Origin: Candidatus Micrarchaeota archaeon
Lineage (GTDB): Archaea; Micrarchaeota; Micrarchaeia; Anstonellales; Anstonellaceae
Assembly (NCBI GenBank): GCA_026414185.1
Contig: JAOAJL010000002.1
Coordinates: 11,075-75,074, forward strand
Direction of reading: 5' to 3'
Length of the DNA: 64,000 nt
Part shown: in pieces, positions 1 to 64,000 of the stretch
Layout: the number at the start of each line of letters is the position of its first letter
How positions within the stretch are numbered: the stretch's first letter is position 1
Notes under the pieces: model-generated
The model's database searches: none
Told to the model about the DNA's origin: nothing
What the model saw: only the letters and a program-made list of their open reading frames with translations
Made by a program: the position numbers and the translations under genes

Positions 1-422
1 TTTATGGTCACATGCCCGTAGCCTGGCGGGACAATAAAGCAGTCGCCTTTTTTTGCTGAAAGCAAAACAGCATCCTCAACCCCCAGTTGCGAGACCTTCT
101 GCAAAAGGAAGTGGCAGCTTCCTGAAAGCACCTCGTAAAGCTCGCTCCAGGCGGCTCCGTCCTTGGATGGCGGATGGGCGTGCCCAAAAGTCTTGTTCCT
201 CTCCCCGCACAGATTCACAGGCAGAATCCTTGTGATGTCGTAGCGCAGGGAGGAAAAGCGCTTGACCTGCCTGTACATATAGTAAAGCGGAGCATCGGGC
301 AGAAGCCCGCAGTCGCGTTCAGGGAAGGCAAGAACCTCTCTCATCTGCGAAAAGGTGCGCACCGAGGGGCTGAATTTTTTTCCGCCGAAAGCCAGCTGTG
401 CTCCTTCAAAAGCATATTCCAT
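1..422 (-). CDS. pgiA: cupin-type glucose-6-phosphate isomerase (archaeal cPGI); C-terminus cut by window edge
   Basis: Absent from ORF track because it runs off the window. My reverse-complement translation from ATG (422-420) reads MEYAFEGAQLAFGGKKFSPSVRTFSQMREVL...LCGERNKTFGHAHPPSKDGAAWSELYEVLSGSCHFLLQKV...KKGDCFIVPPGYGHVTI. The G-H-x-H, E-x-Y and PP-x-x-x-H cupin metal motifs occur in the order and spacing of Pyrococcus-type PGI. Confidence 0.7.
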   Translation of the reverse strand, partial: MEYAFEGAQLAFGGKKFSPSVRTFSQMREVLAFPERDCGLLPDAPLYYMYRQVKRFSSLRYDITRILPVNLCGERNKTFGHAHPPSKDGAAWSELYEVLSGSCHFLLQKVSQLGVEDAVLLSAKKGDCFIVPPGYGHVTI

Positions 423-432
423 CGCAATCCCC

Positions 433-936
433 TCAGCCCATTTTCCTGCCGCGCAGGCTTCTTTTCGGCTTTCTCCTGCAGATGCCCTCGCTTTTCTGCT
501 TGAAGGAGTCAATCTCCTCCTTTATGGGAACAGCCTGCAGGCAGAGAAGCCGGCGCCCCCTGTGAAAAGCAAGCTTCTCCTTTTTCAGCTTCTCCGAAAC
601 AAGGTAAAGGAAGTTCGCAAAGTCCGCCAGGTCCAAATCATACTCAGCCGCAATCTTTTCGCATTTCTGGATGAGCTTTACCGTATCAACAAGCAGCTTG
701 GGGTCAATCCTGCCCTCGCGGCTTGCCTGCCTTATCCTGTCCATCAAAAGAAGGCGGCTCATCTGAAGCTCCTTGAGCAGCCTCCTTAGCTTCCCCCTCT
801 TTTCCCCTATTGATATCTGAAAGTCAGCCGAAAGCTGCACGACGGTTTCCCATGAGACCTCGCCCAAATTCTCGGAAACCTGCGCAGGCAGGCAGTAGCG
901 GGCGGAGAAAGGCAGGTCATGCGGTTTTTGCGGCAT
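433..936 (-). CDS. hypothetical protein (Lys/Glu/Arg-rich, probably helical)
   Basis: 167-aa ORF. ATG at 936 lies about 34 nt from a palindromic TATA-like element (CTTTATAAG, 966-974) shared with divergent herA. Its stop is 11 nt before the pgiA start, so it is probably co-transcribed. No family recognised. Confidence 0.5.
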   Translation of the reverse strand: MPQKPHDLPFSARYCLPAQVSENLGEVSWETVVQLSADFQISIGEKRGKLRRLLKELQMSRLLLMDRIRQASREGRIDPKLLVDTVKLIQKCEKIAAEYDLDLADFANFLYLVSEKLKKEKLAFHRGRRLLCLQAVPIKEEIDSFKQKSEGICRRKPKRSLRGRKMG

Positions 937-965
937 TCCAATCAGAGGAAGCCTTCTCCGATTCG

Positions 966-974
966 CTTTATAAG
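966..974. promoter_or_regulatory. palindromic TATA-like element shared by divergent genes
   Basis: CTTTATAAG lies about 34 nt from minus ATG 936 and about 35 nt from plus ATG 1005. Confidence 0.45.
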
Positions 975-1004
975 TTTAAGCGGGATTTGTTCTGCGGGAA
1001 AAGA

Positions 1005-2528
1005 ATGGAAAAGCGCGAGCTTGGCACAGTAATCTCCACGCAGGACGGACCGACGACAATCTCCTTTTGCTTTGTGATTTCTGACCGGTCCGTGCGCAAG
1101 GGGCAGTTTGTGAAGGTCGGCCTTGAGTCCGGCGGTTTCGCGCTTGGCTCAATAACCGAGATAACAAGGGCTAACCGCTACTTTGAGAGAGCGGAGTCGG
1201 TCGCGGAATATGAGCGCAACATACAAATGGCAGAAAGCTTCCCCACAAGCGAATGGGAGTATGTGGTCGCAAACGTGCGGGTTTACGGGATTTTCGCAGA
1301 CGAGGGCTCCCCTATCGCAAGAAGCACCTTTCCCGTAGCGCCAGGCGCGAAAGTGCTTGAGGCTGAGCCAGGGCTTCTTGAGAAGTTCCTTTTTTTTGAC
1401 AGGAAGGGGCTTCACATTGGGCAGCTGCAGCACCATCCCATTGAGGCTCGGCTCTCCATGGGGAAGCTTTTCGGGAAGCACCTGGCGATACTTGCGATGT
1501 CTGGGAGCGGCAAGTCTTATCTGACCTCTGTGATGATAGAGGAGCTTCTTGAGCGCAAAAGCGAAGATGGGCGGCTTGCCATGGTGGTCATTGACAGCCA
1601 CGGAGAGTATTCGGGCTTCCGCTCCACCCGATACGGGCGGCAGGTTGAGGTCGTTTCAGGAAAGAGGTTCAAAATCGCCTTCCGGAGGGTTTCGCCGCAC
1701 CAGCTTGCCGAATGGATGCCCGAGGCATCCGCCCCTCAGATGCGCGAGCTTGTCCCTATAATGCAGCTGCTCAGGAAAGAGAAAAAGGAAAAGCAGGAGG
1801 GCTATCTTCTTTCAGACCTTATGCAGCGGGTGGAGGCGTGCGGGGAGGAAAAGAAAAGCAGCGTCTTTAGGCCTCTTCTTTCCTGGCTTTCAGAGCTTGC
1901 GCGCCTTAAGCTTTTCTCAACGTCTGATTTTCCGAAGCTTGAAGAAGCGGTCCAGCCAGGCAGGCTTGTCGTGATTGACCTGTCAGACACCGAGAACATG
2001 AGAAAGAAGCAGATAATCGTCAGCTATCTTGCCAGGAGGCTGTTCAGGCTGCGCAAGAAGGGCAAAATTCCCCCCTTTGTGCTGTTTCTTGAGGAGGCGC
2101 ACAACTTTGCCCCTGAAAAAGCGGAAAAGTCAAGCGCGCTTGCCAAGGGAGCCATAACGGCAATAGCAAGGGAGGGCAGGAAATTCGGCTCATGCCTCTG
2201 CCTGATTTCCCAGCGGCCTGTTCATCTTGCTACCACCGTGCTTGCGCAGTGCAACACAAACATCATACTTCGCATCACCAATCCCTATGACATAGAGCAC
2301 ATCGGGGAAAGCTGCGAAGGCATTGACAGGAACATGCTTGATTCCATAACAACCCTGCGTGTCGGAGAAGCGATGGTCATAGGCGAGGCAGTCGGAGCGC
2401 CTGTTTTCATCCAGGTAAGGAAAAGAAAAAGCGAGCTTGTCTGCAAGGGAAAGGACTTGCAGGAGGAGGCTGTGCGCTTTGAGGAGGAGAAAAAGAAGAA
2501 AAAGCAGGACGTGGAAGCATTTTTGTAG
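1005..2528 (+). CDS. herA: HerA-type (COG0433/DUF87) hexameric ATPase/helicase
   Basis: ORF 810-2528. The first 65 codons are Arg/Pro/Ala-rich and span the divergent promoter, so I start at ATG 1005 (MEKRELGTVISTQDGPTTISF..., HAS-barrel-like N-domain). Walker A is LAMSGSGKSY and Walker B is FVLFLEEAHNF. Confidence 0.85.
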   Translation: MEKRELGTVISTQDGPTTISFCFVISDRSVRKGQFVKVGLESGGFALGSITEITRANRYFERAESVAEYERNIQMAESFPTSEWEYVVANVRVYGIFADEGSPIARSTFPVAPGAKVLEAEPGLLEKFLFFDRKGLHIGQLQHHPIEARLSMGKLFGKHLAILAMSGSGKSYLTSVMIEELLERKSEDGRLAMVVIDSHGEYSGFRSTRYGRQVEVVSGKRFKIAFRRVSPHQLAEWMPEASAPQMRELVPIMQLLRKEKKEKQEGYLLSDLMQRVEACGEEKKSSVFRPLLSWLSELARLKLFSTSDFPKLEEAVQPGRLVVIDLSDTENMRKKQIIVSYLARRLFRLRKKGKIPPFVLFLEEAHNFAPEKAEKSSALAKGAITAIAREGRKFGSCLCLISQRPVHLATTVLAQCNTNIILRITNPYDIEHIGESCEGIDRNMLDSITTLRVGEAMVIGEAVGAPVFIQVRKRKSELVCKGKDLQEEAVRFEEEKKKKKQDVEAFL

Positions 2529-2552
2529 CTTCATCGGGAAAAGGCGTCTGGG

Positions 2553-3500
2553 GTGTTTCTTATGGATGCCATCGGCGGTCTTTCAAGCGAGGTCAGGCGT
2601 GACCTGTTCGGCAGGAAGGTAGTCATTACTGTTTCGCGGGGAGCAAGGCCAAAGGAATTTGCCGCCGCTGAAAAGCCGAAGAAGACCGTGCCGCCGCAAA
2701 AGTGCGTCTTTTGCCCTGGCAATGAGCATCTCACCCCCCCGGAGATAGACAGGCACGAGGTAGGCGGAAGGTGGGAAATAAGGGTATTCCCAAACAAGTT
2801 TCCCGCCTTTGTCCCCGAAAGCAAAAGCGCATACGGAAGGCACGAAGTCATAGTGGAAACCCCAGACCACCAAGCAACGCTTTCGGAGCTTTCAGAGCAG
2901 AACCTCTTTGATTATCTCTCAATGCTCCAAAAAAGGATGGAAGACGCGCTCAAAGACCCTCACCTTGCCTACACCTGCATATTCAAAAACGAGGGAAAGG
3001 CGGCTGGCGCCTCGCTGGAGCACTCGCATACCCAGCTTTGCGGAATGCCCTTTGTGCCGGCGTTTGTCAAAAAAATCGCCAAAAAGAAAATCCAGCGCAT
3101 GCTTTCGCACAAGAGACTTTATGTATGTGAAAATGAGTCCTTTGCCGCAGTATGCCCCAAGGCAAGCCGTTTTCACTTTGAGGTCTGGCTTGTGCCGAAG
3201 TTTGAGGCAAACTCGCTTCATACAATCCCGCAGGAGAGGCTTTTCCACCTTGCCAAAATCATGAAGGCGGTTCTTGGCGCGGTTGATGCCGCAACATCCT
3301 ATTCCCCCTATAACATAGTCTATCATTCTGCCCCGCATGGCGGTGGCGCCTTCCCGTTCCATATCCAGATTCTCCCTCGGCTATCAACATGGGCAGGCTT
3401 TGAGCTTGCAACCGAGATAGTGATGGTTTCGCAAAAGCCTGAGGACTCCGCGAAAATCCTCTCTGGGCTTATAGCCGGCAGCAGTGGCAGCAGGCATTAA
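2553..3500 (+). CDS. galT: galactose-1-phosphate uridylyltransferase-like HIT-family nucleotidyltransferase
   Basis: 315 aa. Carries the CVFCPGNEH zinc motif and the HSHTQL (H-x-H-x-Q) active-site motif. Starts 25 nt after the herA stop. Confidence 0.8.
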   Translation: MFLMDAIGGLSSEVRRDLFGRKVVITVSRGARPKEFAAAEKPKKTVPPQKCVFCPGNEHLTPPEIDRHEVGGRWEIRVFPNKFPAFVPESKSAYGRHEVIVETPDHQATLSELSEQNLFDYLSMLQKRMEDALKDPHLAYTCIFKNEGKAAGASLEHSHTQLCGMPFVPAFVKKIAKKKIQRMLSHKRLYVCENESFAAVCPKASRFHFEVWLVPKFEANSLHTIPQERLFHLAKIMKAVLGAVDAATSYSPYNIVYHSAPHGGGAFPFHIQILPRLSTWAGFELATEIVMVSQKPEDSAKILSGLIAGSSGSRH

Positions 3501-3575
3501 TGCACATTTTTGCGCCCTGTTACACAGCTTTTTATAACCTTCGCATAGAATTTATGGGAGGAAAGGGCTGAGCCC

Positions 3576-3791
3576 ATGGCAACGCCAACTGCAATAACCC
3601 TTAGCCGACGCCAAAATCCAAAGCAGGCGCTTGAGGAGTATGCCAGAAGAAGAAAGCACATAAGCGACTACTTCCAGCTTCGCCTTTTCCCCAAGCTTGA
3701 GGAAAGGCTTGCGAAAGTGCGGAAAATCAGGAAGATATTGCAGTATTTTGCCCCTCGGCGCACAGACTTGAAAAAGTTCGTCTATGAGTAG
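3576..3791 (+). CDS. small hypothetical protein (71 aa, basic)
   Basis: ORF with a TATA-like box (CTTTTTATAACC, about 3528-3539) upstream. Composition is protein-like. No family recognised. Confidence 0.45.
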   Translation: MATPTAITLSRRQNPKQALEEYARRRKHISDYFQLRLFPKLEERLAKVRKIRKILQYFAPRRTDLKKFVYE

Positions 3792-3803
3792 GGGGATGGC
3801 TTT

Positions 3804-4457
3804 ATGAACAGGTTTGCAGTCCTGGCAGAGGGCTTTGAGAGGCTAAGCTATCCCCTTGGAGCCTGCTCTTCTTATGACAAGCAGGAAATATACTTCAATA
3901 GGGAGGAATATGTCCTTCACAGGCTGGAGGGGGAGGCGCAGGCAAGGATGCTTCTTGGCAGCGCTGATTGGATTTCCAGCCACGCCTCCCTTCCAGTAGG
4001 ATTTGTCCAGAACGCGTCCGGAAGCTTCATAGTCTGCCGGCCAAGGGGCAAGAAACCCTCCTCCTCCGAGATGGACAAAAACCAGCGCAGGGAGTATTCC
4101 CTCGCCGTCATGCTCCGGCTTGCGCAGCTTCATAGCGAGGGCTTCGGCTGCGGAGGAATCTGGCCGCATGAAACATTCTATTTCAGAAAGGAGGTGTTCC
4201 TTTCCAATCCAGCCTCCATATTCGCCCTCTGCGAGCAGGACTCGCTTTTTCACGAGGCGGCAGTCACCCTAAGAAGGCTCCTTTGCGCCGGCTTTGCCAG
4301 CCAAGCCCGGCTCTCCGCCCTTGCCGGCGCCTATCTTTCCCACTCGCCAGTCTGCCGCAATGAAGTGCGCGCTTACCTTGAATCAAAAAAATCAGAAGTC
4401 CTTCCCGCCGAGGCTCTTGCCGCCGCAGCACGAAAATACGCGGCGCTCTTCCTTTGA
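3804..4457 (+). CDS. hypothetical protein (217 aa)
   Basis: Begins 13 nt after the preceding ORF. The stretch LAQLHSEGFGCGGIWPHETFYF faintly resembles the catalytic-loop region of small archaeal kinases but lacks the H-x-D motif. Function not assignable. Confidence 0.55.
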   Translation: MNRFAVLAEGFERLSYPLGACSSYDKQEIYFNREEYVLHRLEGEAQARMLLGSADWISSHASLPVGFVQNASGSFIVCRPRGKKPSSSEMDKNQRREYSLAVMLRLAQLHSEGFGCGGIWPHETFYFRKEVFLSNPASIFALCEQDSLFHEAAVTLRRLLCAGFASQARLSALAGAYLSHSPVCRNEVRAYLESKKSEVLPAEALAAAARKYAALFL

Positions 4458-4461
4458 CGCC

Positions 4462-6765
4462 CTAGCGCTGCAGCTGCACCTCTGTCCAGCGGTTTTTGTT
4501 CTTGTCGCACAGGAGAAGATACACCGTTCCCTCCACGTTTTCAGCAAGCGCGGAGTCATGCGTTATGACAATCGTCTGCTCCACAACAGAGGGTATCTTC
4601 CTGCTTATTGCCTCTGAGAGCATGCCGACCGCCTCAGAGTCAAGGTTGTGGGTGGGCTCGTCAAGAATAAGGATGCCTATGTCCGGCGTGAGGACCGCCG
4701 CGAACGCTATCCTGAGGCTGAGGCAGAAGCAGGCGCGCTCTCCCCCGGATGCGACAGCATCAACATCCTTCCACTGCCCGCCCTTTTCCATGATGAAGCG
4801 GTAGTCCTTCTCATCAGCAGAAAGCATAACCCCGCCGTAGTCGGAGTAGGGATAAATTGAGGGCCAGATTTCGCGGAGGGCGGAGTTTATCTCCTCCACC
4901 AGGCTTGCGCGAAGCTCGGACTGGGCGGCGGCAAGCGCATTTTTGTATATTGCCATGCTCTCCGCAGCTCGCGCATATCCCTCAGCGATTCTTTTTCTCT
5001 CATTTATGCGGTCCGCCTCCTTTCTCGCAGAGGCGCAAAGCTCATCCAGCAGCTTTACCTGCGAAGAGACGGAGGAAAGCTCCGAAAAGAGCCGGGAGGA
5101 TTCAAGCCGAGCCTGCTCCGCCTCCTTTCTTGCTCTCTCATAAGCCTCCTCCGAAAAGCCCATTGCAGAAAGCTCCGAGGCAGCCTGCGCATATTTTGAA
5201 ATCGTGGCTTCAAGCGAATCAAACAGCCTCTTTTGAGCCACAAGCTCGTCAAGCGACTTTCTTGCCTTCTTTACTTTCGCGTCAAGCGCCTCAGCTTCCG
5301 CCTCAGCCGCAGAGAATTCCTCTTCAAGCTTTTTTACCTGTTTTTCCTTCTTGGCAATCTCCTGCAGATAGGGCGCCTCATCAACCCCCTCAGCAGAGAG
5401 CTTCTCAAGCTCGGAAGTCAAAAGGGCGGCTTCATAAAGCGCTTTCTGGCATGCCTCCAGCGCTTTTCTCTGCTTTGCCGCCTCCTCCTCCGCTTGCCCC
5501 AGCCTTTCTTTGTTTTGCGAAAGCATCCTTTTCTTTTCAGCGGCTATCTTCTCCTTCTTTTCAGGCGCAAGCTCGCTGCCGCAAACAGGGCAGTTTGCAG
5601 AGGCTGAAGAAAGCGCCTCAAGCGAGGCGGAAATCGCCTTCTGCTCCTCAGAGAGCCGCGCCCTCTCCGCCAAAAGGGAGTCAAGCCTGCCGGCGAGGGT
5701 CCGCAGCTTGGCTTCCATCTCCTCCTTGCCTTTCCCTTCAAGCAGGCTGGCAAGCTGCCTGGAAATCTGCTGAGCTTTTTTCGCCCTCTGGGCTGCGAGC
5801 TTTCTTCCGTTTTCAAGAACTGCAATTTCGCTTTTGACGGCTGAGATGGAGGCGGAAATCTCCTTGAGGCGCAGGCGCGCCTTGAAAACGAGTTTTTCCG
5901 CCTCTTCGTTTTCCTTCTCAAGCCGGCAAATGTCTTCCTCAGACGGCTTGCTTTTGCCGGAAACCTCTTTTTCAAGCCCAACTATTGCGCCTTGCAGGCG
6001 TTCGCACTCGCTCTTCTTTTTCCCGTAGGCTTCCCTTTGCTTTTCCAAGACGCCAAGCCCCTCCTCTTTCTGCGCAACAAACCTCTCCGCCTCAGCCTTC
6101 TGCGCAATGAGCCGCTGCTGCTCCGCCTTCTTCTCCTCAAGGGAGCGGAGGCGTTCGGCAAGCTCCTTTTCAAGCTGCGCAAGCCTCTCCGAATCGGAAG
6201 GGCTGGAAAGCTCCTGCGCCTTTTCAGAAAGACGGTAGTGCGCATTCTGAGCAGATTCGCGCGCCTCGTCAAACTGCCCAAGCCCAAGCAGCCAGTCAAT
6301 CTCAGTCTTCCGCTGGCGGGGGTTGAGGGACAAAAGATAGTCAATTCTGTTTTGCTCCGAGTAAATCGCGCGGGTAAAAAGCTCGTAATCCACGCCAAGC
6401 ACTCCAGCGACATAGTCGCTTGCCGCCTTTGCGCCCTTCTGCACAAGCCTTCCTTCAAGCCGAACTTCCGCCTCATGCGTCCTCTCGCCTATCCTGCGAA
6501 GCACTGCATAGTGCTTGCCATGGGCTTCAAACTCAAGTTCAACAGAAGCAACTTCCGCCTTGCTTGCCATGCTTATCAAATCAGACAGAGACTGGTCGCG
6601 CCTCTGCATTTTCGGGAAAGTCCCATAAAGCGCGAAGCATATCGCATCCAGAACAGAAGACTTGCCCGAGCCCATCCTGCCCAAAAGCACGCTGGTGCCC
6701 TTGCCGAACTTGAAGCTGGATGAAAGGTGCGATTTCCAGTTTGAAAGCGAAAGGGATATCAGCAC
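4462..6765 (-). CDS. rad50: DNA double-strand break repair ATPase Rad50
   Basis: 767 aa. Walker A is GRMGSGKSS. A long coiled coil carries a central CPVCG zinc-hook. The signature is ASGGERACFCLSLR and Walker B/D-loop is ILILDEPTHNLD. GTG start at 6765. Confidence 0.9.
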   Translation of the reverse strand: MLISLSLSNWKSHLSSSFKFGKGTSVLLGRMGSGKSSVLDAICFALYGTFPKMQRRDQSLSDLISMASKAEVASVELEFEAHGKHYAVLRRIGERTHEAEVRLEGRLVQKGAKAASDYVAGVLGVDYELFTRAIYSEQNRIDYLLSLNPRQRKTEIDWLLGLGQFDEARESAQNAHYRLSEKAQELSSPSDSERLAQLEKELAERLRSLEEKKAEQQRLIAQKAEAERFVAQKEEGLGVLEKQREAYGKKKSECERLQGAIVGLEKEVSGKSKPSEEDICRLEKENEEAEKLVFKARLRLKEISASISAVKSEIAVLENGRKLAAQRAKKAQQISRQLASLLEGKGKEEMEAKLRTLAGRLDSLLAERARLSEEQKAISASLEALSSASANCPVCGSELAPEKKEKIAAEKKRMLSQNKERLGQAEEEAAKQRKALEACQKALYEAALLTSELEKLSAEGVDEAPYLQEIAKKEKQVKKLEEEFSAAEAEAEALDAKVKKARKSLDELVAQKRLFDSLEATISKYAQAASELSAMGFSEEAYERARKEAEQARLESSRLFSELSSVSSQVKLLDELCASARKEADRINERKRIAEGYARAAESMAIYKNALAAAQSELRASLVEEINSALREIWPSIYPYSDYGGVMLSADEKDYRFIMEKGGQWKDVDAVASGGERACFCLSLRIAFAAVLTPDIGILILDEPTHNLDSEAVGMLSEAISRKIPSVVEQTIVITHDSALAENVEGTVYLLLCDKNKNRWTEVQLQR

Positions 6766-6794
6766 GAAAAGCCCCCCTCAAAACTAATAGGCGA

Positions 6795-6807
6795 AACTAT
6801 AATTAGG
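6795..6807. promoter_or_regulatory. TATA-like element between divergent rad50 and Mut7-C genes
   Basis: AACTATAATTAGG lies about 30 nt from ATG 6831 and about 36 nt from GTG 6765. Confidence 0.45.
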
Positions 6808-6830
6808 TTCGCCTGCGGCAGAAAATCCAT

Positions 6831-7355
6831 ATGCGGAAAAAAGCCCGCGGCAATGCCGGCGTTGAGGCGTTTATTGCGGATGAGATGCTTGCCAAGCTTG
6901 CTCGCTTCATGCGGATGGCAGGCGTCCGCGTGCTTCACATAAGGGGGATGGATGACGAGAGGATACTGCGGCTTGCCAAAAGCAAGGGCATGCCCCTTCT
7001 GACGTGCGACGAGCAGCTTTGGAAGAGATGCGAAAAGCGGGGCATAAAAAGCCTCCTTCTTTCCGACCAGCCGGTTTTTCACCAGCTTTTGCGCGTCTTT
7101 AGGAGCTTTCAGCTTCCCCCTCCAAGATTTTCCTGCTCAACCCTCTGCCCGCAATGCGGCGGCAGGCTCATAAAAGCGCACAAAAGCACGCTTTCGGCAA
7201 GGGTCTATCCAAGGGTGCTGAAAAAGCGCCGCCTTTTTTGGGAATGCGCAGGCTGCGGCAAGCTCTATTGGAGCGGAACGCACTACGAGAGGGTCCGCAG
7301 GCTCTTTTGGAGGGTAAGAAAGAAGATGGAGGCTAAAATATCTCCTCAAGGCTGA
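6831..7355 (+). CDS. Mut7-C/PIN-like RNase domain protein with C-terminal zinc ribbon (COG1656-like)
   Basis: FIADEMLAKLARFMRMAGVRV... N-domain typical of Mut7-C/DUF82, plus CPQCGG...CAGCGKLYWSGTHY zinc ribbon. Confidence 0.75.
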   Translation: MRKKARGNAGVEAFIADEMLAKLARFMRMAGVRVLHIRGMDDERILRLAKSKGMPLLTCDEQLWKRCEKRGIKSLLLSDQPVFHQLLRVFRSFQLPPPRFSCSTLCPQCGGRLIKAHKSTLSARVYPRVLKKRRLFWECAGCGKLYWSGTHYERVRRLFWRVRKKMEAKISPQG

Positions 7356-7566
7356 CGCAGCGCGCCTTGTAGACCTCAACGTGCCTTCTCCATCGGATAA
7401 AAAACCGGTCGGCAAGCCCCTCGGCAGAGTCATCAACTATTATGACTGATTTCGTTTTTGTGGGATAGGTTGAAAGCAGGCTCTTTTTCAGGTCATAATA
7501 AAATCTGCGCTTTATGCGGTTGTAGTCGCGCAGCTTGGTTTTCAGGTCGTAAAAGTAAATGAGCAT
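7333..7566 (-). CDS. small hypothetical protein (77 aa)
   Basis: ORF convergent with the Mut7-C gene and overlapping it by 23 nt. The pattern MLIYFYDL...YNRIKRRFYYDLKK...SVIIVDD suggests a beta-alpha-beta fold. No secure family. Confidence 0.4.
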   Translation of the reverse strand: MLIYFYDLKTKLRDYNRIKRRFYYDLKKSLLSTYPTKTKSVIIVDDSAEGLADRFFIRWRRHVEVYKARCVSLEEIF

Positions 7567-7610
7567 CCAACTCGGCGTAACTATGGATACATAGCCTTAA
7601 ATCCGTTCCC

Positions 7611-7862
7611 TCACAGCCGGTCCATCGCCTCAACATCCACCTGCCCGACTCCCTTGATGGCGCGTATTTTCTCCTCAAGCCTGTCCGCCCCGCCCTCTCC
7701 GTCAGGGATGATGAATGTCGCGTATATCGCCTTAAGCCCGAATGCGATTTCCTTTTCCTCTGTCTTGACAGGCTTGGCGCTGGAAAAAAGCTCCCGCTTC
7801 ATCTGCTCAAAGCCCTCTGCCTCCTCTGGCATTATCCTGAATGTCACTGCGACAGAGCCCAC
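7611..7862 (-). CDS. translation elongation factor aEF-1 beta
   Basis: 83 aa. MGSVAVTFRIMPEE...EIAFGLKAIYATFIIPDGEGGADRLEEKIRAIKGVGQVDVEAMDRL matches the archaeal EF-1beta pattern throughout. Confidence 0.9.
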   Translation of the reverse strand: MGSVAVTFRIMPEEAEGFEQMKRELFSSAKPVKTEEKEIAFGLKAIYATFIIPDGEGGADRLEEKIRAIKGVGQVDVEAMDRL

Positions 7863-7880
7863 AAAAACACCCCCGGCATT

Positions 7881-8066
7881 CTAAGGTCCAGCCTTTCCGC
7901 ATGAAGGGCAGGAATAAGGCTGCGAAATCTTTCTGCAATGAAAGCAGCGGACTATCTTTTCCCCGCACTCCGGGCAGGGAAATTCCGAGTAGTTTTTTGT
8001 CTGCTTTCCGCAGGTAATGCAGTTCTTCATCATCCTTACGCACCTTTCCGCCGCAATTTGAAGCAA
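7881..8066 (-). CDS. Zn-ribbon RNA-binding protein (COG2888-like), usual neighbour of aEF-1beta
   Basis: Four CxxC pairs: CITCGK...CPECGE...CFHCRK...CPSCGKAGP. The true start is probably the internal ATG at 8033 (MMKNCITCGK). Confidence 0.75.
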   Translation of the reverse strand: MLQIAAERCVRMMKNCITCGKQTKNYSEFPCPECGEKIVRCFHCRKISQPYSCPSCGKAGP

Positions 8067-8123
8067 TATGGTTAAAAGGGTGCCTGCGGCGTCTGCACCA
8101 GCCCATCTTGCCTCGCAAAAAGG

Positions 8124-9311
8124 TTAAATACCTGCCTGCCTTCGCAGAAGCTCTGCCTTGTCGGTCCTTTCCCAGCTGAACTGCGGCTCCTCCCTCCCAA
8201 AATGCCCATAGCAGGCGGTCTTGCGGTAGATTGGGCGGCGAAGCTTGAGGTCTGCGATTATCTGCCCCACTTTGAGCCTGAAGTTCCTTTTCACAAGCTC
8301 AAGGAGCTTTCTTTCCTCTATCTTGCCCGTACCGAAAGTGTTTATGAAGATGGAAACAGGCTCTGCCCTGCCGATGACGTAGGCAAGCTGGACCTCGCAG
8401 CGCTCTGCCAGCCCTGCCGCCACGATGTTCTTCGCGATATAGCGTGCCATGTATGAGGCGGAGCGGTCCACTTTTGTCGGGTCTTTGCCTGAAAAGCAGC
8501 CGCCGCCGTGTCCGCAGACGCCTCCATATGTGTCAACTATGACCTTCCTTCCAGTCATGCCTGTGTCTGCCGCAGGGCCACCAAGCACGAAGCGCCCCGT
8601 CCCATTGACCACCACTTCGGTTTCCTCTGTGAAATACCTGCCCAGGACAGGCTTGATTAGCTTTTCAGTCAAGTCCTCCCTTATTTTCTCCGGCGTAATC
8701 CTCTTTCCGCCCCACTGCTCCTCATGCTGGGCGGCAATCACCACCGTGGTGACCCGCAGGGGCTTTCCATCCTCGTCGTATTCCACAGTCACCTGTGTTT
8801 TTCCGTCCGGGCGGAGATATGGTATGCTCTTGGTCTTTCTTGCCTGCGCCATCCCGTATGCAAGCTTGTGCGCAAGGGAGATGGGCAGGGGCATAAGCTC
8901 AGGCGTCTCCCGGCAGGCATAGCCAAACATTATCCCCTGGTCTCCAGCGCCTATGTTTTCCAAATCATCCTCCCTTACCCCCATGGCTATGTCCGGTGCC
9001 TGCGAATGTATTGAGACGAGAACTCCGCACCCCTCCGAGTCAAAGTGATATTCCGGCTTGTCGTAGCCTATCTCCGCAATCACCCTGCGCACTATGCCCT
9101 CAATGTCGGCATAGCCCTTCGTGGTGACCTCGCCAGCCACAACCACAAGCCCCGTGGTTGCAAGAGCCTCAACTGCCACATGCGCATGCTCATCCTGCTC
9201 TATGAGATTGTCCAAGATGGCATCTGAAATCTGGTCGCAGATTTTGTCAGGGTGGCCCTCTGTGACCGACTCTGATGTGAAAAGATATCTCCCCTTGCCC
9301 ATAAGCACCAC
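8124..9311 (-). CDS. metK: S-adenosylmethionine synthetase, bacterial/eukaryotic (MetK) type
   Basis: [36 protein letters not shown] and other canonical MetK blocks. GTG at 9311 or ATG at 9302. Confidence 0.9.
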
Positions 9312-9406
9312 CGAGCACCTATGCTTGCCCCTTTATTATAATATTTTCTGAGATTTTTATTCCAAAAAGAATATCACGCAAAGAAGGCAGAAAGCCTCTG
9401 GCGGAT

Positions 9407-11104
9407 ATGGCAGGCATATTTTTAAAGTGGTCATACATACTAATAAGTGGGTGGATTATGGCATTCGTCATCTTCCCCACAAAGTCCGCCGTCAAAAGCG
9501 TCGGGCAGGCGCTTCATCTGGCGCTCAACGAAGCTGGCTTCGGGCAGGCGCTTTTCGCAACCTACGCCGACCGCTACTCAAAGAATGGCGCAGGAAGCCT
9601 TTATGTCTACAACCGCGCGATTGAAAGAAACAACATCGACCAAAACAGCAAGTCCAACTATTTTGTCTGCGTGCTTCATGAGGGCAACACAATCCGCGCC
9701 TTCATGACAAACCCCTCCGAGTCCCGCGAGGCAGGCAACTTTGACTTTGACAGGTATGAAGTCACCTTCACCTTCAAGGGCGGCTCAGGCGAAAAATTCG
9801 CCGCAGACGTGGTGCAATCCGCAAAGGCGCTCTCCTCCCTCAAGCCGGAAAACTCCTACCGCATAATAATCCACACGCACCTTGGGCAGCTTTCAGGGAT
9901 TTCCCTCAACAGCGGCGGCTCGGCAATGTCTGACGACGGGGTTTCTTCCGACAAGGCGCTTCTTCTGAACCTCATATACCACAACGTTGACTTCTGCGCG
10001 CTGACAAGCCACAACCACTTCCTTTATGGCGCATGGAACTCCTTCAACTACGAGGCGAAAAAATACGGCATACAGCTCATTGCCGGCTTTGAGGCGACAC
10101 TCCCCATCCACCAGTTTGAGCCATGGCTTTCCGGCACCGACGAGGGAAAGGTGCACAACCCCAACGGACCGCACGTAGTCCTTCTTTTCAGATGCCCCGA
10201 AACTGCGCAGGAATTCTGGAAGTGGTTTTTCAAGAAAAGGGGCACCTACAAATACGCGCCAAACGCATCGGAATTCGTGGAGCTCGCCAAGATATACGAC
10301 ATCATTGAGCAGCACTATTCCGATTCAGTAGCCCGCCTGATTGCCCATCCTGCCTGCGATGTGGACCTGCCTGATGTGGGCATCATCAACAGGGCGGCAA
10401 AAGGGGAGATTTCCTGGGCAGAGGTTGAGGGTTTCCTTGCTCGCTCGCAGGCGATAGGCATTTTCAACACCGTGCTTGACGAGGGAGAGCTTGATTTTGA
10501 CGCCTACAGAAGGCAGGTTAAGCAATGCGCCTTCTTTTCAGAGGCTGAAAAGGAGCGCAGACTCAAAAACATGGAGCAGACGGAAGTGAAAATCCGCGCC
10601 ATGGTCTTCAAGCACCTTGGAAGTCCAAAGCTGACCCCCAACAACATCAACATGGCGCTTGCCAAGGAATACTGCGGAAGGTTCAGCATCCTGCCATACG
10701 TTGATACCGACGCGCACAACTTCAACTGGCTTTACAGCAAAATCGGACCGTTTTTCATCCGGATAAAGGACATGGGGCTGATTGGCAGGGGGCACAACCG
10801 GCTCTGGCTGCCTTCTCTTCCGAGGACAAAGCCAACCGCAGAAGACATAGTTAGGTTCATGATAACCCCAATCCATTTGCCGAATGCCGAGTGGAAGGCG
10901 CAGCTTTTTTCCGAGATGAGGGATGGCAAGGTGCAGATAACGCAGGCGCGCCAGGACATCTCCTGGTTCCAAAAGGCGCTTGACGGCATAGAGAAGGCTT
11001 ATTACTATCTCAAGCAGGGCAAGGTGCTGCTGGAAGACACCATAAACTCAAGCAAGAGCCAGTCGCAGATACACATAAACTCCGGGCGAGGCTCAATACC
11101 CTAA
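9407..11104 (+). CDS. PHP-domain (polymerase/histidinol-phosphatase-like) metal-dependent phosphoesterase with uncharacterised N- and C-terminal extensions
   Basis: Ordered PHP-like motifs IIHTHLG, ALTSHNHF, IAGFEATL, PHVVLL, LIAHPA and YVDTDAHNF. About 140 aa N-terminal and about 120 aa C-terminal regions are without recognisable motifs. The start may be ATG 9458. Confidence 0.6.
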   Translation: MAGIFLKWSYILISGWIMAFVIFPTKSAVKSVGQALHLALNEAGFGQALFATYADRYSKNGAGSLYVYNRAIERNNIDQNSKSNYFVCVLHEGNTIRAFMTNPSESREAGNFDFDRYEVTFTFKGGSGEKFAADVVQSAKALSSLKPENSYRIIIHTHLGQLSGISLNSGGSAMSDDGVSSDKALLLNLIYHNVDFCALTSHNHFLYGAWNSFNYEAKKYGIQLIAGFEATLPIHQFEPWLSGTDEGKVHNPNGPHVVLLFRCPETAQEFWKWFFKKRGTYKYAPNASEFVELAKIYDIIEQHYSDSVARLIAHPACDVDLPDVGIINRAAKGEISWAEVEGFLARSQAIGIFNTVLDEGELDFDAYRRQVKQCAFFSEAEKERRLKNMEQTEVKIRAMVFKHLGSPKLTPNNINMALAKEYCGRFSILPYVDTDAHNFNWLYSKIGPFFIRIKDMGLIGRGHNRLWLPSLPRTKPTAEDIVRFMITPIHLPNAEWKAQLFSEMRDGKVQITQARQDISWFQKALDGIEKAYYYLKQGKVLLEDTINSSKSQSQIHINSGRGSIP

Positions 11105-11149
11105 AGCCATTCCGCACTCTTCTTAACTCTTTTCCCCTCTATTTCTCCC

Positions 11150-11223
11150 GCCCTCGTGGTATAACTTGGATAGCATGCGAGCTTGCGGAGCTTGAGATCA
11201 GGGTTCAAATCCCTGCGAGGGCG
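11150..11223 (+). tRNA. tRNA-Arg (anticodon GCG), no intron
   Basis: Hand-folded. Acceptor GCCCTCG/CGAGGGC, anticodon arm CGAGC-TTGCGGA-GCTTG, T arm CAGGG-TTCAAAT-CCCTG, discriminator G. The D stem has one A:C mismatch. Confidence 0.85.
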
Positions 11224-11270
11224 CTTAATATGATGTTGAACGCCCAAGTTCCGCAAAAGAGGTGTTGCCA

Positions 11271-11336
11271 ATGAGAAAGGGGAAAAGGTCTGCGACAAGA
11301 AGGCAATCAAGAAAGCGCGCAAGGGGCAATCAATAG
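11271..11336 (+). CDS. possible 21-aa highly basic micro-ORF (MRKGKRSATRRQSRKRARGNQ) upstream of crtB
   Basis: ATG lies 6 nt after an AAGAGGTG Shine-Dalgarno-like motif (11257-11264). Its TAG stop overlaps the GTG at 11336 of crtB (TAGTG). Confidence 0.25.
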   Translation: MRKGKRSATRRQSRKRARGNQ

Positions 11337-12163
11337 TGATTGGGATGCAGGCATCAGAGTCGGATTTCCAGCGCTGCAAGGAGGTGCTGTCCAAAAGCTC
11401 AAGCACCTTTTTTCTCGCATCGCGCATGCTTCCTGCGCAGCAAAAGCAGGCATTCTGGGCAGTCTATGCCTTCTGCCGAGCCACTGACGACATAGCGGAC
11501 GAGGGCGACTTTGGCAGGCAGCAGCGCGCAAGGATGCTTGCGGAGTGGAAGCAGGATTTGCTTTCCGCCCTTGCCGGAAAAAGAAGCGCCTCTGCGGTAA
11601 TCCGCGCTTTTTCAGACACAATGCGCGCCTATGGAATCCCAGTTTCCCTCCCCATGCAGCTGATTGAGGGGGTTTCCATGGACATAAGCCGCACCCGCTT
11701 CCATTCTTTCAGGAAGCTGCGCCGCTACTGCTACTGCGTCGCATCTGTCGTAGGGCTTATGCTGCTTTATGTCATGGGCGTCAAGAGCAGGCGCGCCCAG
11801 CGCTATGCCATTTCCCTGGGGATTGCCATGCAGCTCACCAACATCCTGCGCGACATATCCGAGGATTTGGCATCAGGAAGGCTCTATCTCCCCCTCTCCG
11901 AGCTTTCCGCCTTCGGGCTCAAGCCCTCCGACATAGGCAGGAAGATGGGGCGACGCAAGCTTGAAAGCTTCAGGCGATTCATGCGCTTCCAGATAAGGCG
12001 CGCACGCCACTACTACTCGCAGGCGCTTTTTGGCATAAGGCTCCTTCCGAAAAAGCTCCAGGCGGCAATTTCCTCCGCCGCATTGCTTTACCTGCGCATA
12101 CTTGACGACATAGAAACGCGCGGCTTTGACGTCTTTTCCGGCGGGCTGGCAGGAAGAGAGTAG
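11336..12163 (+). CDS. crtB: phytoene synthase
   Basis: YAFCRATDDIADE and NILRDISEDLASGRLYLP Asp-rich motifs of the squalene/phytoene synthase family. Alternative ATG at 11345. Confidence 0.85.
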   Translation: MIGMQASESDFQRCKEVLSKSSSTFFLASRMLPAQQKQAFWAVYAFCRATDDIADEGDFGRQQRARMLAEWKQDLLSALAGKRSASAVIRAFSDTMRAYGIPVSLPMQLIEGVSMDISRTRFHSFRKLRRYCYCVASVVGLMLLYVMGVKSRRAQRYAISLGIAMQLTNILRDISEDLASGRLYLPLSELSAFGLKPSDIGRKMGRRKLESFRRFMRFQIRRARHYYSQALFGIRLLPKKLQAAISSAALLYLRILDDIETRGFDVFSGGLAGRE

Positions 12164-12169
12164 CCTGGG

Positions 12170-12448
12170 CTAGCGCCTGCCTTGTGCTTCCCACGAAACC
12201 ACGGTTGCAAGCGCCAGGGCAAGCCCAAAAAGCAGGTTCTCAAGCGGTATTGTAGGGACGGCAATCCCCAGCGTGTGCGAGAAGTCAAAAACCCACAAGC
12301 CCTGCGCAGTCATCAGGTTGTCAAATACAAGCTGGAAGAAAAGCGCCGCTGCCGCAAGCGCCGCAAGCGGCTTTGGCGCAAGCCTTGCGCGCACGGCAAG
12401 GAAGGCGGCAGCAGCAAGCGCCCCCACAGCCATCAACGTGTATTGCAT
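12170..12448 (-). CDS. lycopene cyclase domain protein (one half of a heterodimeric CrtYc/CrtYd-type cyclase)
   Basis: About 92 aa, 3 predicted TM helices, IPLENLLFGLAL (PxE(E/N) motif). I use ATG 12448 (MQYTLMAVG), which overlaps the upstream half by 16 nt. Confidence 0.7.
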   Translation of the reverse strand: MQYTLMAVGALAAAAFLAVRARLAPKPLAALAAAALFFQLVFDNLMTAQGLWVFDFSHTLGIAVPTIPLENLLFGLALALATVVSWEAQGRR

Positions 12449-12744
12449 GCAACCACTTTCTTGGCAGTTTCCCAAACCACGACGTAAAAAAGCGGTATGA
12501 CGACAAAGAAGGCAAGCTCCTCAAGCGGCTGGTTGTAAATCACCGCGCCTGCCATGTGCTCCAGCCCGAACCTCCAGTGCCCAAGCTCCACAGCGGCAAC
12601 GTCCCAAAGGACAAAAACGGCAAAAACAGGAAGAAGCGAGAGGAAAAAGCGGCGGGCATCAATTTTCACAGAGGCAACCCTGGCAATGAAAATGGAAGAC
12701 AGCAGCACCGCCAGAAGATAGGCAGAGTAATACCACCAAGCCAT
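12433..12744 (-). CDS. lycopene cyclase domain protein (second half of heterodimeric cyclase)
   Basis: I start at ATG 12744 (MAWWYYSAYLL...), preceded by GGGGGAGG and lying 11 nt after the crtI stop. QPLEELAFFVVIP motif. The longer track ORF (to 12948) would overlap crtI. Confidence 0.7.
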   Translation of the reverse strand: MAWWYYSAYLLAVLLSSIFIARVASVKIDARRFFLSLLPVFAVFVLWDVAAVELGHWRFGLEHMAGAVIYNQPLEELAFFVVIPLFYVVVWETAKKVVACNTR

Positions 12745-12754
12745 AAGCCTCCCC

Positions 12755-14233
12755 CTAAATCCCGTAGTCCTTGGCAAGCCTCCTCTCCAGAAGCTCGGCG
12801 GACATAAGCACAATCGGTATGCCCCCGCCTGGGTGCGTGCTTGCCCCGACAAAATAAAGATTGCGGATGCGCCGGTCCTTGTTGGGCGGCCTGAAGCCTG
12901 CCGACTGGAAAAGCGACGGGGAAAGGCCGAAAGTTGCTCCATCCTCAACGTTGAAGGAAGCCTTCCAGTCTTCCGGAGTGAAAACCTTCTCCATCACAAT
13001 GCGCTTTTCCAAATCCGAAATTCCGTGCGAGGAGAGCCTCTCCAGCACCGCCTTCCTCACCTTTGGCGCCTCATCCTTCCAGCTTATCGCTGAGGCGGTG
13101 TTTGGCACCGGCACAAGCACATAAAGCACGCTTTTTCCAGCCGGGGCAAGCGAGGGGTCGTGGGCGCAGGGGTTGGCTACATAAATTCCCGGCTTTTGCG
13201 GCATGACTCGCCTGTCAAATATGTCCTCAAAGGTCTTCAGGTACTCATCAGGGAGGAAAAAGGAGTGGTGCGGAAGCCCAACCTTCCCCTCAATCCCCCA
13301 GTAGAACATCAGCGCGGAGCAGGATTTTTTCAAAGCCCGCACCTTGCTGTCTGGGAAGTGGGGGCGGTTCGCCTCGCTTATCAGATGAAGGTAGGTGTAG
13401 GGCAGGTCGGCGTTGGATATGACCGCATCCGCCTCCACAACAGTGCCGTCCGAAAGCAGAAGCCCACTTGCCGAGCCATCCTTGACAATTATCCTCTGCA
13501 CCGCCTTTCCGCAGTTTATCCTCACCCCAAGCTCCAAGCAGAGCTTTTCAAGCGCCTCTGCTATGGAGTAAAGCCCCCCTTTGGGATACCAAACTCCCTC
13601 TGTGAATTCAACGTATGGTATGAGCCCGTATACGGCAGGCAGCCTGGTTGGCGCAGCGCCTATGTAAACCGACTGAAGCGAAAAGGCTATCCGCACGCGC
13701 GGGTCTGAAAAGTAATCCCCGGTCTTTGAATAAAGGTCCCTCAGCGCCCCACCTGAAAGGAGGGAAATTATGCCCCGCGGAGTGAGCATGTCAAGAGGCG
13801 AGTCAAAATTTTTCATTATAAACTCGCGCATGGCTATCTCATAGTATCTCCGGTAGTCTGCCAGCCAGCGCGAATATCCTGCCTCGCCGTTGCGCTCAAT
13901 TCTGCCTATCTCTTCAATCATCTCCATGGTTTTCGTTGAAGGCGCAATCTGGGAGCCGTCCTCAAAGTAGATGCGATAAACCGGCTCAAGCTTGGCAAGC
14001 TTCAGGTAGTCTTCGGCGTTTCTCCCAATGTCGGAAAAGAAGCGCCTCAGCACATGCGGCATCAAAAGCAGGGTTGGCCCTGTATCCACTCTGAAATTGT
14101 CCTTTTGGAAATTTGAAAGCCGCCCCCCAACCCTGCCGTTTTTTTCGTAAATCTCCACCCGGACGCCGCGCCTGGCAAGCCTGCAGGCGGACGCCATCCC
14201 GCCAACCCCAGCCCCGATGACTGCTATTTTCAC
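12755..14233 (-). CDS. crtI: phytoene desaturase (CrtI family FAD-dependent oxidoreductase)
   Basis: KIAVIGAGVGGMASACRLARRGVRVEIYEKN dinucleotide-binding fold. I prefer GTG 14233, preceded by GAAGGTGAG. The track ORF extends to 14284. Confidence 0.85.
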   Translation of the reverse strand: MKIAVIGAGVGGMASACRLARRGVRVEIYEKNGRVGGRLSNFQKDNFRVDTGPTLLLMPHVLRRFFSDIGRNAEDYLKLAKLEPVYRIYFEDGSQIAPSTKTMEMIEEIGRIERNGEAGYSRWLADYRRYYEIAMREFIMKNFDSPLDMLTPRGIISLLSGGALRDLYSKTGDYFSDPRVRIAFSLQSVYIGAAPTRLPAVYGLIPYVEFTEGVWYPKGGLYSIAEALEKLCLELGVRINCGKAVQRIIVKDGSASGLLLSDGTVVEADAVISNADLPYTYLHLISEANRPHFPDSKVRALKKSCSALMFYWGIEGKVGLPHHSFFLPDEYLKTFEDIFDRRVMPQKPGIYVANPCAHDPSLAPAGKSVLYVLVPVPNTASAISWKDEAPKVRKAVLERLSSHGISDLEKRIVMEKVFTPEDWKASFNVEDGATFGLSPSLFQSAGFRPPNKDRRIRNLYFVGASTHPGGGIPIVLMSAELLERRLAKDYGI

Positions 14234-14342
14234 CTGCTCACCTTCCTCACGCCATTTGACGAACGTTTTATTTATTAAGCTCATCTACGAATGCTTCGCA
14301 GGCGACCAATCCCGCGCGGCTCGGCGCACAGGCGTGTTGGAA

Positions 14343-16106
14343 ATGGCAATCATCAACAGGCTCAACTGCAAGATAGGCGGACCTGCTGGGACAGGCGTAA
14401 TGACGATGGGTGCTCTGTTTGCCAAGTGCCTCCAGAGAGCGGGCCTTGAAGTGGTGGGCACAAACGACTACCCGTCGCTTATCAAGGGCGGGCACAACAC
14501 CTACAAGATAAGGGCGGCGCCTGAGCCGATAAGCGCCATCGTTGGCAAATACGACCTTCTGCTTGCCCTTGACCGCCTCACAGTAGAGCTCCACTGGGAA
14601 GAGCTTGTGGAAGGCGGGGCGGTAATATACGACTCTGACCATGTGAAAGAGCCATCAAGCCTGATCGGGCGCAGCGACATCGTGCTCATCGGCGCTCCGC
14701 TTACACAGATGGCATCTGCCGCAGGCGGGGAGATAATGTTCAATACAGTGGCGCTTGGCGCCGCCATGGGCTTGATGCACCTTGATTTTGCCATACTTGA
14801 AAAGCTTCTCAAGTCAATATGGGCAAGAAAGGGCTCAAAGGTGGTGGATGCGAACATAGCAGCCGCACAGGCGGGCTATGACTTTGTGAAGGAGAAAAAC
14901 GGCGCCTTCCGAGTCCAGATAGAGGAGATAAAAGGCAAAAAGCCGAAGATGTTCATCAACGGCAATGAGGCTTGCGTGCTGGGCGCAGTCAAGGCAGGCT
15001 GCAAATTCGTGGCAGAATACCCGATGTCGCCTTCCACCTCCATCCTGCACCTCATGGCTGGGCACGAGCGGGAATACGGCATAGTAGTCAAGCAGACCGA
15101 AGACGAGATTGCGGCGGCAAACATGATTGCAGGGGCAGGCGCGGCAGGCGTGCGCGCGATGACGGCGACCTCTGGAGGCGGCTTTTCGCTGATGGTGGAG
15201 GCGCTTGGGCTTATGGGGATTGCAGAGATACCTGCCGTCATATTTGAATCACAGCGCGCAGGGCCATCCACAGGGCTGCCTACCTACACAGAGCAGGCGG
15301 ACCTGCTTTTCGCGCTTCATGCCTCGCAAGGAGAATTTCCACGCGTGGTTGTCGCCCCGGGAGACCCTCTTGAGTGCTACCTGGAAGCGATAAACGCATT
15401 CAACATAGCAGAGCTTGTCCAGACTCCCGTAATCGTCCTTCTTGACAAATTCCTCTCAGAAACCTCGCTCACCATTGAGGATGTGCGGAGCATACCCGTC
15501 AAGATTGAGCGGGGCAAGCTCATGACTGATGAGCAGATGGAATCCGCAACGGGCTTCAAGCGCTATGCTTTCAGCGAGGACGGGATTTCCCCACGCTGCA
15601 TATTCGGGCAGAAAAATTCCATTCACGTGGCATCAAGCTACGAGCACGATGAAACCGGCTTCACATCAGAAGACCCAAAGATGAGGGTGGCGATGATAAA
15701 CAAGAGGGCAAGGAAGCTCTCAGCAATTCCCGACTACATAATCGCCCCCTCGTTTGCCGGCGCTGGCGAGGATTCCGCCGAGATACTGCTGGTGTGCTGG
15801 GGCTCCACAAAGATGCCGATGCTTGAGGCGCTGAAGCTTTTAGGGCAGCAGGGCATAGCCGCGCGCATGATGCATATCCGCTACGCCTCTCCCTTCCCAG
15901 CAAGGGCGGTGCTCTCAGCACTCACATCAGCGATGCACTCGCACGGCAAGACCGTGATTTTTGAAGGAAATTCCACTGCGCAGATGCGCAGCCTCATATT
16001 CCAAAAGACAGGCTATTACATAGAGAATGCCTACCTGCGCTATGACGCACGGCCATTCAAGGCGGAGGAGATTGCTCAGGCGGCAAGAAAGCATCTTGGA
16101 AGGTAG
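14343..16106 (+). CDS. 2-oxoacid:ferredoxin oxidoreductase, alpha subunit (gamma-alpha fused, two-subunit type)
   Basis: Start at ATG 14343 (MAIINRLNCKIGGPAGTGVMTMGALFAK...) matches the N-termini of Sulfolobus-type OFOR alpha. Followed directly by the beta subunit. Confidence 0.85.
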   Translation: MAIINRLNCKIGGPAGTGVMTMGALFAKCLQRAGLEVVGTNDYPSLIKGGHNTYKIRAAPEPISAIVGKYDLLLALDRLTVELHWEELVEGGAVIYDSDHVKEPSSLIGRSDIVLIGAPLTQMASAAGGEIMFNTVALGAAMGLMHLDFAILEKLLKSIWARKGSKVVDANIAAAQAGYDFVKEKNGAFRVQIEEIKGKKPKMFINGNEACVLGAVKAGCKFVAEYPMSPSTSILHLMAGHEREYGIVVKQTEDEIAAANMIAGAGAAGVRAMTATSGGGFSLMVEALGLMGIAEIPAVIFESQRAGPSTGLPTYTEQADLLFALHASQGEFPRVVVAPGDPLECYLEAINAFNIAELVQTPVIVLLDKFLSETSLTIEDVRSIPVKIERGKLMTDEQMESATGFKRYAFSEDGISPRCIFGQKNSIHVASSYEHDETGFTSEDPKMRVAMINKRARKLSAIPDYIIAPSFAGAGEDSAEILLVCWGSTKMPMLEALKLLGQQGIAARMMHIRYASPFPARAVLSALTSAMHSHGKTVIFEGNSTAQMRSLIFQKTGYYIENAYLRYDARPFKAEEIAQAARKHLGR

Positions 16107-16111
16107 TTTTC

Positions 16112-16966
16112 ATGGTTTCGATTGAACAGCTGAATTCCGGGCATCTTCCAAGCTGGTGCCCTGGCTGCGGAGACTTCGGCATACTAATCGCGCTTAAGGG
16201 GGCGATTGCCAAACTGGGCCTTGAGCCGCACCGGACGGTGGTTGTTTCGGGTGTGGGCTGCGGAAGCAAAATTCCCCACTTCATCAAAACCTGCGGCTTT
16301 GAAAGCCTGCACGGGCGCGCGTTGCCACCCGCAACGGCGATACACCTTGCGAACCACGAGCTTACCGTCATCGCCATAGGAGGCGATGGCGACGGCTGCG
16401 GCATTGGCTTGGGGCATTTCATGCACACGATGCGGCGCAACCTTGACATAACATACATCATACAGGACAACGAAATCTACGGGCTCACCGTCGGGCAGGC
16501 GTCGGCAACGACCAAGAAAGGGACGATAACGAAAAGCACGCCGCACGGAACACCCGAGGATGCGATAAACCCGCCCCTCATAGCCCTCGCAGCAGGGGCG
16601 ACATTCGTGGCGCGCGGATTCTCAGGCGACATCCCGCATCTTACCAGCCTAATCGCGCAGGGCATAGAGCACAGGGGCGTTGCGTTCATAGATGTTTTTC
16701 AGCCCTGCGTGACTTGGAGAAAGGACTTGCCCTATTCTCTTTACCAGCAGAAAATCTACAAGCTTGAGGAGGCTGGGCATGATGTGACTGACTGGGAGGC
16801 GGCGGTGGCGCGCGCGAGGGAAACCGAACGCTGGCCAATAGGCGTTTTCTACAAGGTGCAAAAGCCAATCTACACAGACCAGATTCCATTCCTCAGGGAG
16901 AAGCCCCTGGTAAAAGCGGACATATCAAATGTCAGCATTGACAAGTTCGTAGAGGAATTCCTCTGA
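16112..16966 (+). CDS. 2-oxoacid:ferredoxin oxidoreductase, beta (TPP-binding) subunit
   Basis: WCPGCGDFGIL and IAIGGDGDG TPP/Mg motifs. Lies 5 nt after alpha. Confidence 0.85.
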   Translation: MVSIEQLNSGHLPSWCPGCGDFGILIALKGAIAKLGLEPHRTVVVSGVGCGSKIPHFIKTCGFESLHGRALPPATAIHLANHELTVIAIGGDGDGCGIGLGHFMHTMRRNLDITYIIQDNEIYGLTVGQASATTKKGTITKSTPHGTPEDAINPPLIALAAGATFVARGFSGDIPHLTSLIAQGIEHRGVAFIDVFQPCVTWRKDLPYSLYQQKIYKLEEAGHDVTDWEAAVARARETERWPIGVFYKVQKPIYTDQIPFLREKPLVKADISNVSIDKFVEEFL

Positions 16967-16977
16967 AAGCCGCCTGG

Positions 16978-18186
16978 CTAGCGGGCTAATTTCGCAATCC
17001 TGCCGAGTGTTTCTGCGAAAGTTTCTATCTCTTCTTCGGTGTTGTAGATGTAAAGGGAAGCCCTCACGGCACCGCCAGGCGCGCCGAGGGATTCCATGGC
17101 AGGCTGGGCGCAGAAAGTCCCAGAGCGCAGGGCAATGCTGGCAAGGCTGTCTGACATGAGCGCTACCTGATGATGAGGCACCCCCGCGATGTTGAAGCAG
17201 GCAAGCGCACAGCGTTTTTCAGGCGATGGGTGACCGTAAAGGACCGCGCCTTTGACGCCGCCAATTGCCTCAATCAGCCTCTTTGCAAGCTTTCTTTCGT
17301 GCTCCTCAACTGCCGCCATCCCTATCCTTGACATATAATCGCAGGCGGCTCCAAGCCCGGCTGCGCCAGCGTAATTTTGTATCCCGCCCTCAAAGCGCTT
17401 TGCGCCCCTTTTCCATCTGACCTGCCCGATTCTCACGCTCTCAATCGTTTCTCCGCCGACAATGAAGCTGTCAAGCCGCTCAAGCGCGTCCTTTTTTGCG
17501 ACAAGGCAGCCTATCCCGGTAGGTCCGCACATCTTGTGTCCTGAGAAGGCAAGGAAGTCCGCCCCAAGCCTCTTGAAGTCAACCTTGGAATGCGCAACTC
17601 CCTGCGCCCCATCCACCAGCACAGCCGCGCCAGCCTCGTGCGCAATCTTCACGATTTTTTCAAGAGGCGCGCGCATGCCGGTGGTGTTGGTGGTGTGGTG
17701 GACGACAACCAGCGCAGTAAGCCGGTCTATGCAATCCGCAATGCCCTCCTCGTCAAAAGTCCCGTCCGGGTTTGTCCTCATCAGCTCCATCTTAGCCACC
17801 CCTCGCCTTTCCTGTTCCATCACAGGCAGGAGGGCGGAGTGGTGCTCAAGGACCGTGGTGACTATCTTCTTGCGAGAAGAGTAATCAAAGGAGCGGATGG
17901 CAAGGTTCAGGGCTTCTGTGGCATTTTTGGTGAAAACCACTCCCTCCGCATCTGCGTTCAAAAACGCCGCCACCTTCTTCCGCGCCTGCTCAAAAAGCTC
18001 CTCTGTCCTTTTCGCAAGCCGGTGGGCGCTCCTTCCGGCGCAGCCTGCCGCTTGCTCATAGTATGCCGCCTCCGCATCAATGACAGCCTTCGGCTTGAGG
18101 GAAGTGCAGGCGGAATCAAAATATATGGCGCCTGTCTTTTGCAACGCAGGAAAATCCTGCCTGATGCGCCTGGCGTCAAGTGCCAT
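16978..18186 (-). CDS. cysteine desulfurase (SufS/CsdA-like class V aminotransferase)
   Basis: HHTTNTTG, LVDGAQGVAH, FSGHKMCGPTGIG (PLP Lys) and RSGTFCAQP (catalytic Cys). Confidence 0.85.
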   Translation of the reverse strand: MALDARRIRQDFPALQKTGAIYFDSACTSLKPKAVIDAEAAYYEQAAGCAGRSAHRLAKRTEELFEQARKKVAAFLNADAEGVVFTKNATEALNLAIRSFDYSSRKKIVTTVLEHHSALLPVMEQERRGVAKMELMRTNPDGTFDEEGIADCIDRLTALVVVHHTTNTTGMRAPLEKIVKIAHEAGAAVLVDGAQGVAHSKVDFKRLGADFLAFSGHKMCGPTGIGCLVAKKDALERLDSFIVGGETIESVRIGQVRWKRGAKRFEGGIQNYAGAAGLGAACDYMSRIGMAAVEEHERKLAKRLIEAIGGVKGAVLYGHPSPEKRCALACFNIAGVPHHQVALMSDSLASIALRSGTFCAQPAMESLGAPGGAVRASLYIYNTEEEIETFAETLGRIAKLAR

Positions 18187-19141
18187 CTCCTCCCCCTGAA
18201 AGCAGCCGCCTTACCTCATTCTCTGCCTCCTTCACCGCGTTTTGCCCTACAAACGGCTTGCCGTTCACAAAGAATGTCGGCGTGCCGTATATGCCGCACT
18301 CCTGGCCCTCCTTTTCGGTCTTCTGTATAAATGACAAAAATTTCCTGCCAGTGTAGCAGGCGTCAAAGGAAGGGCTGATGTTGAGGCGGTGTGCAATCTC
18401 CAAAAGTGCGGCATCACCCCGCCGCATCACGTCAGCCTGGTTCTCAAAGAGCGCTTGGCGGTATTCCCAATACCTGCCCTGCTCCCCGGCGCATGACGCC
18501 GCCAACGCGGCTTCGGTTGAGTGCGGATGGGAGAGGATGGGAAAGGGCTTGAAGACAAAATAAACGTCGTTTCTGTGCTTCTCAAGCATCTCTCTCACAT
18601 CAGACTCTGCCGACTTGGTGTAGGGGCATACATAGCAGCCGAACTCTATCACCACCACCTTTGCGCTTGCGTTGCCAGCAGTTATCCCGTCAAGCGAGCC
18701 TGGCGCTTTCAGAAACGCCGTGTTGTGCAGGCTGTTGTATGCGCAAAAGCCGCCCTGCGGCCCGTTGCAGTTTCCGTATACAGCAAAGTTGTAAATGCCC
18801 GCAAACGCCACTGCGAAGCTTGCGAAAAATATGGCGGCAAAGGCAAGCGAGAATGCCTCAAAGTGCCTGTTTACGAATGAAGCCGCAGCCGGGCTCACCC
18901 TCATTATTCCCGCTATGCTTGCAGCCTTCAGCTCCTCGTCAAGCCCGGTTTCGCACGGTCTGAGAGTGGCTTTGCGCACGGCGCAGTCAAACGCCCTTGC
19001 CGCAAGCGGCCGGTATTTCGCGGAGAAGACTGAAAGAAAAGCAAAAACGAAAAGAGCGACAAAGCAGAGCACCAAGCAAATCACCCAATTTGCGTGCCTA
19101 CCTTGGCGGCTTTGAGTTGCGCCTCCTTTCCATCGCGTCAA
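18176..19141 (-). CDS. membrane-anchored DsbA-like thiol:disulfide oxidoreductase with Cys-containing N-terminal membrane module
   Basis: The C-terminal domain has FGCYVCPY (CxxC) and GIYGTPTFFVNGK (cis-Pro loop). The N-terminal about 130 aa have 2-3 TM helices and paired cysteines (DCAVRKATLRPCE; GNCNGPQGGFC). TTG start at 19141 overlaps the upstream gene. GTG 19087 is an alternative. Confidence 0.7.
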   Translation of the reverse strand: MTRWKGGATQSRQGRHANWVICLVLCFVALFVFAFLSVFSAKYRPLAARAFDCAVRKATLRPCETGLDEELKAASIAGIMRVSPAAASFVNRHFEAFSLAFAAIFFASFAVAFAGIYNFAVYGNCNGPQGGFCAYNSLHNTAFLKAPGSLDGITAGNASAKVVVIEFGCYVCPYTKSAESDVREMLEKHRNDVYFVFKPFPILSHPHSTEAALAASCAGEQGRYWEYRQALFENQADVMRRGDAALLEIAHRLNISPSFDACYTGRKFLSFIQKTEKEGQECGIYGTPTFFVNGKPFVGQNAVKEAENEVRRLLSGGGDGT

Positions 19142-20204
19142 TCACCCGCTCTTCCGCGATTGCAAGGGCGGCTGCCCTCAAGTCCCCGTTTTTTGCCTTC
19201 TCAAGCACAAGGCGGGTGTTGGCGGTTATCTTTTCCTTGACCATGGAAAACATCTCCTTTTCAGAGCCGCCTATGAACTCAACATAGGATGAGATGACCC
19301 CGCCGGCATTTGCCACAAAGTCAGGTATTATGAGTATTCCCCTCTTGGCAAGCTGCTGCTCTATCTCGTGCCTCATCGGTATGTTTGCCGCCTCCACGAT
19401 TATCTTCGCCTTTATTGAGTGCATGTTGCCGGCATGAATGACATCGGGCCTTGCCCCAGGTATCAAAACGTCGCACTTGACGGAAAAAAGCTCGCGCGCC
19501 TCAAGCACCTTTGCGCCAGGATAAGCAGCCACGGTGCCCTTCTCCTTCTTCACCCTCATCAGCGTTTCAAAATCAAGCCCCCCTTCAAGATATGCAGCTC
19601 CCTTGGAGTCGGAAACCGCAACGATTTTCGCCCCCCAGCTGCTAAGGTGCTTTGCTGTGAAAGTGCCGACATTCCCGAATCCTTCAATTGCGACAGTGGC
19701 TCCCTCAATGGGTATTTTCGCGTGTTCAAGAGCCACCTGCGTGGAAAGGGCAACGCCGTAGCCGGTTGAGCCAAGCTCGTGCGGAAGCCCTCCCATGCTG
19801 GCTGGCTTGCCGGTCGCGGCTTTCGGCGTGCCTATGGTTTCAGCGATTATCTTCATGTCCCCCTCGCCCATGTTCATGTCAGGTCCGGGTATGTACGTCT
19901 TGGGCACAAGCTCGGCTATTTTTTCGGCAAAGGCGGCAACAAGCTGCGCCTTGTGGGAGTTTGAAGCAGAAGCCTTTATGCCAGATTTCGCCCCTCCAAA
20001 CGGAATGTCCGCAAGCGCATTTTTCCAAGTCATCGCCCGAGCAAGACCGAACACTTCCTCAGTTGTTATGTCCGGAACCATCCTGATTCCGCCCTTTCCA
20101 GGTCCAAGAGCAGTGTTGTCTATGACCACTACTCCCTGCATCTTGGTTATCGGGTCATAAACCTGCAGTATCTTTTCAGGACCTATCGCATCCTCAAACG
20201 GCAT
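19098..20204 (-). CDS. Glu/Leu/Phe/Val dehydrogenase family amino-acid dehydrogenase
   Basis: Start at ATG 20204, preceded by AAAGGTGAG. GPGKGGIRMVP and FGGAKSGI motifs and a GFGNVG NAD(P) fold. 368 aa. Confidence 0.85.
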   Translation of the reverse strand: MPFEDAIGPEKILQVYDPITKMQGVVVIDNTALGPGKGGIRMVPDITTEEVFGLARAMTWKNALADIPFGGAKSGIKASASNSHKAQLVAAFAEKIAELVPKTYIPGPDMNMGEGDMKIIAETIGTPKAATGKPASMGGLPHELGSTGYGVALSTQVALEHAKIPIEGATVAIEGFGNVGTFTAKHLSSWGAKIVAVSDSKGAAYLEGGLDFETLMRVKKEKGTVAAYPGAKVLEARELFSVKCDVLIPGARPDVIHAGNMHSIKAKIIVEAANIPMRHEIEQQLAKRGILIIPDFVANAGGVISSYVEFIGGSEKEMFSMVKEKITANTRLVLEKAKNGDLRAAALAIAEERVIDAMERRRNSKPPR

Positions 20205-20271
20205 TTTCTCACCTTTCAAGCTAAAAGCGAAATCGGCTTTGGAAGAACGGGAAAAGGGAATAAAAACGCTT

Positions 20272-21315
20272 CTATTGCGTCCCTCTGCACCTCTGGGTTT
20301 CCGGGTCGCAGCTGCTGCCCGGGCAGTCCTCGTTTGACGAGCAGGTGACCTTGACGCATCTGTAGGCATTTATGGACAGCGGGTCAAGCTCGCAGCGCTC
20401 GTCAAAGCGGCAGTCCGCCTGCTTTGTGCACCATCCCGCCCTTGTCTCGCACACATGGCTTTCCTCGTTGCACTTCTGCCATACGCCGCACTCGGAGTCT
20501 GATGAGCAGAAGCCCCTGCGCGTCTCGCAGCGGTGGGTCTGCAAGTTGCAAGTCTGCCAAGGCTCGCAGTCGCCCGCAATTGAGCAAAGGGAGCGTTTCG
20601 CCTCGCAGGTGTGCTTTTCTGGGTTGCAAAGCTGCCAGCTCCTGCAGTCCTCGTCAGTTTCGCAGAATTGCGGACCAGCAATGCAGCGGTGAAGGGCGGA
20701 GTCGCATATCTGCCAGCCCTCGCAGTCCAAATCATTGTTGCAGAAACCTTCCTTGACAATACAGCGGTTTGAGGAAACGTTGCAAGTCTGCCAAAGCTTG
20801 CAGTCAACATCGCTTGCGCACCTGCCGGCAAGCGGCACGCACTTTTTGGAGGCTAAATTGCAAGTCTGCCACGACTGGCAGTCAAATGCCGAAAGGCAAT
20901 TGCCCGGCTTGGGGACGCAGACGTGCCTTGATGGAGAGCAGACTTGAGTGGCTTTGTCGCAGACATCGTCGCTGTCGCAGAAGCCAGCCTTCGCCCTGCA
21001 GGTGTTGTTCATCGCCAGGTCGCAGCCCTGCCAGCTGCCGCAGTCAACATCGCTTCTGCATCTTCCCGGCAGAAAGGCGCACTTGTGGGTGTTCTGGTCG
21101 CAGATTTTAAGCGGGTCTTTGCAGTCAGAGTCCGCCGCGCAGTAGCCCTCCTTCGTTATGCACTGCTTTTTAGCAGTGTCGCAAGTCTGCCAAGACTTGC
21201 AGCCCCTGTCAGAGCTGCATCCAGAGCCGATGCAGCCTGCCATTAAAAACACAATCAGCACTCCCGCAGTTGCAAACAAGAGCAAGAAACTGCGCACAAA
21301 ACCACCTTCCTTCAC
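20272..21315 (-). CDS. secreted cysteine-rich repeat lipoprotein (12 tandem 4-Cys modules)
   Basis: GTG start with a TATA-like box about 27 nt upstream. Signal peptide with lipobox-like LMAGC. It is followed by 12 repeats of consensus C-x-s-D-x-D-C-x-x-W-Q-x-C-n-x-x-x-h-x-C-x-x-k-x-G-f, 23-29 aa each. Confidence 0.8.
   Translation of the reverse strand: MKEGGFVRSFLLLFATAGVLIVFLMAGCIGSGCSSDRGCKSWQTCDTAKKQCITKEGYCAADSDCKDPLKICDQNTHKCAFLPGRCRSDVDCGSWQGCDLAMNNTCRAKAGFCDSDDVCDKATQVCSPSRHVCVPKPGNCLSAFDCQSWQTCNLASKKCVPLAGRCASDVDCKLWQTCNVSSNRCIVKEGFCNNDLDCEGWQICDSALHRCIAGPQFCETDEDCRSWQLCNPEKHTCEAKRSLCSIAGDCEPWQTCNLQTHRCETRRGFCSSDSECGVWQKCNEESHVCETRAGWCTKQADCRFDERCELDPLSINAYRCVKVTCSSNEDCPGSSCDPETQRCRGTQ
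20293..21219 (-). repeat. 12 degenerate tandem coding repeats of about 78 bp (26-aa 4-Cys module)
   Basis: Seen in translation, e.g. CASDVDCKLWQTCNVSSNRCIVKEGF / CNNDLDCEGWQICDSALHRCIAGPQF / CETDEDCRSWQLCNPEKHTCEAKRSL. Confidence 0.8.
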
Positions 21316-21417
21316 TTCTGTCTTTGGGTTTCTAAAGCATTAAAAAGCAATACTTTGGGCGTTTTTTCCACCCCATCCATCGTTAAGCTTATAATGCTTG
21401 AAAGGGCATCTGAAAGC

Positions 21418-22230
21418 ATGAGAGCCAGCCTTCCCATTTTCTGCCTGCTTTTTTTTGCCTGGGGAGCCTCCGCAGTGCAGATGATCTCGCCCCTCTCCTC
21501 AGAGATTTCAAACGGCGCGTTGTTCGCCGTGGGCAATGTAGGTCCTGGGCAGACTTTTGCAGTAGTGGTAAATCCGAAAGTTGAGGCTGGCGGCAGATGG
21601 GGGCTTGGCGGAGCATATGACCAGCTTTATGCGGCTTCCCTGCCATCTGGCTGGTCCTCCACCCCCTCAAAGCTCTACGCAAACCCGTTGCAGGCTGACA
21701 TCACAGTGCCGAAAGACGCACCAGACGGGCAGTATGAGGTTGAGCTTGTGCTGCATGATGAATCAGGGGCAGCAGGGCTCGGAGACGACGTAAGATTCAG
21801 GCTGGGCGTCATAGTCAGCCGCGACGTGATGGACATGCGCGCTGAGCCGCCCTCAATCACCACGGGAGCAAGCCAGCCTGCGCGCTACTCAATCACGGTG
21901 CTGAACAAGGGCATAGCAAACGACGTTTTCAGCATAAGCTCCAAAGGGGTTTCAAACTGGGAATTCTCCCGAAGCATCTACATCCCTTCCGGGACGAGCC
22001 GCACCCTCACCTACGAAGTCGTCGGAGATGAGGAAGAGGACTACAAGGTGGAGCTGCTGGCGCGCTCCTCCTCGTCCGAAAAGATATCCGCAAAGCAGGA
22101 GGTTTCGCTGAGGGTGAAAACGGACCTTCTTTCTGATTTGCGGGCTACAAACAGGGGGGTTCTTCTTCTTCCGCTTCCGGAAGCGCCAGCCTATTTTGCG
22201 GCGGGATTGCTTTCAAACCTTTTCAAGTGA
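21418..22230 (+). CDS. secreted surface protein with C-terminal hydrophobic tail
   Basis: I start at ATG 21418 (MRASLPIFCLLFFAWGASAV signal peptide), about 27 nt after TATA-like AAGCTTATAATGC. Beta-rich CARDB/NEW3-like composition. Ends in the hydrophobic LLLPLPEAPAYFAAGLLSNLFK. Confidence 0.7.
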   Translation: MRASLPIFCLLFFAWGASAVQMISPLSSEISNGALFAVGNVGPGQTFAVVVNPKVEAGGRWGLGGAYDQLYAASLPSGWSSTPSKLYANPLQADITVPKDAPDGQYEVELVLHDESGAAGLGDDVRFRLGVIVSRDVMDMRAEPPSITTGASQPARYSITVLNKGIANDVFSISSKGVSNWEFSRSIYIPSGTSRTLTYEVVGDEEEDYKVELLARSSSSEKISAKQEVSLRVKTDLLSDLRATNRGVLLLPLPEAPAYFAAGLLSNLFK

Positions 22231-22239
22231 GGTGTTTGC

Positions 22240-23919
22240 TTGCCAAAGCAGTCGGCATCCAGCGCATATGCTGCCGCAGCCATCCAGCAGAAAACAGGCG
22301 CAATCCCGCCCTACGCGCCTTCAGAAGCAAGCCGGGCAAAGCAAAACCTCAAGCTACGCAGGAAGGCGGCTTTGGAGGCTGCGCGCGCTCTTGCCAGAAG
22401 CCCAAGGCAGAACCTCCACCTTCTGAAGCTCCGCCTTTCTTCCAAATACAAAATCGCCTTTCTTAAGAATTCTGAAATCCTGCAGTTCATCCCGCCAGGC
22501 AGCCACTCCTTGCGGCAGCGCCTTCTCAAATCCCCCACGCGAACCCTCTCAGGCGTTTCGCCAATCGCACTCATGCCGCCTCCTGCCCCCTGCGGAGGCA
22601 TGTGCACTTATTGCCCAAGGGTGAAGGGGGCGCCGCCTTCCTACACCGGCTATGAGCCCACCACCATGCGCGCAATACAAAACAGTTACTCCGCCAGAAA
22701 ACAGGTTCTTGCCAGGCTTTCCCAGTATTCGCAGCAGGGGCATCCGACAGACAAGTGCCACCTGATAATAATGGGCGGGACTTTTCTTTACTCAAAGCTT
22801 CCGCACAGCTACCGCATCTCTTTCATGAAAGAGGCGTATGAGGCGCTGAACGGAAAGAAAGCAGAATCCCTCGCAGATGCCATACGTTACAACGAGTTTG
22901 CCCCTCACAAGGCGGTCGGCTGCACCTTTGAAACCCGCCCGGATTTTGCCTTTGAGCCGCAAGCAGACATCATGCTTTCAATGGGCGGAACGCAGGTTGA
23001 GCTTGGGGTTCAGGCACTCTCCGACCGCGTGTATCGCCTTGTGAGGCGCCGCCACACAGTTGCCGACGTCATCCGCTCCAGCCGCATCCTCAAAAACGCC
23101 GGCTTCAAGGTATGCTACCATATGATGCCAGGGCTTTTCTCAACTCCCGCGCAGGACCTCTCCTACTTCCGCCGGCTTTTCTCCTCTTCAGACTTCCAGC
23201 CTGATATGCTCAAAATTTATCCGGCCCTCGTCATCAGCGGGACAGAGCTTTTCAGGCGCTGGAAGAAAGGCGAATTTGAGCCATACGACACTGAGACTGC
23301 CGCCGAGGTCATCGCAGATGCCTGCCGATTAATTCCGCCGTATGTGCGAATCTCCCGCGTCCAGCGCGACATACCAGTTCCTCTCATAAGCGCAGGGGTG
23401 AAAAACTCCAACCTGCGCCAGGTAGTGGAGGAAAAGCTTCGGCACAGAGGGGAAAAATGCCCCTGCATCAGGTGCAGGGAAATCGGCAGCAGCAGCCGAA
23501 GCGGGCAGAAGCCAGGAAGGCTTTCCCTCTCTTTGCATAGGATTGACTATGCCGCATCCGGCGGAAAAGAAATCTTTCTGTCCTTTGAGGATGCAAAAAA
23601 ATCCCTGCTTGCCGCTTTCTTGCGCCTGCGCATCCCTACAAGTAGCCACCGGCAGGAGATTGCCGAAGGCAAAGAGGTCCTCTCCTCAATCGTCCGCGAA
23701 CTTCATGTCTACGGGCAGGAGGCTTCAATCGGCGAGAAAGACCCATCAAAGCTTCAGCACACGGGGCTTGGCAAAAGCCTGCTTGCAGAGGCGGAACAGA
23801 TAACAAAGAGGGAGTTTGGGCTTTCAAGGATATCCGTCATCTCAGGCCCTGGCGCGCGGGGCTATTACAGGAAGTTTGGCTACAGCCTTGCCGGACCTTA
23901 CATGGCAAAAAACCTCTGA
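22240..23919 (+). CDS. elp3: Elp3-type radical SAM/GNAT tRNA wobble-uridine modification enzyme
   Basis: RTLSGVSPIALMPPPAPCGGMCTYCP radical-SAM cluster region plus the C-terminal GNAT motif QHTGLGKSLLAEAE. 559 aa. Confidence 0.85.
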   Translation: MPKQSASSAYAAAAIQQKTGAIPPYAPSEASRAKQNLKLRRKAALEAARALARSPRQNLHLLKLRLSSKYKIAFLKNSEILQFIPPGSHSLRQRLLKSPTRTLSGVSPIALMPPPAPCGGMCTYCPRVKGAPPSYTGYEPTTMRAIQNSYSARKQVLARLSQYSQQGHPTDKCHLIIMGGTFLYSKLPHSYRISFMKEAYEALNGKKAESLADAIRYNEFAPHKAVGCTFETRPDFAFEPQADIMLSMGGTQVELGVQALSDRVYRLVRRRHTVADVIRSSRILKNAGFKVCYHMMPGLFSTPAQDLSYFRRLFSSSDFQPDMLKIYPALVISGTELFRRWKKGEFEPYDTETAAEVIADACRLIPPYVRISRVQRDIPVPLISAGVKNSNLRQVVEEKLRHRGEKCPCIRCREIGSSSRSGQKPGRLSLSLHRIDYAASGGKEIFLSFEDAKKSLLAAFLRLRIPTSSHRQEIAEGKEVLSSIVRELHVYGQEASIGEKDPSKLQHTGLGKSLLAEAEQITKREFGLSRISVISGPGARGYYRKFGYSLAGPYMAKNL

Positions 23920-23946
23920 CTTTTTTCCCGCCCTCTGCCAAAAAAG

Positions 23947-24037
23947 TGCGGCTGCCGGGATTTTCAGCCAAAAGCAGTTTTGAACCCGGGTCGCAAGCTT
24001 GGGAAGCTCGAATCCTACCAGGCTGGACTACAGCCGC
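23947..24037 (-). tRNA. tRNA-Gly (anticodon CCC) with an 18-nt intron in the T-loop
   Basis: Reverse complement reads GCGGCTG-TA-GTCC-AGCCTGGTA-GGAT-T-CGAGC-TTCCCAA-GCTTG-CGAC-CCGGG-[TTCAAAACTGCTTTTGGCTGAAAAT]-CCCGG-CAGCCGC-A. The T-loop region is 25 nt instead of 7 (plus coordinates 23960-23984). TATA-like box about 31 nt upstream. Confidence 0.85.
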
Positions 24038-24105
24038 ACAAGCTCATAGTTGGAAATAATTGCAATTATAAGGCTTGCCTTGGTTATAACCCCAGAGGTG
24101 ATTGT

Positions 24106-24345
24106 TTGGCAGAAGAGGACAACAAACCCCTGATTGCCGGAGTGCTAAGCTTCCTGGTGCCGGGGCTGGGGCACTTTCTGATAAACAAGAACCAGAAGAA
24201 AGCAGCTGCGATGTTCGTCATCTGGGTTGCCCTTTTCTTCATCGGCTGGATAACAACGCTTTTCCTCATCAACCTGCTTTGGTCGCTCTTCTGCGGCTAC
24301 GATGCCTACATGGAGGCGCAGGGCAAGCCCATATGGAAATTTTAA
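24106..24345 (+). CDS. small two-TM membrane protein (P-G-L-G-H motif)
   Basis: The track ORF starts at 23980 but would overlap the tRNA. TTG 24106 sits 4 nt after AGAGGTGA. Sequence LIAGVLSFLVPGLGHFLINKNQKKAAAMFVIWVALFFIGW... Confidence 0.55.
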   Translation: MAEEDNKPLIAGVLSFLVPGLGHFLINKNQKKAAAMFVIWVALFFIGWITTLFLINLLWSLFCGYDAYMEAQGKPIWKF

Positions 24346-24417
24346 GGGGCTCAAAGGCGAAAAAAGCAAAGCCTCCTGCCTTTCCCTTCGCCTATTTTAA
24401 AGCCTAAGAGAGATTCC

Positions 24418-25416
24418 ATGGATTTCCCGTCAAGCGCCATATTCGCTTTCAATGCCAACCTTGACCACATCAAGCACTGCGCCGAAGAAGACCTGAAGAA
24501 GATGGAGCAGCTTTCACCCGTGCTTGCCTCGCAGATGGAGGAGGCATTTTCCTGGGGGGTGCAAAAAGAGGTCACAATAAGCCTCAAAGACTGCGAGCTT
24601 CTTCTTTCCAATTTCAGCTTTGAAAAGACGGTTGTCGGAGGGCAGGCGGGAAATGCCGCACAGCAAGCATCCGCCCTGGGCGTCAAGTGCTTTTTGCACA
24701 CAAACTTCGCAAATCAGCAGCTTGCGCAGGGGTTTGCCCATCCTGACCGCATAATGCTTGCCTGCGAAGAGGGCTTTGTCACCGCATCCTCATTTTCTTC
24801 CAGCGCGCCGACCGCCCACCACTTTGTCTTTGAGCATGCTGAAAGCCGCACGCGCTTCATCGCATCCTATGACCCCCTGCCAATCCATCCAGACAGCAGA
24901 TTCTGCGAAGCCATAAGGCGGGAGATTCACGGCATAAGCAAGGCATTTGTAGGCGGATTCCACCTTCTCGGCTCGCCAGAGCAGCTGCGCAAGTTTACAG
25001 AAGAGCTTTCCTGCTGGAAAAGGCAGAATCCGTCCTTGCGCATTTTCTGCGAGATGGGGCAGTTTCAGTCGCGCCAGGTGCTCAAAGCAGCAGAAAGGGA
25101 GCTTTTCCCGCTTGTTGATTTTGTCGGCTTGAACGAGGTTGAGGCAGGCATGCTTTCCGCCGAGCCCCACGAGCTTGCCTCGGAGCGCCTGACGGTCCTT
25201 CTGCACTCTCCCAGAGAGCAGGAAGTCTTTCCGCACTGGCGCAAAAGCGCCGCGGCGCTTGAGTTTGCGCGAAGGTGCGCGGCATTCAAGGCTAAAACAG
25301 GGAAGTTCGCCTCGGAAAAGGAGCTTGTAGGGGCGGAGGCTGCCTTCGTGGAGCGCCCTGTTGAGACAGTGGGGCTTGGCGACACCTTCTCCTGCGCCTA
25401 TTTCATGCTGGCTTGA
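24418..25416 (+). CDS. ADP-dependent sugar kinase family (ADP-GK/ADP-PFK-like), unusually short
   Basis: FAFNANLDH, VGGQAGNAAQ, GLNEVEA and TVGLGDTF motifs in the order seen in ADP-dependent glucokinase/phosphofructokinase. Only 332 aa versus the roughly 450 typical from memory. Confidence 0.7.
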   Translation: MDFPSSAIFAFNANLDHIKHCAEEDLKKMEQLSPVLASQMEEAFSWGVQKEVTISLKDCELLLSNFSFEKTVVGGQAGNAAQQASALGVKCFLHTNFANQQLAQGFAHPDRIMLACEEGFVTASSFSSSAPTAHHFVFEHAESRTRFIASYDPLPIHPDSRFCEAIRREIHGISKAFVGGFHLLGSPEQLRKFTEELSCWKRQNPSLRIFCEMGQFQSRQVLKAAERELFPLVDFVGLNEVEAGMLSAEPHELASERLTVLLHSPREQEVFPHWRKSAAALEFARRCAAFKAKTGKFASEKELVGAEAAFVERPVETVGLGDTFSCAYFMLA

Positions 25417-25527
25417 GGGAAACGATGGATGATGAGTGGCAAGAGGCAAGAAAAAAGCCCTATCCGTCCTTGCGCAAGCTTGCCAGAAAGAGAGACAGCT
25501 GGGCAAGGCAGAGAAAAAGCAAGCAGG

Positions 25528-26052
25528 CTAATTCTCAAAAACTGCGGCAAGGGCGAAAATCTGGAAGGTGAAGGCGGCAAGCGTCTCAAAAAGCGGGGCG
25601 TTCCAGCCCGCCAGCTCAGCAACCGCAAGACAGGAGGCTGCCAGGGCATGAAAAGAGCCTAACAGAGCCGACGGCGTCCTCATCTTCCTTTCAACCGCCC
25701 ATAAGAGGGCTTGTAGTCCGCCGAAGACAAAAAAAGCCGCCGAAGCCACAAAATGGAGGGAGTGCGGGCTTCCCTCCGGAAACAGTCCGACCAGCAAAAG
25801 CGCCGCGCCGCAAAGGATTCCGAGGGGCTTTTTGCCGAGCAGATAAAATACAGCAGCCAGCGCGCAGCCTGCGATTGCGCAGCCGAGGTTGAAGTAGATG
25901 GCGGAAGGCGAAAGCGGGGCTCCCAGGTCGGAAAGGTAGTTTTCAAGCAGCCTGAATTTTTGGTTTGCTGAAATTGCCTGCGCAAGAAGAAAATTGAACG
26001 CGACAAATCCCGCCACCGCTATGCCAGCCGCAAGCCGCCCTGCCTTTGCCAC
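25528..26052 (-). CDS. polytopic membrane protein (DUF998-like)
   Basis: 174 aa, about 6 hydrophobic helices, YLSDLG motif after the first helix. Confidence 0.6.
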   Translation of the reverse strand: MAKAGRLAAGIAVAGFVAFNFLLAQAISANQKFRLLENYLSDLGAPLSPSAIYFNLGCAIAGCALAAVFYLLGKKPLGILCGAALLLVGLFPEGSPHSLHFVASAAFFVFGGLQALLWAVERKMRTPSALLGSFHALAASCLAVAELAGWNAPLFETLAAFTFQIFALAAVFEN

Positions 26053-26069
26053 AGCTGGTTTTCTTGCGG

Positions 26070-26083
26070 TATTTTTTTAAATT
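26070..26083 (+). promoter_or_regulatory. TATA-like box for tRNA-Gly(GCC)
   Basis: TATTTTTTTAAATT centred about 30 nt upstream of the tRNA 5' end (26107). Confidence 0.55.
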
Positions 26084-26106
26084 GAAGGAGCAAAATTAAG
26101 CCTGCT

Positions 26107-26236
26107 GCGACCGTAGTCTAGCCTGGTTAGGATTCGAGATTGCCAGGGCTGGCAGGCAGTTTTTTGCGGAATCGGCCGCAAGAATCTCGCGAGCCGGGTT
26201 CAAATCCAGAATTTGGTGAAAATCCCGGCGGTCGCA
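26107..26236 (+). tRNA. tRNA-Gly (anticodon GCC) with two introns (38 nt at 37/38; 18 nt in T-loop)
   Basis: GCGACCG-TA-GTCT-AGCCTGGTTA-GGAT-T-CGAGA-TTGCCA-[38-nt intron 26146-26183]-A-TCTCG-CGAG-CCGGG-[TTCAAATCCAGAATTTGGTGAAAAT, 26199-26223]-CCCGG-CGGTCGC-A. The intron contains TGGCA, complementary to the anticodon-loop TGCCA (BHB-like). Confidence 0.85.
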
Positions 26237-26270
26237 TTGCACTGTGCCCTTTTGCTCCAGCGCAAGCAAT

Positions 26271-26283
26271 CATTTTAATATTC
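26271..26283 (+). promoter_or_regulatory. TATA-like box of the prepilin-like operon (leaderless first gene)
   Basis: CATTTTAATATTC centred about 27 nt upstream of ATG 26304. Confidence 0.5.
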
Positions 26284-26303
26284 TATTTGGGTATTTCTCA
26301 AAC

Positions 26304-26966
26304 ATGGGCAAAGAGGGTTTTATCTTCTCGCTTGACGCCTTCGTGGCTTTCACCCTCATCATGATGACAATAGGGCTTCTGATTTTCACGATAGGAACTC
26401 CAAAGCCCTACTACCCGTCCCTTGAACAGACGCACCAGCTTGCGCACGACACCCTGCGGGTGCTTGCCACAAGCTCGGACAGCCCATCAAACCCGACTTA
26501 TCTTGAGCAGATAATAGGCAGAAGCGGCTTGCCGGTCAATGAGATAATGTATCGCGTGGCAGGGGGCAGGGAAACATCCGCGGAGGGCGGAGGGGTGCGA
26601 TACCGCCCCATCATCCCGAAAGGCTATGGCTTCCGGCTGGAAACCTACGAATTTGGCGCATTCCCCTCCGAGAAGCAAAGGTGGGTTGTGCTTTATGACT
26701 CAAGCGAGGATGTGCTTTCCGACAGATACGGAAAGAAATTTTCAAAGGTCCAGGCATCCGCAACCGCCTTCGGCTCAATATACGCAGTTGCGCCGTTCCA
26801 GGGCAAATCCCCCTTCTGCTACCTCTCTTGCAACGGCTTTGACCCTTCCAACCCGCCCTCGTACAACCTCGTGCCGTGCAACGCAACTCCCTGCGACTTT
26901 CCCATTTCAAATTTCATGGCTGGCAAAAACACCATCCAGCTTGTAAGGTTCGTGGTTTATGCGTGA
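26304..26966 (+). CDS. prepilin-like protein 1 (class III signal peptide), 220 aa
   Basis: Start ATG 26304. N-terminus MGKEG/FIFSLDAFVAFTLIMMTIGLLIFTI. The mature part is unrecognised and has 4 Cys near the C-terminus. Confidence 0.7.
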   Translation: MGKEGFIFSLDAFVAFTLIMMTIGLLIFTIGTPKPYYPSLEQTHQLAHDTLRVLATSSDSPSNPTYLEQIIGRSGLPVNEIMYRVAGGRETSAEGGGVRYRPIIPKGYGFRLETYEFGAFPSEKQRWVVLYDSSEDVLSDRYGKKFSKVQASATAFGSIYAVAPFQGKSPFCYLSCNGFDPSNPPSYNLVPCNATPCDFPISNFMAGKNTIQLVRFVVYA

Positions 26967-28644
26967 TTTGATGAAACCAAAACTCCGCCCCGGATGCATG
27001 CGCGGCTTTTTCTTCACAGTCATGGCGCTTGCTCTCCTTTCCTTCATGCTGCTAAGCGTGCAGCTTTGGGTGCGGACATTTGAGCAGTCGGACGCGCGCG
27101 CTTCACAGCGCTTCAAAGGCGAGGCGATGAGGATTGTACTTTCCTCCATCTCTGACAAGGCAATCTCTGATTTTGCAAATGCCTCTGCCTTCTATGCTCT
27201 ACACAGGCTTGTCAATTACTCCGCATACGAAGGGCTTGCGCAGGCGGATTCCTCAGACCCGCGCAACAACGGCACGGGGATGGTGGAGAAAGGCGTCTAT
27301 CTGCTTATGAGGAACGGCACCTTTGCCGCCGGCTCAAAGGACATAGTCTATACCACTGAGGAGATGGAAGCTTACACATTCGCCGCGTGGCAGAAGAGGA
27401 TTCGCTCCGCGGCAAATGTCCTTGGCTTCAACGCAAGCTTCTCCGAGCCCAGAAACTTCTCCTTTAGGCAGATTGACCACTGGACAGCAGGGGTTTCCTT
27501 CCAGATGGACATGGACATAACGGACTTCGCAGGGACAATGCGCCAAAACAAGACACTATACGCCAACGCCACCATCAGCCTCAGCGGTTTTCTTGACCCA
27601 TATATATTCCGCAACGACATGCGCCAGCGGGTTCCCGCGCCTGCGCCGACCGCGGTTGCTCAAAGGCAGGTTTTCAGGAATCCGAAATACAACTCTGCCT
27701 CTGATGTTGCGCCTCGGCTTGTGGTTGACCAGTTCGGCTCCGACGGAGAGGGCTATGGGTGGTTCTACGGACCGATAACAAACCAGTATCCAGACCAGAT
27801 AAACGAGTCTGCTTTGGGCAAGCTCTCCCAATACATCCTTGTCCATGGCTGGGATGACAGCCTTCCGGTCTACGCGGACTTGTATGGCGCCGTGATAGTG
27901 ACCGACCCGCCGGTCTGGGTGGATGGAGGCACAGAAACGATAGGCAACTGCGTCTACAACGTTTCCACCCAAAGCCGCTGCCTCAACTGCATCCGCCGAT
28001 ACGTCCCTACAACAGCGGGCTGCCCGAACAGGCCAGATGAGATTCTCTCGGAGAACAGAACGGACAAGCCGATGATAGTGGTGACAAGAAGCGCCACTGA
28101 TGAAAACTGGCTGGATTCTATCCCATGGGTCTACAGGGCAGGGCTGCCCTCCCCCGAAGACAGGCAGAAGTTTGTCCTCATTGACAACGAATACGCCCTC
28201 CCAGAGCAAAAGCTCTTTGGCAGCCACAGGCTCTATGACATAACTGCCCTGCGCGACATGGCAATATGCGGTTTTTACGTCCCATCGGAGCAGGCTCCAT
28301 CCTTCTTCCAGCGCATGCTCGCCTTCCCTCCTTCCGAAAGCTCGCATCCCCTCGGGATTGAAACCTTTGTGGTGGGGCAGTGGGCTGGGGGGAAGCTTGA
28401 CCAGTCGCATGACGGGCTTTCTCGCCTTGACTGGGAATTTTATTCCGCACAAGCGCCAGCCACGCAGCCGGCAAGGATAAAGGGTATGCCTGGATGCAAA
28501 AGCGTCCAGATGTGCGACATTTCCAACACGGAGCCGGTCAAAGAAGGGGTGGGCAAGTTCCGGCTTTCCATCGATGCCATAAAAAGATACGGGGTTGGGA
28601 AAATAGCATGCAACAGCCAGAATTCCGCCCCATGCGACAAGTGA
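26959..28644 (+). CDS. large prepilin-like protein 2 (561 aa), candidate pilus tip/adhesin subunit
   Basis: ATG overlaps the gene 1 stop by 8 nt. N-terminus ...PGCMRG/FFFTVMALALLSFMLLSVQLWV. Many N-x-S/T sequons and a Cys cluster (GNCVYNVSTQSRCLNCIRRYVPTTAGCPN). The competing antisense ORF is rejected. Confidence 0.75.
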   Translation: MRDLMKPKLRPGCMRGFFFTVMALALLSFMLLSVQLWVRTFEQSDARASQRFKGEAMRIVLSSISDKAISDFANASAFYALHRLVNYSAYEGLAQADSSDPRNNGTGMVEKGVYLLMRNGTFAAGSKDIVYTTEEMEAYTFAAWQKRIRSAANVLGFNASFSEPRNFSFRQIDHWTAGVSFQMDMDITDFAGTMRQNKTLYANATISLSGFLDPYIFRNDMRQRVPAPAPTAVAQRQVFRNPKYNSASDVAPRLVVDQFGSDGEGYGWFYGPITNQYPDQINESALGKLSQYILVHGWDDSLPVYADLYGAVIVTDPPVWVDGGTETIGNCVYNVSTQSRCLNCIRRYVPTTAGCPNRPDEILSENRTDKPMIVVTRSATDENWLDSIPWVYRAGLPSPEDRQKFVLIDNEYALPEQKLFGSHRLYDITALRDMAICGFYVPSEQAPSFFQRMLAFPPSESSHPLGIETFVVGQWAGGKLDQSHDGLSRLDWEFYSAQAPATQPARIKGMPGCKSVQMCDISNTEPVKEGVGKFRLSIDAIKRYGVGKIACNSQNSAPCDK

Positions 28645-28648
28645 TTTG

Positions 28649-29068
28649 ATGAGAGAGAAAAAGGGCCAGTCCGCAACAGAGCTTCTGGTGCTTGCAGGGT
28701 TCTCAGTAGCCTTCATCCTGCCGCTTGTCTTCCTTTTCATGTCATCCTCCAACTCCGAGCTTGGCAAGACGGCATTTTCCCAGGCAAAAGCAACGACAAG
28801 AACCATCGCAGATGAGGCGGGCGAAATCTACCTTCAAGGATACGGCGCAAAAAAGACAATACTGGTCAATTATCCCCAAGGCGTAATAAACGGCTCGGCG
28901 GAAAACGGCGTGGTTGCCCTTACTGTTGATGCGGACGGCAGGCGGGTGGATGTCCTGTCTGCCACCTTTGCTCCTCTCAAAGGGAACCTGAGCGGAAGAA
29001 GGACCGCCGGCCTGCAGAGGATAAAGATTGAAAACATGGGAGACTATGTCAATGTCACATACGGCTGA
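28649..29068 (+). CDS. prepilin-like protein 3, 139 aa
   Basis: ATG 4 nt after the gene 2 stop. MREKKG/QSATELLVLAGFSVAFILPLVFLF, with Glu at +5 as in type IV pilins. Confidence 0.75.
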   Translation: MREKKGQSATELLVLAGFSVAFILPLVFLFMSSSNSELGKTAFSQAKATTRTIADEAGEIYLQGYGAKKTILVNYPQGVINGSAENGVVALTVDADGRRVDVLSATFAPLKGNLSGRRTAGLQRIKIENMGDYVNVTYG

Positions 29069-29615
29069 GCGCCCGGCAGATGAATTGCGCGCCAGACGCA
29101 CCATTGGCGGTGCGAAAGGGCAGGCGGCAGTGGAAGTCCTATCCTACGCCAGCTTTTTCCTCCTTGGCTTTGTGGTGGCAACCGCAGTCTTCTTTCAGAT
29201 GCAGTCAATTGAGATTTCACGCGCAGAGCATTCCTTTGCGCAGGAGATAGCCTATGAGCTTGCAGACCACATCCACACCGCCTTTGTCGCAGGCCCTGGC
29301 TTTGTTCAGAACGTCACGCTTCCCTCCGATATACTTGGCAAGCCCTACCGGATATCAATAAGCAGAAAGCCATCTACGATGGCGCTGGTGCCGGAAACAG
29401 GCTTTGTCTATGTGGAATGGATGGGGCCGTCGCAAAACTCAAGTTTTTCCGCCCCGACCATCACTTCCTCATATTCTCTTGTTTCCTACTCCGGCTTCAT
29501 AGAGACAAACGCAGAGACGGGATTTATAGAAATAAACCCCGCAGGCTACCCCGGCGGCAGGCCGACCATAAGGATGGAAAACATGAACGGCACAATCAGG
29601 ATTTCAAAGGGATGA
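29046..29615 (+). CDS. prepilin-like protein 4, about 189 aa
   Basis: ATG 29046 or 29052 overlaps the gene 3 end. ...RTIGGAKG/QAAVEVLSYASFFLLGFVVATAVFF, with Glu at +5. Confidence 0.7.
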   Translation: MSMSHTAERPADELRARRTIGGAKGQAAVEVLSYASFFLLGFVVATAVFFQMQSIEISRAEHSFAQEIAYELADHIHTAFVAGPGFVQNVTLPSDILGKPYRISISRKPSTMALVPETGFVYVEWMGPSQNSSFSAPTITSSYSLVSYSGFIETNAETGFIEINPAGYPGGRPTIRMENMNGTIRISKG

Positions 29616-30136
29616 GCATGAGAGGGCAGTATTTTTCATTTGACGCGATTATCGCAACAGTCATCATGGTTATCGCCATGACTTCGCTTGTTTCCTACTG
29701 GTTTGGCACCCAGTCGGTAATAGAGTCCCGCCTGCACTCCCTATATTCGGACGCATCCCGCATTGCAGAATCGCTGCTTTCGCCAGGCTCACCGCCAGAC
29801 TGGGAGAAGCAGGAGTTATACGCTGCAAAGCAGATAGGGCTCTGCTCGGACTTCTCAGGCAAGCTTTCAAAAGAAAAGCTTGAGAGGATGAAGCGGCTCA
29901 TAGGGATAGGCTATTCATCCGCGGGCGATTTTGAGCAAAACTATGCCGAGATTGGCAGGCTTCTGAGGGCAGGCGGCAACTACCTTGTTGTGATTGAGCA
30001 GACTGATGATGCAAGCGGCGTGCTTTACGAATTCGGCAAGCGCTATCCGCAGAACGCGACTGAGGTTGCAGTTGCCCATCGCGGAGCGACCCTTGACGGA
30101 AAGCCGATGCGGATGCGCGTCTTTTTGTGGAGATAA
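29612..30136 (+). CDS. prepilin-like protein 5, 174 aa
   Basis: ATGA start/stop overlap with gene 4. MSMRG/QYFSFDAIIATVIMVIAMTSLVSYWF. The track ORF from 29417 is an in-frame upstream extension inside gene 4. Confidence 0.7.
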   Translation: MSMRGQYFSFDAIIATVIMVIAMTSLVSYWFGTQSVIESRLHSLYSDASRIAESLLSPGSPPDWEKQELYAAKQIGLCSDFSGKLSKEKLERMKRLIGIGYSSAGDFEQNYAEIGRLLRAGGNYLVVIEQTDDASGVLYEFGKRYPQNATEVAVAHRGATLDGKPMRMRVFLWR

Positions 30137-30143
30137 GGCAGCG

Positions 30144-30485
30144 CTACATGAGGGGCGAGAATTCCAAGCGGTGCACTCTGCTCCTGAATTTGTTCCTCAA
30201 AGCCTCCTTCTCACTCTGGTTTGTCGCCTTGTTGATTCGCGCGACTTCATGAAGGTCAATCTTGAGGTAGTCTGCCGCAAGCCCTACCTGCCCCGTGGCT
30301 TCCCATCTTTTCATAGCGCACTCAAGGGCAAGTGAGGAATCGGGGTCAAGCCTCTTTCTCGCGTAGTAGCTTAGCGCTTCCTGCGGGTTGCGGGCAAACC
30401 TCTTGACTATGCTCTTTTGCTTGACAGGCACCATAAGGTTAAGCCCGCTTACCACCAGCCTTATGCTCCTGTAATGCGCCATCAT
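30144..30485 (-). CDS. small hypothetical protein, possible helix-turn-helix
   Basis: 113 aa. ATGQVGLAADYLKIDLHEVARINKA looks HTH-like. Its 3' end is 8 nt from the end of the pilin-like operon (convergent). Confidence 0.5.
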   Translation of the reverse strand: MMAHYRSIRLVVSGLNLMVPVKQKSIVKRFARNPQEALSYYARKRLDPDSSLALECAMKRWEATGQVGLAADYLKIDLHEVARINKATNQSEKEALRNKFRSRVHRLEFSPLM

Positions 30486-30611
30486 CCAAATTCCCCCGTC
30501 AATTCCGTGTTCAATTGTAAATATTCATGTTTTTAAATATTTCAAATAATCCCTCTGCCTTCTGCCCTGAAAAAAAGCTACCATTAAATATCCTGCCTGC
30601 CCTTTTTTGTC

Positions 30612-32027
30612 ATGAATCTCTCAGACATTTCCTCTACTGCCGACGTGCGCATACCATCCGATCCTCTTCTGCAGGTGATTGGACAGGACGAAGCGGTGAG
30701 GATTGGCAGGCTGGTCGGCTTTCAGAGGCGCCATCTTCTCCTTGTAGGTCCCCCCGGCACGGGAAAGTCAATGCTTGCGCAGGCGATTGCCTCCACTCTT
30801 CCAAAGCCAAGGCAAGAGGTGCTGGTGCTCCACAACCCGGAAAAGCCAGAGCGCCCCCTCATAGAAATACGGACACACCCAGTAAAAAAAACACTGAAGC
30901 AGCCGCAAGGGGAGCTTCTTGACCCGATGATGGTGCCTGCCTTTGTCTCCGAGAAGCTCGGATTTCGGTGCCGCCGCTGCGGCAGGATTTCTTCACCTGA
31001 TGCGTCCTCGTGCTTCTTTTGCGGCGCAGACAAATACAGGCGCATAAGAGGAACCTTTGAGGACCTGCTTGTCGGTCCGGGGGCATTTGACAAAGAAGAG
31101 CGCGTGCACACAACCCGCATTCGCGACGGGCGAGAGGAGCTGATTGTCTATGAGCGCAGGGGCAGCCGGATAGCCCTTCTGACCCAAAAAGAGCTTGCAA
31201 AGATGGCGCAGATGCAGCAGAAGGCGGCATACAAGGTCCTTCTCCCCATTGACCGCTCCCCTTTCGTTCAGGCGACAGGCGCTTCTGAAACCGAGCTTTT
31301 GGGCGATGTGCGCCACGACCCCTACGGTTCGCACCCGCAGATAGGCTCCCTGCCCTACACCCGCGTTGTGCCAGGCGCCATCCACGAGGCGCACGAGGGC
31401 GTGCTCTTCATAGACGAGCTTTCCTCGCTTGGCAGGCTGCAGCGCTATCTTCTTACCGCCATGCAGGACAAGCGCTATCCGATAGCGGGGCGCAACCAGT
31501 CCTCAACAGGCTCCTCAGTGCGCGTTGATGGGGTGCCGTGCGACTTCATCCTCGTCGCCGCGGTCAATTTCAACGATGTTCCGAATATCCTTCCACCCCT
31601 CAGGAGCCGGATCCTCGGGAACGGCTATGAGATTCTGATGAACAGCTACATGCCCGACACAGAGGAAAACCAGCTCAAGCTTGTCCAGTTTTTTGCCCAG
31701 GAGATAGTGCGCGACGGCAGGATTCCGCATGCGGAAAGGGAGGCGATAGAAGCGCTTATCAGCTATGCAAGAAAGAAGGCAAAGGAGATAGACGGGGTTT
31801 CAGGGCTCACCCTGCGCCTCAGGCTTCTTTCAGGCACTATAAAGATGGCAGGCGATCTGGCAGTTTCCGAAAAGCGGAACATGATAAGCGCAGAGGACGT
31901 CAAGTTTGCAATAGCAAACTCAAAGCCAGTTGAGGAGCAGGCGTCTGAAAAATACGGAAGCTGGTTCAAGGCAAGCCAGTCCGACTTCGGCTTCAAGCGA
32001 GAGGCTGGCGGAAGCGAGGTCGGCTAA
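30612..32027 (+). CDS. LonB-like AAA+ ATPase lacking membrane hairpin and protease domain, with Zn-ribbon insert
   Basis: VIGQDEAVRIGRLVGFQRRHLLLVGPPGTGKSMLAQAIA, LGDVRHDPYGS, GVLFIDELSSL, LLTAMQDKRYPIAG, VPCDFILVAAVN and LRSRILGNGYEI match the archaeal LonB ATPase module. CRRCGRISSPDASSCFFCG sits where LonB has its TM hairpin. The protein ends about 30 aa after the AAA lid. TATA-like box about 25 nt upstream of the ATG. Confidence 0.75.
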   Translation: MNLSDISSTADVRIPSDPLLQVIGQDEAVRIGRLVGFQRRHLLLVGPPGTGKSMLAQAIASTLPKPRQEVLVLHNPEKPERPLIEIRTHPVKKTLKQPQGELLDPMMVPAFVSEKLGFRCRRCGRISSPDASSCFFCGADKYRRIRGTFEDLLVGPGAFDKEERVHTTRIRDGREELIVYERRGSRIALLTQKELAKMAQMQQKAAYKVLLPIDRSPFVQATGASETELLGDVRHDPYGSHPQIGSLPYTRVVPGAIHEAHEGVLFIDELSSLGRLQRYLLTAMQDKRYPIAGRNQSSTGSSVRVDGVPCDFILVAAVNFNDVPNILPPLRSRILGNGYEILMNSYMPDTEENQLKLVQFFAQEIVRDGRIPHAEREAIEALISYARKKAKEIDGVSGLTLRLRLLSGTIKMAGDLAVSEKRNMISAEDVKFAIANSKPVEEQASEKYGSWFKASQSDFGFKREAGGSEVG

Positions 32028-33796
32028 ATCTTCCCAAGCGCCCATACAAGCAGCAGCGCGCTTGCAATCAGGATGAGCGGCAGGACAAGCCTCAGAAGCG
32101 CAACGACAGCGTTGATGGTTGAAGTTATTTCTGCAGACTGGCCTGCTCCAAACACCTTTATCCTGAACCTCTCCTCAGCAGAGCCAAACCGCACCTTTTC
32201 AAGCCGCCGCATTGCATCGTAAAACATCCTGCGCACAGCAAGGCAGACATCCCCCCTGCCTTCGCTTCCGAGGGGGTTGAGCACTCCCCGAATGGTGTTT
32301 ATCTGGTGGGTGTCGGTCGTCATCACTTCCCCTTGGCAATCAAAGCCGCACTCGCTGCCAAGCTGCGCAAGAAGCTCGTTGAGCTCTTCGCGAAAAGAGG
32401 GGATTATCCCGTTTGCATCCACAAGAAGGACGGCGCGCATTTTCTTCCCCTTGGCAAACAGGGCAAGCTTCAGTCCGCTTCTTCCAAGCGTTTCCGATTT
32501 GAGGGCGGCGCTTGCACAGCCAAAGAGAAACCTCTCCTGCCTGTCTTGTAGCGAAAAGAGCTTCTCGGTCGCATCCAGCATCTCAAAGCCGATTGGAGAG
32601 CCAACCTCAACAGAGGAGATGTCGCCCGTTTCAGCGTTGTGCTCATCAACCACACAGGCGCTTGCGCAGTGCCTCTTTGCCTTCTCAATGAGGGCAAGCC
32701 CCAGCCCAAAATTCACATCCTCAGTCGTCCTCGGCGCTCTGGTGTAGGAGATGAACGCCGAGTCGTTTATGCGAAGGGCAGAGGCCCTGACGCTTCCGAA
32801 GCGGCAGGAGGGAAAAGAAATCCTCGCATCCGAAAGTTTCAGCCTTGAAATTGCCCTCTTGCACGCAAGGACGACCTTCTCTATTTCCTTTGAGGAAACC
32901 GGGTTGAAGTCGTGGGTGGTGGTGCCGTGGAAGACGAACACCTCGCAGCCATTTCCTGAAAGCGCCTGCGAAATCTGCCAGGTAAACTCGCTTCCGCCAA
33001 GATTTCCGAAAGGCCCGTAGTGGATGTAGGGCACCACAAAAAGCGCCCTGTTTTTCCTCCCCTCAAAGCTCCCAATCCAAACTATGGTTTCCACTTCCTC
33101 CCCAATCTCCTCAAAAGCCTCTTCCAGGTCCTTCTCCCCGTAGAGCCACTGGGAAAGGAACATGGAAAGGGCATCAAGGGAGGAAATCCGCAGGTTCTTC
33201 TTCATCGGAGCGGAGATTATGAAGAAAAGCACATAAAGTGCGGTAAGAAAGACAAAGGAGGCAAGATAGAGCTTTATCAGAAGCTCAGCCGGCTTGGCAA
33301 CTCCCTCAAATCCCCCGCCCCCAAGCAGGAACACGGCGAAAAGAATCATCTGCATAGTGGAAAACAAAAACGCGCTTTTCCGAAAGTCAAACGCAACCAA
33401 AAGGACGAAATACCAAAACACGAAGGCGATGCCGAACCCTATGAAAACGAGGCTTGCCGAGCCGCTCCAGTGCGGAGAGAGAAGCTCGGAGGCAAGGTAA
33501 AACGAGCCGTAGATGACAGCGCTTAGAAAACTAAGAAAGGCTGCGCGTCGGAATACTGCCTTCCTCCTCATCAGAAAAAGGCACAGCGAGGAAAGTATGG
33601 CTGGAAAGCCAAGCAGGAAAATCCCTCTCACCCCGCCTGTAAAGAGGGCGAACGGCTCCGCTCCCCCGCCCACAAGGGACAAAAGCACGCCGAAAAGAAA
33701 CGAAACCGCGAATATCGCAAAGAGGGTTTTGGCAGGGTGCGGAAGCGAAACGAAATAGCGTGTCATTTTCAGCGCTTCCTTTTTTGCCTCCTGCAT
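32024..33796 (-). CDS. large membrane protein: N-terminal polytopic domain plus C-terminal soluble domain and terminal TM (possibly DUF2070 family)
   Basis: 590 aa, about 7 N-terminal helices, soluble region about 230-560, final hydrophobic helix. Family assignment is from memory of the architecture only. The 3' end overlaps the LonB-like gene by 4 nt. Confidence 0.6.
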   Translation of the reverse strand: MQEAKKEALKMTRYFVSLPHPAKTLFAIFAVSFLFGVLLSLVGGGAEPFALFTGGVRGIFLLGFPAILSSLCLFLMRRKAVFRRAAFLSFLSAVIYGSFYLASELLSPHWSGSASLVFIGFGIAFVFWYFVLLVAFDFRKSAFLFSTMQMILFAVFLLGGGGFEGVAKPAELLIKLYLASFVFLTALYVLFFIISAPMKKNLRISSLDALSMFLSQWLYGEKDLEEAFEEIGEEVETIVWIGSFEGRKNRALFVVPYIHYGPFGNLGGSEFTWQISQALSGNGCEVFVFHGTTTHDFNPVSSKEIEKVVLACKRAISRLKLSDARISFPSCRFGSVRASALRINDSAFISYTRAPRTTEDVNFGLGLALIEKAKRHCASACVVDEHNAETGDISSVEVGSPIGFEMLDATEKLFSLQDRQERFLFGCASAALKSETLGRSGLKLALFAKGKKMRAVLLVDANGIIPSFREELNELLAQLGSECGFDCQGEVMTTDTHQINTIRGVLNPLGSEGRGDVCLAVRRMFYDAMRRLEKVRFGSAEERFRIKVFGAGQSAEITSTINAVVALLRLVLPLILIASALLLVWALGKI

Positions 33797-33817
33797 CCAT
33801 TCACCGCAAAAAGCAGC

Positions 33818-34030
33818 CTATCTCTGCCTGGCAGACTCCTTTTTTGCCTCCCTTTTCACAGCTTCCTCCCCTGCAATCATCCTCGCGAGCGTTTCGGTGT
33901 TTTCTATATACTCCGCCGCGACATCGGAAAACTTCCTCTTCGTCTTCAGCGCTATCTTCATAAGCTCAAGGGCGATGTAGCGCATTTCAGAGTTGGCAGC
34001 CGCCTTCTGATTTTCCTCCTCCCCTTCCAT
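33818..34030 (-). CDS. small acidic/basic hypothetical protein (70 aa)
   Basis: ATG 34030 lies about 27 nt from a palindromic TATATATA box (34053-34060). Protein-like composition. Confidence 0.5.
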   Translation of the reverse strand: MEGEEENQKAAANSEMRYIALELMKIALKTKRKFSDVAAEYIENTETLARMIAGEEAVKREAKKESARQR

Positions 34031-34050
34031 GAGAAAAGTTCAGCCGCTAG

Positions 34051-34062
34051 CCTATATATAGA
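34051..34062. promoter_or_regulatory. bidirectional TATA box (CCTATATATAGA)
   Basis: About 27 nt from minus-strand ATG 34030 and about 55 nt from NMD3 ATG 34112 (which has a GGGGGG-rich leader). Confidence 0.5.
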
Positions 34063-34111
34063 TATCCCTCTCCATCGCCATCTGAAATGCCTGCCAAGGG
34101 GGGTATTCGGC

Positions 34112-34714
34112 ATGCGCTTTTGCCCGCTGTGCGGAAAAACTGATTCGCAAGGCGCCTTTTGCGGCGAGCTCTGCCAGCAATGCGCCGCCTCCAGGCTGCC
34201 CTCCCTGCCTGCCGTCCGGCTGGTGCTGTGCCAAAAGTGCGGCGCAATAATGGATAGGGCAGGAAAGAGAAAGCAGGCAACCCTGTCAGAGGAGGTTGTC
34301 CGCCTGCTTAGGCTGAGGCGGAAAAACGCCGAATACGATGGCGCCTCATCCTCAGTTTCATACGACTCTTCTTTTGGCAGAATAAGCCAGCCTGTAGCGG
34401 TTCTCAAAAGCCAGGGAGTCTGCGCAGAGTGTAGCCGTGCGGCATCCAGCTACTTTGAAGCCATAATACAGCTTAGGGGAGCGCAAGAGAAAGTTGAAAG
34501 GACAGCCAGAAGGCTTCTTGGGCTGCTGGAAAAAAAATCGTTCGTCCCTAAGATTGAAAAGCTGAAGGAGGGGCTGGACCTGTATTGCGGCTCGCGCAAC
34601 GAAGCCATAGCAGCCCTCAATTCCCTCTCGCTTGGCTTTTTGAGGACTGAGAAACTGGCAGGGCAACGGAGCGGAAAGCGCCTCTACCGAACCACTCTGC
34701 TTGTGCGGCTTTAA
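34112..34714 (+). CDS. NMD3-family ribosome biogenesis protein, short form (N-terminal domain only)
   Basis: Start ATG 34112. MRFCPLCGK...CGELCQQC...LVLCQKCG...CAECSRAASSYFEAIIQLRG carries the four CxxC and the YFEAIIQLR signature of NMD3. 200 aa. Confidence 0.75.
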   Translation: MRFCPLCGKTDSQGAFCGELCQQCAASRLPSLPAVRLVLCQKCGAIMDRAGKRKQATLSEEVVRLLRLRRKNAEYDGASSSVSYDSSFGRISQPVAVLKSQGVCAECSRAASSYFEAIIQLRGAQEKVERTARRLLGLLEKKSFVPKIEKLKEGLDLYCGSRNEAIAALNSLSLGFLRTEKLAGQRSGKRLYRTTLLVRL

Positions 34715-34771
34715 AAGCCCGTTCCATCATATTTTATAACTGCTTGTGATAATTACAAAAAGAGGATAAAA

Positions 34772-35527
34772 ATGGCGATATACAGGATGCGGAATCTTTC
34801 CTCAATCTGCAGCTCTTCCGACCCGCGTGACAGGCAGATTGCTGTGTTTGCACTCAAAAACAACATAAGGCGCCTGTCCTACAAGGACTACAAATACCTC
34901 TACTGCCTTCTTTGCGTGGAAGAAATAAGCCTCGCCGTGGGCGGCAGCCCGATGCAGGAAAAAGAAAAAGCCATGCGGCTTTGGCTTGAGGCTGCGCGCC
35001 TTGACAGGAGGATGGAGCTTACAAAGAAAGCCATCCGGCCCTCCTGCCTCCAAGCGGGGCTTTTCAGAAAGATAAAGCCTGTGCTTGAAAAAGAGCTTCG
35101 CCCGCAGAAGCTCTCACTGCTCCTGGAGGTGCGGGAAGAGATGGGCGCAGCCCTCTCCAAGCTCTTTGTTTCAAGCGTAAAGGGGGAAGCGCACGAGCAG
35201 TTCTGGAAAAACATAACAACAGCAATGCTCCTTCTTGACACCCTCGCAGACCTCTTCAAAGACAGGGCAGAAGGGCTGCTGAAAAAGATTGACTTGCGGG
35301 GCGTTGCCCTTCTTTTGCGCAAGCTCGCCAAAAGCTCTGTCTGCGCAGTAAGGCACATCGGGCTTTTCAGAAGCATCAGGCTTCTTTTCCACCCAGTGGT
35401 CATGACCATAAAGGGCGGCTTTGAAAGCGAAACTGCCAAAGAAAAGCAAAGGGAAATCTTCCCTGCCGCCCCTATGGAAAGTACTCCAAAAGCTTACGAA
35501 TGTCAGGCGCCTGGCTGCCGAACTTAG
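34772..35527 (+). CDS. hypothetical helical protein (251 aa)
   Basis: ORF with TATA-like CATATTTTATAAC about 35-40 nt upstream and AGAGGA before the ATG. No family recognised. The 3' end overlaps the convergent gene by 56 nt. Confidence 0.55.
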   Translation: MAIYRMRNLSSICSSSDPRDRQIAVFALKNNIRRLSYKDYKYLYCLLCVEEISLAVGGSPMQEKEKAMRLWLEAARLDRRMELTKKAIRPSCLQAGLFRKIKPVLEKELRPQKLSLLLEVREEMGAALSKLFVSSVKGEAHEQFWKNITTAMLLLDTLADLFKDRAEGLLKKIDLRGVALLLRKLAKSSVCAVRHIGLFRSIRLLFHPVVMTIKGGFESETAKEKQREIFPAAPMESTPKAYECQAPGCRT

Positions 35528-36044
35528 CATGCCAGGCACGCGCGAGCTTTCCATGCTCAAGCAGGTCCTTGCCCAGCCGCCTTGCAACTTCCTCCGTGCC
35601 TTCTTCGCGGGCAAACCCGGCAGGGCAAAGCGCGCCTTTTTTCACCGCCCTGCCGTCAAGCTCAAAGGGATAAAGCCGGCAGACGGCGGGTCTTTTGGGA
35701 TAAACACCGCAGCGCAAGTCCTCCTCCAAAAAAATGCATTCTTTTTTCTGCCTCCGCTTCAGTATAATGAAATATTCATGGACCTTGCCTCCTTGCTGGA
35801 CAAGAAGGGGATAGTGCGGCGTCTTTTTCCCCTCAATATTTTCGGAAAACTCCAAGAACTCCTCTGGCTTCAAGCCCGTTTCCGCAACCATCCGTTTTGC
35901 CTCCGGGATGGTCAGGACAACGGCAAGCCCCCTGCAGCAGCGCGCGGTGCAGAAGCGGCAGGAGTTTGTTATTGAAGGGCAGACGGAAAGCGACATAAAC
36001 TCAGTGCCGGGCTTTGCCGGCTGGGGCGAGGGGCGGCGTTCCAC
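35472..36044 (-). CDS. YkgJ/UPF0153-family cysteine-cluster (CxxCxxxCC) protein
   Basis: NSCRFCTARCC motif plus downstream CIFL...LRCGVY...CRLYPF cysteines. The start may be the internal ATG at 35996. Confidence 0.7.
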   Translation of the reverse strand: MERRPSPQPAKPGTEFMSLSVCPSITNSCRFCTARCCRGLAVVLTIPEAKRMVAETGLKPEEFLEFSENIEGKKTPHYPLLVQQGGKVHEYFIILKRRQKKECIFLEEDLRCGVYPKRPAVCRLYPFELDGRAVKKGALCPAGFAREEGTEEVARRLGKDLLEHGKLARAWHAKFGSQAPDIRKLLEYFP

Positions 36045-36100
36045 AACCTTAGGGATACAGAGGAACTGCGGTTCCCCTATCTGCCCATTTGCTTCGCAGA

Positions 36101-36208
36101 TGGGATCGTAGGGATTTGAACCCTAACATGCAGGTGTATTCTGTTGCCCGCGCCTTTGCGCAGGCGAGATCTGGAGCCTGCCGCGCTACCAAGTTACGCC
36201 ACGACCCC
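36101..36208 (-). tRNA. tRNA-Trp (anticodon CCA) with 35-nt canonical intron
   Basis: Reverse complement reads GGGGTCG-TG-GCGT-AACTTGGTA-GCGC-G-GCAGG-CTCCAG-[35-nt intron, plus coordinates 36136-36170]-A-CCTGC-ATGT-TAGGG-TTCAAAT-CCCTA-CGATCCC-A. TATA-like box about 30 nt upstream. Confidence 0.85.
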
Positions 36209-36247
36209 TTATTAGCGTTTATTTCCGCAATCGGCTTAAAAGGGTAG

Positions 36248-36778
36248 CTATGCTGCGAACGCCTCGTAAAGCATCACAAGGGTTATGAGCTTGGCAAGGA
36301 AAATGACGGCTGCCAGCTTTGCCAAGTCAATAGTGGTCATCTCCATGAGCGCAAGCCCAAGCTCATCCGGCAGGGGAAGCCCAAAGACGAAAAAGCCCCC
36401 AATCGGAAAAGCGTAGGAGAACCGCTCAAACCTATCCCGGAGCCTCTGAAGAAGGGCGCGCGAGTTTTTCTCAAGGGTTTTTCTTACCGCCCAAAAAAGG
36501 GCGCAGTCCACAAAGGTGGCGGAAAGGCAGGCGACAAGCGCAACCTGCTGAGGATTGCCCATCTGCATCTGTTCCAGTATGACCACCATGGCAAAGGGCG
36601 TGGTCGCGCCAAGCGTGTAAAAGGCGCCGGCAAAAGCGGCGCCGGCAACCCCAAGCCCGCGCAAGTATTCCGCAACCGCCCTGTCATATCCGAATATGAC
36701 AAGGGCAAAGCTGGCGAGTATGAAAGCTATCGCAATCTGCAAGCGCAAATCAAGGCGGAAATGCTTGGCAAAAAGCAT
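36248..36778 (-). CDS. integral membrane protein (about 176 aa, 5-6 TM)
   Basis: I start at ATG 36778 (MLFAKHFRLDLRLQIAIAFIL...). The upstream part of the track ORF is Arg/Cys-rich and overlaps the transketolase end. Confidence 0.6.
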   Translation of the reverse strand: MLFAKHFRLDLRLQIAIAFILASFALVIFGYDRAVAEYLRGLGVAGAAFAGAFYTLGATTPFAMVVILEQMQMGNPQQVALVACLSATFVDCALFWAVRKTLEKNSRALLQRLRDRFERFSYAFPIGGFFVFGLPLPDELGLALMEMTTIDLAKLAAVIFLAKLITLVMLYEAFAA

Positions 36779-36792
36779 GGAAACGCACGCGC

Positions 36793-38796
36793 CTATGCCC
36801 TCTCTTTTCTTCGCACCAGTTCCTTTGCCCTGGCAGCGATGTGCTCTGCGGCAAGCCCGAATTTTTTGACAAGCTCCCAAGGCGCGCCAGACTCGCCGAA
36901 GCTGTCTTCTACCCCTATCCTGCCAAAAGCAATCGGCTTTTTGCACTCCTCAAGTATTATGGCGGCAACAATGTTTCCAAGCCCGCCCTTCTGGTGCTCC
37001 TCGGCAGTCAGGACCGCTCCGGTCTGATTCGCCGCGTCTATTATCGCCTGCCGGTCTATCGGCTTTACGGTTGAAACATTCACCACCCGCGCCTTTATCC
37101 CGAACTCCTCCTTCAGTATCCAGGCAGCCCGCATTGCCTCGGGCACCTCGGGTCCGCATGCGATTATGGCAATGTCCTCATTCTCGTTTTTCGCTTCTGT
37201 TGAAAGCGCATGCTCAAATGCGTCCATAAAGCGCGGCTTCTCCCCCCGGTATCTGATTACTGTCGCCACTCCGTATTTGTAGGGCGTTTTCTCGTCCGTG
37301 ACGACTGGCGTGGCTTCCCTCGCATACCTAATGTATTGCGGCCCCGCAGTTTCAATCATCGCCCTCGTGGCTTTTCTGGTTTCCACCGCGTCAGCGGGCA
37401 CAAGCAAGCCCATATTCGGCAGGCCGGCAATCACAAATATCTCCTCAAGCGCCTGGTGTGTCGCCCCATCAGGCCCAACAGACACCCCGCCGTGCGCGCC
37501 GACTATTTTCGCATTCCAGTTGCCGTAGGCGACAGTTGTTCTGACTTGGTCAAGCGCCCTGCCTGCGGCAAAAACCCCGTATGTCCCGAAGAAGGGTATC
37601 TTGCCCTCCTTGGCAAAGCCAGCCGCCACGCACGTGCCCGACTGCTCTGCTATGCCCATGGAGAAAAACCGGCCCTTCCTTTCAGGCTTTCCCTCGTAAA
37701 ACAGGTTTATGCAGATTGAGCCTGATATGTCTGCCCCCAGCGCAACAATTGCAGGATTTTCGTTTTGCTGAAGCTCCTCGCCAAAGCCAAAGCGCGTCGC
37801 CTTCATCTCCACCTTCATCTTCTCCTGCGCGTTCCACCAGTAGTTTTTGGAAAACTTCGGCATGGAATCCTCAATCTGCTTTTCCACCTTCCTCTGATGC
37901 GCCTCCGCAATGGCAAACATCTCCTCTTTCGGCAGGTATTCAACCCCAAGCTCGGCAAGCGCCTTACCAAGCTCCTCCTTGTTTGGCGCCTTCCCATGCC
38001 AGCCGGCGAGGTTCTCCATGAAAGAAACCCCCTTGCCTTTCACGGTTCTGCATATGATGGCTGTTGGCTTTCCTTTTGTCCTGCCCGCCTGCTCAAAAGC
38101 GGAAAGCAGAGCCTCAACGTCGTGCCCGTCGCACTCAATAACGTGCCAGCCAAATGCACGGTATTTCTCTGCAATCGGCTCTATGTTCATGACCTCACTT
38201 ACCGGTCCGTCTATCTGCAGGTTGTTTTTGTCCACTATTCCAACAAGGTTGTCAAGCTTGTAGTGGGCAGCTTCCATGGCAGCCTCCCAAATCTGCCCCT
38301 CCTGCTGCTCGCCATCCCCCATTAGGCAGAAAACGCGGTAATCCCTGCCGTCAAGCTTCGCGGCAAGGGCATCGCCAACCGCTATTGAAAGCCCCTGCCC
38401 AAGCGAGCCGCAGGAAGCCTCAATTCCAACGCACTTTTTTCTGTCAGGATGCCCCTGGAAAGGGGAGCCAAGCTTGCGCAGGGTGGCAGTCTGCTTCACA
38501 TCAAAGTAGCCGCAGTAGCCAAGCGCAACATACCAGGCAGGCGCCTTGTGGCCGCCAGAGAAAAACAGCCTGTCGCGCCCCTCCCAGCCAGGCTCAGAGG
38601 GCTTGTGGCGCATCACCCTCAGATAAAGGCAGGCTACGATATCCATGCAGGAAAGCGTCCCGCCAGAGTGCCCGCTTCCCGCGCAGCAAAGCGAGATGAG
38701 GGCATAGCCGCGCATCTCAGCCGCAGCCTTTCTTATCTGTTCAGCAGAATAATTCTTTTCCTGCCCGCTTCTGTCAATTATCCCCATGCCAATCAC
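36793..38796 (-). CDS. tkt: transketolase (full-length, N- and C-terminal halves fused)
   Basis: 667 aa. GSGHSGGTLS and GDGEQQEGQIWEA TPP motifs, plus pyrimidine-binding and C-terminal domains. The start overlaps the upstream stop by 4 nt. Confidence 0.9.
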   Translation of the reverse strand: MIGMGIIDRSGQEKNYSAEQIRKAAAEMRGYALISLCCAGSGHSGGTLSCMDIVACLYLRVMRHKPSEPGWEGRDRLFFSGGHKAPAWYVALGYCGYFDVKQTATLRKLGSPFQGHPDRKKCVGIEASCGSLGQGLSIAVGDALAAKLDGRDYRVFCLMGDGEQQEGQIWEAAMEAAHYKLDNLVGIVDKNNLQIDGPVSEVMNIEPIAEKYRAFGWHVIECDGHDVEALLSAFEQAGRTKGKPTAIICRTVKGKGVSFMENLAGWHGKAPNKEELGKALAELGVEYLPKEEMFAIAEAHQRKVEKQIEDSMPKFSKNYWWNAQEKMKVEMKATRFGFGEELQQNENPAIVALGADISGSICINLFYEGKPERKGRFFSMGIAEQSGTCVAAGFAKEGKIPFFGTYGVFAAGRALDQVRTTVAYGNWNAKIVGAHGGVSVGPDGATHQALEEIFVIAGLPNMGLLVPADAVETRKATRAMIETAGPQYIRYAREATPVVTDEKTPYKYGVATVIRYRGEKPRFMDAFEHALSTEAKNENEDIAIIACGPEVPEAMRAAWILKEEFGIKARVVNVSTVKPIDRQAIIDAANQTGAVLTAEEHQKGGLGNIVAAIILEECKKPIAFGRIGVEDSFGESGAPWELVKKFGLAAEHIAARAKELVRRKERA

Positions 38797-39986
38797 AGCC
38801 CCCCTTCAATTGCCTTCTTCATCCTTCTTAAGCCCTCAACAATGTTCTCCTTTGAGGTCGCGTAGCTTAGCCGGAGATATTGCTGGGTTTCTTCCGGGTT
38901 TTTCCTGCCAAAGTGGATGTCAGACAAGACAGCCACGCCGTTTTTCAAAAGGAGCTTGCGCAGCTGCTCGGAGCTTTCAAGCCCGAGATTGTAAAGCGCT
39001 TCCGTAACATTCGGGAAAACGTAAAACGCACCGCCTGGCGTCAGGCACCGCACCCCCTTTATGTCATTCAGCAGCTTCACGATGAGGTCGCGCCTTTCGC
39101 GGAAGGAAGCAATCATTTTCTTCGTTTCGTCCTGCGGCCCGTCAAGCGCCTCCTGCAGCGCATACTGCGCCATGTGGTTCGGGCATGCCTCTATGTTGGT
39201 CATCCAGCGCGCCATGTGAGGGGCAAGAACAGGGTTTGCCATAAAACCCATCCTCCATCCAGTCATGGCATATGCCTTTGACGCCCCGTCGGATATTATG
39301 GTCCGCTCGTACATGCCAGGCAGGCTTGCGATGCTCTCAAATTTCCTGTCGTAGGAAAGCTGCCAGTAGATTTCATCCGCATAAACCCAGAAGTTGTGCT
39401 TTGCCGCCAAAGCGGCTATGCCCTCCAAATCCTGGCGGCTTAATATTCCGCCTGTTGGGTTGTGCGGGGTATTTATAATCAGGAGCCTCGTTCTCGGCGT
39501 TATCCTCTTTTTGAGCTCATCCAGCTCAAAGCTGAACCCCTTTTTTTCGGTGAGGGGAAGAGGCACAGGCACCGCGCCGTTTGCGACAGCCTGCGACTCA
39601 TAAATCGGGTAGCCCGGGTTTGGATAAATCACTTCGTCGCCAACCCCGTAGTCCGTTGTGGAGAGAATCGCAAACGCAATAAACGCCTTCGCGCCGTTCG
39701 CTATCACAACATGCTCCGGCTTGCAGTCCACCCCCCTGCTTTTTGAGATGAAGCGGGCAACAGACTGGCGCACAGAATAAAGCCCAGCAGAGTCTGTGTA
39801 GCCGGTCTTTCCCTCGTTTATCGCCTTTATTGCGGCATCCTTTATGTGCCTTGGAGTGTCAAAGTCAGGCTGCCCTATGCAAAAGCTGATTATGTCGTTT
39901 CCTTCCCTCACAAGCCTGTTGACTTCTGCAAGCACCTCAAAGGCAGTTTCTGTGCCTAGGTTGGCTGTCCGGCTGGAAATGCGCAC
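38793..39986 (-). CDS. class I/II pyridoxal-phosphate aminotransferase (aspartate aminotransferase-like)
   Basis: SKAYAMTGWRMGF PLP-lysine motif and NPHNPTGG-like PHNPTGG. I start at GTG 39986, 4 nt after GGGAGGTGA. The track ORF extends to 40040. Confidence 0.85.
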   Translation of the reverse strand: MRISSRTANLGTETAFEVLAEVNRLVREGNDIISFCIGQPDFDTPRHIKDAAIKAINEGKTGYTDSAGLYSVRQSVARFISKSRGVDCKPEHVVIANGAKAFIAFAILSTTDYGVGDEVIYPNPGYPIYESQAVANGAVPVPLPLTEKKGFSFELDELKKRITPRTRLLIINTPHNPTGGILSRQDLEGIAALAAKHNFWVYADEIYWQLSYDRKFESIASLPGMYERTIISDGASKAYAMTGWRMGFMANPVLAPHMARWMTNIEACPNHMAQYALQEALDGPQDETKKMIASFRERRDLIVKLLNDIKGVRCLTPGGAFYVFPNVTEALYNLGLESSEQLRKLLLKNGVAVLSDIHFGRKNPEETQQYLRLSYATSKENIVEGLRRMKKAIEGGL

Positions 39987-40089
39987 AAATTCACCTCCCT
40001 TCAAACCGTGCCTGTGGGCAATTGGCAATTTAGCCCACATTTAGCCGCATTTATTTTTTAATCTTCCCCAAGCGAATCTCTTCCGCTAC

Positions 40090-40102
40090 TGTTTTAAATT
40101 CC
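40090..40102 (+). promoter_or_regulatory. TATA-like box (TGTTTTAAATTCC)
   Basis: Centred about 27 nt upstream of ATG 40123 (leaderless arrangement). Confidence 0.5.
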
Positions 40103-40122
40103 CGCATCAAATAGGGGCGGAC

Positions 40123-41592
40123 ATGGGAAAGCAGATGGGGCAGCTTGCCTTGGCGTTTTCTCTTCTGCTTCTTTTTCAGCCCGCCTTTTGCGCCCAGGCG
40201 CCCATTGAGCGCTTTGCCAATCTCACTTTTGAGCCAGACCAGCAAGTAAGCTTCCATTTCCTCCTGCCGCAAAGGACGCACGCGATAGTCAAGGCGGACG
40301 GAGCCGAAATCTACGTCATTGAAGCCGTTTCGGGCAAAACTCTCCGCGAAGCCAAGGAGATAGAGGCTCTTCTTGTGGAAGATGCCAAAAGCCGCACCAA
40401 GCTGGAGGCGATTCTCTCCTCCGCATTGTCATTTCCAGACGAGGTCTCCTCTGCAAAAGCAGAGGCAGAAAAAAAGTGCATGCAGTATACCGGAACAGAT
40501 TTGCACGATTGCACTGACAAGCATTCCTGTATCCTTTCCTGCATGTCGGTGCCGCTGTGCTCCACTCCCCTTTATTCGGACGGGTTTTGGGAGGCAATAC
40601 TTGACTGGACAACCTCGCGCAAGGCTTTTGACGCGGCGATTGGAGAATACCGGATGCAGCTCAACGCGCTCTTATCCAACGCATCTTCAATAGAAAGCGC
40701 GGAGGCGGTCCTGATGAGGCTTGAAGCCCTTTCGCTCAACATGTCGGCAAACCCTATTTTCCTAAACAGGACTGACGAGGGGTGCGCGGCAGGCGGCACG
40801 GTGCGCTGCTTTGAGTTCTGCCAAAAGATTGATTACTCAGCCTCCAGGATAAGGCAGGAAAAGCAAAACCTCGCCCTGCTCAAGGCAGCGCTTTCGGAGA
40901 TTGCCTCTCAGCAGTCGCGGGCAAAGGCGATAGCAGAGGCAAGCAGGCGCCAAGACGAGTATGTTTCAAGTCGCGGAAGAGATTTTGAAAAGCTGAGGAT
41001 AAGGACTCTGTCTGAGGCAAAAAAGCTCAGGGAGAGGGCTGAGAAGCTTTCTGGAAAGGTTGAAGACGGGCAGCTTGAAATGCAGCTTGCCGAGCTGGAG
41101 AATCTCTCAAGGCAGATAGCCTTGCTTGGCAAAAGCAGCCTTTACCGGCAGGCGTTTTCCGCAGAATCCTCCTTCAACCAAAAGCACAGTGAGGTTTCGG
41201 CGAGGATTGAGCAGGACGAGAAAGCCCATAATGAGGCGCAAAAGCTTCTTTCAGACATAAGCAACCAGCTTGAGCGCTCTTCCTGGCTTTTGGACGATTC
41301 ATCAAAAAGCAAATACGCTGCCATCTTGGCAGATTACAGCAAAAACCTCTCTTCCCCCCAAACCCCAAAGCAACTTTCCGAGGCAAGAGAGGGCATGCGG
41401 CTGCTCAAATCGCAGCTTTCGGAGGAAATCGCCGAGAGGGCGGCAAGCCAACAGCCTCAGCTTTCCCCGCCAGGCGCAGCTAGTGGGGATTCCAGGCAGT
41501 CTGCCGAGGCAGCGCCAGCCGTTCCTTGCCTGCCAGGGCTTTTCATCTTGCTTGCGCTTTTTGCTCAGCCGCGCAGGTCATATGGGAAGTAA
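40123..41592 (+). CDS. secreted surface protein, largely helical, with C-terminal PGF-CTERM-like anchor
   Basis: Signal peptide MGKQMGQLALAFSLLLLFQPAFCAQA. A Cys-rich segment (KKCMQYTGTDLHDCTDKHSCILSCMSVPLC). A long Ala/Glu/Ser/Leu-rich helical region. Tail AVPCLPGLFILLALFAQPRRSYGK. Confidence 0.7.
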   Translation: MGKQMGQLALAFSLLLLFQPAFCAQAPIERFANLTFEPDQQVSFHFLLPQRTHAIVKADGAEIYVIEAVSGKTLREAKEIEALLVEDAKSRTKLEAILSSALSFPDEVSSAKAEAEKKCMQYTGTDLHDCTDKHSCILSCMSVPLCSTPLYSDGFWEAILDWTTSRKAFDAAIGEYRMQLNALLSNASSIESAEAVLMRLEALSLNMSANPIFLNRTDEGCAAGGTVRCFEFCQKIDYSASRIRQEKQNLALLKAALSEIASQQSRAKAIAEASRRQDEYVSSRGRDFEKLRIRTLSEAKKLRERAEKLSGKVEDGQLEMQLAELENLSRQIALLGKSSLYRQAFSAESSFNQKHSEVSARIEQDEKAHNEAQKLLSDISNQLERSSWLLDDSSKSKYAAILADYSKNLSSPQTPKQLSEAREGMRLLKSQLSEEIAERAASQQPQLSPPGAASGDSRQSAEAAPAVPCLPGLFILLALFAQPRRSYGK

Positions 41593-42056
41593 ATCCACTT
41601 GTCGCGTGGCATCCACTTAACGAAGTAGTCAGGCTCAAAGGAAGAGCATTCCTTGCGGAACATCACCGCCGTTTTGACCTTGCCCTTCTTTTGCAGGTAT
41701 CTTTTTGTCACCCGCATGGTCGTGCCGGAATCCACCAAATCGTCGGCAAGCAGTATCTTTCCCTTTACGGGCTCAACCGACGATATCCTCGTGTCAAATC
41801 TGAGCCTGCCCCTTTTTTTATTCTGGTAGGACTGCACCGTGATGACTGCCAACGGCCGCTTCAAGTATTCAGAGAGCATCAGCCCGACAGGGAGCCCTCC
41901 CCTGCTTATGCAGACTATGACATCCGGGACAAAGCCACTCCTTTTTATCTTCCTGCCAAGCGCAGATATGTTGCGGTGGTATTCCTGCCAGCTTATCCTT
42001 ATCCCATCCGGCATAACCATCTTATCGCAGGGGTAGCGTTTAAATAGGCTTGCCAC
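41565..42056 (-). CDS. purine phosphoribosyltransferase (hypoxanthine/xanthine-guanine PRT-like)
   Basis: ILLADDLVDSGTTM PRPP-binding motif. 163 aa. Confidence 0.8.
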   Translation of the reverse strand: MASLFKRYPCDKMVMPDGIRISWQEYHRNISALGRKIKRSGFVPDVIVCISRGGLPVGLMLSEYLKRPLAVITVQSYQNKKRGRLRFDTRISSVEPVKGKILLADDLVDSGTTMRVTKRYLQKKGKVKTAVMFRKECSSFEPDYFVKWMPRDKWIYFPYDLRG

Positions 42057-42086
42057 AAAAGAGTTGGAGCGACGGAGGTTTTGCAG

Positions 42087-42344
42087 ATGAAGGGCAGGAT
42101 TTCAAACTACCGCAGGGGCGTTCACACTGAATACACAAACCAATACGTCATTGAAGTTGATGGGGTGCGCGACCGGCAGTCTGCGAAAGGCATGGTTGGC
42201 AAAAGGGTGGTTTTCAAAACCCAGACTGGAAAGGAGATTGTCGGCAGGATAAGCAAGGCTCACGGCAATTCGGGCGCGGTTCTTGCGCGCTTTGAGAAGG
42301 GCTTGCCAGGGCAGGCTATAGGCGCAGAGGTGGAAATTTCTTAA
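42087..42344 (+). CDS. rpl35ae: 50S ribosomal protein L35Ae (eL33)
   Basis: MKGRISNYRRGVHTEYTNQYVIEV...GKRVVFKTQTGKEIVGRISKAHGNSGAVLARF. ATG 42087 lies 8 nt after GGAGGT. The track starts at TTG 42081. Confidence 0.9.
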   Translation: MKGRISNYRRGVHTEYTNQYVIEVDGVRDRQSAKGMVGKRVVFKTQTGKEIVGRISKAHGNSGAVLARFEKGLPGQAIGAEVEIS

Positions 42345-42368
42345 TCTTTCCTGCCTCATCCTTCTTCT

Positions 42369-42770
42369 ATGAAAAGAGACTTCCGCTTCCTTGAGCACAC
42401 GGCAGACATAATGTTTGAGGCGTACGGCAAAAGCTACCCGCAAGCCCTTGAAAATGCCGCCCTCGCGCTTTTTTCAGTCATAGGCAAAGCCAAGCCGAAA
42501 AAAAGGGCGGTGCTTTCGCTCTCGGCACACAGCCTTGAGGAGTTGACCGTGCAGGCGCTTTCCGAGCTGCTTGCGTATATGGATATCCACCAGGTTGTGT
42601 TTGCCAAGATGAAGGTGCTTGACTTTGACCCCTCCCGCAATTGGCTTGAGATGGAGGCGTGGGGCGAAAAAGTGCGCCCGCGCGACCACGTCAAGGCGGT
42701 GACATATCATGAGCTTATGGTCAAAAACGAGGATGGAAAATGGACGATAAGGATTCTGCTTGATGTTTAG
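42369..42770 (+). CDS. archease (RtcB tRNA-ligase cofactor)
   Basis: FRFLEHTADIMFEAYGKS N-terminal signature and KAVTYHEL near the C-terminus. Confidence 0.9.
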   Translation: MKRDFRFLEHTADIMFEAYGKSYPQALENAALALFSVIGKAKPKKRAVLSLSAHSLEELTVQALSELLAYMDIHQVVFAKMKVLDFDPSRNWLEMEAWGEKVRPRDHVKAVTYHELMVKNEDGKWTIRILLDV

Positions 42771-43216
42771 AAAGGAGCAAAGCCCCCTCCGCTTCGGTTC
42801 TGAGGGGTTCTTTTCTTGTCCTTGCCCGCCGCCTTTCCGTTCTGCTCAAAGGGTATCTTCACGTAATAGACGCCGTCCTCGTCTTTCAGCACAATCGGGT
42901 CGCGCGAAAGGGAATGAAGCTCAAGGGCAAAGACTCCCTTGGAGATTATCTTTATGTTCTCCACGTCCTCGGAGCTGAAGCTCATCCTGGCGTGGTAAGA
43001 TGGCGGCACCCTGCCTTCAGCGCCCGCCTTTGCATCCCGCCATCCTTCTTCCGTGGCGACGCCGCCTGCTCCTTCCCCCGCCGGCTTGCCACCTTCCGAG
43101 CCGGCATCGCAAACTGCCTGCCTGTTGAAAATGAAAACCTTGGCGCCGCAAGGGCAGCCGTCGTTTATCTCCTTTAGGCTTTTTGCCGCTCTTCCACACC
43201 TTACGCACTTGTGCAT
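42767..43216 (-). CDS. Zn-ribbon-containing protein (COG3364-like)
   Basis: MHKCVRCGRAAKSLKEINDGCPCGAKVFIF followed by a conserved-looking C-terminal beta domain. Lies immediately downstream of the GTPase. Confidence 0.65.
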   Translation of the reverse strand: MHKCVRCGRAAKSLKEINDGCPCGAKVFIFNRQAVCDAGSEGGKPAGEGAGGVATEEGWRDAKAGAEGRVPPSYHARMSFSSEDVENIKIISKGVFALELHSLSRDPIVLKDEDGVYYVKIPFEQNGKAAGKDKKRTPQNRSGGGFAPF

Positions 43217-43229
43217 GCATCCACCAAAA

Positions 43230-43850
43230 TTAGGAGAGCTTCTCTGCTATCCCAAGGTATAGCGCCTCAAGGTTCTCCCCGGTCATCGCAGATATGTCAA
43301 CGACTTCGTAGCCGGGGAAGGCTTCCCGCACCCTCTTGGTGTTTGCCTTTGGCAAGTCTATCTTGTTGGCAACTATGATTACCGGTATGTTCCTTGCCTC
43401 AATGTTTCCAAGTATGGTTATGTTGACTTGCGTGTAGGGATCCTCAGTGGCATCTATGATGAAAAGGGCGGCATCCACCTTGTCAAGATGCCTCACTGCC
43501 TCCACCACGCCGCGGGTCGCCTCCCTTGCCCTCTTTTGAGCCTCCTCTTTGGAAAGCCCGTATTCAAGAAAATCCCTGTAATCCACCTTCACCGCAATCC
43601 CAGGCATGTCAAGGACGTTCATGGTAAGAGCGTAGCCCTTGAGCTTGAGCACCACCCTGTCTTTGCGCTGGACGGTTCTTGTTTCGTGCGGAACCGGAGA
43701 GACTGCCCCGACCGGCTCGCCTGCCAGATCCACGCATATCCTGTTGGCAAGCGTTGTCTTGCCTACGTTGGGGCTCCCGTAAATTCCAATCGTTATGTTT
43801 TTTTTCTTCCCGAAGATGCCTTTAAGCCAGTCCAAAAGCCTGCCTATCAT
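43230..43850 (-). CDS. small GTP-binding protein (Era/Obg-like P-loop GTPase)
   Basis: G1 GSPNVGKTT, G3 DMPG and G4 ANKID motifs. 206 aa. Confidence 0.8.
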   Translation of the reverse strand: MIGRLLDWLKGIFGKKKNITIGIYGSPNVGKTTLANRICVDLAGEPVGAVSPVPHETRTVQRKDRVVLKLKGYALTMNVLDMPGIAVKVDYRDFLEYGLSKEEAQKRAREATRGVVEAVRHLDKVDAALFIIDATEDPYTQVNITILGNIEARNIPVIIVANKIDLPKANTKRVREAFPGYEVVDISAMTGENLEALYLGIAEKLS

Positions 43851-43887
43851 CCAAACACTTCCAAGCCTGCCTTTTTCCCATTAAAAA

Positions 43888-45138
43888 TTAAAAAGGCGCG
43901 TAGCTGACCTTCTTGCCTTCAATCCTGTATCTTCCCTTTGCGAAGCTGTCCACAACCATAGGAAGCCCCACATGCTCGCGCGCCAGTATCTTTGAAGCAG
44001 CTTCATCCGCGCTTTTGCAGTCAGAGATATCCACTTTCTCCTGGTATATTATCGGCCCGCCATCAAGGGTTTCATCAACAAAGTGTATGGTGTAGCCGGA
44101 AACCTTCTCCCCTGCCTCAAAGGCATCCCTCTGCGCATGCGCACCAGGGTATTTCGGCAGAAGAGAAGGGTGGATGTTTATCATCCTGCCAAAATAGGAA
44201 GAAAGAAGCTTCTTGTTCCTGATTATTTTCATATAGCCTGCCAAGACCACCAAGTCAGGCTGGAGCCCGTCAAGGACCTTCATTATCCCCTCGTCAAGCT
44301 CCTCTCTTGTCGCGTAGGGCACGACAAAGTAGGGTATGCCTGCTTTCTTCGCCCTTTCAATAGCCCCTGCCGATGGGTTGTCAGTAATCAGCCCCACAAT
44401 CTCCGCCGCCACCCTGCCTTCTTTCACCCCGTCTATTATTGACTGGAAGTCCGTTCCCCTCCCCGAAGCCAGAACCGCAACCCTGATTTTGCCTCTTTTC
44501 CCAAAGCCCTCCTCCTTTTGCCCCCCTCCGCTTTTGCATTCTATTACTTCGTCCTCAGTGACCAGCATATCCACCGAGACATCGTGCGGCTCGCTTGGAA
44601 TGCTGTCTTTTACCTGAAAGCCGTAGGCAAGGGCGACCTTCTTGCCCCCAACCCTTTTTAGAAGGGCGTCATAATACCCCATGCCGTATCCGATGCGGTG
44701 CCCCTTCCGGTCAAACCCCACTCCCGGCACAACCGCCAAATCCACCTCTTGCGGCTCAACCCTCCGCGCCTCATCCTTCTTCGGCTCCAATATGCCGAAG
44801 GCGCCGGGCGAAAGCTCCCCAACATCCTTAATTTCGTAAAGCTCAAGCCTCTTTTCCTCCTTGTTCGTCACAGGTAGCACAACTCTCTTTCCAAGCGAAA
44901 GTGCGGACTGGATTATGCCTTCCGTATGGACCTCGCTTTTTATTGAGGAGTAAAGAAGTATGCATCTGGCGGCTTCAAACTCCTTCGTGTGGATGAACCT
45001 GTCCATTATGCGGATGCAGTGCACGTGCCCTCCGCTTGCGTGGTGCGCTTCCCGCGCCGCAATAAGCTCGCGCCTTAGCTTTTCCTTCACCTGCTCACCG
45101 CCAGATTTACTGGGCGATAACCTTTTTATCCCTGCCAA
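43888..45138 (-). CDS. fusion protein: 5-formyltetrahydrofolate cyclo-ligase (N) plus phosphoribosylglycinamide formyltransferase PurN (C)
   Basis: The N half has GILEP, VVPGVGFDRKGHRIGYGMGYYD and PHDVSVDMLVTE (MTHFS motifs). The C half has RVAVLASGRGTDFQSII, MINIHPSLLP and GYTIHFVDETLDGGPII (PurN Asn/His/Asp). TTG 45138 overlaps folC. GTG 45090, preceded by GGTGAG, is an alternative start. Confidence 0.8.
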   Translation of the reverse strand: MAGIKRLSPSKSGGEQVKEKLRRELIAAREAHHASGGHVHCIRIMDRFIHTKEFEAARCILLYSSIKSEVHTEGIIQSALSLGKRVVLPVTNKEEKRLELYEIKDVGELSPGAFGILEPKKDEARRVEPQEVDLAVVPGVGFDRKGHRIGYGMGYYDALLKRVGGKKVALAYGFQVKDSIPSEPHDVSVDMLVTEDEVIECKSGGGQKEEGFGKRGKIRVAVLASGRGTDFQSIIDGVKEGRVAAEIVGLITDNPSAGAIERAKKAGIPYFVVPYATREELDEGIMKVLDGLQPDLVVLAGYMKIIRNKKLLSSYFGRMINIHPSLLPKYPGAHAQRDAFEAGEKVSGYTIHFVDETLDGGPIIYQEKVDISDCKSADEAASKILAREHVGLPMVVDSFAKGRYRIEGKKVSYAPF

Positions 45139-46387
45139 AAAGAAAAGCCAAAAGATAGATTGAGCCAGCGATTATTACGCAGCCGTCCTTTCCGGCTTTT
45201 TTCTTGGCAAGGGAAAGCGCGGCTTTTGGGCTTTTCAGGCAGGCGGCTTTTATGCCAGTCTTATGCGCGGCTTTCATAAGCTCCTTCATGCCCGCGCCTC
45301 GCCTGAGGGGAAGCTGCGTCAGCACCACCTCGTCAAAATGCGGCCTGAGGATGGAGAGCACCTGCTCGTAGTCCTTATCTGCCATCGCGGAAAAGAGCAA
45401 AACCCTCTTTTTCGTATGGAGCCTCCACACTTCCAGCCCCAGAGCATAAGCCGCCTCTGGATTATGGCAGCAGTCCGCAATCACAAGCGGGTTTTTCCCG
45501 ATGGTTTCCATGCGGTAGCGGGGCTTTGCAGCAAAAAGCCCTCTCTCAATCGCCTTCCTGCTTGCGCCAAGCTCGTGGCAGAGGGCAAGGGCAACCTTTG
45601 CGTTGCTGACCTGAAACCTTCCTGCGGCTGAAAGAGAAACATGGAACTCGTGCCCGCAATATCTTGCCTTGAAGGAATACTTCCCATCCCTTTCCTCTGT
45701 TTTTGGCACAAAAACTTCCGCGTCTGTGAATATCGGTGTCGCGCCTATGATTTCGCACTCCTTCCTTACAGCGTCCTCTGCCTCTCCGCTCAGGCTGCCA
45801 AGCACAAGCTTTTTCCCCTTGCGCGCAATCCCGCATTTTTCATGCGCTATTTCCGGTATCGTCTTTCCAAGGATGTCGGTGTGCTCAAATGATATTGAAG
45901 ATACCGCCGAGATTGATGGCTCAAAGGCATTTGTCGCATCCAGCCTTCCTCCCAGCCCGACTTCCAGCACAGCTACCTCCACCCCCCTCTTTTCAAATAT
46001 GGCGGCAGCCATCGCGGTCACAACCTCAAAAAAAGTCGCCTCTACCTGAAGGCTTTGGCATATCCCCTTGACCTTTGCGTAAGCCCAGCAGATATCGCCC
46101 TTGGATGCGTTTTTCCCGTTTATCCTTATCCTTTCGGAAAATTCCTCAACCTGCGGAGAAAAATATGTCCCAACCCTCTTGCCGTCCGCCTCAAGTATCT
46201 TCCCAATCATCTCAACCGTTGAGCCCTTGCCGTTGCTTCCCCCAACAATTACGCAGCGGTATTTTTCCTGCGGGTTTCCTGCCGCAGCAAGGATTTTTCT
46301 TATCCTTTCAAGCCCAAGCTTGCTTCCGAACCTGTCCAGCGAGTAAATCTCCTCCAACACCCGCTCATAAGCAGTGCTGCGGCGCAT
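45107..46387 (-). CDS. folC: folylpolyglutamate synthase/dihydrofolate synthase (Mur-ligase family)
   Basis: VIVGGSNGKGST P-loop and Mur ligase middle and C-terminal domains. 426 aa. Confidence 0.85.
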   Translation of the reverse strand: MRRSTAYERVLEEIYSLDRFGSKLGLERIRKILAAAGNPQEKYRCVIVGGSNGKGSTVEMIGKILEADGKRVGTYFSPQVEEFSERIRINGKNASKGDICWAYAKVKGICQSLQVEATFFEVVTAMAAAIFEKRGVEVAVLEVGLGGRLDATNAFEPSISAVSSISFEHTDILGKTIPEIAHEKCGIARKGKKLVLGSLSGEAEDAVRKECEIIGATPIFTDAEVFVPKTEERDGKYSFKARYCGHEFHVSLSAAGRFQVSNAKVALALCHELGASRKAIERGLFAAKPRYRMETIGKNPLVIADCCHNPEAAYALGLEVWRLHTKKRVLLFSAMADKDYEQVLSILRPHFDEVVLTQLPLRRGAGMKELMKAAHKTGIKAACLKSPKAALSLAKKKAGKDGCVIIAGSIYLLAFLFGRDKKVIAQ

Positions 46388-46396
46388 GCGATTACC

Positions 46397-47251
46397 CTAT
46401 TGCCGACGAGTTATCTTCCTGTAGCAGTCCAGAGCGTTCTCAATCAGCATCGCAATCGTCATCGGGCCGACCCCGCCAGGCACGGGAGTTGCCAGCGAGG
46501 CTTTTTTTGCCACAGAATCAAAATCCGCATCCCCCACAAGCCTTCCGCCAACCCTGTTTGTTCCGGCATCCACAACCACTGCCCCTTTTTTGAGCATCCT
46601 GCCGACAAGGGTGTTTGGCTTTCCAACAGCAACACAGACTATGTCCGCCCTCTTTGTAATCTCCCCCAGCCTTCTTGTTTTGCTGTGGCAGACCGTCACG
46701 GTGCAGTTCTCGTTCAGCAGCATAAGCGCAAGAGGCTTTCCCACTATCCTGCTTCTTCCTATCACGACGGCGTTTTTCCCCTCAAGGCGCACTCCGCTCT
46801 CCTTTAGCATCCTGACTATGCCCTTTGGCGTGCAAGGAGCGGTGCAAGGCAAGCCCAACGCCAGCCTGCCCATGTTTTCAGGATGGAAGCCGTCAACGTC
46901 CTTTTCAGGCGCAATCTCGGAAAGCACGGCGTTCTCGTCAATATGCCAAGGCAGAGGCAGCTGGACCAATATCCCATGCACCCCTTTGTCCGCATTAAGC
47001 TTCCTTACAGCGCTAACCACTTCATCTTGGCTTGCAGAGGCAGCAAGCCGTATGTTGCGCGACTCCATCCCCACCATCTTGCACGCCTCGTGCTTTTTTT
47101 GCGTGTAAAGGACGGAAGCTGGATTGTCGCCGACAAGGACAATGGCAAGACAGGGCTTGGGGGAGAGGGGGGCAATCTGCCTTTTCAATCTTGCCAGTAT
47201 TTCCAAAGCCATCCTCTTTCCGTCAATTATTTTTGCAGGCATGCAGACCAC
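46397..47251 (-). CDS. folD: bifunctional 5,10-methylene-THF dehydrogenase/5,10-methenyl-THF cyclohydrolase
   Basis: AKIIDGK...YTQKKHEACKMVG...LVQLPLP...VVIGRSRIVGKPLALMLL...PVPGGVGPMT. Confidence 0.9.
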   Translation of the reverse strand: MVCMPAKIIDGKRMALEILARLKRQIAPLSPKPCLAIVLVGDNPASVLYTQKKHEACKMVGMESRNIRLAASASQDEVVSAVRKLNADKGVHGILVQLPLPWHIDENAVLSEIAPEKDVDGFHPENMGRLALGLPCTAPCTPKGIVRMLKESGVRLEGKNAVVIGRSRIVGKPLALMLLNENCTVTVCHSKTRRLGEITKRADIVCVAVGKPNTLVGRMLKKGAVVVDAGTNRVGGRLVGDADFDSVAKKASLATPVPGGVGPMTIAMLIENALDCYRKITRRQ

Positions 47252-47257
47252 TCAAAG

Positions 47258-48502
47258 CTATCCCAATTCAGGATAAAGCGGAAACCTCTCCGTCATCTCA
47301 AGCACCTCTCCCCTCACCTTTTTCTGAAGCTCCCTGTCCGATGGATAGCGGCATATTTTTGCAATCATCTGCCCAATCTGCTTCATCTGGCTTTTCCCCA
47401 TCCCCCGCGTGGTTATGGCGGGCGTGCCAAGCCTTATCCCAGAAGTGATGAAAGGCGGCTGCTTGTCAAACGGAATGGTGTTCTTGTTCACGGTTATGTT
47501 TGCCTCGTCAAGCGCAAGCTGCGCCTCCTTGCCGGTTATTCCGAGGGCAGTCAGGTCCACAAGCATCAGGTGGGTGTCGGTGCCGCCTGAAATGAGCGTC
47601 AGCCCTTCCTCCATAAGCGACTCTGCGAGGGCTTTTGCGTTCTCCACCACTTCGTGCGCATAGCGGGAAAACTCAGGCTGCATCGCCTCGCGGAAGCAGA
47701 CTGCCTTGGCGGCAATCGCATGGTCCAGCGGACCCCCTTGCAAGCCGGGAAAAACCGCCTTGTCTATCGCAGCCGCATATTCGGATTTGCACAGGATTAT
47801 CGCCCCGCGCGGACCCCGAAGGGTCTTGTGGGTCGTGGAAGTTACCACGTCCGCATAAGGAAAGGGGTGGGGATGCGCCCCGCCTGCAATAAGCCCCGCG
47901 ATGTGCGCCATATCCACCATCAGCTTTGCCCCGCAGCAGTCCGCCACTTCGCGGAATCGCTTGAAATCAACCTGCCGCGGATAGGCAGTAAAGCCGCACA
48001 CGATAAGCGCGGGCTTTTCCTCCCGCGCCTGCCTTTCAATAGCGTCAAAGTCAAGCAGGTGGGTTTTCGCATCCACATTGTAGGCAACAAACCGGTAGGT
48101 CTTGCCGGAGAAGTTCACGCTTGCCCCGTGGGTAAGGTGCCCTCCGTGCGAGAGGTTGAGCCCCATGACCTTGTCGCCCGGGCTGAGCAGGGCAAAGTAG
48201 GCTGCCATGTTTGCCTGGCTGCCCGCGTGCGGCTGGACATTGGCATGCTCTGCCCGGAATATTTTCTTTGCCCTCTCAATCGCCAGCGTTTCCACCTCAT
48301 CAACAAACTGGTTTCCTCCGTAGTAGCGCTTGAACGGATAGCCCTCGGAATACTTGTTGGTGAATACCGAGCCCTGCGCCTCCATCACAGCCAGAGAGGC
48401 AAAATTTTCAGACGGGATGAGCTCCAGCCCTTCCCGCTGGCGTTGCAGTTCGCTTCGCACAAGCCCATAGACCTCTGGGTCCACCCTGCGCAAGTTCTCC
48501 AT
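47258..48502 (-). CDS. glyA: serine hydroxymethyltransferase
   Basis: [16 protein letters not shown] and [12 protein letters not shown] motifs. 414 aa. Confidence 0.95.
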
Positions 48503-48512
48503 CCTTTCCCCC

Positions 48513-49832
48513 CTACTCCTTCACGGCGTTCTCCACTATCCTTTCAGCCTCTCCGATGTATGTGGAAGGGTCAAACAGCTTTTCAAGCTCCGCCCTCTTT
48601 ATGAGCGCCGCCACTTCCTTCTTTGCGGCAACCACTTCAAAAAGCCGCTTTCCGCTCTGCCGCGCCTCTATGGCGGACTGCCTCATCAGTTCGTGAGCCT
48701 CCTGCCTTCCCATCCCCCTTTCCGTAAGCTCAATCATCACCCGCTCAGCCATCACCGCGCCGCCGGTCAACTCAAGGTTGCGCCTTATGTTCTGCGGGAA
48801 AAATTCAAGCCCGGCAAGTATCTTGTTCATCTGCGAAAGCATGTAGTCGGTTATTATGAAGCTTTGGGCAAAGATGAAGCGCTCATTTGCCGAATTGGTC
48901 AGGTCTCGCTCATGCTCAAGGGCGATGTTCTCCATGGCAACCGCCACATTGCTCCGCACCAGCCTTGCAAGCGAGCATACCCTTTCGCATTTGTGCGGGT
49001 TCCTTTTGTGCGGCATGGTGGACGAGCCGACCTGCTTTGCGGAAAAAGGCTCAGCCACCTCCATTATCTCCGTTCTCTGAAGATTGCGGATTTCCTTCGC
49101 TATCTTCTCCATGCCGGAGGCGATGAGGGCGAGCACAAAAAGCACTTCCGCATGCCTGTCGCGCTGGACCACCTGGTTTGCCACTGCGACCGGCTCAAGC
49201 CCAAGCTCCCTCATGACTGCCTGCTGGACCTCAAAGCCCTTGCCGCGAAAAGTCGCCATTGTCCCAGCCGCACCGCTCATCTTTCCGACTGCAATTCTTT
49301 TTCCCGCCCACTCAAGCCGCTGCAGGTTCCTTTTCGCCTCCTGATAATAAAGCGCGAATTTCATTCCATAGGTGGTTGGCACGGCATGCTGCCCGTGGGT
49401 GCGGGCGATGCAGACGGTCTTCTTGTGCTTCAGCGCAAGCCCGCCAAGCAGCTTCATCGTATCCTTAAGCCTTTCTTCAATCCTGCCCAAAGCCCTCTTC
49501 ATCACCAAGCCGGTGGCAGTGTCCTCAATGTCATAGGAGGTTGCCCCGTAATGCACGTATCCCCCGTATTTTGGGCATTGCTCTGAAAGCGCCCTCACCA
49601 TCGCCATGAGGTCGTGGTGTATCTCGTTTTCTATCTCAAGCACGCGCTGCAGGCTCACTTTCTTTGCGCCCTTCTCAATCTCCTCAGCCGCGCCCTTGGG
49701 GATGTTGCCAAGCTTTGCGTGCGCCTTTGCGAGGGCAACCTCAACTTCCAGCCAAGACAAAAGACGCGCCTGCTCGTCAAAAAGGGAGTTCATCTCTGTT
49801 TTGTAGCGTGTTTCAATCGGACAGACCGCCAT
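48513..49832 (-). CDS. purB: adenylosuccinate lyase
   Basis: Fumarate-lyase signature [11 protein letters not shown]. 439 aa. Confidence 0.9.
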
Positions 49833-49953
49833 GCTCCCACCTGAAGCGAGGAGCCCTGCGGCTAGCCTTTCAATCCTTTATCCCAGACCCCCCGCAACGC
49901 AAATTAGGACAGCGACAGTATTTATATTGGTTGGGTATCTTCAATAATCTGGT

Positions 49954-50155
49954 GCGGACGTAGTATAACCTGGCTAGTATCTTGGCCTTCCACCGGGAAA
50001 CCCATAAGGATTTCCTAAGGCGGGTTTCCGCGCCATCTTCCAAGCGGGGTTCCCCCAGGAAATGGCTTCGGAAGAAAGTCAATGGTCCGGGTTCAAAAGA
50101 TTTGGGCTGCCTCCCAAAATTTGGCAGCCCCTGTCTGCCAATCCCGGCGTCCGCA
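49954..50155 (+). tRNA. tRNA-Gly (anticodon TCC) with two introns (84 nt at 37/38; 44 nt in T-loop)
   Basis: GCGGACG-TA-GTAT-AACCTGGCTA-GTAT-C-TTGGC-CTTCCA-[intron 49993-50076]-A-GTCAA-TGGT-CCGGG-[51-nt T-loop region 50092-50142]-CCCGG-CGTCCGC-A. The intron's 3' part, GGAAG, pairs with anticodon-loop CTTCC. TATA-like GTATTTATATTGG about 30 nt upstream. Confidence 0.8.
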
Positions 50156-50157
50156 TC

Positions 50158-50163
50158 TTTTTT
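50158..50163 (+). terminator. oligo-T run after tRNA-Gly(TCC)
   Basis: TTTTTT begins 3 nt after the tRNA 3' end. Archaeal terminators are typically T-runs. Confidence 0.4.
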
Positions 50164-50837
50164 CAGTTTTGAATATAGACGCAGGCGCCGTCCTCATCGC
50201 AGAAAGAAAACGTGTCATACCTTTGCATACAAGTGTTTAGGTAAGATTCCTTGCAAAGGAAATAGTCTAAACAGGTAAACTTCAGTTCTATTTCAGGCAC
50301 CATTACCTGAGTAATCCCTTTTTTTTCATAATAAACTCTCAACTGCGCCTTAGCGTCCTTTACAATTGAATTAGCAGAGGCACTTCGGCCATATAAGCGC
50401 GGCTTGTTGCAGATAGAATCGTGGGATATCTGGATAAAAACAGATTCGGAGGTAGCTAGATTTATGCTACATCTTCCGATACAGCTAAAAGGCCCAATGA
50501 CAACGTGCTGCCAGTCGTCATAACTTTTTTGGTTCCCGTAGCGAATTTCACTTGCATTTCCGTTTACCGTAATGTTCAGAATCTTTATTGGGTAAGGTTC
50601 GTTGTTCACAACCCTGATAACCAGCGTATCTTGAGCATTATTGCCAATCCGTATGACAGAACCGTAAGCCTCAAGAATGCCAATCGGTCTGGCGCTTCTC
50701 CAGTAAGCCTCTGACTGCAATTGGCTGATTTCCCCGGATTTTCCTGCCGAGGAAATCACAAAAGAAACAGCAGCAATCCCGATAATCAATATTGCTCCAA
50801 GTATAAGAAGATATTCAGATGAGCCTTGCGCCTTCAT
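50163..50837 (-). CDS. prepilin-like protein (class III signal peptide) with Cys-rich C-terminal region, 224 aa
   Basis: MKAQG/SSEYLLILGAILIIGIAAVSFVI...SEAYWRSARPIGIL. C-terminal CLDYFLCKESYLNTCMQRYDTFSFCDEDGAC. Lower GC than surroundings. TATA-like box about 31 nt upstream. Confidence 0.75.
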   Translation of the reverse strand: MKAQGSSEYLLILGAILIIGIAAVSFVISSAGKSGEISQLQSEAYWRSARPIGILEAYGSVIRIGNNAQDTLVIRVVNNEPYPIKILNITVNGNASEIRYGNQKSYDDWQHVVIGPFSCIGRCSINLATSESVFIQISHDSICNKPRLYGRSASANSIVKDAKAQLRVYYEKKGITQVMVPEIELKFTCLDYFLCKESYLNTCMQRYDTFSFCDEDGACVYIQN

Positions 50838-50964
50838 ACCCTCCCTTTTTTGCTTATGGCAATAAAAAAGTTGACCTTACTTGGCCTTCCCACTCATCAT
50901 CACCATTTATAAACCATTTGCCACAAAAAGAAGGCAGTTGTGCTTTTGTTGAGAGGTGAAAAAC

Positions 50965-51846
50965 ATGAGGATGGCATTTGTAGCATTCGTTTTGCTCGTG
51001 GCGCCTGCCATATTAAGCGCAGGAGTGCTGACGCAGATGACAACTGCCTTTTCATATGTCGGCTATCCGTGCAACAGCCACGGCATAGACACCATCAGGC
51101 TGGCAAATGCGCCTGGCGATGTTCCTTGCGACCCTAATACTGACTGGTATTATTACTGTGCCGAGGTCATCCGCCTCAACTCAAGCAGAATCAACTCTTT
51201 TGGAGGACCTGGGGACGTCCTTCCCGGCAACTATTACTTCACCACTATCTATATTGACGTCATAGGCAGGACCGTGGAGCTTAACGAAACCCTCTCTGGA
51301 GTACAGGACAGAAACGCGCCAAAGCACCTCTGGCGCCCGCGCGTTTTTGCTAAACTGCCGACAAGGTCATGCTTCAACTGGGAATACCTGGAATTCAACA
51401 ACCCGCAAAGCATCATAGCATTTATTCCCGCAGGCAACAACTCCACAGGGCAGAAAGGCGGCTTTTACCTCACAAACGAATCCATCGGATTTTACACTCC
51501 TGCGGACTCAATGGAAGCGGTTGCCGGCGGCGAAACGGACATGCCCTCTGTGGATGTGAAATCAGACGCAGGAATAATTCTGAAGGAAATCGGCACAGAG
51601 CCTGCCTACGCAGCAATACGCCTTTATAACCTTGGCGCGCAGGGCTGGGGCTTCAAAAAGTCCAACTCCGCCTTTGACATGATGTTTTACAAGTGGACGG
51701 GCTGGAACCAGTTCCAGACTGTGCCCATGCCGTTTACCACCGAGCGCGGAACCTACTTCCCCAAGAACCCAACCTACAACCAGACAAACTTTGACATCCA
51801 GCTTTACTCCAGCCTTTCAGCAGGACCGCGGGCGTCAAAAAGATAA
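50965..51846 (+). CDS. secreted hypothetical protein (293 aa)
   Basis: ATG 50965 lies 5 nt after GAGGTGA. Signal peptide MRMAFVAFVLLVAPAILSAG. Rich in Asn/Thr/Tyr/Gly with paired Cys near the N-terminus. No family recognised. Confidence 0.7.
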   Translation: MRMAFVAFVLLVAPAILSAGVLTQMTTAFSYVGYPCNSHGIDTIRLANAPGDVPCDPNTDWYYYCAEVIRLNSSRINSFGGPGDVLPGNYYFTTIYIDVIGRTVELNETLSGVQDRNAPKHLWRPRVFAKLPTRSCFNWEYLEFNNPQSIIAFIPAGNNSTGQKGGFYLTNESIGFYTPADSMEAVAGGETDMPSVDVKSDAGIILKEIGTEPAYAAIRLYNLGAQGWGFKKSNSAFDMMFYKWTGWNQFQTVPMPFTTERGTYFPKNPTYNQTNFDIQLYSSLSAGPRASKR

Positions 51847-51858
51847 AAAAGGCGCCTC

Positions 51859-52560
51859 TTAGGTGCAGCTAGACGGAAGACACGTGCCACTCACGCATTC
51901 AAAGTTTCGTCCGTAGAGGTCTTCACATTCCTCATTGCTTTTGCAGTAGAAATACTCATGGCAGGGAATGAAAAGCTTCTGGGTGCCTCGCTGAAGCTTT
52001 AGCAGCCCCCTTGTTTCATAGTATATATCCACATCGGCAAGCACATAGGGGTTTATTGAGTTCCATCCCTGCGCCACAGAACTGCAAAAACCAAAAGCCG
52101 GCATCACTACCACAAACTTTTCCTTTTTTGGGTTAAGCACAATATCCGGGCAGCTCAGATTTCTATGTAGCAGCCCAGTGCAGCTTCTAAAGTTTTCCGT
52201 GGAAACAATCGGTTCTCCAGCAATGCCCCCCTGCCCTACCACAATATCTCCTTCTACAAAAAGCGGACTATTGGTGGAGCCGCTTATGTTGATTCCCCTG
52301 ATGTATATCCTGCTGCTTTCCATATTTTTGAGCTTCAAAAGAAACCCCTGTGCGTTAGATGAACAGGAATAAGAGGTTCTTCCGCCCAGTGCCCCAACTA
52401 TCGCAATGGGCTTTGCAGTGCTCCAATAAAGCTCCGACTGTGTCTGCCTGATGTCAGGCGTAACCTTTGGATAAAAAAGAAGAAGGCTGACAACAACGAT
52501 GGCAATAACAAGCACGGCGGCAAGAAGCATGAGGTATTCAGAGGAGCCTTGCGCCTTCAT
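51859..52560 (-). CDS. prepilin-like protein (paralogue of 50163-50837) with Cys-rich C-terminal region, 233 aa
   Basis: MKAQG/SSEYLMLLAAVLVIAIVVVSLLL...SELYWSTAKPIAIV. C-terminal CHEYFYCKSNEECEDLYGRNFECVSGTCLPSSC. TATA-like GCATTAAAAGCC about 26 nt upstream. Confidence 0.75.
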   Translation of the reverse strand: MKAQGSSEYLMLLAAVLVIAIVVVSLLLFYPKVTPDIRQTQSELYWSTAKPIAIVGALGGRTSYSCSSNAQGFLLKLKNMESSRIYIRGINISGSTNSPLFVEGDIVVGQGGIAGEPIVSTENFRSCTGLLHRNLSCPDIVLNPKKEKFVVVMPAFGFCSSVAQGWNSINPYVLADVDIYYETRGLLKLQRGTQKLFIPCHEYFYCKSNEECEDLYGRNFECVSGTCLPSSCT

Positions 52561-52644
52561 AAAACAATCTCGCTTTGTAGCATTAAAAGCCTATGCTCGT
52601 GCTCCCATTATCCAATTATATTAATTGCGGACAAAAACGGCATT

Positions 52645-53070
52645 ATGGCATGGAAGATGGACGAAATTGACCGGAAAATACTTGCAATCCTGCGCGAAAA
52701 CGCAAATATCCCAAATGCCGCCCTTGGAAAAAAGGTAGGGCTTTCAGAGCCCGCGGCGCGAAGGCGGGTGGCAAACCTCCTAAAGCGAGGAGTAATACGC
52801 AGATTCACAATTGAAGTCTCGCAGGCAGGCGCGGTTTCAGCCATCGTCTTTGTTCGCGCCTCCCCGCAGATTCCTCTTCCAAGGATAGCAGGCGAGATTT
52901 CCAAAGTTGATGGGGTCGGCTTCCTCTACGAGCTTTCAGGGCAGATAGACATCGCCTTTAGCATATTTGCGCAGGACATAGAGTCCCTCAATGCGAAAAT
53001 AGACGCCATCCGGGAAATTAAGGGCGTGGAAAAGACCGAGCTGGCGATAATAATGAAAAAATGGAGGTGA
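52645..53070 (+). CDS. Lrp/AsnC-family transcriptional regulator
   Basis: Start ATG 52645 (MAWKMDEIDRKILAILRENANIPNAALGKKVGLSEPAARRRV...), an HTH plus RAM-like C-domain. TATA-like AATTATATTAATTG about 25 nt upstream. Confidence 0.85.
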   Translation: MAWKMDEIDRKILAILRENANIPNAALGKKVGLSEPAARRRVANLLKRGVIRRFTIEVSQAGAVSAIVFVRASPQIPLPRIAGEISKVDGVGFLYELSGQIDIAFSIFAQDIESLNAKIDAIREIKGVEKTELAIIMKKWR

Positions 53071-53087
53071 AAAAGGCAAACCCTGCC

Positions 53088-53426
53088 TTAGCAGCCGTGC
53101 GCCTGCGTAGCCGTCGGAGTGGGGTTTTGGTTCTTCTTTATCGCTCCTATCTTTTCAAGATGGGCGATTCTGAAAAGCACTGTTTCCGGCGCAAAGCCAA
53201 GCTTTTTGCCTATTTTTTCGGCAATCTGCTGGTTGTTCATGCCCTCTGACGCCAGCCAGGCGTAATCCCTAAGGATGCGCTTCTCAATCTTCTTGCGGTT
53301 GTTGAAAAGCTTGCGGTCAATAAATTCCCTGGAGCTTGGCACAAGGTAGCGCCTGAAAAAAGCGCCGATTCTGCTTTGCTCTTTGCCCAAGGCTACAACG
53401 CCGTTTTGGCTTTTCATGCTCTGCAT
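53088..53426 (-). CDS. small hypothetical protein, possible HTH
   Basis: 112 aa. GMNNQQIAEKIGKKLGFAPETVLFRIAHLEKIG looks HTH-like. Confidence 0.5.
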   Translation of the reverse strand: MQSMKSQNGVVALGKEQSRIGAFFRRYLVPSSREFIDRKLFNNRKKIEKRILRDYAWLASEGMNNQQIAEKIGKKLGFAPETVLFRIAHLEKIGAIKKNQNPTPTATQAHGC

Positions 53427-53441
53427 TTTTCCACCTCCAAT

Positions 53442-54581
53442 TCATTCAAGCATCTTCTGCAATAGCAGAGGCATCTTCCCTGCCAGCAGCAGAAAGTCCG
53501 ATTTTGAAACCCATTCTTCCGCAGAATGCGCGCCCCCTCCTTTAGGCCCAATGGTTATCACCGGCATCTCAAGCGCAAGTATGTTCTCATCCGCAACGGT
53601 CATCCCCCAGGAGAGGGATGGCTTGCCAAAATGCAGCCTGTAAAGGGATAGGAATTTTCGGACCTGCGGGTTGCGAAAATCTGTCCTGTAAGGCGCAAGA
53701 TAGGGCGTCTTTCTTTTGGGTATGCAGACGGACCAGCTGCTTCCTTGCGGAAGTTTCAGCCCCCGCAGGTGCTTTCTTATGTGCGCAAGCAGGCTTTCCG
53801 GCGTGTGCGGCGGGGCGTAGTGGGCGTCCAGTTCCAGAACCGCATCCACAGGGACGGAAAGGAAAGATGAATCAGAAGCCAGTTTGCGTATGAAAAGCCG
53901 GCATCTTCCGAACGTGCTTTTTGGAATTGGGACCCTGCCGAGGGCTCTGCCAAGCCTAATGCTGAGGTCTATCGCGTTTACCCCAAGCTCCACTGCTCCG
54001 TGGGCTGCCTTGCCCCTGATGCGGAAGTGGAAGACTGTCCTGCCCCGCCGTCCGAGGATTATCGGCGGACGCCCATTTCCCCTGGCTTTCCAGCCAGGCG
54101 CATCCGGTATCTCGTGGCATATCGCAAGCGAGCAGTGCCGGTAGTGTCCTGCCCTCTGCGCTGCCCAAGTTCCTTCCGAAATGTTCTCCTCGTCAGCAGT
54201 AAGCACTATCCTGATGCCTCTTTTAGCCGGTCTGCAGTATTTTGCGCACAAAAGCACAAGGGCAAGCCCTGCCTTCATGTCAAAGCAGCCAAGCCCAAGT
54301 ATCCTGTCGCCTGCTGTCCGCATGCGAAAGGGGTTTCTCCTGCCGTAATCGCACGGCGGGACGGTGTCAAGATGGGCTGAGAGAAGCAGGCTGCCTTTTC
54401 TTTTCCCCTTCTGGGCAATCACGTTGAAGCGGTTGGGCGCAAACTCCTCAAGCCGGACAGAAAAGCCGCACTGCTGAAGGTAGGAAGCGCAGAATTCGGC
54501 GAGCCTGCGCTCGCGCGGAAAGACCGAATTTATGGAAATTAGCTTCCGCAAGAGAGAAAGGGCTTCAGAATCCTCTGCCAT
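53442..54581 (-). CDS. M20-family metallopeptidase/deacylase (ArgE/DapE-like)
   Basis: LLRKLISINSVFPRE... and LLSAHLDTVPP motifs. 379 aa. Overlaps the upstream gene by 17 nt. Confidence 0.75.
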   Translation of the reverse strand: MAEDSEALSLLRKLISINSVFPRERRLAEFCASYLQQCGFSVRLEEFAPNRFNVIAQKGKRKGSLLLSAHLDTVPPCDYGRRNPFRMRTAGDRILGLGCFDMKAGLALVLLCAKYCRPAKRGIRIVLTADEENISEGTWAAQRAGHYRHCSLAICHEIPDAPGWKARGNGRPPIILGRRGRTVFHFRIRGKAAHGAVELGVNAIDLSIRLGRALGRVPIPKSTFGRCRLFIRKLASDSSFLSVPVDAVLELDAHYAPPHTPESLLAHIRKHLRGLKLPQGSSWSVCIPKRKTPYLAPYRTDFRNPQVRKFLSLYRLHFGKPSLSWGMTVADENILALEMPVITIGPKGGGAHSAEEWVSKSDFLLLAGKMPLLLQKMLE

Positions 54582-55656
54582 AAAAATTCACCGCAGGCTT
54601 CTGGCTTTTCTTGGCATCCGGAATGATTCCGCGCGCCTGGAGAGAGCCGTAAGTAGGCAGGCAGTCTGAGTTGAAGGCGCGGTTTTTCATCCTGTTTTCC
54701 AAAACAAGCCTCTGCGTTTTTTCATCTCGCAAGAACATCCCAAGCCCGCGCACCACAGCATTATTTTTCGTCTGGTAGTTGCGCACCCTCAAGTCCATCA
54801 CGCCATCGCCCTTCCTTATCGGCGTGCCGCTTGATGTGATTATGGCAGGCCCGTGGTCCACAAGCTCATCAACCACATGCAAAGTCGCGCCGGTGGTTGC
54901 CCTGGCTACCCCGCCCTGCCCTGCGGAAATGCGCACCTGCCCATCCAAAAACTCGTGCTTCACGCCAGTCCTTTCAAATATCCTTCTCATTGCACCTTCA
55001 TTGCCGTTCCTGCGGATATGCAAATCCATTCCTGAAGCAAGCTGGCTGAAAGCATCGTGCTTCTCTTGCCTGCTTTCAGCGTAAAGCACTGAGCGAAGGC
55101 GCGCGTCTGCAGTGGGGGTTATGCCGGGCACCTCGCTTGCAATGCCCGGATGTATGTTGAGTATCAGCCCTCGGTAGCCCTCCTTTTCATCAAGCATGAC
55201 CGAGTTGAAAAGCACGGCGTAGGAGTCGGAAAGCACCAAGTCTATGTTCTTTTCGCGCAGGAAGGACAAAAGCCTCCTTTCGTATTCCACCTTTGCCTGG
55301 TGCTTTTGCGGGTTGGCAACCTTCTGCCCGCCCTCCTCTATCCTTGAGGGCATGCTTCGCCAGCCTGAAGACTCCTCAACATGAAAAGCAATCCCGCGGG
55401 TCCGGCAAAACTCCTCAAGGAACTGAAACGATTTCATCTTGCCTGTGCCATTGCCAACCCCGTTGTCATCAACTATGACAGCGGCAATCTCCAAATTTTT
55501 CACATTTGGGTTTCCTGCTTCAATTGCGCGCTGCAGGTATTCCAGCGTTGGCACTATGCGGCTGTCGCTTCCAACCCCCTCCTTTTCAAGCTCCCGCGGG
55601 GAAGTTATGTATGCCAGCCTTATCTTTCTCTCCGGCTGAGCCTGCCTTTCTTCCAT
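54565..55656 (-). CDS. divergent formyltransferase-fold protein (PurN/Fmt-like catalytic core with large insertions)
   Basis: LILNIHPGIASEVPG (Asn-x-His) and GATLHVVDELVDHGPAII (Asp) resemble the formyl-transfer core. 363 aa. TATA-like box about 29 nt upstream of ATG 55656. Confidence 0.6.
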   Translation of the reverse strand: MEERQAQPERKIRLAYITSPRELEKEGVGSDSRIVPTLEYLQRAIEAGNPNVKNLEIAAVIVDDNGVGNGTGKMKSFQFLEEFCRTRGIAFHVEESSGWRSMPSRIEEGGQKVANPQKHQAKVEYERRLLSFLREKNIDLVLSDSYAVLFNSVMLDEKEGYRGLILNIHPGIASEVPGITPTADARLRSVLYAESRQEKHDAFSQLASGMDLHIRRNGNEGAMRRIFERTGVKHEFLDGQVRISAGQGGVARATTGATLHVVDELVDHGPAIITSSGTPIRKGDGVMDLRVRNYQTKNNAVVRGLGMFLRDEKTQRLVLENRMKNRAFNSDCLPTYGSLQARGIIPDAKKSQKPAVNFYGRGF

Positions 55657-55851
55657 GGCTTTGCTTCTGGGGGCATCAGTTTAAAAACTAATCGTTATTT
55701 TGCAACTAAAAAAGAAACAAAAAATGTAAAATAGTTATAAATTCGTCATTTTTTTAAGTCAGAAAGACTAAAAAAGTCGTAAGAATCCAGCCTTGCGCCT
55801 TCAGCAAACAATTAATAGGGTGAGGACTGCATCCTTGCCATCGGTGGGGCG

Positions 55852-57075
55852 ATGGTTGAGAGGATTGGCAGGCAGGCAATAAGGCTTCACCGCAAGGCAA
55901 AAGGCAAGCTTGCGGTCTTGCCCAAGGTTGACTGCAGCACAAAAAGAGGGCTTTCCCTCGCCTATACCCCGGGAGTTGCGGCGGTTTCTCAGGAAATAGC
56001 GCGCAAGCCAGATGCCGTCTATGAGCTGACCTCAAAATGGAACACGGTCGCCGTAGTTTCTGATGGAAGCAGGGTGCTTGGCTTGGGCAACATAGGTCCC
56101 CTTGCCGCTCTTCCTGTCATGGAAGGCAAGGCGGCGCTTTTCAAGTCCTATGCGGCGATAGACGCCTGGCCTATTTGCCTTTCCTGCCGCTCGGAGGACG
56201 AGGTGGTTGCCGCAGTGGAGGCAATCTCCCCCTCATTTGGCGGGATAAACCTGGAAGACATAGAGTCTCCCAAGTGCTTCTCGGTGGAGCGGCGGCTTGT
56301 CTCCGCGCTTGACATACCTGTTTTCCACGACGACCAGCATGGCACTGCGGTTGTGGCGCTTGCAGGGCTTGCAAATGCTCTTGAGCTTGTGGGGAAGAAA
56401 AAGCAAAATGCGAAGGTTGTTTTGGCAGGCGCAGGCGCGGCTGGCTATGCCATCGCAAAGCTCCTTGTCGCAGAAGGGTTCTCAGAGGTGCTGGTGTGCG
56501 ACCGCAGCGGGCTGATAAGCAGAGAGAATGCCAAAGAGGCGCACAAGCGCGAGCTTGCCGAAATCACAAACAGGGGTTGCTTGGAAGGCAGCCTCAAAGA
56601 TGCTCTTGCCGGCGCGGACGCATTTATCGGGGTCTCATCGCCCAACATACTGTCAGCCGCGGATGTGAAATCAATGGCGTCCTCACCAATCATCTTCGCA
56701 CTGTCCAATCCCGTTCCTGAAATCTCTCCAGCTGAGGCGAAAAAGGGCGGGGCTGCCATATACGGAACTGCTCGGGCTGACCTGCCCAACCAGATAAACA
56801 ACGTGCTTGGCTTCCCAGGCATTTTCAGGGGCGCGCTTTTCGTTCGCGCAAGAAGGATTTCCGACGCAATGAAGCTTGCCGCCTCGCACGCGATTGCCAA
56901 GGTGCTGGACGGTGAGCTTTCAGAGGAAAAAGTCGTGCCTGACGCATTTGACAGGCGAGTGGTGCCGGCAGTGGCAAGGGCAGTTGCGGCAAAGGCAATG
57001 CAGGAGGGGCTGGCAAGGATAAAAAGAACCAGAAGGCAAATCTCCTGTGAGCTTGAAAAGCTTGGCCTTGAATAA
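55852..57075 (+). CDS. NAD(P)-dependent malic enzyme (short prokaryotic form)
   Basis: LSLAYTPGVAAVSQEI, VVSDGSRVLGLGNIG, GINLEDI and VLAGAGAAG motifs. 407 aa. Confidence 0.9.
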   Translation: MVERIGRQAIRLHRKAKGKLAVLPKVDCSTKRGLSLAYTPGVAAVSQEIARKPDAVYELTSKWNTVAVVSDGSRVLGLGNIGPLAALPVMEGKAALFKSYAAIDAWPICLSCRSEDEVVAAVEAISPSFGGINLEDIESPKCFSVERRLVSALDIPVFHDDQHGTAVVALAGLANALELVGKKKQNAKVVLAGAGAAGYAIAKLLVAEGFSEVLVCDRSGLISRENAKEAHKRELAEITNRGCLEGSLKDALAGADAFIGVSSPNILSAADVKSMASSPIIFALSNPVPEISPAEAKKGGAAIYGTARADLPNQINNVLGFPGIFRGALFVRARRISDAMKLAASHAIAKVLDGELSEEKVVPDAFDRRVVPAVARAVAAKAMQEGLARIKRTRRQISCELEKLGLE

Positions 57076-57134
57076 GCGCTTTCGCATTTCCAAAACTCTT
57101 TTTAATCTCCGCTGGAAATAGGCGCATATCCAAT

Positions 57135-59153
57135 ATGGGCAAGGGCAAGGGGGATGCTTGCCTTGCCGGGGTGGGGCTTATGCGTGCGTTTGCAGTATTT
57201 GCTTTTCTTGCTTTCTGTGCATCATCTTTTGCCTCTTTCAGCTTCCTCTATTCCTTCAACGGCTCCAACCCAGATGACAATAGCGATTACTTCCAGTTCT
57301 CAAGGCCCGTGGGGCTCCTTCGTGTCGGAGCAAGCCTCTACGTTTCGGATGCGGGCAAAGGAGCCGTTTATGTGGTAAGCCCCCAGCTGCCAAACCGGAC
57401 AGGCATGATAGGCTCAATGCGCTCATTTGACAGCCCCCTTAGAATGGCTTATTCGGGTGGGCTTCTCTATATTCCTGACGGGGCGAAAATAAAAGTCTGG
57501 GAAGGCGCAGGTTCAGAAGTCCTGGACTGGTCGCAGGGAAGCAACTTCATCCGCGCTTCATCCATCCTTCCAGAAGGCGAAACCGTCTATATCTCGGACC
57601 TTGACAGAGGCAAGGTCTTTGCCTATTCAAACTCAACGCGCGGCTATTCTCGTGTCGCGATTGAAAGCGGGCCTTCCGACGGCTTTCTCTCTTCGCCACA
57701 GCAAATCAAAAAATACAAGGGCAGGTATTTCGTCTCCGATTCTGCCAAAAAGCTCATCTTTGTCTATAACGAGTCTTTCGGCTTTTTGGGCTCAATAGGG
57801 CGTGGCAGGGGCAGCATAGAGCTTCTCTCCCCCAGAGGAATTGACATAGCGCATGAGAGGCTGTATGTCGCCGATGCAAGCGCAAACAGGGTGGTGGTGT
57901 TCAGCCTTGACGGCTATCCGATAGAAGTGCTGAATGCAAGCACTCCTGAAGGAAACTTCTCCTACCCAGAGGGGGTGATGGTGGACGGGGAACGGCTCTT
58001 CGTGGCAGACAGCGGCAACAGGCTGCTCAAGGTGTTCTCCATCAACCTATCGGTCGGAAATGACAGCGTGCGGGCTTCCATTCTCTCAGCCAACTATTCC
58101 GTTTCAAGGCTTCTGGAACTGCAGGCAGTCGCATCAAAGCTCTCACTGCCCTCCGACCCGTCAAGCTCAATTGAGGACTTGGCAGCCGCGCAGCAGGACT
58201 ATGACCACTTCCTCTTTTCCTCAGCTTCCGTCCTTGCGCAGCGTGCGTCGCAGAAAGCCGAATCCGACTACAATGCTTTGGCACAGGCAGTTGAGCTCAA
58301 AGTGCGCAGGATAGTAAAAGAGCAGCAAGAGCGCCTTCTGCCTTACCGCAGCAGACTGTCAGGCAAGCCGCCTCTGCTCTTTTCGCAGTTTGACAACAAG
58401 GTGGCAGACATAAACGCCAAGCTTTCCTCAAAGTCATATTCTGCCGCAGCAGAAGCCGCCTTGTCGTTGCCCAATCTGGCTTCACAAGCCATCGCAAGCG
58501 CAGAGAGCCAGCAGAAAGAGGAGATGGAAAGAAAAGAAGGGAAAGTCGCAAAGGAGATGCTTGCCCGCATGGCTGATGCAGTTGGCAGGCTTGACGCCCT
58601 CAAGCAGAAGGCGGCGCAATACCGCCAGCCAATAAACACGTCCCTTTCCGAAGCGCTCATAGCAGAAGCAAACCGCTCTGCGCGAGAGGGCGACCTGCAG
58701 TCATTCAACCGCACCATTTCGCTTGCCATTCTGGAAATAGAATCATTTGAAGCGACGGTTTCTTCTTCCGCAGGTGAGATAGACTCCGCCCTTTCAGCCA
58801 TCTCATCCGCAGAGGCAAAGATGAATGAAACCATCTCAAAGCCGGTTCTTCTTGCGCCAGACTTTTCTGAGGAGAGGCGCCTTGTGGCACAGGCAAGGGA
58901 AACCGCATTTTCCAGCCCAGCCCTCGCAGTGAAGATGGCGCAGGATGCGCAGAAATCCGCCGAAAGAAAGATGGAGGAGGCCCGGGCACTTTCAGTGGCT
59001 GTTGCGGCAGTGCTGATTGTCGTGATAATGATAGCTGTCCTGGCAGCCGCCTTCTACCTCCACCTTCTTAGGCGAAGGGCAGAAGCCGAGAAAAAGAGGG
59101 CAAGGCAGGACAAGAAGGCTCGGCAGGGACAAGAAAGCAGGCAAGGGGGCTAG
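57135..59153 (+). CDS. surface protein: signal peptide, NHL-repeat beta-propeller, long helical region, C-terminal TM and basic tail
   Basis: 5-6 NHL-like repeats (…GKGAVYVVSP, RGKVFAYSNS, AKKLIFVYNES, ANRVVVFSLDG, GNRLLKVFSIN). About 330 aa is Ala/Ser/Glu/Gln-rich helical region. TM is VAVAAVLIVVIMIAVLAAAFYL, followed by an RRRAEAEKKRARQDKKARQ tail. Confidence 0.75.
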   Translation: MGKGKGDACLAGVGLMRAFAVFAFLAFCASSFASFSFLYSFNGSNPDDNSDYFQFSRPVGLLRVGASLYVSDAGKGAVYVVSPQLPNRTGMIGSMRSFDSPLRMAYSGGLLYIPDGAKIKVWEGAGSEVLDWSQGSNFIRASSILPEGETVYISDLDRGKVFAYSNSTRGYSRVAIESGPSDGFLSSPQQIKKYKGRYFVSDSAKKLIFVYNESFGFLGSIGRGRGSIELLSPRGIDIAHERLYVADASANRVVVFSLDGYPIEVLNASTPEGNFSYPEGVMVDGERLFVADSGNRLLKVFSINLSVGNDSVRASILSANYSVSRLLELQAVASKLSLPSDPSSSIEDLAAAQQDYDHFLFSSASVLAQRASQKAESDYNALAQAVELKVRRIVKEQQERLLPYRSRLSGKPPLLFSQFDNKVADINAKLSSKSYSAAAEAALSLPNLASQAIASAESQQKEEMERKEGKVAKEMLARMADAVGRLDALKQKAAQYRQPINTSLSEALIAEANRSAREGDLQSFNRTISLAILEIESFEATVSSSAGEIDSALSAISSAEAKMNETISKPVLLAPDFSEERRLVAQARETAFSSPALAVKMAQDAQKSAERKMEEARALSVAVAAVLIVVIMIAVLAAAFYLHLLRRRAEAEKKRARQDKKARQGQESRQGG

Positions 59154-59159
59154 CATCCC

Positions 59160-59846
59160 ATGCAGTTGCAGGCAAAGCTGAATGCGCAGACCGCCCTTGC
59201 GTTATGTTCAGCCGCGCTTTCAGCTTCCGGCATGCTGCTTTTGGCAGTTTCCTACCTTTTCGTCTTCCTTTCAATTGGCAACCTCAGCGCCGCGGTTATG
59301 CCAAGGCTTGATGAGGCAGAAGCCCTGCTTGGCTTTGCGGCTGAAACGACAGGTTCGCTGTCCGGCTCACTTGGCGGCATAAGGCAAGCCGAAGATTCGG
59401 CGGCTGACTCCCTTGAAAACTACGCCTCCTCCACTTCCGAGCTTGCCGCCAGCCTTTCAAGCATAGCTTCAATCCCTCCATTCTCCCTTGACAGCCGCCT
59501 TTCATCTGCCGCATCCAGGCTGAAGTCAGCCTCAGCCTCATTTTCAAACGCAAGCGCGGCTCTGCGCCTTGCGGCAAATTCAGCCTCAGCCTCGCAATCT
59601 TCTCTCTCACAGGCGCAGCAGAGCCTTTATGATGCCAAAAATTCGCTTTCAGTTGCCAAAGCCGCCTTTCAGCAGATGTTTTGGAGCCTGCACATAGGTT
59701 CCCTTGCGGCTTTTGTTGCCCTTGAAGCCATCTGCGGCTCTGTTTTTCTTCTTTCAGCTTCTTCCCTGCATTCAGCCGGATTTTCATTTTTCGGAAAGGC
59801 AGGCGGGGGCAAAGAGGGCGGAAAAGGCGGGCAGCTCAAATCCTAA
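59160..59846 (+). CDS. Ser/Ala-rich membrane protein (N- and C-terminal TM helices)
   Basis: Begins 7 nt after the previous stop. Two hydrophobic helices flank a low-complexity S/A-rich helical segment. Gly/Lys-rich tail. Confidence 0.55.
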   Translation: MQLQAKLNAQTALALCSAALSASGMLLLAVSYLFVFLSIGNLSAAVMPRLDEAEALLGFAAETTGSLSGSLGGIRQAEDSAADSLENYASSTSELAASLSSIASIPPFSLDSRLSSAASRLKSASASFSNASAALRLAANSASASQSSLSQAQQSLYDAKNSLSVAKAAFQQMFWSLHIGSLAAFVALEAICGSVFLLSASSLHSAGFSFFGKAGGGKEGGKGGQLKS

Positions 59847-60619
59847 GCCCTGCCGTTGAGCACCTCAAGTATCCTGCTGTGCTGCCTTCCGTTTGACGAA
59901 ACGAAGCGACGCGTTTCAAGCGTCCAGGCCCTGCCCTCAAAGTCAGTCACCCTTCCGCCTGCCCTCTCAACTATGAATGCCGCGGCGGCAAAGTCATAGG
60001 GCTTGAGCTTGAAGTCAATCTCGGCATCCGCAACTGCGCATGCCACATAGCCCATATTGTGCACTGCCGAGCCCAGAAAGCGCGTGTGCCGGCTCATCCT
60101 TTCAAGGGCAACCACATTTGGAAGGAGCCCCTGCTCCGCAATCACGTGGAGCCTGCTGTCGCAAAGCAGGAAGAAGTCCTCAAGCCTTGCCGTGGAAGAA
60201 ACGCTTATCTTCTTGCCGTTCAGCGTGCTTTGGGCGCCTTTCTCCGCATAAAACAGCTGGCGCTGGGGTATCAGGTAAATCCCGCCCGCAGTGGGCTTTC
60301 CTCCGCAGAAGTGCGCAATTGAAACCCCATAAAGCGGGATGCCGGCGGCAAAGTTGTGCGTGCCGTCAATGGGGTCAACCACGAAAAGCGAATCTGCAAG
60401 CAGGTCGCTATTTAGGTAGTTTTCCTCGGAAAGCACAAGCGAGTCCGGATAGTGCCTGCGTATCCTGCCGACTATCAGCCGCTCAGAAGCAAAGTCAGCG
60501 GAAGTTGCCCAGTCGTTCCTTCCTTTAGACGTTATCTTCAAACCCTTTTTTTTCTCCCGCTCAATCGCCTCTGCGGCGGAAAGGAGGCAGGATTGTATGA
60601 AGTTGCGCATGGAAGCCAT
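59843..60619 (-). CDS. inositol monophosphatase/fructose-1,6-bisphosphatase family protein
   Basis: Start ATG 60619 (MASMRNFIQS...). Motifs WATSADFASERLI, FVVDPIDGTHNF and AAAFIVERAGG. Confidence 0.85.
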   Translation of the reverse strand: MASMRNFIQSCLLSAAEAIEREKKKGLKITSKGRNDWATSADFASERLIVGRIRRHYPDSLVLSEENYLNSDLLADSLFVVDPIDGTHNFAAGIPLYGVSIAHFCGGKPTAGGIYLIPQRQLFYAEKGAQSTLNGKKISVSSTARLEDFFLLCDSRLHVIAEQGLLPNVVALERMSRHTRFLGSAVHNMGYVACAVADAEIDFKLKPYDFAAAAFIVERAGGRVTDFEGRAWTLETRRFVSSNGRQHSRILEVLNGRA

Positions 60620-60685
60620 GTTGGGAAGAAAGCAAAAGAAAGAATAAAAAGAGAGAGGAGTGCGCCTTCCTCTCATCCCCTTTAT

Positions 60686-61231
60686 TCAGCCCCCGCAGGC
60701 TTTCGGCTTTGGGGATGAGAACTGGCCGCACACCCAGGAGCGGAACTGCTCCTCAGGCATCTCGCCTGCCTGCACTTGCTTGCCGTTTATTATGAAAGTC
60801 GGGAAGCCCACAAAGTCGCCCTTCTGCGCATAGTAGCTGAAAACCTCCGCGACTGCTGAATCGGACTGCCTGTCCTCGTCCCGCCAGCGCCTTATGGCGA
60901 ACCTCTCAGCGGGAAGCTCAGACTCAAGCTTCTGGACTATGGGCTTCATCTTGGCGCAGTGCCCGCACCAGTCGGCATAAAGAAAGTCCATGGTCACTTC
61001 CTTTGTGGGCGCAAGCTTTGCCTCCATCGGGCTTGCCGCCTTATTTTGTTGAGCAGCTGTCTGCTGGGCAGGCTGCTGCTGCGAGGCGGCTTCAATTTCA
61101 GCCGCCTTGCTTTCTATCTGTCTGGCTATGCCGGAGAGGGCAAGGTAGGTAGTGCCTGAAACCACAATCGCCGCCAGCATAATCGCAATAGCCACCGCAT
61201 AATCCGCTTTATTCTCTTGCTTCTGTCCCAT
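60686..61231 (-). CDS. membrane-anchored thioredoxin-like protein (WCGHC)
   Basis: ATG 61231 lies 6 nt after GAGGTG. N-terminal TM YAVAIAIMLAAIVVSGTTYLAL, a Gln/Ala-rich linker, and the FLYADWCGHCAKMKP active site. Confidence 0.8.
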   Translation of the reverse strand: MGQKQENKADYAVAIAIMLAAIVVSGTTYLALSGIARQIESKAAEIEAASQQQPAQQTAAQQNKAASPMEAKLAPTKEVTMDFLYADWCGHCAKMKPIVQKLESELPAERFAIRRWRDEDRQSDSAVAEVFSYYAQKGDFVGFPTFIINGKQVQAGEMPEEQFRSWVCGQFSSPKPKACGG

Positions 61232-61241
61232 GGCAAGCACC

Positions 61242-62117
61242 TCAATTGAATGCTTTCAGCACAGTCTGGAAGTCCTCATATGGAAGGGCGCCTGCGAAAA
61301 ACACCCCGGCGCCTGCCCCGTCAACCTCAACAACAGCCAGCTCAAGCTGCCCTCCGTACTTGTTGGCTATGGTCGCGGCGGCAGAGGCAAGCTTTGCTTT
61401 CAGCGCATCGCTTCGGTCCTTGGGGGAGTAGATGAAGAAGCTTGGCGTTCCCTGCACGCCGAATCTCTGCCCTTCTGAAAGTTGCGCGCTTACCGTGCCT
61501 GCAGTCTGGTTGCCGTCAAGGCAGGCGTTAAATGCGGTTATGTTCAGGCTGAGGTTTGCCGCATAGGCTTTCAAATCCTCTATTTTGAGGGCTTTTTGGT
61601 TGGCAAACAGGATGTCGTGCATCTCCCAGAACTTGCCCTGCCTGCCTGCGCACTCCGCAGCCTCAGCCGCCTTCTGCGCATTCTGGTGGAACGGCAGCGG
61701 GTAGTGGCGGAAAACAACCGCAACGTCATAATTCTGCGCAATCTGCTTTATGGTCGGTGTCGCCCTGCCGCAATAGGGGCACTCAAAATCGGAATATTCC
61801 ACAATGCGGACTTTGGCATCCGGCTTGCCTTTTGTCTGGGCTGAAGAGTAGTCCGCAAGCTTGATTGGATAGGGCTTGAAATCCGCCGCGGTCAGCCGGC
61901 GCGGCTCCGAGGGTTGCTGTGTTTGAGCCTCCTGCTGTTGCTGAGAAGGCGCCTGCTGAACAGGCGCAACGCCTGCGCTTAGCTTTATTTTTGAAATCGC
62001 CTGCTGTATGCCGCTTGCAGAAATCCAGATTGTCGCCGAAACAAGAAGAGCTGCAAGTATCACCGCTATACCTATGGCATACTCTCCCCTTTCAGCATCC
62101 GCGCTTTTTTCAGCCAT
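61242..62117 (-). CDS. membrane-anchored DsbA-like thiol:disulfide oxidoreductase (CPYC)
   Basis: ATG 62117 lies 5 nt after GGGAGGTGA. TM YAIGIAVILAALLVSATIWISA, a Gln-rich linker, EYSDFECPYCGR, and GVQGTPSFFIY (cis-Pro loop). Confidence 0.8.
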   Translation of the reverse strand: MAEKSADAERGEYAIGIAVILAALLVSATIWISASGIQQAISKIKLSAGVAPVQQAPSQQQQEAQTQQPSEPRRLTAADFKPYPIKLADYSSAQTKGKPDAKVRIVEYSDFECPYCGRATPTIKQIAQNYDVAVVFRHYPLPFHQNAQKAAEAAECAGRQGKFWEMHDILFANQKALKIEDLKAYAANLSLNITAFNACLDGNQTAGTVSAQLSEGQRFGVQGTPSFFIYSPKDRSDALKAKLASAAATIANKYGGQLELAVVEVDGAGAGVFFAGALPYEDFQTVLKAFN

Positions 62118-62267
62118 TCCGCTCACCTCCCAATCAAATGGCAATTTGCTGGAATTTTCTGGCAATCTTTTTAAATGGCACTACTTCTATTCGGCGCGCA
62201 GCGGCAGAATCAGGCAAGACAAGCCTGCAAGACAAACCTTTTTATTTGATGCAAGAGTTTGCCAACC

Positions 62268-64000
62268 ATGTTTTCCCTTTCTGCCATGCAGCTTGTCCCG
62301 TCCGAGGCGGCTGGCAGGGAATGGCTTGTTGCAAACGGCTTGGGGGGTTATGCTTCATCAACGGTCATAGGGATGAACACCCGCAAATACCACGGGCTTC
62401 TTGTCGCGCCGCTGCAGGCTGGGAAAGCAAGGCACGTCCTTCTTTCAAAGCTGGAGGACTTTGCGGTGATTGGAGGAACAGAATTCTCCCTTTCCACAAA
62501 TGCATATCCGGGCGCGGTCTACCCGACGGGCTACCGCCACCAGACTGGCTTTTCGTTTTCCACTCACCCGACCTTCACCTACGCAATGGGCGACTGCCGG
62601 ATTGAAAAGTCCGTGAGAATGATTCATGGGAAAAACACCGTTTTGGTATCATATCGCCTTCTGTCCGGCAAGGAGGCGAGTATTGAGGCAAAGCCGCTTC
62701 TCTCCCTCCGCCCAATCCACGCCGACCCTTCCTCCTGCGAGGCGGAGATTCTCCCAGAGCCAGACGGTCTGCGCCTTGCCAAGCCAGCCCCCCTTCGCAT
62801 CCGTTGCTTATGCGGAAAATTCCGCGCCAAGCCAGAAAAATACTACAATATGCTTTACGAGGCTGAAAAGAAGAGAGGCTATCCTCATATGGAAAACCTT
62901 CTTTCCGCAGGGTCTTTCTCAGGCACGCTCTTTCGCGGCGAGGAGCTCCACATATGCGCTTCGCTGGAGCAGCTTTCAGTTGCCGAGGCGCTTGAGCTTG
63001 CAGACAGGCAGCAGGCAAGAATTGCGCATCTTCTGCAGTCCTATGCGCGGCAGGGCGGAATTGAAAGGACGGATTTCGGCGATGCCCTGGCTCTTGCCGC
63101 AGACAGCTTCGTCATTCAGGATGGAAAGCAAAGGGGCATAATAGCCGGCTATCACTGGTTTTCGCAGTGGGGCAGGGATGCCATGATTTCCCTTCCAGGC
63201 ATTCTTCTTGCGACCGGCAGGGCGGGCATGGCGCGCGAGGTGCTTTTGCATTACGCAAACAAGATGGAAGACGGGCTTCTGCCAAACTTCATTGATGAGA
63301 ATGGCGAGGCGCACTACAATTCTGCCGACGCCTCCTTGTGGTTTGTGAATGCCGTCCGCCATTACATAGAGGCGACTGGGGACCACCATTTCATCAGGGA
63401 GTCCCTCTGGACGAAAATGCGCCAGTGGCTTTCCTCCACAATGCAGGGCAACAGCCTCGTGCGGATGGAGTCTGACTGCCTGCTTTATGTCTCGGACCCA
63501 GCCTCAACCTGGATGGATGCGAAAGTGGACGGCAAGCCAGTCACTCCGCGAAAAGGCAAGCCGGTTGAGATAAATGCCCTGTGGCACTCCTGCCTTGTTT
63601 TTCTTGCCCAGCTTTCGCAGAAATTCGGCGACAGGCGCACCGAAGAGCTCTGCTTGAATACGGCGGAGCAGGCTTCCTCTTCATTCCAAAAGATCCTCTC
63701 GGCAGACGGCTGGCTTTTTGACGTCATTGAGCCAAACGACTCCTCTCTTCGCCCAAACCAAATCTTCGCAGTCAGCTTGCCCGCCTCGCCCCTAAACCAC
63801 CTCCAGCAGAGGCACGTTTTCAATGCCGTCCGCTCGCGGCTTTACACCCCGCTTGGCTTGCGCACGCTTGCTCCATCCGAGAGCCGCTACTGCGAACGAT
63901 ACGAAGGGCCGCCGCCGCAACGCGACTTTGCCTACCATCAGGGGATGATTTGGCCCTGGCTTCTTGGGGCATTCTACGATGCGCAGCTTCGGGTTCAGCC
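62268..64000 (+). CDS. glycogen debranching enzyme (amylo-alpha-1,6-glucosidase, archaeal GDE type); C-terminus cut by window edge
   Basis: Absent from ORF track. My translation from ATG 62268 reads MFSLSAMQLVPSEAAGREWLVANGLGGYASSTVIGMNTRKYHGLLVAP...IIAGYHWFSQWGRDAMISLPGILL...NSADASLWFVNAV...STWMDAKVDGKPVTPRKGKPVEINALW...AYHQGMIWPWLLG. TATA-like CCTTTTTATTTG about 25 nt upstream. Confidence 0.85.
   Translation, partial: MFSLSAMQLVPSEAAGREWLVANGLGGYASSTVIGMNTRKYHGLLVAPLQAGKARHVLLSKLEDFAVIGGTEFSLSTNAYPGAVYPTGYRHQTGFSFSTHPTFTYAMGDCRIEKSVRMIHGKNTVLVSYRLLSGKEASIEAKPLLSLRPIHADPSSCEAEILPEPDGLRLAKPAPLRIRCLCGKFRAKPEKYYNMLYEAEKKRGYPHMENLLSAGSFSGTLFRGEELHICASLEQLSVAEALELADRQQARIAHLLQSYARQGGIERTDFGDALALAADSFVIQDGKQRGIIAGYHWFSQWGRDAMISLPGILLATGRAGMAREVLLHYANKMEDGLLPNFIDENGEAHYNSADASLWFVNAVRHYIEATGDHHFIRESLWTKMRQWLSSTMQGNSLVRMESDCLLYVSDPASTWMDAKVDGKPVTPRKGKPVEINALWHSCLVFLAQLSQKFGDRRTEELCLNTAEQASSSFQKILSADGWLFDVIEPNDSSLRPNQIFAVSLPASPLNHLQQRHVFNAVRSRLYTPLGLRTLAPSESRYCERYEGPPPQRDFAYHQGMIWPWLLGAFYDAQLRVQ

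Follow-up and report, generated by a model that had tools for sequence, protein, structure and literature searches.

Wang et al. are said to have given, in 2000, CX5-19CX2[G/P]X2CX6-19C as the consensus of the disulfide-directed β-hairpin (DDH). The DDH is defined by the disulfide connectivity I-III/II-IV (PMC11891777). Among surface proteins, the Cys-rich repeats of TraA have been proposed to serve as a rigid stalk (PMC3325183). The bacterial-type lipobox reads [LVI]-[ASTVI]-[GAS]-C, and lipoproteins as well as the lipidation factor AliA have been reported to be present in DPANN archaea (PMC12462473). Here, we describe a lipobox protein consisting almost entirely of four-Cys modules, encoded within a 64,000-nucleotide stretch of a Candidatus Micrarchaeota archaeon contig (JAOAJL010000002.1, the whole stretch hereafter being called the window). 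Micrarchaeota, like other DPANN archaea, live attached to host cells, and to our knowledge very little is known about their surface proteins. The family of the window protein provides a concrete and easily recognised surface-protein candidate, combining a lipid-anchor signal with a fixed count of putatively disulfide-stapled modules.

The Cys-rich gene and its neighbourhood

The Cys-rich gene starts with GTG on the minus strand and encodes 347 residues. The gene, its putative signals, and one neighbouring gene are located as follows.

20272..21315, minus strand: whole open reading frame of the Cys-rich lipobox protein, including the TAG stop at 20272-20274 (supported by GC3, dN/dS, and orthologues)
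21295..21297, minus strand: alternative GTG start, giving 341 aa (MRSFLLLF...; supported by the AGGTG motif and the family N-termini)
21340..21346, minus strand: putative TATA-like box (TTTTTAA) some 25-30 nt ahead of the first GTG, as read from the sequence
20252..20284, minus strand: terminator-like hairpin and oligo-T tracts, spanning the stop codon and continuing past it
18176..19141, minus strand: membrane-associated DsbA/thioredoxin-like protein with a CYVC motif (from Pfam matches)

The in-frame second GTG (21297) is preceded, at a distance of 5 nt, by a Shine-Dalgarno-like motif, AGGTG (21303-21307). The N-termini across the family typically consist of MR followed by hydrophobic residues, and because the second GTG gives an N-terminus resembling those of other members, a 341-aa protein is possible and this codon may be the true start. 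Neither start variant has an exact entry in a collection of 15 billion proteins. The hairpin and oligo-T tracts at the stop codon suggest archaeal oligo-T termination and a transcription unit of the gene's own.

The gene order ELP3, Ig-like, Cys-rich, GDH is common to the window and five related loci (L001-L005), and GDH adjoins the Cys-rich gene in L001-L009; orthology with the close relatives is thus backed by synteny. The neighbours in the clade of the window comprise a cysteine desulfurase-like aminotransferase, the DsbA-like protein, GDH, ELP3, and POR, and those in the 10-module clade a HAD hydrolase, a TIM-barrel protein, and a coiled-coil protein of no known kind. A functional operon was rejected, as the neighbours are unrelated housekeeping genes that provide no functional clue. 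The DsbA-like protein matches Thioredoxin_4 (E 6.8e-22) and DSBA (E 6.2e-14). Its gene lies 1131 bp from the Cys-rich gene on the same strand, as the earlier note had indicated with about 1.1 kb, but the adjacency is not conserved: within flanks of up to 6 kb on each side, a DsbA-like neighbour was found in three of nine close relatives and in none of about 40 more distant ones. We therefore discarded the DsbA linkage as a conserved feature.

The module array, its family, and its predicted fold

The 347-residue protein contains 49 Cys, i.e., 14.1% of its residues, matching the first estimate of about 14%, as well as numerous acidic residues. Cys28 in the LMAGC motif follows a hydrophobic helix and is the predicted lipidated residue, the first of the mature protein. 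The 48 Cys beyond it form 12 consecutive four-Cys modules with lengths of 26, 27, 27, 27, 26, 26, 26, 26, 26, 26, 29, and 23 aa in order.

21235..21315, minus strand: signal anchor, residues 1-27, with a K/R n-region and a hydrophobic helix (AlphaFold2 helix 7-26; orthologue layout)
21232..21246, minus strand: lipobox-like LMAGC, residues 24-28 (Gly-Cys invariant in 43/43 orthologues)
21220..21231, minus strand: Gly/Ser linker IGSG, residues 29-32 (from orthologue linker comparison)
21142..21219, minus strand: module 1, residues 33-58, W-Q type
21061..21141, minus strand: module 2, residues 59-85, variant without W-Q, spacing 5,6,6,6
20980..21060, minus strand: module 3, residues 86-112, W-Q type
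20899..20979, minus strand: module 4, residues 113-139, variant lacking W-Q; His and Pro-x-Pro-Gly conserved
20431..20898, minus strand: modules 5-10, residues 140-295, six canonical 26-aa W-Q modules
20275..20430, minus strand: modules 11-12, residues 296-347, divergent, C-terminal

The usual module spacing is C-x5-C-x5-C-x6-C-x6, and the consensus of modules 5-10 reads C-x2-D-x-D-C-x2-W-Q-x-C-[DN]-x5-C-x4-G-[FYR]. Counted with the regular expression C.{5}C.{4,6}C.{6,11}C, the window protein gives 12 matches versus a maximum of five in 20,000 composition-preserving shuffles. The earlier note had described a secreted lipobox protein of almost nothing but 12 four-Cys modules of 23-29 aa, and both the LMAGC motif and the modules were recovered in this number and length range. 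Its four invariant Cys per repeat also hold throughout, all four being present in 1145 of the 1145 full-length modules from all fetched homologues. The W-Q dipeptide and the Asp pair, which it had assigned to each repeat, turned out to be less general. W-Q occurs in 8 of the 12 modules and is missing from modules 2, 4, 11, and 12; Asp is found at position 4 in 8 of 12, and position 6 holds Asp/Glu in 10 of 12, with the full Asp/Glu pair in six modules and not in the remainder.

Outside the Cys positions, the identity between modules is only about 0-45%, and no DNA-level tandem repeats were detected in the gene by Tandem Repeats Finder, which rules out a recent expansion. Modules 1-7 show positional orthology; together with the absence of a DNA repeat, this indicates that the array is old and fixed. 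Arrays of 8, 10, and 12 modules all keep the variant module 2 in the same place, and modules 11-12 are found only in the 12-module clade (the window, L001-L009, and P0001).

Orthologues are present in at least 49 Micrarchaeota genome assemblies (tblastn; single peptide pattern), and 43 of the 49 Micrarchaeota loci could be parsed for layout and Cys counts. In all 43, an n-region, a hydrophobic region, Gly-Cys, and a linker of 3-9 residues rich in G/S/T precede an array of 8, 10, or 12 modules, the number being fixed within each clade. The Cys count is 4n+1 in every one of them (33, 41, or 49), the odd Cys always being that of the lipobox, and the window protein has the same layout with LMAGC, IGSG, 12 modules, and 49 Cys. 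Among the orthologues, position -3 mostly holds L, F, I, V, or M, and -1 is Gly in all 43. The window lipobox reads M(-3) A(-2) G(-1) C(+1), where Met at -3 falls outside the canonical [LVI] set (PMC12462473).

Conservation is roughly even along the array, and we found no gradient that might mark a binding tip. One variant, P0008, has about 250 Cys-poor residues inserted into the same array; its 1579-aa neighbour looks, by eye, Cys-poor and not obviously secreted. Source records and cluster names of family members say only "hypothetical protein." Close relatives are Micrarchaeia/Anstonellaceae metagenome-assembled genomes (MAGs), which agrees with the archaeal origin proposed at the outset, as do an intron-containing tRNA and ELP3 in the window. 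Many of the relatives stem from groundwater or sediment, to judge by the MAG isolate names. A literature search on Micrarchaeota with cysteine-rich or disulfide proteins found nothing relevant, and a preprint on the Cys-rich repeats of eukaryotic proteins (bioRxiv 10.64898/2026.06.07.730663) does not address the family.

AlphaFold2 modeled the window protein with a mean pLDDT of 86.9 and a pTM of 0.49. A transmembrane helix (residues 7-26) is followed regularly by a short helix and a β-hairpin per module, the pLDDT of modules 5-10 being mostly 81-96. The hairpin, previously raised as a possibility, thus appears in the model (pLDDT 87). According to DSSP of the model, C3 and C4 are predicted to lie on the hairpin strands, e.g., 176-179 (C178) and 184-187 (C185), and this arrangement recurs in the other modules. 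Disulfide formation in the modules is strongly implied by the constant 4n+1 Cys count and by the four Cys in all 1145 modules, in line with the extracytoplasmic disulfides suggested before. Co-loss of Cys pairs was considered as a clue to the pairing, which could not be deduced in this way because none of the 1145 modules is devoid of a Cys pair. The 24 predicted disulfides in one protein would imply extensive extracytoplasmic oxidative folding in these tiny archaea. The Asp positions of the modules correspond to the position of the DSDC 3-10 helix in squash knottins (EETI-II). AlphaFold2 likewise places a short helix there; such a structural role of the Asp residues competes with putative Ca binding.

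Possible roles at the cell surface

We regard it as fairly probable that the product is a Sec-exported, lipid-anchored, disulfide-stapled surface rod, functioning as a structural stalk or spacer or as an envelope contact element. The protein would be exported via Sec with a signal anchor ending in the lipobox-like x-Gly-Cys. The signal peptide would then be removed and Cys28 lipid-modified, anchoring the protein on the outer side of the cytoplasmic membrane. The 24 disulfides would form outside the cytoplasm, with the DsbA-like protein encoded 1.1 kb away as one candidate oxidase. This would yield an elongated rod that resists proteases and stress and has no catalytic domain. In bacterial homologues (see below), a lipid anchor precedes the same modules and a C-terminal domain follows them, which places them where a stalk would be; the Micrarchaeota array stands alone, with a module number fixed per clade. 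For the cellular role, we propose with modest confidence a surface stalk, spacer, or contact element of the envelope in small symbiotic archaea. Against the rod stand the non-canonical Met at -3, a housekeeping neighbourhood that offers no functional clue, the lack of an evident binding tip along the evenly conserved array, and the possibly anoxic groundwater or sediment settings, where extracellular disulfides may be less favoured.

Alternatively, the rod could be a host-contact adhesin that binds the host cell or the host S-layer, with variable hairpin loops providing the specificity; we consider this doubtful, if worth serious attention. The protein is surface-anchored, and its relatives belong to the Micrarchaeota, which as DPANN archaea are usually regarded as ectosymbionts (PMC8407392). 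Evolution off the Cys positions is fast, the window protein sharing 54-60% identity with its relatives compared with 56-82% for the neighbouring housekeeping genes. The Cys-poor insert of P0008 could be a binding head, and TraA offers an analogy as a cell-cell recognition receptor with Cys-rich repeats (PMC3325183). However, there is no recognisable ligand-binding domain, the even conservation along the array does not include a hypervariable tip, and the conserved syntenic position and fixed module number suit a housekeeping part of the envelope better.

We also put forward, as an unlikely and tentative possibility, a lineage-defining envelope organiser of Micrarchaeota, in which the protein would be a lipid-anchored strut or ruler setting the distance to the S-layer or the host membrane in episymbiosis. 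Tandem DDH-type modules would then be an old prokaryotic building block of archaea, bacteria, and giant viruses. If true, this would extend such modules beyond the single-domain animal peptides described so far.

A very unlikely explanation is a metal-binding or redox buffer, with the 48 Cys kept reduced and either chelating metals like a metallothionein or scavenging oxidants outside the cell. The high Cys content of 14%, the many acidic residues, and habitats that often look like groundwater or sediment from the MAG isolate names are consistent with this idea. The strict 4n+1 Cys parity with its rigid spacing speaks against it, and so does the confident AlphaFold2 hairpin fold, in which the Cys are placed as in disulfide-rich domains; moreover, CxxC and CC, as typically seen at metal sites, are absent, and the genome holds a DsbA-like oxidase. 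It is likewise highly improbable that the knottin-like modules form a tandem protease-inhibitor or toxin-like array blocking a protease or channel of hosts or competitors. The local resemblance to the trypsin inhibitor EETI-II, the Ascaris carboxypeptidase inhibitor, the WAP family, and spider ICK toxins is weak, these matches being non-significant (E 0.01-3, Foldseek probability up to about 0.5). The modules have no conserved reactive-site loop, the conserved C, D, W, G, and aromatic residues are structural, and the protein is membrane-tethered. Finally, several ORFs of 50-150 aa overlap the gene in other frames, and the notion that one of them is the true coding frame was refuted as practically impossible by GC3 in the called frame (0.73, compared with 0.47 for GC1), a dN/dS of about 0.2-0.3 against L001/L003/L004, 49 orthologues with invariant Cys columns, and the AlphaFold2 pLDDT of 87, leaving these ORFs as artefacts of GC-rich sequence.

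The value of the family is that of a well-defined lead, not of a discovery.

Comparison with known disulfide-rich systems

The module could not be placed in a named family at first, which is not borne out: the whole window protein matches Pfam DUF5885 (PF19232) in four stretches with 57.5 bits, above the gathering score of 33.2 (E 1.9e-15). The match of the whole protein spans only about profile positions 34-108 of 265, and across the protein, its fragments, and eight relatives the best stretches fall between about 23 and 109, corresponding to two to three modules. The match therefore reflects a shared repeat, not full-length membership. Relatives of the window protein carry a precomputed DUF5885 label too, and the scores of typical 10-module orthologues (20-44 bits) lie close to the threshold or under it. 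DUF5885 is a family without assigned function, and a literature search on it retrieved nothing relevant. No NCBIfam model was matched above its cutoff: the TraA model alone matched, at 14 bits versus a cutoff of 750, with no other at E ≤ 1, and TIGR04201 gave no match from the window protein. The Myxococcus TraA (TIGR04201, NF033759) resembles the window protein in having secreted Cys-rich tandem repeats of a surface protein, with a weak match in the repeat region, but the PA14 head and MYXO-CTERM anchor of TraA are both missing from the window protein.

Dickkopf_N (PF04706) remained under its threshold (15.3 versus 25 bits, E 0.027) on a three-module fragment and was not matched by the whole protein; DUF7107 (PF23416) was also under threshold with 18.3 versus 24.6 bits (E 0.0031). 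Both families have the motif C-x2-D-x-D-C-x2-G/W-x2-C in common with the window modules. P0039, a bacterial relative, matches Dickkopf_N at E 1.2e-19, and Foldseek aligned the Dkk4 N-domain locally with 31% identity over 62 columns. The Dkk_N domain contains 10 Cys in one domain, not four-Cys tandem units.

The module spacing and the weak local matches point to a knottin minus one disulfide, namely a disulfide-directed β-hairpin. Each module would then contain two disulfides, C1-C3 and C2-C4, with x-D-x-D-C forming a short helix and the two hairpin strands bearing C3 and C4, resembling a knottin without its third disulfide. The C-x5-C-x5-C-x6-C spacing agrees in part with the DDH consensus, 5/5/6 fitting in 229 of 440 modules and the rest being off by 1-5 residues. 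The predicted short helix at D-x-D-C and the hairpin bearing C3 and C4 are similarities, as is the local Foldseek match to EETI-II (25 residues, rmsd 1.1-1.3 Å). The other weak local matches were the Dkk4 N-domain, Draxin, and the Ascaris carboxypeptidase inhibitor; against the PDB, Foldseek returned no match at E < 1e-3, with TM-scores that are low due to the elongated chain. A PDB sequence search with the family profile and a two-module profile gave nothing below E 0.09, the weak matches being an LDL-A-like linker, spider toxins, and again the Ascaris inhibitor. Weak HMMER matches pair C1 to C4 of the module with Cys II, III, V, and VI of ICK toxins. All of these sequence and fold matches are statistically weak, and the connectivity here is a putative one. 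The modules differ from the DDH in having Trp (90%) where the consensus has G/P, a position occupied by G in P0039, and in being prokaryotic and fused as 12 modules in a lipoprotein instead of a free peptide of about 30 aa. Full identity with ICK knottins was rejected, as these have six Cys in three knotted disulfides compared with only four Cys per window module.

The best match over the whole chain is to predicted structures of giant-virus proteins (Pithovirus, Cedratvirus, and Pandoravirus), with 28 Cys-rich membrane or EGF-like proteins found by Foldseek at E < 1e-3, the best at 1.5e-13 with a probability of about 1.0. These are also membrane-anchored Cys-rich repeat rods, but the identity is 15-24% and the TM-scores are below 0.2 owing to the elongated chains. 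They are likewise uncharacterised, and the resemblance is one of predicted structure, not of established common ancestry.

The suspected likeness to myxobacterial Cys-rich proteins was substantiated by uncharacterised bacterial lipoproteins, in which a lipobox is followed first by 9-18 W-Q modules and then by some 300 residues of C-terminal domain without a Pfam match (e.g., P0012, P0013, P0016, P0018, P0021-23, P0029, and P0034). Weak genomic matches, separate from this set, were found in Myxococcales, Corallococcus, and Bradymonadales (L050-L052). Profile-profile comparison with the bacterial lipoprotein modules gave a probability of 99.2% and E 9e-20 in hhalign, and phmmer E values reached down to 1e-58. 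On these alignments, we consider the archaeal W-Q modules homologous to the N-terminal ones of the bacterial lipoproteins. This homology, together with the knottin-minus-one-disulfide appearance, bears on the origin of small disulfide-rich folds. The two groups have the module C-x5-C-x2-W-[QE]-x2-C-x5-C-x4-G-x in common, and most of the bacterial proteins carry an N-terminal lipobox. The bacterial proteins differ by the added C-terminal domain, a hairpin loop shorter by one residue, and a variable module number, whereas the archaeal protein comprises the array only, with a fixed number of modules.

Coding status and architecture of the cysteine-rich gene

The cysteine-rich gene under study is real, and two features describe it:

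20272-21315, minus strand: Cys-rich ORF of 347 aa with 49 Cys (14.1%), first start codon GTG
~25-30 nt upstream of the first GTG, minus strand: TATA-like TTTTTAA

The three codon positions have GC contents of 0.47, 0.53 and 0.73, and dN/dS against three close orthologues is ~0.2-0.3, with dS saturated. The third-position GC and the dN/dS speak against the overlapping alternative-frame ORFs, which the earlier note had considered as possible competitors and which we rejected as by-products of GC-rich DNA. Translation starts either at 21315 or at the in-frame second GTG at 21297, which lies behind an AGGTG motif and gives the N-terminus MRSFLLLF, as in most relatives. The stop codon sits inside a hairpin, followed by oligo-T tracts.

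Cys28 lies within LMAGC, behind an N-terminal hydrophobic segment and before a short IGSG linker, and the remainder of the protein consists of 12 back-to-back four-Cys modules of 26, 27, 27, 27, 26, 26, 26, 26, 26, 26, 29 and 23 aa. A module regex matched 12 times, compared with a maximum of 5 in 20,000 same-residue shuffles, bearing out the tandem array behind a lipobox-like sequence described in the earlier note. Two details of that description held only in part: the Trp-Gln (W-Q) dipeptide is present in 8 of the 12 modules but not in the other four, and 6 modules contain both members of the acidic pair (Asp at position 4, Asp/Glu at position 6). Outside the gene, translating the window in all six frames gave just 7 isolated chance matches to the regex, and the gene is the sole genuinely Cys-rich ORF of the window. 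The array must be old, because no DNA-level repeat was found in the gene and non-Cys identity between modules is ~0-45%.

Distribution, anatomy and neighbourhood of the Micrarchaeota family

The gene is one member of a widespread, unstudied Micrarchaeota family, whose members public sources label 'hypothetical protein'. A word-indexed protein search yielded no more than five relatives (38-57% identity, each labelled PF19232); HMMER, run exhaustively against 1.84 billion cluster representatives, returned 254 matches at E ≤ 1e-3, 96 of them at E ≤ 1e-10. With each GTDB species represented by one genome, a pattern scan located 52 loci, 49 in Micrarchaeota MAGs, including Anstonellaceae, LFW isolates and one complete 1.57-Mb chromosome; the other three were weak matches in Myxococcales, Corallococcus and Bradymonadales. 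This distribution marks the source organism of the window as a micrarchaeon. Anstonellaceae belong to the class Micrarchaeia of the DPANN kingdom Nanobdellati (NCBI taxonomy), and the ELP3 gene and an intron-containing tRNA in the window are consistent with an archaeon. The length of the tRNA match implies the intron, which is typical of archaea:

36101-36208, minus strand: tRNA match, 108 nt

The family anatomy rests on 43 parsed orthologues, all of which begin with a short K/R n-region, followed by 15-20 hydrophobic residues and x-Gly-Cys (Gly at -1 in 43/43). After a G/S/T-rich linker of 3-9 residues there are only modules, numbering 12 in the window clade (n=7), 10 in most (n=34) and 8 in two. 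Total Cys follow 4n+1 without exception (49, 41 or 33), the unpaired one in every case being that of the lipobox, as expected if this residue is lipidated and all others are paired. Judged from sequence, the N-terminus is of the exported-protein type with a conserved Gly-Cys, and each module of the array has four obligatory Cys, all four being kept in 1145/1145 full-length module matches among all fetched homologues. The consensus of 229 modules of standard spacing is C-x-x-D(69%)-x-D(64%)-C-x-s-W(90%)-Q/E(82%)-x-C-D/N(83%)-x-x-t/s-H/K-K/R-C-x-x-x-x-G(83%)-Y/F/R. Positions 2 and 4 of the array are occupied by conserved variants that lack W-Q, in the 8-, 10- and 12-module classes alike. Modules 1-7 of the window protein are closest to the same-numbered modules of 10-module proteins, which argues for an ancient, fixed array without free expansion or contraction.

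The genes around the Cys-rich gene in the window are as follows:

14217-16966, plus strand: pyruvate:ferredoxin oxidoreductase, two subunits, flanking the DsbA-like gene
16978-18186, minus strand: class-V aminotransferase (cysteine desulfurase-like), flanking the DsbA-like gene
18176-19141, minus strand: DsbA/thioredoxin-like protein with CYVC (Thioredoxin_4, E 6.8e-22)
19098-20369, minus strand: glutamate dehydrogenase (GDH) ORF as called, over-extended at the 5' end
21355-22230, plus strand: divergent 291-aa Ig-like protein, apparently secreted from its N-terminal hydrophobic segment

Housekeeping neighbours are 56-82% identical to their counterparts in the close 12-module clade (loci L001-L009). 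In the window clade, the Cys-rich gene and then GDH read in one direction, and the Ig-like secreted protein and then ELP3 in the other; in the 10-module clade, a HAD-type hydrolase and a TIM-barrel protein flank the gene. The position of the gene is stably inherited, but no functional clue emerged from the neighbours, all unrelated housekeeping genes. The 98-nt overlap between the GDH ORF and the Cys-rich gene is not real, since the most probable GDH start is Met56 (20204), for a product of 368 aa; the GDH adjoining the homologue P0001 (locus L053) likewise has 368 aa. The 291-aa protein, syntenic with the Cys-rich gene in L001-L005, has weak Ig-like/CARDB-like matches (DUF4625, NPCBM_assoc, FixG_C), all sub-threshold, and may by its sequence be another surface protein.

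The nearby DsbA-like gene singled out in the earlier note is genuine by its CYVC motif and Thioredoxin_4 match, but its proximity is not conserved in relatives. It follows GDH together with the aminotransferase only in the window, L003, L006 and L007; both are missing at this position in L001, L002, L004 and L005, which points to local rearrangement between close relatives. Its unusual N-terminal region of ~150 aa, which had no Pfam match, comprises two hydrophobic helices along with a C-x9-C pair in the loop and a C-x7-C pair past the second helix. In L003, L006 and L007 the protein is alignable over ~300 of 321 residues. Possibly it acts as a membrane thiol oxidase that is self-contained.

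Named families and bacterial homologues

Only DUF5885 (PF19232) matched above its threshold (57.5 vs 33.2 bits), typical orthologues scoring 20-44 bits. The alignment is confined to positions ~23-109 of the 265-position profile, whether the query is the window protein, one of its fragments or any of eight relatives, so that, as aligned, what connects them to DUF5885 is a common stretch of 2-3 modules and not full-length membership. No function is attached to DUF5885, and no mention of it was found in the literature searched. Every score for Dickkopf_N, DUF7107, WAP, EB and LDL-A was below threshold, and the sole NCBIfam match was the TraA repeat region (14 bits vs a cutoff of 750). The well-described repeat of known function that the earlier note had allowed for was therefore not found. 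The module represents one variant of a type of Cys-rich repeat that Pfam captures in part and that bacteria share.

Many of the 254 HMMER matches are proteins of 500-780 aa, most with a bacterial-type lipobox, in which 9-18 modules of the form C-x5-C-x2-W-[QE]-x2-C-x5-C-x4-G-x precede a ~300-aa C-terminal domain. This conserved but uncharacterised domain had no Pfam match in the two members scanned (P0012, P0017) and usually ends in ...TGP (VTGP, ITGP). P0012, P0013, P0016, P0018, P0021-P0023, P0029 and P0034 are apparently bacterial members. Archaeal and bacterial two-module profiles matched with 99.2% probability (E 9e-20), although common Cys columns inflate such scores; the profile comparison indicates that the Micrarchaeota modules are homologous to the arrays of bacterial lipoproteins. 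Other homologues contain RCC1 repeats, thrombospondin type 3 repeats or Dickkopf_N matches. Three giant proteins (P0006, P0011, P0027) of 1800-2000 aa have ~230-270 Cys, 30 or more modules and an Ala/Gly/Pro/Arg-poor composition; the two scanned, P0006 and P0011, also contain thrombospondin type 3 repeats.

Predicted fold and proposed role

AlphaFold2 with a 17-sequence alignment (mean pLDDT 86.9, pTM 0.49) predicted a TM helix at residues 7-26 and, for each module, a short helix over x-D-x-D-C and a β-hairpin with the third and fourth Cys on its two strands. Of the 2-disulfide knot or β-hairpin stack envisaged in the earlier note, a hairpin per module is thus confidently predicted. Foldseek found no significant whole-chain match in the PDB; local matches were the Draxin and Dkk4 Cys-rich domains, the Ascaris carboxypeptidase inhibitor and the knottin EETI-II (25 residues, rmsd 1.1-1.3 Å). 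Protease inhibition is nevertheless an unlikely role. Against predicted viral structures there were 28 matches at E < 1e-3 (best 1.5e-13), all uncharacterised Cys-rich membrane or 'EGF-like' proteins of Pithovirus, Cedratvirus and Pandoravirus.

In a two-module HMMER profile, the four module Cys weakly align with Cys II, III, V and VI of spider ICK toxins (E 0.16-0.46). The EETI-II sequence is C9-KQDSD-C15-LAGCV-C21-GPNGF-C27, and its disulfides link 9 to 21 and 15 to 27. The module has identical spacing and an identical D-x-D-C helix, and hence looks like a knottin without the third disulfide. We infer that it is a disulfide-directed β-hairpin, the defining connectivity of which is I-III/II-IV (PMC11891777). 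By analogy with EETI-II, the conserved Asp may be structural, a reading that competes with the Ca binding considered in the earlier note.

Lipidation of Cys28 is plausible because lipoproteins and AliA have been reported in DPANN (PMC12462473). The 24 disulfides would form extracytoplasmically, one candidate for the oxidase being the DsbA-like protein, and the product would be an elongated, stable rod. P0008 (622 aa; 5001-6869 of locus L054, GCA_041305385.1) has the same lipobox and module array, broken by a Cys-poor insert of ~250 aa, and its C-terminal modules resemble modules 11-12 of the window protein; the insert suggests that the rod can carry an extra domain.

As the cellular role we favour a structural surface stalk or spacer, the main rival being an adhesin for host contact; metal binding is an unlikely role. 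Along the array no special tip stands out, conservation being roughly even throughout. The protein is a well-defined starting point for studying the surface biology of DPANN and the disulfide-rich folds of prokaryotes, and not a new kind of system. In the bacterial proteins, the array separates the C-terminal domain from the lipid anchor and so occupies the position of a stalk, and the Cys-rich repeats of Myxococcus TraA have likewise been proposed to form a rigid stalk (PMC3325183).

Follow-up and report, generated by a model that had tools for sequence, protein, structure and literature searches.

The window analyzed here, a 64,000-nucleotide (nt) stretch of archaeal DNA, holds tRNA-Gly genes for three isoacceptors, CCC, GCC and UCC, and each of them has extra sequence inside the T-loop. 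This raises the questions of whether the inserts are introns, where and by what fold they would be cut, and how one position came to be occupied in three isoacceptor genes. Our reading, to which we give a probability of about 0.85, is that all three are archaeal protein-spliced, bulge-helix-bulge (BHB) tRNA introns at position 59/60, as judged from the DNA sequence.

The T-loop introns of the window's tRNA-Gly genes are real but not surprising, being of a known archaeal intron kind in a lineage known for it. The novelty implied in the initial annotation was overstated, since 59/60 is already a listed archaeal non-canonical intron position (PMC4090602) and a Micrarchaeota intron at this site was cleaved in vitro in 2011 (PMC3239211). 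The known picture of archaeal tRNA splicing is unchanged. What we regard as mildly new is the breadth of the tRNA-Gly 59/60 intron across archaeal phyla, together with a conserved, structured, possibly pseudoknotted Micrarchaeota intron family of 39-48 nt.

Interrupted tRNA-Gly genes in the window

The adenylosuccinate lyase gene (purB) that adjoins Gly(UCC) encodes a protein 100% identical to one of a 'Candidatus Micrarchaeota archaeon' metagenome-assembled genome (MAG), which makes the host a member of the Micrarchaeota (DPANN). The relatives of this protein are all Micrarchaeota/Anstonellaceae, and other genes of the window (Rad50, Elp3, class III signal peptide) are typically archaeal. A T-arm motif scan gave a total of five tRNA genes in the window, with no uninterrupted tRNA-Gly and no further hidden tRNA among its matches:

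11150..11224, + strand: tRNA-Arg(GCG), uninterrupted; internal control with a normal T-loop
23947..24037, - strand: tRNA-Gly(CCC), 91 nt, one putative intron; called as tRNA-Gly(ccc) by ARAGORN after splicing
26107..26236, + strand: tRNA-Gly(GCC), 130 nt, two putative introns; RF00005 34.1 bits with inserts of 40 and 19 nt
36101..36208, - strand: tRNA-Trp(CCA), canonical anticodon-loop intron of ~35 nt; internal control with a normal T-loop
49954..50155, + strand: tRNA-Gly(UCC), 202 nt, two putative introns; called as tRNA-Gly(tcc) by ARAGORN without both inserts

Direct reading of the letters agrees with the initial annotation on the basic facts of the three glycine genes, namely their coordinates, their common T stem CCGGG/CCCGG and the sizes of their loops. 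Each T-loop starts with TTCAAA and ends with T, and they measure 25 nt in Gly(CCC), 25 nt in Gly(GCC) and 51 nt in Gly(UCC) against the normal 7, which leaves inserts of 18, 18 and 44 nt. The motif TTTGG, also reported there, is present in every insert and occurs twice in that of UCC. The two internal controls have normal GGGTTCAAATCCC T arms free of any T-loop insert, again as had been described. By direct reading, each of the three glycine genes is preceded at ~30 nt by an A/T-rich TATA-like box and closely followed by a T-run; the box is TTATAATT in Gly(CCC), where the T-run follows directly, and ATTTATATT in Gly(UCC).

ARAGORN finds tRNA-Arg alone in the raw window, and Rfam at its gathering threshold adds tRNA-Trp as the sole further gene. 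When the tRNA model RF00005 is run on short stretches, Gly(GCC) scores 34.1 bits with two inserts, and Gly(CCC) and Gly(UCC) fail. We deleted the T-loop inserts in silico, along with anticodon-loop introns of 38 nt (GCC) and 84 nt (UCC). From the shortened sequences, ARAGORN recognizes tRNA-Gly(ccc), (gcc) and (tcc), each as a perfect cloverleaf; from the unspliced ones it calls nothing. The earlier proposal that the inserts would be introns at one common non-canonical T-loop position is supported. The canonical 37/38 introns of GCC and UCC, which lie one base 3' of the anticodon, are absent from the initial annotation.

The misses have a practical side. With ARAGORN and the default-threshold Rfam tRNA model overlooking all three tRNA-Gly genes, an annotation of this genome would leave every GGN codon without a tRNA to read it. 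Similar omissions are to be expected in many DPANN and Asgard MAGs, and estimates of completeness drawn from the tRNA complement would be biased as a result.

Predicted bulge-helix-bulge geometry at position 59/60

The archaeal motif that we used consists of an outer helix h, a 4-bp central helix H, a 3-nt bulge, an inner helix h', the second strand of H and a second 3-nt bulge, with the cut after the second base of each bulge. The candidate introns of the glycine genes are as follows:

23961..23978, - strand: Gly(CCC) putative 59/60 intron, 18 nt (A CTGCTTTTGGC TGAA AA), relaxed hBH
26146..26183, + strand: Gly(GCC) canonical 37/38 intron, 38 nt, strict hBHBh' (H 4, h 5, h' 6); ARAGORN i(40,38)
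26205..26222, + strand: Gly(GCC) putative 59/60 intron, 18 nt (U CCAGAAUUUGG UGAA AA), strict hBHBh'
49993..50076, + strand: Gly(UCC) canonical 37/38 intron, 84 nt, strict hBHBh' with H CTTC/GAAG (H 4, h 5, h' 4)
50098..50141, + strand: Gly(UCC) putative 59/60 intron of the 'long class', 44 nt, weakened H; 49.3 bits with covariance model R1

For each of the T-loop inserts, h is provided by the 5-bp T stem and the 5' strand of H by T54-T55-C56-A57. A58-A59 and the first base of the intron make up the 5' bulge, AA and U60 make up the 3' bulge, and the 3' strand of H (TGAA, or TGCC in UCC) lies 3-6 nt before the 3' end of the intron. The initial annotation had placed the site somewhere within 56-60; the T-loop location stands, and the BHB geometry narrows it to 59/60. 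This placement comes from the geometry alone, as the run of A residues makes 57/58, 58/59 and 59/60 inseparable by sequence.

BHB scoring, which had been suggested as a check, was carried out gene by gene as an unbiased scan. In Gly(CCC), the T-loop insert is the top candidate (H 4/4, h 5, h' 0); in Gly(GCC), it comes second (H 4/4, h 6, h' 4) to the 37/38 intron; in Gly(UCC), the 84-nt canonical intron is ranked first (H 4/4, h 5, h' 4). Shuffling the CCC and GCC inserts gave a 4/4 helix in only ~2% of trials. The combination of 3-nt bulges and a 4-bp H is thus full in CCC and GCC and present only in relaxed form in UCC, and the h' pairs in register number four in GCC, three in UCC and none in CCC.

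The individual motifs differ accordingly in strictness. In Gly(CCC), h is the T stem, H is TTCA/TGAA with 4/4 pairs, and AA|A and AA|U form the two bulges. There is no h' in register, and the minimum free energy (MFE) structure consists of the T stem plus TTCA/TGAA; its inner stem is out of register, which puts the 5' site in a 5-nt bulge or loop. Gly(GCC) has the same 4/4 H and an h' of CCA/TGG, the TGG being taken from TTTGG. The relaxed BHB-type fold that had been proposed for all three genes therefore holds for CCC and UCC, whereas GCC is a strict hBHBh'. The specific helix that had been suggested, CAAA with TTTGG, does not survive. It can be formed on paper, but it misplaces the splice sites for a BHB; the actual H is TTCA with TGAA (TGCC in UCC), and TTTGG is absent from most homologous introns in relatives.

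On this geometry, the 5-bp T stem of the precursor would act as the outer helix, and U54-U55-C56-A57 would pair with intron UGAA (CCC, GCC) or UGCC (UCC) to give the central helix. A58-A59 and the first intron base would then bulge on the 5' side, and the last two intron bases (AA) with U60 on the 3' side. A splicing endonuclease would cleave past the second base of each bulge, RtcB and archease would ligate A59 to U60 to produce the universal 7-nt loop UUCAAAU, and the intron would presumably be freed as a circle.

The window holds one recognizable gene of the splicing machinery, an archease (RtcB tRNA-splicing ligase activator):

42369..42770, + strand: archease, PF01951, E 2.8e-33

Pfam and NCBIfam scans detected no splicing endonuclease or RtcB among the ~50 open reading frames (ORFs) of the window. 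Searches with Pfam, NCBIfam and tblastn, the last with Methanocaldococcus jannaschii EndA (PDB 1a79), found no EndA in the window or the fetched loci of relatives; the same probe detects the EndA of ARMAN-2 at 3e-34. The initial annotation had argued that a broad-specificity endonuclease would be required, and the apparently relaxed motifs of CCC and UCC agree with this. We infer such an enzyme, probably of the epsilon2 type, from the phylum only. Epsilon2 EndA is documented in the Micrarchaeota ARMAN-1, ARMAN-2 and Mancarchaeum, and both epsilon2 and (alpha-beta)2 enzymes tolerate relaxed motifs (PMC3239211, PMC5829648). The window may offer three well-defined candidate substrates for a Micrarchaeota broad-specificity endonuclease: one strict, one hBH and one with a weakened H.

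The closest known cases come from ARMAN-2 (Ca. Micrarchaeum acidiphilum), in which 56% of tRNA genes are disrupted (PMC3239211). Its pre-tRNA-Cys(GCA) has a 13-nt hBH intron at 59/60 that is cleaved in vitro by the three-unit epsilon2 EndA (Fujishima et al. 2011, PMC3239211). Phylum and position agree with the window, the T stem there too takes the part of h, and the CCC intron is likewise a relaxed hBH. The Cys intron differs in its tRNA and its shorter length; in the window, additionally, all three Gly isoacceptors are hit, with one motif strict hBHBh' and one having a weakened central helix. In the ARMAN-2 pre-tRNA-Pro(GGG), the interrupted sites are 53/54 and 59/60 (PMC3239211), and this gene resembles the window in pairing a strict hBHBh' 59/60 T-loop intron with a second one. 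That second intron lies in the T-loop region (53/54) in Pro(GGG) and at the canonical 37/38 in the window's genes.

The UCC intron and its Micrarchaeota relatives

The 44-nt insert of Gly(UCC) fits the motif least well. Its H partner, UGCC, gives two of four pairs (C56-G and A57-U), with U54.C and U55.C mismatched, and its h' is GAU/GUC, 3 bp. The intron also has a stable inner stem, GGGCUGCC/GGCAGCCC, which alternates with a hairpin UUUGGG/CCCAAA. ViennaRNA predicts an MFE of -30.7 kcal/mol (z -4.4) and places the two splice sites inside a symmetric 6x6 internal loop. In the predicted fold, UCC thus has a central helix reduced to 2 bp, with a highly stable rod of intron sequence behind it. 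A guide RNA of the box C/D type was considered for this intron and rejected: there is a CUGA at the 3' end, but direct reading gives no C box.

A second scan, of metagenomes and for introns ending in C-AAT, brought to 24 distinct sequences a family that we call the long class. Its members are 39-48 nt long, end in CUGNC AA, have the U54.C mismatch and an h' starting with G:C, and contain a hairpin, hp1, whose loop YUGRC pairs with a downstream GYCAG. Members are found in the genes of all three isoacceptors, and those from named genomes are all Micrarchaeota. The window's UCC intron aligns to the family over its full length, scores 49.3 bits with model R1 and has all of the helices. A search with R1 over 425 kb of the window and related loci found no long-class intron outside tRNA-Gly T-loops.

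Helices were scored on a MAFFT alignment of 22 of the 24 sequences. In H, the A57-U and C56-G pairs are present in 22/22, the third pair is UA in 15 and UG in 3 and is unpaired in 4, and U54 faces C in every aligned sequence. The inner helix h' is 90% paired with compensatory changes at three of its four pairs, and hp1 is 92% paired with such changes at four of five. The pairing of the hp1 loop YUGRC with GYCAG reaches 94.5%, one position being GC in 14, AU in 4 and CG in 2 sequences. Slid controls on the same alignment were 23-49% paired. The relative L061 provides a further example, in which a single G-to-C change relative to the window has its counterpart in both partner strands: UUUGGG/CCCAAA is replaced by UUUCGG/CCGAAA, and GGGCUGCC/GGCAGCCC by CGGCUGCC/GGCAGCCG. 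Taken as simple hairpins, hp1 and its loop pairing are mutually exclusive, which implies either an H-type pseudoknot or two alternative states. A third hairpin, b'/b'' (GGCAG/CUGCC), was rejected as a general feature of the family, being perfect in the window and L061 and mismatched in 15/22.

These features allow another view of the UCC insert, in which it is not removed by a one-step BHB cut at 59/60 and instead goes in two steps or through an alternative fold. In the latter, the GGCAG/CUGCC hairpin, which pairs perfectly in the window and L061, would abut the AAU bulge and the T stem and create an HBh'-like site by coaxial stacking. In the window, L061 and L057, H has no more than two pairs, and compensatory changes back both exclusive helix sets (hp1, and loop b with b'). 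A brute-force BHB scan also returned a second candidate with the same 5' site and a 30-nt excision (H 3, h 3, h' 5). After that excision, however, the remaining 14 nt contain no better BHB, and for this reason we rejected a two-intron or nested-intron solution. The poor conservation of the b'/b'' hairpin likewise weighs against the alternative fold, whereas the in-register h' covaries family-wide and the rod fold is the dominant MFE structure. In addition, epsilon2 and (alpha-beta)2 enzymes accept relaxed motifs (PMC3239211, PMC5829648). We therefore consider processing other than a one-step cut at 59/60 unlikely for UCC.

The long class, so far confined to the T-loops of Micrarchaeota tRNA-Gly, combines a pseudoknot or switch with a U54.C-weakened H and is homogenized between the three isoacceptors within a lineage, and it might be more than a passive insert, although we hold this to be rather doubtful. 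If it were true, the fold could time or gate T-arm maturation, the intron could be a functional stable circular RNA, or it could be a unit that copies itself between Gly genes.

Distribution and probable copying of the 59/60 introns

To see how widely the site is occupied, we scanned one genome per GTDB species with the pattern CCGGGTTCAAA-N(14-44)-AATCCCGG-NNNN-CGCA, which is Gly-specific by design and leaves the four bases opposite TTCA unconstrained. The scan gave 60 loci. Two are bacterial chance matches, with 0-1/4 pairs with TTCA, and the remainder are archaeal tRNA-Gly genes. About twenty of the 60 are from Micrarchaeota, and the other lineages are Aenigmarchaeota, Pace-, Woese- and Nanohaloarchaea, Altiarchaeales, many Asgard, Thermoplasmata and Hadarchaeota. 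Across 64 pattern instances, the 3' strand of H pairs 4/4 with TTCA in 48 (TGAA 33, TGGA 12, TGAG 2, TGGG 1), where chance would give 1/64. In-register h' pairs total 156 over the same instances, compared with 40.6 +/- 7.5 in shuffled introns.

Many Micrarchaeota loci share the gene order Elp3-Gly(CCC)-ADP-PFK-like-...-Gly(GCC)-two ORFs, and the purB-Gly(UCC) neighborhood recurs in many as well, so that the Gly genes there can be taken as orthologous. These syntenic genes have the 59/60 intron in nearly all loci, with length (16-48 nt) and sequence differing freely. A generic search of the fetched loci found 59/60 introns also in Ser(GGA), Cys and one other tRNA, which makes the site a general hot spot and not a Gly-specific one. 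The hot spot is set by the geometry of TTCA and the T stem.

The exceptions are informative. The relative L062, whose purB is 83% identical, has a Gly(UCC) with exons near-identical to those of the window, differing by compensatory acceptor-stem changes only, and a plain T-loop TTCAAAT. In L064, GCC and CCC are uninterrupted and stand beside an interrupted UCC gene. A further uninterrupted CCC gene, in L078, is non-syntenic: it follows an ADP-PFK-like gene, is not next to Elp3 and has a different T arm, GCGGGGTTCGATTCCCCG.

Introns of different isoacceptors can be very similar within a lineage. On one relative's contig, the GCC and UCC introns are 91% identical; the CCC intron of L023 and the GCC intron of L078 are 98% identical; and the long introns of GCC and CCC in L081 have in common a form of the stem that no other sequence shows. 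Between orthologous introns in other lineages, by comparison, identity is 55-75%. Similarity by lineage and not by isoacceptor is, as far as sequence comparison goes, the signature of homogenization or transfer between paralogues. In the window itself, identity between the CCC and GCC introns is 72% over 18 nt, mostly in the constrained TGAAAA tail, and the UCC intron is 34-36% identical to either; the three do not appear to be recent copies of one another.

The initial annotation had offered two histories, ancestral gain followed by gene duplication, and copying of the intron among paralogues. One gain that predates the split into three Gly isoacceptors, with vertical inheritance afterwards, would account for the occupation of the same site in tRNA-Gly of DPANN, Asgard, Thermoplasmata and Hadarchaeota, and of all three isoacceptors in several Micrarchaeota. 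It conflicts with the presence/absence polymorphism among close relatives, with the clustering of introns by lineage (91% and 98% between paralogues vs 55-75% between orthologues) and with the 59/60 introns of Ser, Cys and other tRNAs, found in our loci search and in PMC3239211. We give this history a low probability. The uninterrupted close relatives and the lineage-wise likeness of paralogues favor copying between isoacceptors, which is the better-supported scenario of the two. Across Micrarchaeota, then, the intron position appears to have been kept while introns were gained, lost, resized and copied among the three Gly genes with their identical T arms. These loci supply clean examples of presence/absence and of paralogue-to-paralogue homogenization, which bear on the spread of archaeal tRNA introns.

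Gene conversion, for which the identical T arm would offer 17 nt, could account for the copying, and so could 'intron transposition' of the Thermoproteales type. In Thermoproteales, very similar introns are found in different tRNA genes of one genome (Sugahara 2008, Fujishima 2010, via PMC4090602), a likeness that the same source takes to imply copying at the DNA level, and 59/60 is among the positions listed there, as in the window. Thermoproteales differ in belonging to another superphylum and in having an (alpha-beta)2 enzyme with a Crenarchaea-specific loop. In the window's relatives, copying is confined to paralogues with an identical T arm, which makes gene conversion an equally good mechanism.

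Decay is very improbable. If the three loci were pseudogenes, decayed duplicates of functional uninterrupted tRNA-Gly genes elsewhere in the genome, it would help to explain why two of them go unrecognized by standard finders, and the 64 kb in view and the uninterrupted Gly genes of some relatives leave some room for this. Spare copies would find little space, however, in the small genomes of Micrarchaeota, which measure 0.66-1.08 Mb and carry 27-48 tRNA genes (PMC5864196). The exons are intact and give perfect cloverleaves once spliced, acceptor stems differ between relatives by compensatory changes, and the same interrupted genes are syntenic in many Micrarchaeota. The inserts retain BHB geometry and covarying helices, and promoter-like and terminator-like signals are present. 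Retention of the inserts, with mature tRNAs carrying an expanded T-loop, is barely credible: an insert of 18-44 nt would wreck U54-A58 and the T-loop/D-loop contacts used by all elongator tRNAs, insert length (16-48 nt) and sequence vary freely while the cleavage geometry is always kept, and an uninterrupted orthologue has exactly TTCAAAT.

Spliced introns at 59/60 remain our reading of all three genes, and two further systems are worth setting beside it. The split and tri-split tRNA-Gly of Caldivirga maquilingensis resemble the window in that a whole synonymous family has one kind of disruption and is spliced through BHB motifs; they are trans-spliced from pieces with one common 3' half, whereas the window has three separate cis-spliced genes (PMC4390854). 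DPANN, Asgard archaea (Atabeyarchaeia, Freyarchaeia) and Hadesarchaea are rich in non-canonical introns, frequently have several introns per gene and, like the window, have tRNA genes missed by standard finders, according to PMC11291895 (Asgard) and PMC5829648 (DPANN, Hadesarchaea). Those papers give overall statistics, and the text consulted makes no mention of a Gly-specific 59/60 intron or of the long-class family. Our scan detected Gly 59/60 introns in these same Asgard, DPANN and Hadesarchaea groups.

Long-class introns in tRNA-Gly T-loops

The T-loop intron of the window's tRNA-Gly(UCC) gene belongs to a conserved long-class family of 39-48 nt, whose only known place is the T-loops of Micrarchaeota tRNA-Gly genes. 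Its members are as follows.

Members of the long-class T-loop intron family
50098-50141 (window): T-loop of tRNA-Gly(UCC)
Loci of other genomes or metagenomes: L007, L023, L045, L049, L051, L057, L060, L061, L063-L068, L070, L072, L074-L084

The U54.C mismatch in the cleavage helix is invariant throughout the family. Two pairings covary in these introns, namely the internal hairpin hp1 and a mutually exclusive pairing of the hp1 loop with a downstream GYCAG. Because both covary yet exclude each other, the sequences imply a putative pseudoknot or switch. None of the three window tRNA-Gly genes, at 23947-24037, 26107-26236 and 49954-50155, was found by ARAGORN, or by Rfam at the gathering threshold, and an automatic annotation of this MAG would list no tRNA for any GGN codon.

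The tRNA-Gly(UCC) locus in relatives

In the related locus L061 (positions 1-215), the orientation of the tRNA-Gly(UCC) gene to the adenylosuccinate lyase gene purB is inverted with respect to that in the window (49954-50155). Apart from this inversion, the exons and the T-loop intron are orthologous; the introns at 37/38, of 84 nt in the window and ~100 nt in L061, have no sequence relation. The closest relative, L062, carries a tRNA-Gly(UCC) with an uninterrupted T-loop ~1 kb away from purB, with an NTP-transferase/HepT toxin-antitoxin pair inserted between the two.

Sites concerned in L062
1214-1335 and 2040-2335: tRNA-Gly(UCC) gene and tRNA-like debris near purB

The debris adjoins purB directly, reads ...GCCAATCCCGC..., then ...CAGCCGCA followed by a T-run, and resembles the decayed remains of a copy that had an intron.

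Position 59/60 in other lineages and other tRNAs

In our scan of one genome per GTDB species (L001-L060), tRNA-Gly 59/60 BHB introns extended far outside Micrarchaeota: they were present in several further DPANN phyla and in many lineages of Asgard, as well as in Altiarchaeales, Thermoplasmata and Hadarchaeota. A 29-nt intron, recognisably homologous, is common to the tRNA-Gly(CCC) of Heimdall/Hod-type genomes. Candidate introns of 35-70 nt occupy the same position in tRNA-Ser(GGA) (twice), tRNA-Cys and one further tRNA, in Aenigmarchaeota, Pacearchaeota and Micrarchaeota loci.

Candidate 59/60 introns in non-Gly tRNAs
L002, (-), ~3354
L064, (+), ~1585
L005, (+), ~6260
L019, (+), ~3968

These candidates show position 59/60 to be a general intron hot spot.

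Other genes in the window

The left end of the window carries ordinary archaeal genes for repair, which have no bearing on the tRNA-Gly introns.

Protein-coding features
810-2528 and 4462-6765: HerA (DUF87) and Rad50-like genes
6831-7355: Mut7-C RNase-domain gene
42369-42770, (+): archease (RtcB ligase activator)
9407-11104, 21355-22230, 26244-28644, 34772-35527, 36248-36946, 40123-41592, 50956-52560, 59160-59846: regions of family-less ORFs

About 10 sizeable ORFs of the window have no Pfam or NCBIfam family. One of these, the 489-aa neighbour of the archease gene (40123-41592), matched neither database and was ruled out as RtcB. Two others downstream of tRNA-Gly(GCC), at 26244-26966 and 26959-28644, retain their synteny across Micrarchaeota loci.

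Follow-up and report, generated by a model that had tools for sequence, protein, structure and literature searches.

A Micrarchaeota-specific operon encoding five pilin-like proteins, a candidate minor-pilin or tip complex

The window, a 64-kb stretch of DNA from a Candidatus Micrarchaeota MAG, encodes between 26304 and 30136 on its plus strand five overlapping or nearly abutting genes, which we call O1 to O5. All five open reading frames of the original prediction are present with the coordinates and N-termini that it gave, and the tight coupling that it described can be read from the sequence as overlaps or small gaps at all four junctions. The first gene, O1 (26304..26966), codes for a prepilin-like protein of 220 aa (MGKEG/FIFSLDAFVAF...) with four cysteines in its C-terminal part, and its TGA stop codon lies at 26964-26966. 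O2 (26959..28644), the large prepilin-like subunit (...MRG/FFFTVMALALL...), may start either at ATG 26959, with an 8-nt overlap with O1 and a product of 561 aa, or at ATG 26971 after a 4-nt gap, the start used in the NCBI annotation (N3E51_01125), which yields 557 aa. A gap of 4 nt separates the O2 stop from the ATG of O3 (28649..29068; 139 aa, prepilin-like, MREKKG/QSATELLVLAGF...), and an identical 12-mer, GTGATTTGATGA, is common to the O1/O2 and O2/O3 junctions. For the prepilin-like O4 (29046..29615; ...GGAKG/QAAVEVLSYASFF...) the candidate starts are ATG 29046 (189 aa) and ATG 29052, both of which overlap the O3 stop at 29066-29068, or TTG 29085 (176 aa). O4 is joined by an ATGA overlap at 29612-29615 to O5 (29612..30136; MSMRG/QYFSFDAIIATV...), which has 174 aa, or 172 aa from ATG 29618, where the NCBI annotation (N3E51_01140) begins it. 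The single TATA-like box noted originally, cattttaatattc, is found at 26271..26283 on the plus strand, about 27 nt 5' of the O1 ATG, and this spacing points to a leaderless operon transcript. A TATA-like octamer centred between -24 and -34 precedes O1 in 21 of 26 orthologous loci, as against 2.6% of random positions.

All five proteins begin with a short basic leader followed by G/A, then F or Q, and then 20-25 hydrophobic residues. Leader length ranges from 3 to 15 residues, with K/R close to the cleavage point and G/A at -1, the shortest being MKG/Q and MRA/F in distant lineages. The residue at +1 is conserved as Phe in O1 and O2 and as Gln in O3, O4 and O5, and each of the five families keeps the pattern [KR]x0-1[GA]/[FQ] plus a hydrophobic stretch in about 30 loci. 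The Glu at +5 that had been pointed out in two of the proteins belongs to O3 and O4, in both of which Q+1 and E+5 are invariant (24 and 26 orthologues, respectively); EppA substrates likewise have +1 Gln and +5 Glu (PMC4371748). In O1, whose orthologues were found in 30 loci, F+1, F+3, S+4, D+6 and A+7 are invariant and the cysteines are conserved; the invariant residues of O5 are Q, Y, F, S and D, and S+4 and D+6 are invariant among the orthologues of both proteins. Orthologue alignments of O1, O3, O4 and O5 reveal strict conservation over the first ~25 mature residues. The proposal of prepilin-type leaders agrees with these data: the sequence motifs, together with the structure models of O2 and O5, fit predicted class III (prepilin-type) signal peptides in O1-O5. 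None of the operon proteins matches a Pfam pilin or class III family above threshold, and the PF04021 class III signal HMM matches 0 of the 50 O3 and O4 orthologues at E<=0.05.

All of the related loci examined, about 30 at 26-60% identity, contain the five genes in identical order. Synteny, which the original prediction had proposed to examine, is kept in 28 of the 28 related loci having enough flank; two more distant loci (L037 and L038) are collinear for the five genes by profile (E 1e-22 to 1e-78), and a further distant one (L039) retains the gene order as judged by gene sizes. Because this collinearity extends from the 28 loci to the distant ones, and the junction of Gly or Ala with Phe or Gln is kept throughout, the five-gene pattern is far beyond chance. 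The operon is single-copy and phylum-wide and is set among housekeeping genes, with its flanking genes varying between lineages, and its five pilin-like proteins are specific to Micrarchaeota.

We then considered the subunits individually. O2 has 95 homologues, all unnamed, and the taxon labels given are all Micrarchaeota except for one 'uncultured archaeon'. Its G-1/F+1 and the motifs RDMAICGFY, GPSFFQRM and GIESFVVGxWAGG are invariant, its mature part contains 9 Cys and 11 N-x-S/T sequons, and it lacks an acidic residue at +5/+6. O3 is a paralogue of O4, with which hhalign aligns it over 100 columns (98%, E 1.6e-13), and the similarity of O1 and O5 is confined to the N-terminal 39 columns (hhalign 92%). 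Structure models cover O2 and O5. The AF2 model of O2 (pLDDT 85, pTM 0.77) has a helix at residues 15-63 and then an alpha/beta head, and that of O5 (pLDDT 89, pTM 0.75) has a helix at 7-55, two helices and a four-stranded sheet. In both, an unbroken N-terminal helix of ~49 residues runs from the hydrophobic part into the globular head; the helix-plus-sheet architecture by which the prediction was to be judged is hence present in these two models. The O2 model has no fold match in PDB or BFVD at E<=1e-3 (TM<=0.12), and Foldseek found no similar solved pilin or pseudopilin for the O2 and O5 heads, neither of which has a match in PDB or BFVD.

The mature domains had been called unrecognisable, and this stands in so far as no family scores above its cut-off and profile searches found no already characterised pilus family; it has to be qualified for weak, recurrent matches of O5 to DUF7287, O4 to DUF7266 and O1 to DUF7262. 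No other profile match recurs, and these three involve a minority of orthologues, with the window proteins scoring 20.5, 14.1 and 12.9 bits, respectively, against cut-offs of about 27. O5 matches DUF7287 over its full length (E 7.7e-4), and 4 of 26 orthologues also match this family; DUF7287 is also precomputed on several cluster representatives of the O5 family, whose profile retrieves 1882 cluster representatives at E<=1e-3. DUF7266 is matched in the mature region by 4 of 26 O4 orthologues (best E 1.8e-4), and DUF7262 by the window O1 at E 0.16 and by one of 24 orthologues at E 0.0027. No mention of the three families was found in the literature searched. For O3, the Pfam scan of 24 orthologues gave isolated single-member matches and no recurrent family, and sequence relatives in PDB were not found.

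Every coding-looking ORF of at least 150 aa in the window was scanned with Pfam, and none of them encodes a T2SSE-type ATPase, T2SSF/TadC or A24 peptidase, in keeping with the claim that the 64 kb are free of assembly machinery. A motif scan of ~700 kb of flanks at related loci likewise found no ATPase, TadC or peptidase, and none lies within ~10 kb of any of these loci; the operon therefore has no genomic link to the machinery. The window also encodes DsbA-like proteins and, outside the operon, two further class III signal proteins, the latter both on the minus strand: one of 224 aa (50163..50837; MKA/QGSSEYLLILGAIL...) and one of 233 aa (51859..52560; MKA/QGSSEYLMLLAAVL...). They are paralogues (31% identity, E 1e-16), both carry Q+1/E+5, and they match PF04021 Class_IIIsignal at E 6e-4 (20.1 bits, under the 23.7-bit cut-off) and E 7.4e-4, respectively. 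In hhalign the former is remotely similar to the O3 family over 88 columns (87.5%, E 3.6e-6), and it is possibly a filament or alternative subunit. Its gene lies within a low-GC patch.

Taken together, a minor-pilin or tip-complex role for O1-O5 is plausible, and we consider it fairly probable that this leaderless operon specifies a minor-pilin-like initiation or tip complex that is assembled in trans, with O2 distal. The mechanism that we infer, including the stoichiometry and order of the subunits, would proceed as follows. The precursors would insert into the membrane via their N-terminal hydrophobic helix, and the short basic leader would be cut off after the conserved G/A by a prepilin (class III signal) peptidase whose gene lies at another locus, so that O1 and O2 would begin with +1 Phe and O3, O4 and O5 with +1 Gln. 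The helices would then be pulled out of the membrane by a type IV filament ATPase and TadC platform, likewise the products of other loci, and the five subunits would pack by these helices into the complex. The candidate distal or adhesin subunit is O2, which would be disulfide-rich, is probably N-glycosylated and may form the cap; O3/O4 (E+5) and O1/O5 (D+6) would join it to a filament of a major pilin encoded elsewhere. The organism is, as anticipated, a small-genome archaeon, a member of the DPANN lineage Micrarchaeota, and in such host-dependent archaea attachment to the host cell or a surface would be the most plausible use of the structure.

Assembly in trans has precedents: pilins located away from their ATPase/TadC are common in archaea, and ATPase/TadC modules are able to use pilins encoded in trans (PMC4858521, section 11). 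Yet the phylum-wide conservation of a single-copy operon among housekeeping genes, with ATPase/TadC never linked, and the head folds unlike solved pilins speak for an alternative in which the proteins, cleaved or not, stay anchored in the membrane by class III-type N-termini and form a cell-envelope complex, on the model of the archaellum stator proteins ArlF/ArlG or the Sulfolobus bindosome, possibly for S-layer anchoring or fixed cell-cell contact. Archaeal class III signal proteins other than pilus subunits are indeed known (PMC4371748; bioRxiv 10.64898/2026.04.22.720090, substrate-binding protein section). However, the invariant E+5 of O3 and O4 and the strictly kept first ~25 mature residues are the pattern to be expected from the packing of helices in the core of a filament, and one large plus four small subunits is likewise the make-up of minor-pilin sets; we regard such an envelope complex as unlikely. 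A small major pilin gene is absent from both operon and window, and this, along with the universal conservation of the operon and the presence in it of two small E+5 paralogues, might suggest that all five proteins, or a subset like O3 and O4, build a heteropolymeric Micrarchaeota filament as its major structural subunits and are not minor pilins of low abundance. This appears distinctly improbable, as a fixed 1:1 gene set for five unlike subunits, one of them of ~560 aa, is atypical of major pilins, the genes for archaeal major pilins often stand by themselves (PMC4858521, section 9), and the window encodes the two other Q+1/E+5 proteins outside the operon. It is scarcely credible that these are unrelated secreted or membrane proteins whose N-termini, as ordinary Sec signal anchors or uncleaved TM helices, resemble prepilins only superficially: a crude hydrophobicity scan does pick up conventional signal peptides in other parts of the window, and above-threshold Pfam pilin or class III families are lacking, but in five families and ~30 loci the conserved junction precedes rather than follows the hydrophobic segment, a leader may have no more than 3 residues, one continuous helix leads from the hydrophobic part to the head in the O2 and O5 models, O3 is paralogous to O4, and O1 and O5 have an N-terminal segment in common.

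The minor-pilin reading is less novel than first implied, because archaeal type IV filament loci, including those for clade 1 pili, are known typically to encode at least five minor-pilin-like class III proteins (PMC4858521, section 9) and a run of 'pilin' genes has been described in the cultivated micrarchaeon Candidatus Mancarchaeum acidiphilum Mia14 (PMC5498576). Mia14 has two type IV pilus systems with ATPase and TadC, along with a single FlaK-like peptidase, described as common to many Micrarchaea (PMC5498576), and TFF system 1 is present in DPANN (bioRxiv 10.64898/2026.04.22.720090). The Mia14 run, MIA14_0254-0260, comes from the same phylum and comprises seven consecutive proteins with annotated class III signal peptides, one of which is labelled 'component' rather than pilin (PMC5498576, Supplementary Table 2). 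It differs in coming directly after an ATPase and a TadC gene, neither of which is nearby in the window or the ~30 related loci; no Mia14 protein is among the named, best-scoring matches listed for the operon-protein searches, most listed matches being without a name.

Compared by published description, the Epd pilus of Methanococcus maripaludis has minor pilins (EpdA-D) that share a [KR][GA]/Q cleavage motif and E+5 with the present proteins, and the KG/Q of EpdB-E (PMC4371748) resembles KG/QSATE in O3 and KG/QAAVE in O4. In clade 1, or system 1, to which Epd belongs, each system also has several minor-pilin-like genes (at least five) that are unlike one another (PMC4858521, section 9). However, the Epd cluster comprises 11 genes and includes the ATPase, the EppA peptidase and two TadC genes, whereas O1-O5 form an isolated set, in which O1 and O2 carry +1 Phe and E+5 is missing from O5. 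ArlF/ArlG and the sugar-binding proteins of the Sulfolobus bindosome resemble O1-O5 in combining a prepilin-like N-terminus with unrelated heads away from assembly genes, but no homology was detected and they do not form a conserved five-gene set with E+5 paralogues. In bacteria, priming and capping of the fibre are attributed to minor (pseudo)pilin complexes. GspH-I-J-K of the T2SS and FimU-PilV-W-X of T4aP differ from O1-O5 in that no sequence or fold similarity was detected, the signal of O1-O5 is of the archaeal type and the machinery is not adjacent. The analogy lies in the presence of four or five pilin-like subunits in one operon, and GspK resembles O2 in being far larger than its partner subunits and in missing the conserved acidic residue.

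The five adjacent prepilin-like genes on the plus strand of the window, here designated O1 to O5, follow one another closely: O1 (26304-26966, 220 aa), O2 (26959-28644, 561 aa, or 557 aa from the ATG at 26971), O3 (28649-29068, 139 aa), O4 (29046-29615, 189 aa, with alternative starts at 29052 and at a TTG at 29085) and O5 (29612-30136, 174 aa, or 172 aa from the ATG at 29618). Re-reading the junction sequences bears out the coupling described in the original prediction, as well as the AT-rich TATA-like box (cattttaatattc, 26271-26283) that it placed about 27 nt 5' of the O1 ATG. An identical 12-mer, GTGATTTGATGA, comprising a stop codon, TTTG and an ATG, occurs at both the O1/O2 (26962-26973) and O2/O3 (28641-28652) junctions and may constitute a re-initiation context; because the two junctions share it, we favor the O2 start at ATG 26971 used by NCBI. 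A TATA-like octamer centered between -24 and -34 before O1 is present in 21 of 26 orthologous loci; among random positions of these loci the frequency is 2.6%. Given the coupled junctions and the conserved TATA-like box, O1-O5 look like a single operon with a leaderless transcript. Immediately 5' of the promoter lies a tRNA gene (26107-26236, plus strand) taken to contain an intron: about 40 nt are inserted at or close to the anticodon loop, and a second insertion, of about 19 nt, falls in the T-loop region. The gene covers the full-length Rfam model RF00005 (34.1 bits, E 1.8e-5) and is missed by ARAGORN, which calls only a tRNA-Arg (11150-11224) in the window; judged from its loop sequence, it is possibly a tRNA-Gly(GCC).

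The operon is widespread in, and nearly confined to, Micrarchaeota. O2 is 100% identical to the hypothetical protein N3E51_01125 of a Candidatus Micrarchaeota archaeon, encoded on a 105.8-kb contig, and O5 is N3E51_01140. We found 95 homologues of O2, none of which is named or carries a Pfam domain; the taxon labels given for them are Micrarchaeota, Micrarchaeia or Anstonellaceae, with the single exception of an 'uncultured archaeon'. Scanning one genome per species yielded 31 loci, all from Micrarchaeota bar a 2.7-kb contig binned as Planctomycetota. The arrangement noticed in the window is maintained across related MAGs: BLAST comparisons show the order O1-O5 to be kept in 28 of the 28 loci with enough flank, including one (L005) in which O4 was assigned from its position alone. 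O5 also led to three lineages at a greater distance (L037, labeled 'ainarchaeum sp.', L038 and L039), whose layout is identical to that of the window operon. In L037 and L038 each gene has a one-to-one profile match, with E from 1e-22 to 1e-78. In L039, a metagenome contig (4989-8510) where the layout is judged by gene sizes, O1 seems to be divided into 128 + 74 aa and O2 into 352 + 177 aa, for which frameshifts, errors in sequencing or pseudogenisation are possible causes; its O5 gives a full match to the Pfam family DUF7287. The O5 profile alone retrieves 1882 cluster representatives at E<=1e-3, the few named ones being Micrarchaeota, namely Anstonellales and Bilamarchaeaceae. When the search was extended outward from O5 to other phyla, every named match was from Micrarchaeota except one 'ainarchaeum sp.'; a tblastn search of O5 against plasmids, aimed at annotated haloarchaeal DUF7287 genes, returned nothing usable.

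Conservation of the genes flanking the operon is limited to close relatives; distant lineages have wholly different ones. Just 3' of the window operon are a Lon-like AAA+ protein of 471 aa (30612-32027, plus strand), with Mg_chelatase, AAA_5 and Sigma54_activat domains and no detected protease domain, and a DUF2070 membrane protein (32024-33796, minus strand). Among the related loci, the AAA+ gene lies near the operon in 14 and the DUF2070 gene in 16, the latter being close also to the distant loci L005, L028, L031 and L034; this recurrence is probably a matter of conserved chromosomal context and not of a functional link. Three distant lineages share another set of genes 5' of the operon (L001 7426-9400, L037 4937-6825 and L038 4683-6551), coding for a CarS-like protein and an NfeD/Peptidase_S49 (ClpP-class) membrane protease, to which L037 and L038 add a small protein of 116-126 aa that contains Cys and is either secreted or in the membrane. 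The CarS-like/NfeD/small-protein neighborhood was not found in the window.

The N-terminal motifs of the five families vary little. All the window proteins and their orthologues from about 30 loci have a short basic leader, G or A at -1 and K or R at -2/-3, the latter lying further upstream in a few O1 orthologues. With the arrow marking the predicted cleavage site, the motifs across all loci are [KR]x[GA]↓F[IV]FS[LV]DAF[VI]AF for O1, [KR][KRG]G↓F[FLV]FT for O2, [KR][GA]↓Q[AST][AGST]xE for O3, [KR][GA]↓QAAxE..xY for O4 and [KR][GA]↓QYFS[FLA]D[AV] for O5. Within these, the invariant positions are F+1, F+3, S+4, D+6 and A+7 in O1, G-1 and F+1 in O2, Q+1 and E+5 in O3 and O4, and Q+1, Y, F, S+4 and D+6 in O5. 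Leaders in distant lineages are as short as MKG↓Q, MRA↓F or KKG↓F. Behind each motif runs a stretch of 20-25 hydrophobic, uncharged residues, with a mean Kyte-Doolittle hydropathy of 1.8-2.2 over +2 to +22 and no charge beyond +6; these signal-peptide calls come from our own rule-based scan. Class III signals are defined by a cleavage motif placed before the hydrophobic segment, and since the cleavage-type motif of O1-O5 precedes this segment instead of following it, their layout is that of class III and not of Sec signals. A Gln at +1 and a Glu at +5 after [KR][GA], as in KG↓Q...E, is the substrate pattern of the methanococcal EppA peptidase (PMC4371748). O3 and O4 conform to this pattern of EppA-type (Epd-like) pilins, whereas O5 shares only the +1 Gln, and O1 and O2, with Phe at +1, depart from it. 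Despite their Q+1/E+5, O3 and O4 do not formally belong to the PF04021 family (Class_IIIsignal, QXSXEXXXL motif; cut-off 23.7 bits), since no orthologue of either reaches E<=0.05.

Beyond the signal, AlphaFold (AF2) models of O2 and O5, built on orthologue alignments, have the extended N-terminal helix of about 50 residues topped by a globular head that was anticipated for pilin-like subunits. In the O2 model (pLDDT 85, pTM 0.77) a helix spanning 15-63 leads into a large alpha/beta head, while in that of O5 (pLDDT 89, pTM 0.75) a helix spanning 7-55 precedes two short helices and an antiparallel sheet of four strands. The architecture thus predicted for both is the 'lollipop' of type IV pilins. 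The mature part of O2 has 11 N-x-S/T sequons and nine Cys, of which eight are invariant and the ninth nearly so among ten closer homologues, and O1 has four conserved Cys; this content fits extracellular proteins that are probably glycosylated. O3 and O4 are paralogues whose similarity extends through the mature parts (hhalign 98%, E 1.6e-13); that between O1 and O5 is limited to the N-terminal 39 columns.

The original prediction held the mature domains to be unrecognizable. This stands in so far as none has a characterized relative, yet several give recurrent and specific, if sub-threshold, matches to Pfam DUFs. The window O5 matches DUF7287 (PF23958) over its full length (20.5 bits, E 7.7e-4; cut-off 27 bits). 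Matches to this family are also given by 4 of 26 O5 orthologues (E<=0.01) and 4 of 43 distant representatives (E<=0.001), and precomputed PF23958 matches exist for several O5 relatives. The mature region of O4 matches DUF7266 (14.1 bits in the window protein; 4 of 26 orthologues, best E 1.8e-4) and O1 matches DUF7262 (12.9 bits in the window protein; 1 of 24 orthologues, E 0.0027), the window proteins staying below the cut-off of about 27 bits in both cases. O2 and O3 have isolated Pfam matches below cut-offs and no recurrent family; a T2SSM match to O3 (E 0.03) does not recur among orthologues and was dismissed as chance-level. None of the five matches NCBIfam, and the literature searched contained no mention of DUF7261, 7262, 7266, 7287, 7288 or 7289. 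Profiles of O1, O3, O4 and O5 against PDB sequences returned only transmembrane-helix noise (e.g. rhodopsin and NuoJ). Foldseek searches with O2 (PDB and BFVD) and O5 (PDB) likewise gave nothing at E<=1e-3 and no pilin; the top matches (RNA polymerase beta, NTF2-like, ribosomal uS3 and phage ERF) are at chance level (TM<=0.26).

The window also encodes other class III signal, Cys-rich and disulfide-related proteins. Two minus-strand genes code for class III signal proteins of 224 aa (50163-50837) and 233 aa (51859-52560), paralogues with 31% identity and Cys-rich C-termini that both start with MKA↓QGSSEYL (Q+1/E+5), score 20.1 and 19.8 bits against PF04021 (cut-off 23.7) and have a remote match to the O3 family (hhalign 87.5%). 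They enclose a gene for a secreted 296-aa protein (50956-51846), and adjoin a Lrp/AsnC regulator (52549-53070). The window's one low-GC patch (50-52.6 kb, 0.48-0.50 vs ~0.54) holds both; they may provide the filament subunits or alternative ones, or belong to a variable island. A secreted or anchored protein of 347 aa (20272-21315, minus strand) is built from about ten repeats rich in Cys (C..W[QE].C[DN]...) and matches DUF5885 (E 1.9e-15). Two DsbA-like proteins (Thioredoxin_4/DSBA) and one membrane-anchored thioredoxin (18176-19141, 60686-61240 and 61242-62165, all on the minus strand), each with an N-terminal hydrophobic anchor, suggest extracytoplasmic disulfide-bond formation, which is consistent with the many Cys-rich surface proteins, O1 and O2 included. 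A 672-aa NHL-repeat or six-bladed beta-propeller protein (57135-59153, plus strand) is likely a surface protein, if the strongly hydrophobic stretch in a short overlapping frame near the 3' end of its gene (58971-59153) is its C-terminus.

No assembly machinery was found alongside the operon. As first noted by eye, the window has no T2SSE-type ATPase, T2SSF/TadC platform or A24 peptidase among its plausible coding ORFs of >=150 aa by Pfam, and its unassigned ORFs bear no resemblance to polytopic peptidases or platform proteins. About 700 kb of sequence flanking related loci was scanned by regular expressions for the T2SSE Walker A motif and the A24-type GxGD[x]K motif, and no machinery gene of either type was recovered; what matched was Rad50, an ABC ATPase and a single membrane protein of 905 aa that is unrelated. 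With none found in the window or in these flanks, the operon is consistently unlinked to assembly genes. Two window ATPases were rejected as the pilus motor: the Lon-like AAA+ protein with its Mg-chelatase/AAA and not T2SSE domains, and a HerA-type helicase (DUF87; 810-2528, plus strand), which lies beside a zinc-hook Rad50/SMC-like ATPase (4462-6765, minus strand) in a DNA-repair cluster (810-6765). Candidate machinery is documented in the micrarchaeon Mia14, where two TadC genes accompany a CpaF-type ATPase, seven class III signal proteins come after another ATPase/TadC locus, and there is a single FlaK-like peptidase; the authors call these 'key components ... shared by many Ca. Micrarchaea' (PMC5498576, with Supplementary Table 2). 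TFF system 1 has moreover been recorded in DPANN by a 2026 census (bioRxiv 10.64898/2026.04.22.720090).

We incline to the reading of O1-O5 as a minor-pilin-like set that stands alone. Cleavage of each precursor, at G/A↓F or G/A↓Q, would fall to a class III peptidase, and type IV filament machinery encoded elsewhere would build the products into an initiation or tip complex, in which the large O2, with no acidic residue at +5/+6, might be the distal cap or adhesin, and O3 and O4 (E+5) together with O1 and O5 (D+6) the connectors. For a DPANN archaeon, attachment to a host or a surface would be the likeliest role.

Rather unlikely, by comparison, is a non-filament envelope complex with prepilin-like anchors, in the manner of ArlF/G or the bindosome; archaeal ATPase/TadC modules often use pilins encoded in trans (PMC4858521, sections 9 and 11). 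That the five are the major subunits of a heteropolymeric filament we consider improbable; in clade 1 systems, which have at least five minor-pilin-like class III proteins, small genes standing on their own encode the major pilins (PMC4858521, sections 9 and 11). Ordinary signal anchors are hardly tenable, the conserved cleavage-type motif standing before the hydrophobic segment and not after it.

Taking the minor-pilin-like set a step further, it is possible, if on balance doubtful, that O1-O5 form a dedicated heteropentameric pilus tip or short pseudopilus serving as a Micrarchaeota-wide host-contact device, with one of the two type IV filament machineries acting on it in trans and the disulfide-stabilized, novel-fold head of O2 serving as a host-receptor adhesin or as a conduit or uptake element for DNA or metabolites of the host. 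If true, archaeal tip complexes would gain a new family, one for which no relative has been solved. Micrarchaeota are ultra-small, host-dependent DPANN archaea, and pili-like connections have been observed by microscopy; to our knowledge no component of these has been assigned. A phylum-wide pilin-like operon offers concrete, testable candidates for this interface, among them O2 as a 560-aa candidate extracellular subunit with a confidently predicted fold unmatched among solved structures. Five 'hypothetical' protein families would receive an annotation, and a stand-alone minor-pilin set away from assembly genes would extend the catalogue of archaeal type IV filaments.

Set beside known systems, the archaeal class III signal and minor-pilin-like gene sets are of an already known kind, and runs of class III 'pilins' have been noted before in one micrarchaeon; a specialist would not be much surprised by the operon. 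No similarity in sequence or fold to the solved subunits of bacterial GspH-K or FimU/PilVWX was found (Pfam and PDB sequence profiles; Foldseek for O2 and O5), and the distal role proposed for O2 is likened to that of GspK in bacterial pseudopili. New are the five unannotated families, including the confidently modeled heads of O2 and O5 without a solved match, and the exact five-gene set itself, conserved in order across Micrarchaeota and uncoupled from the machinery.
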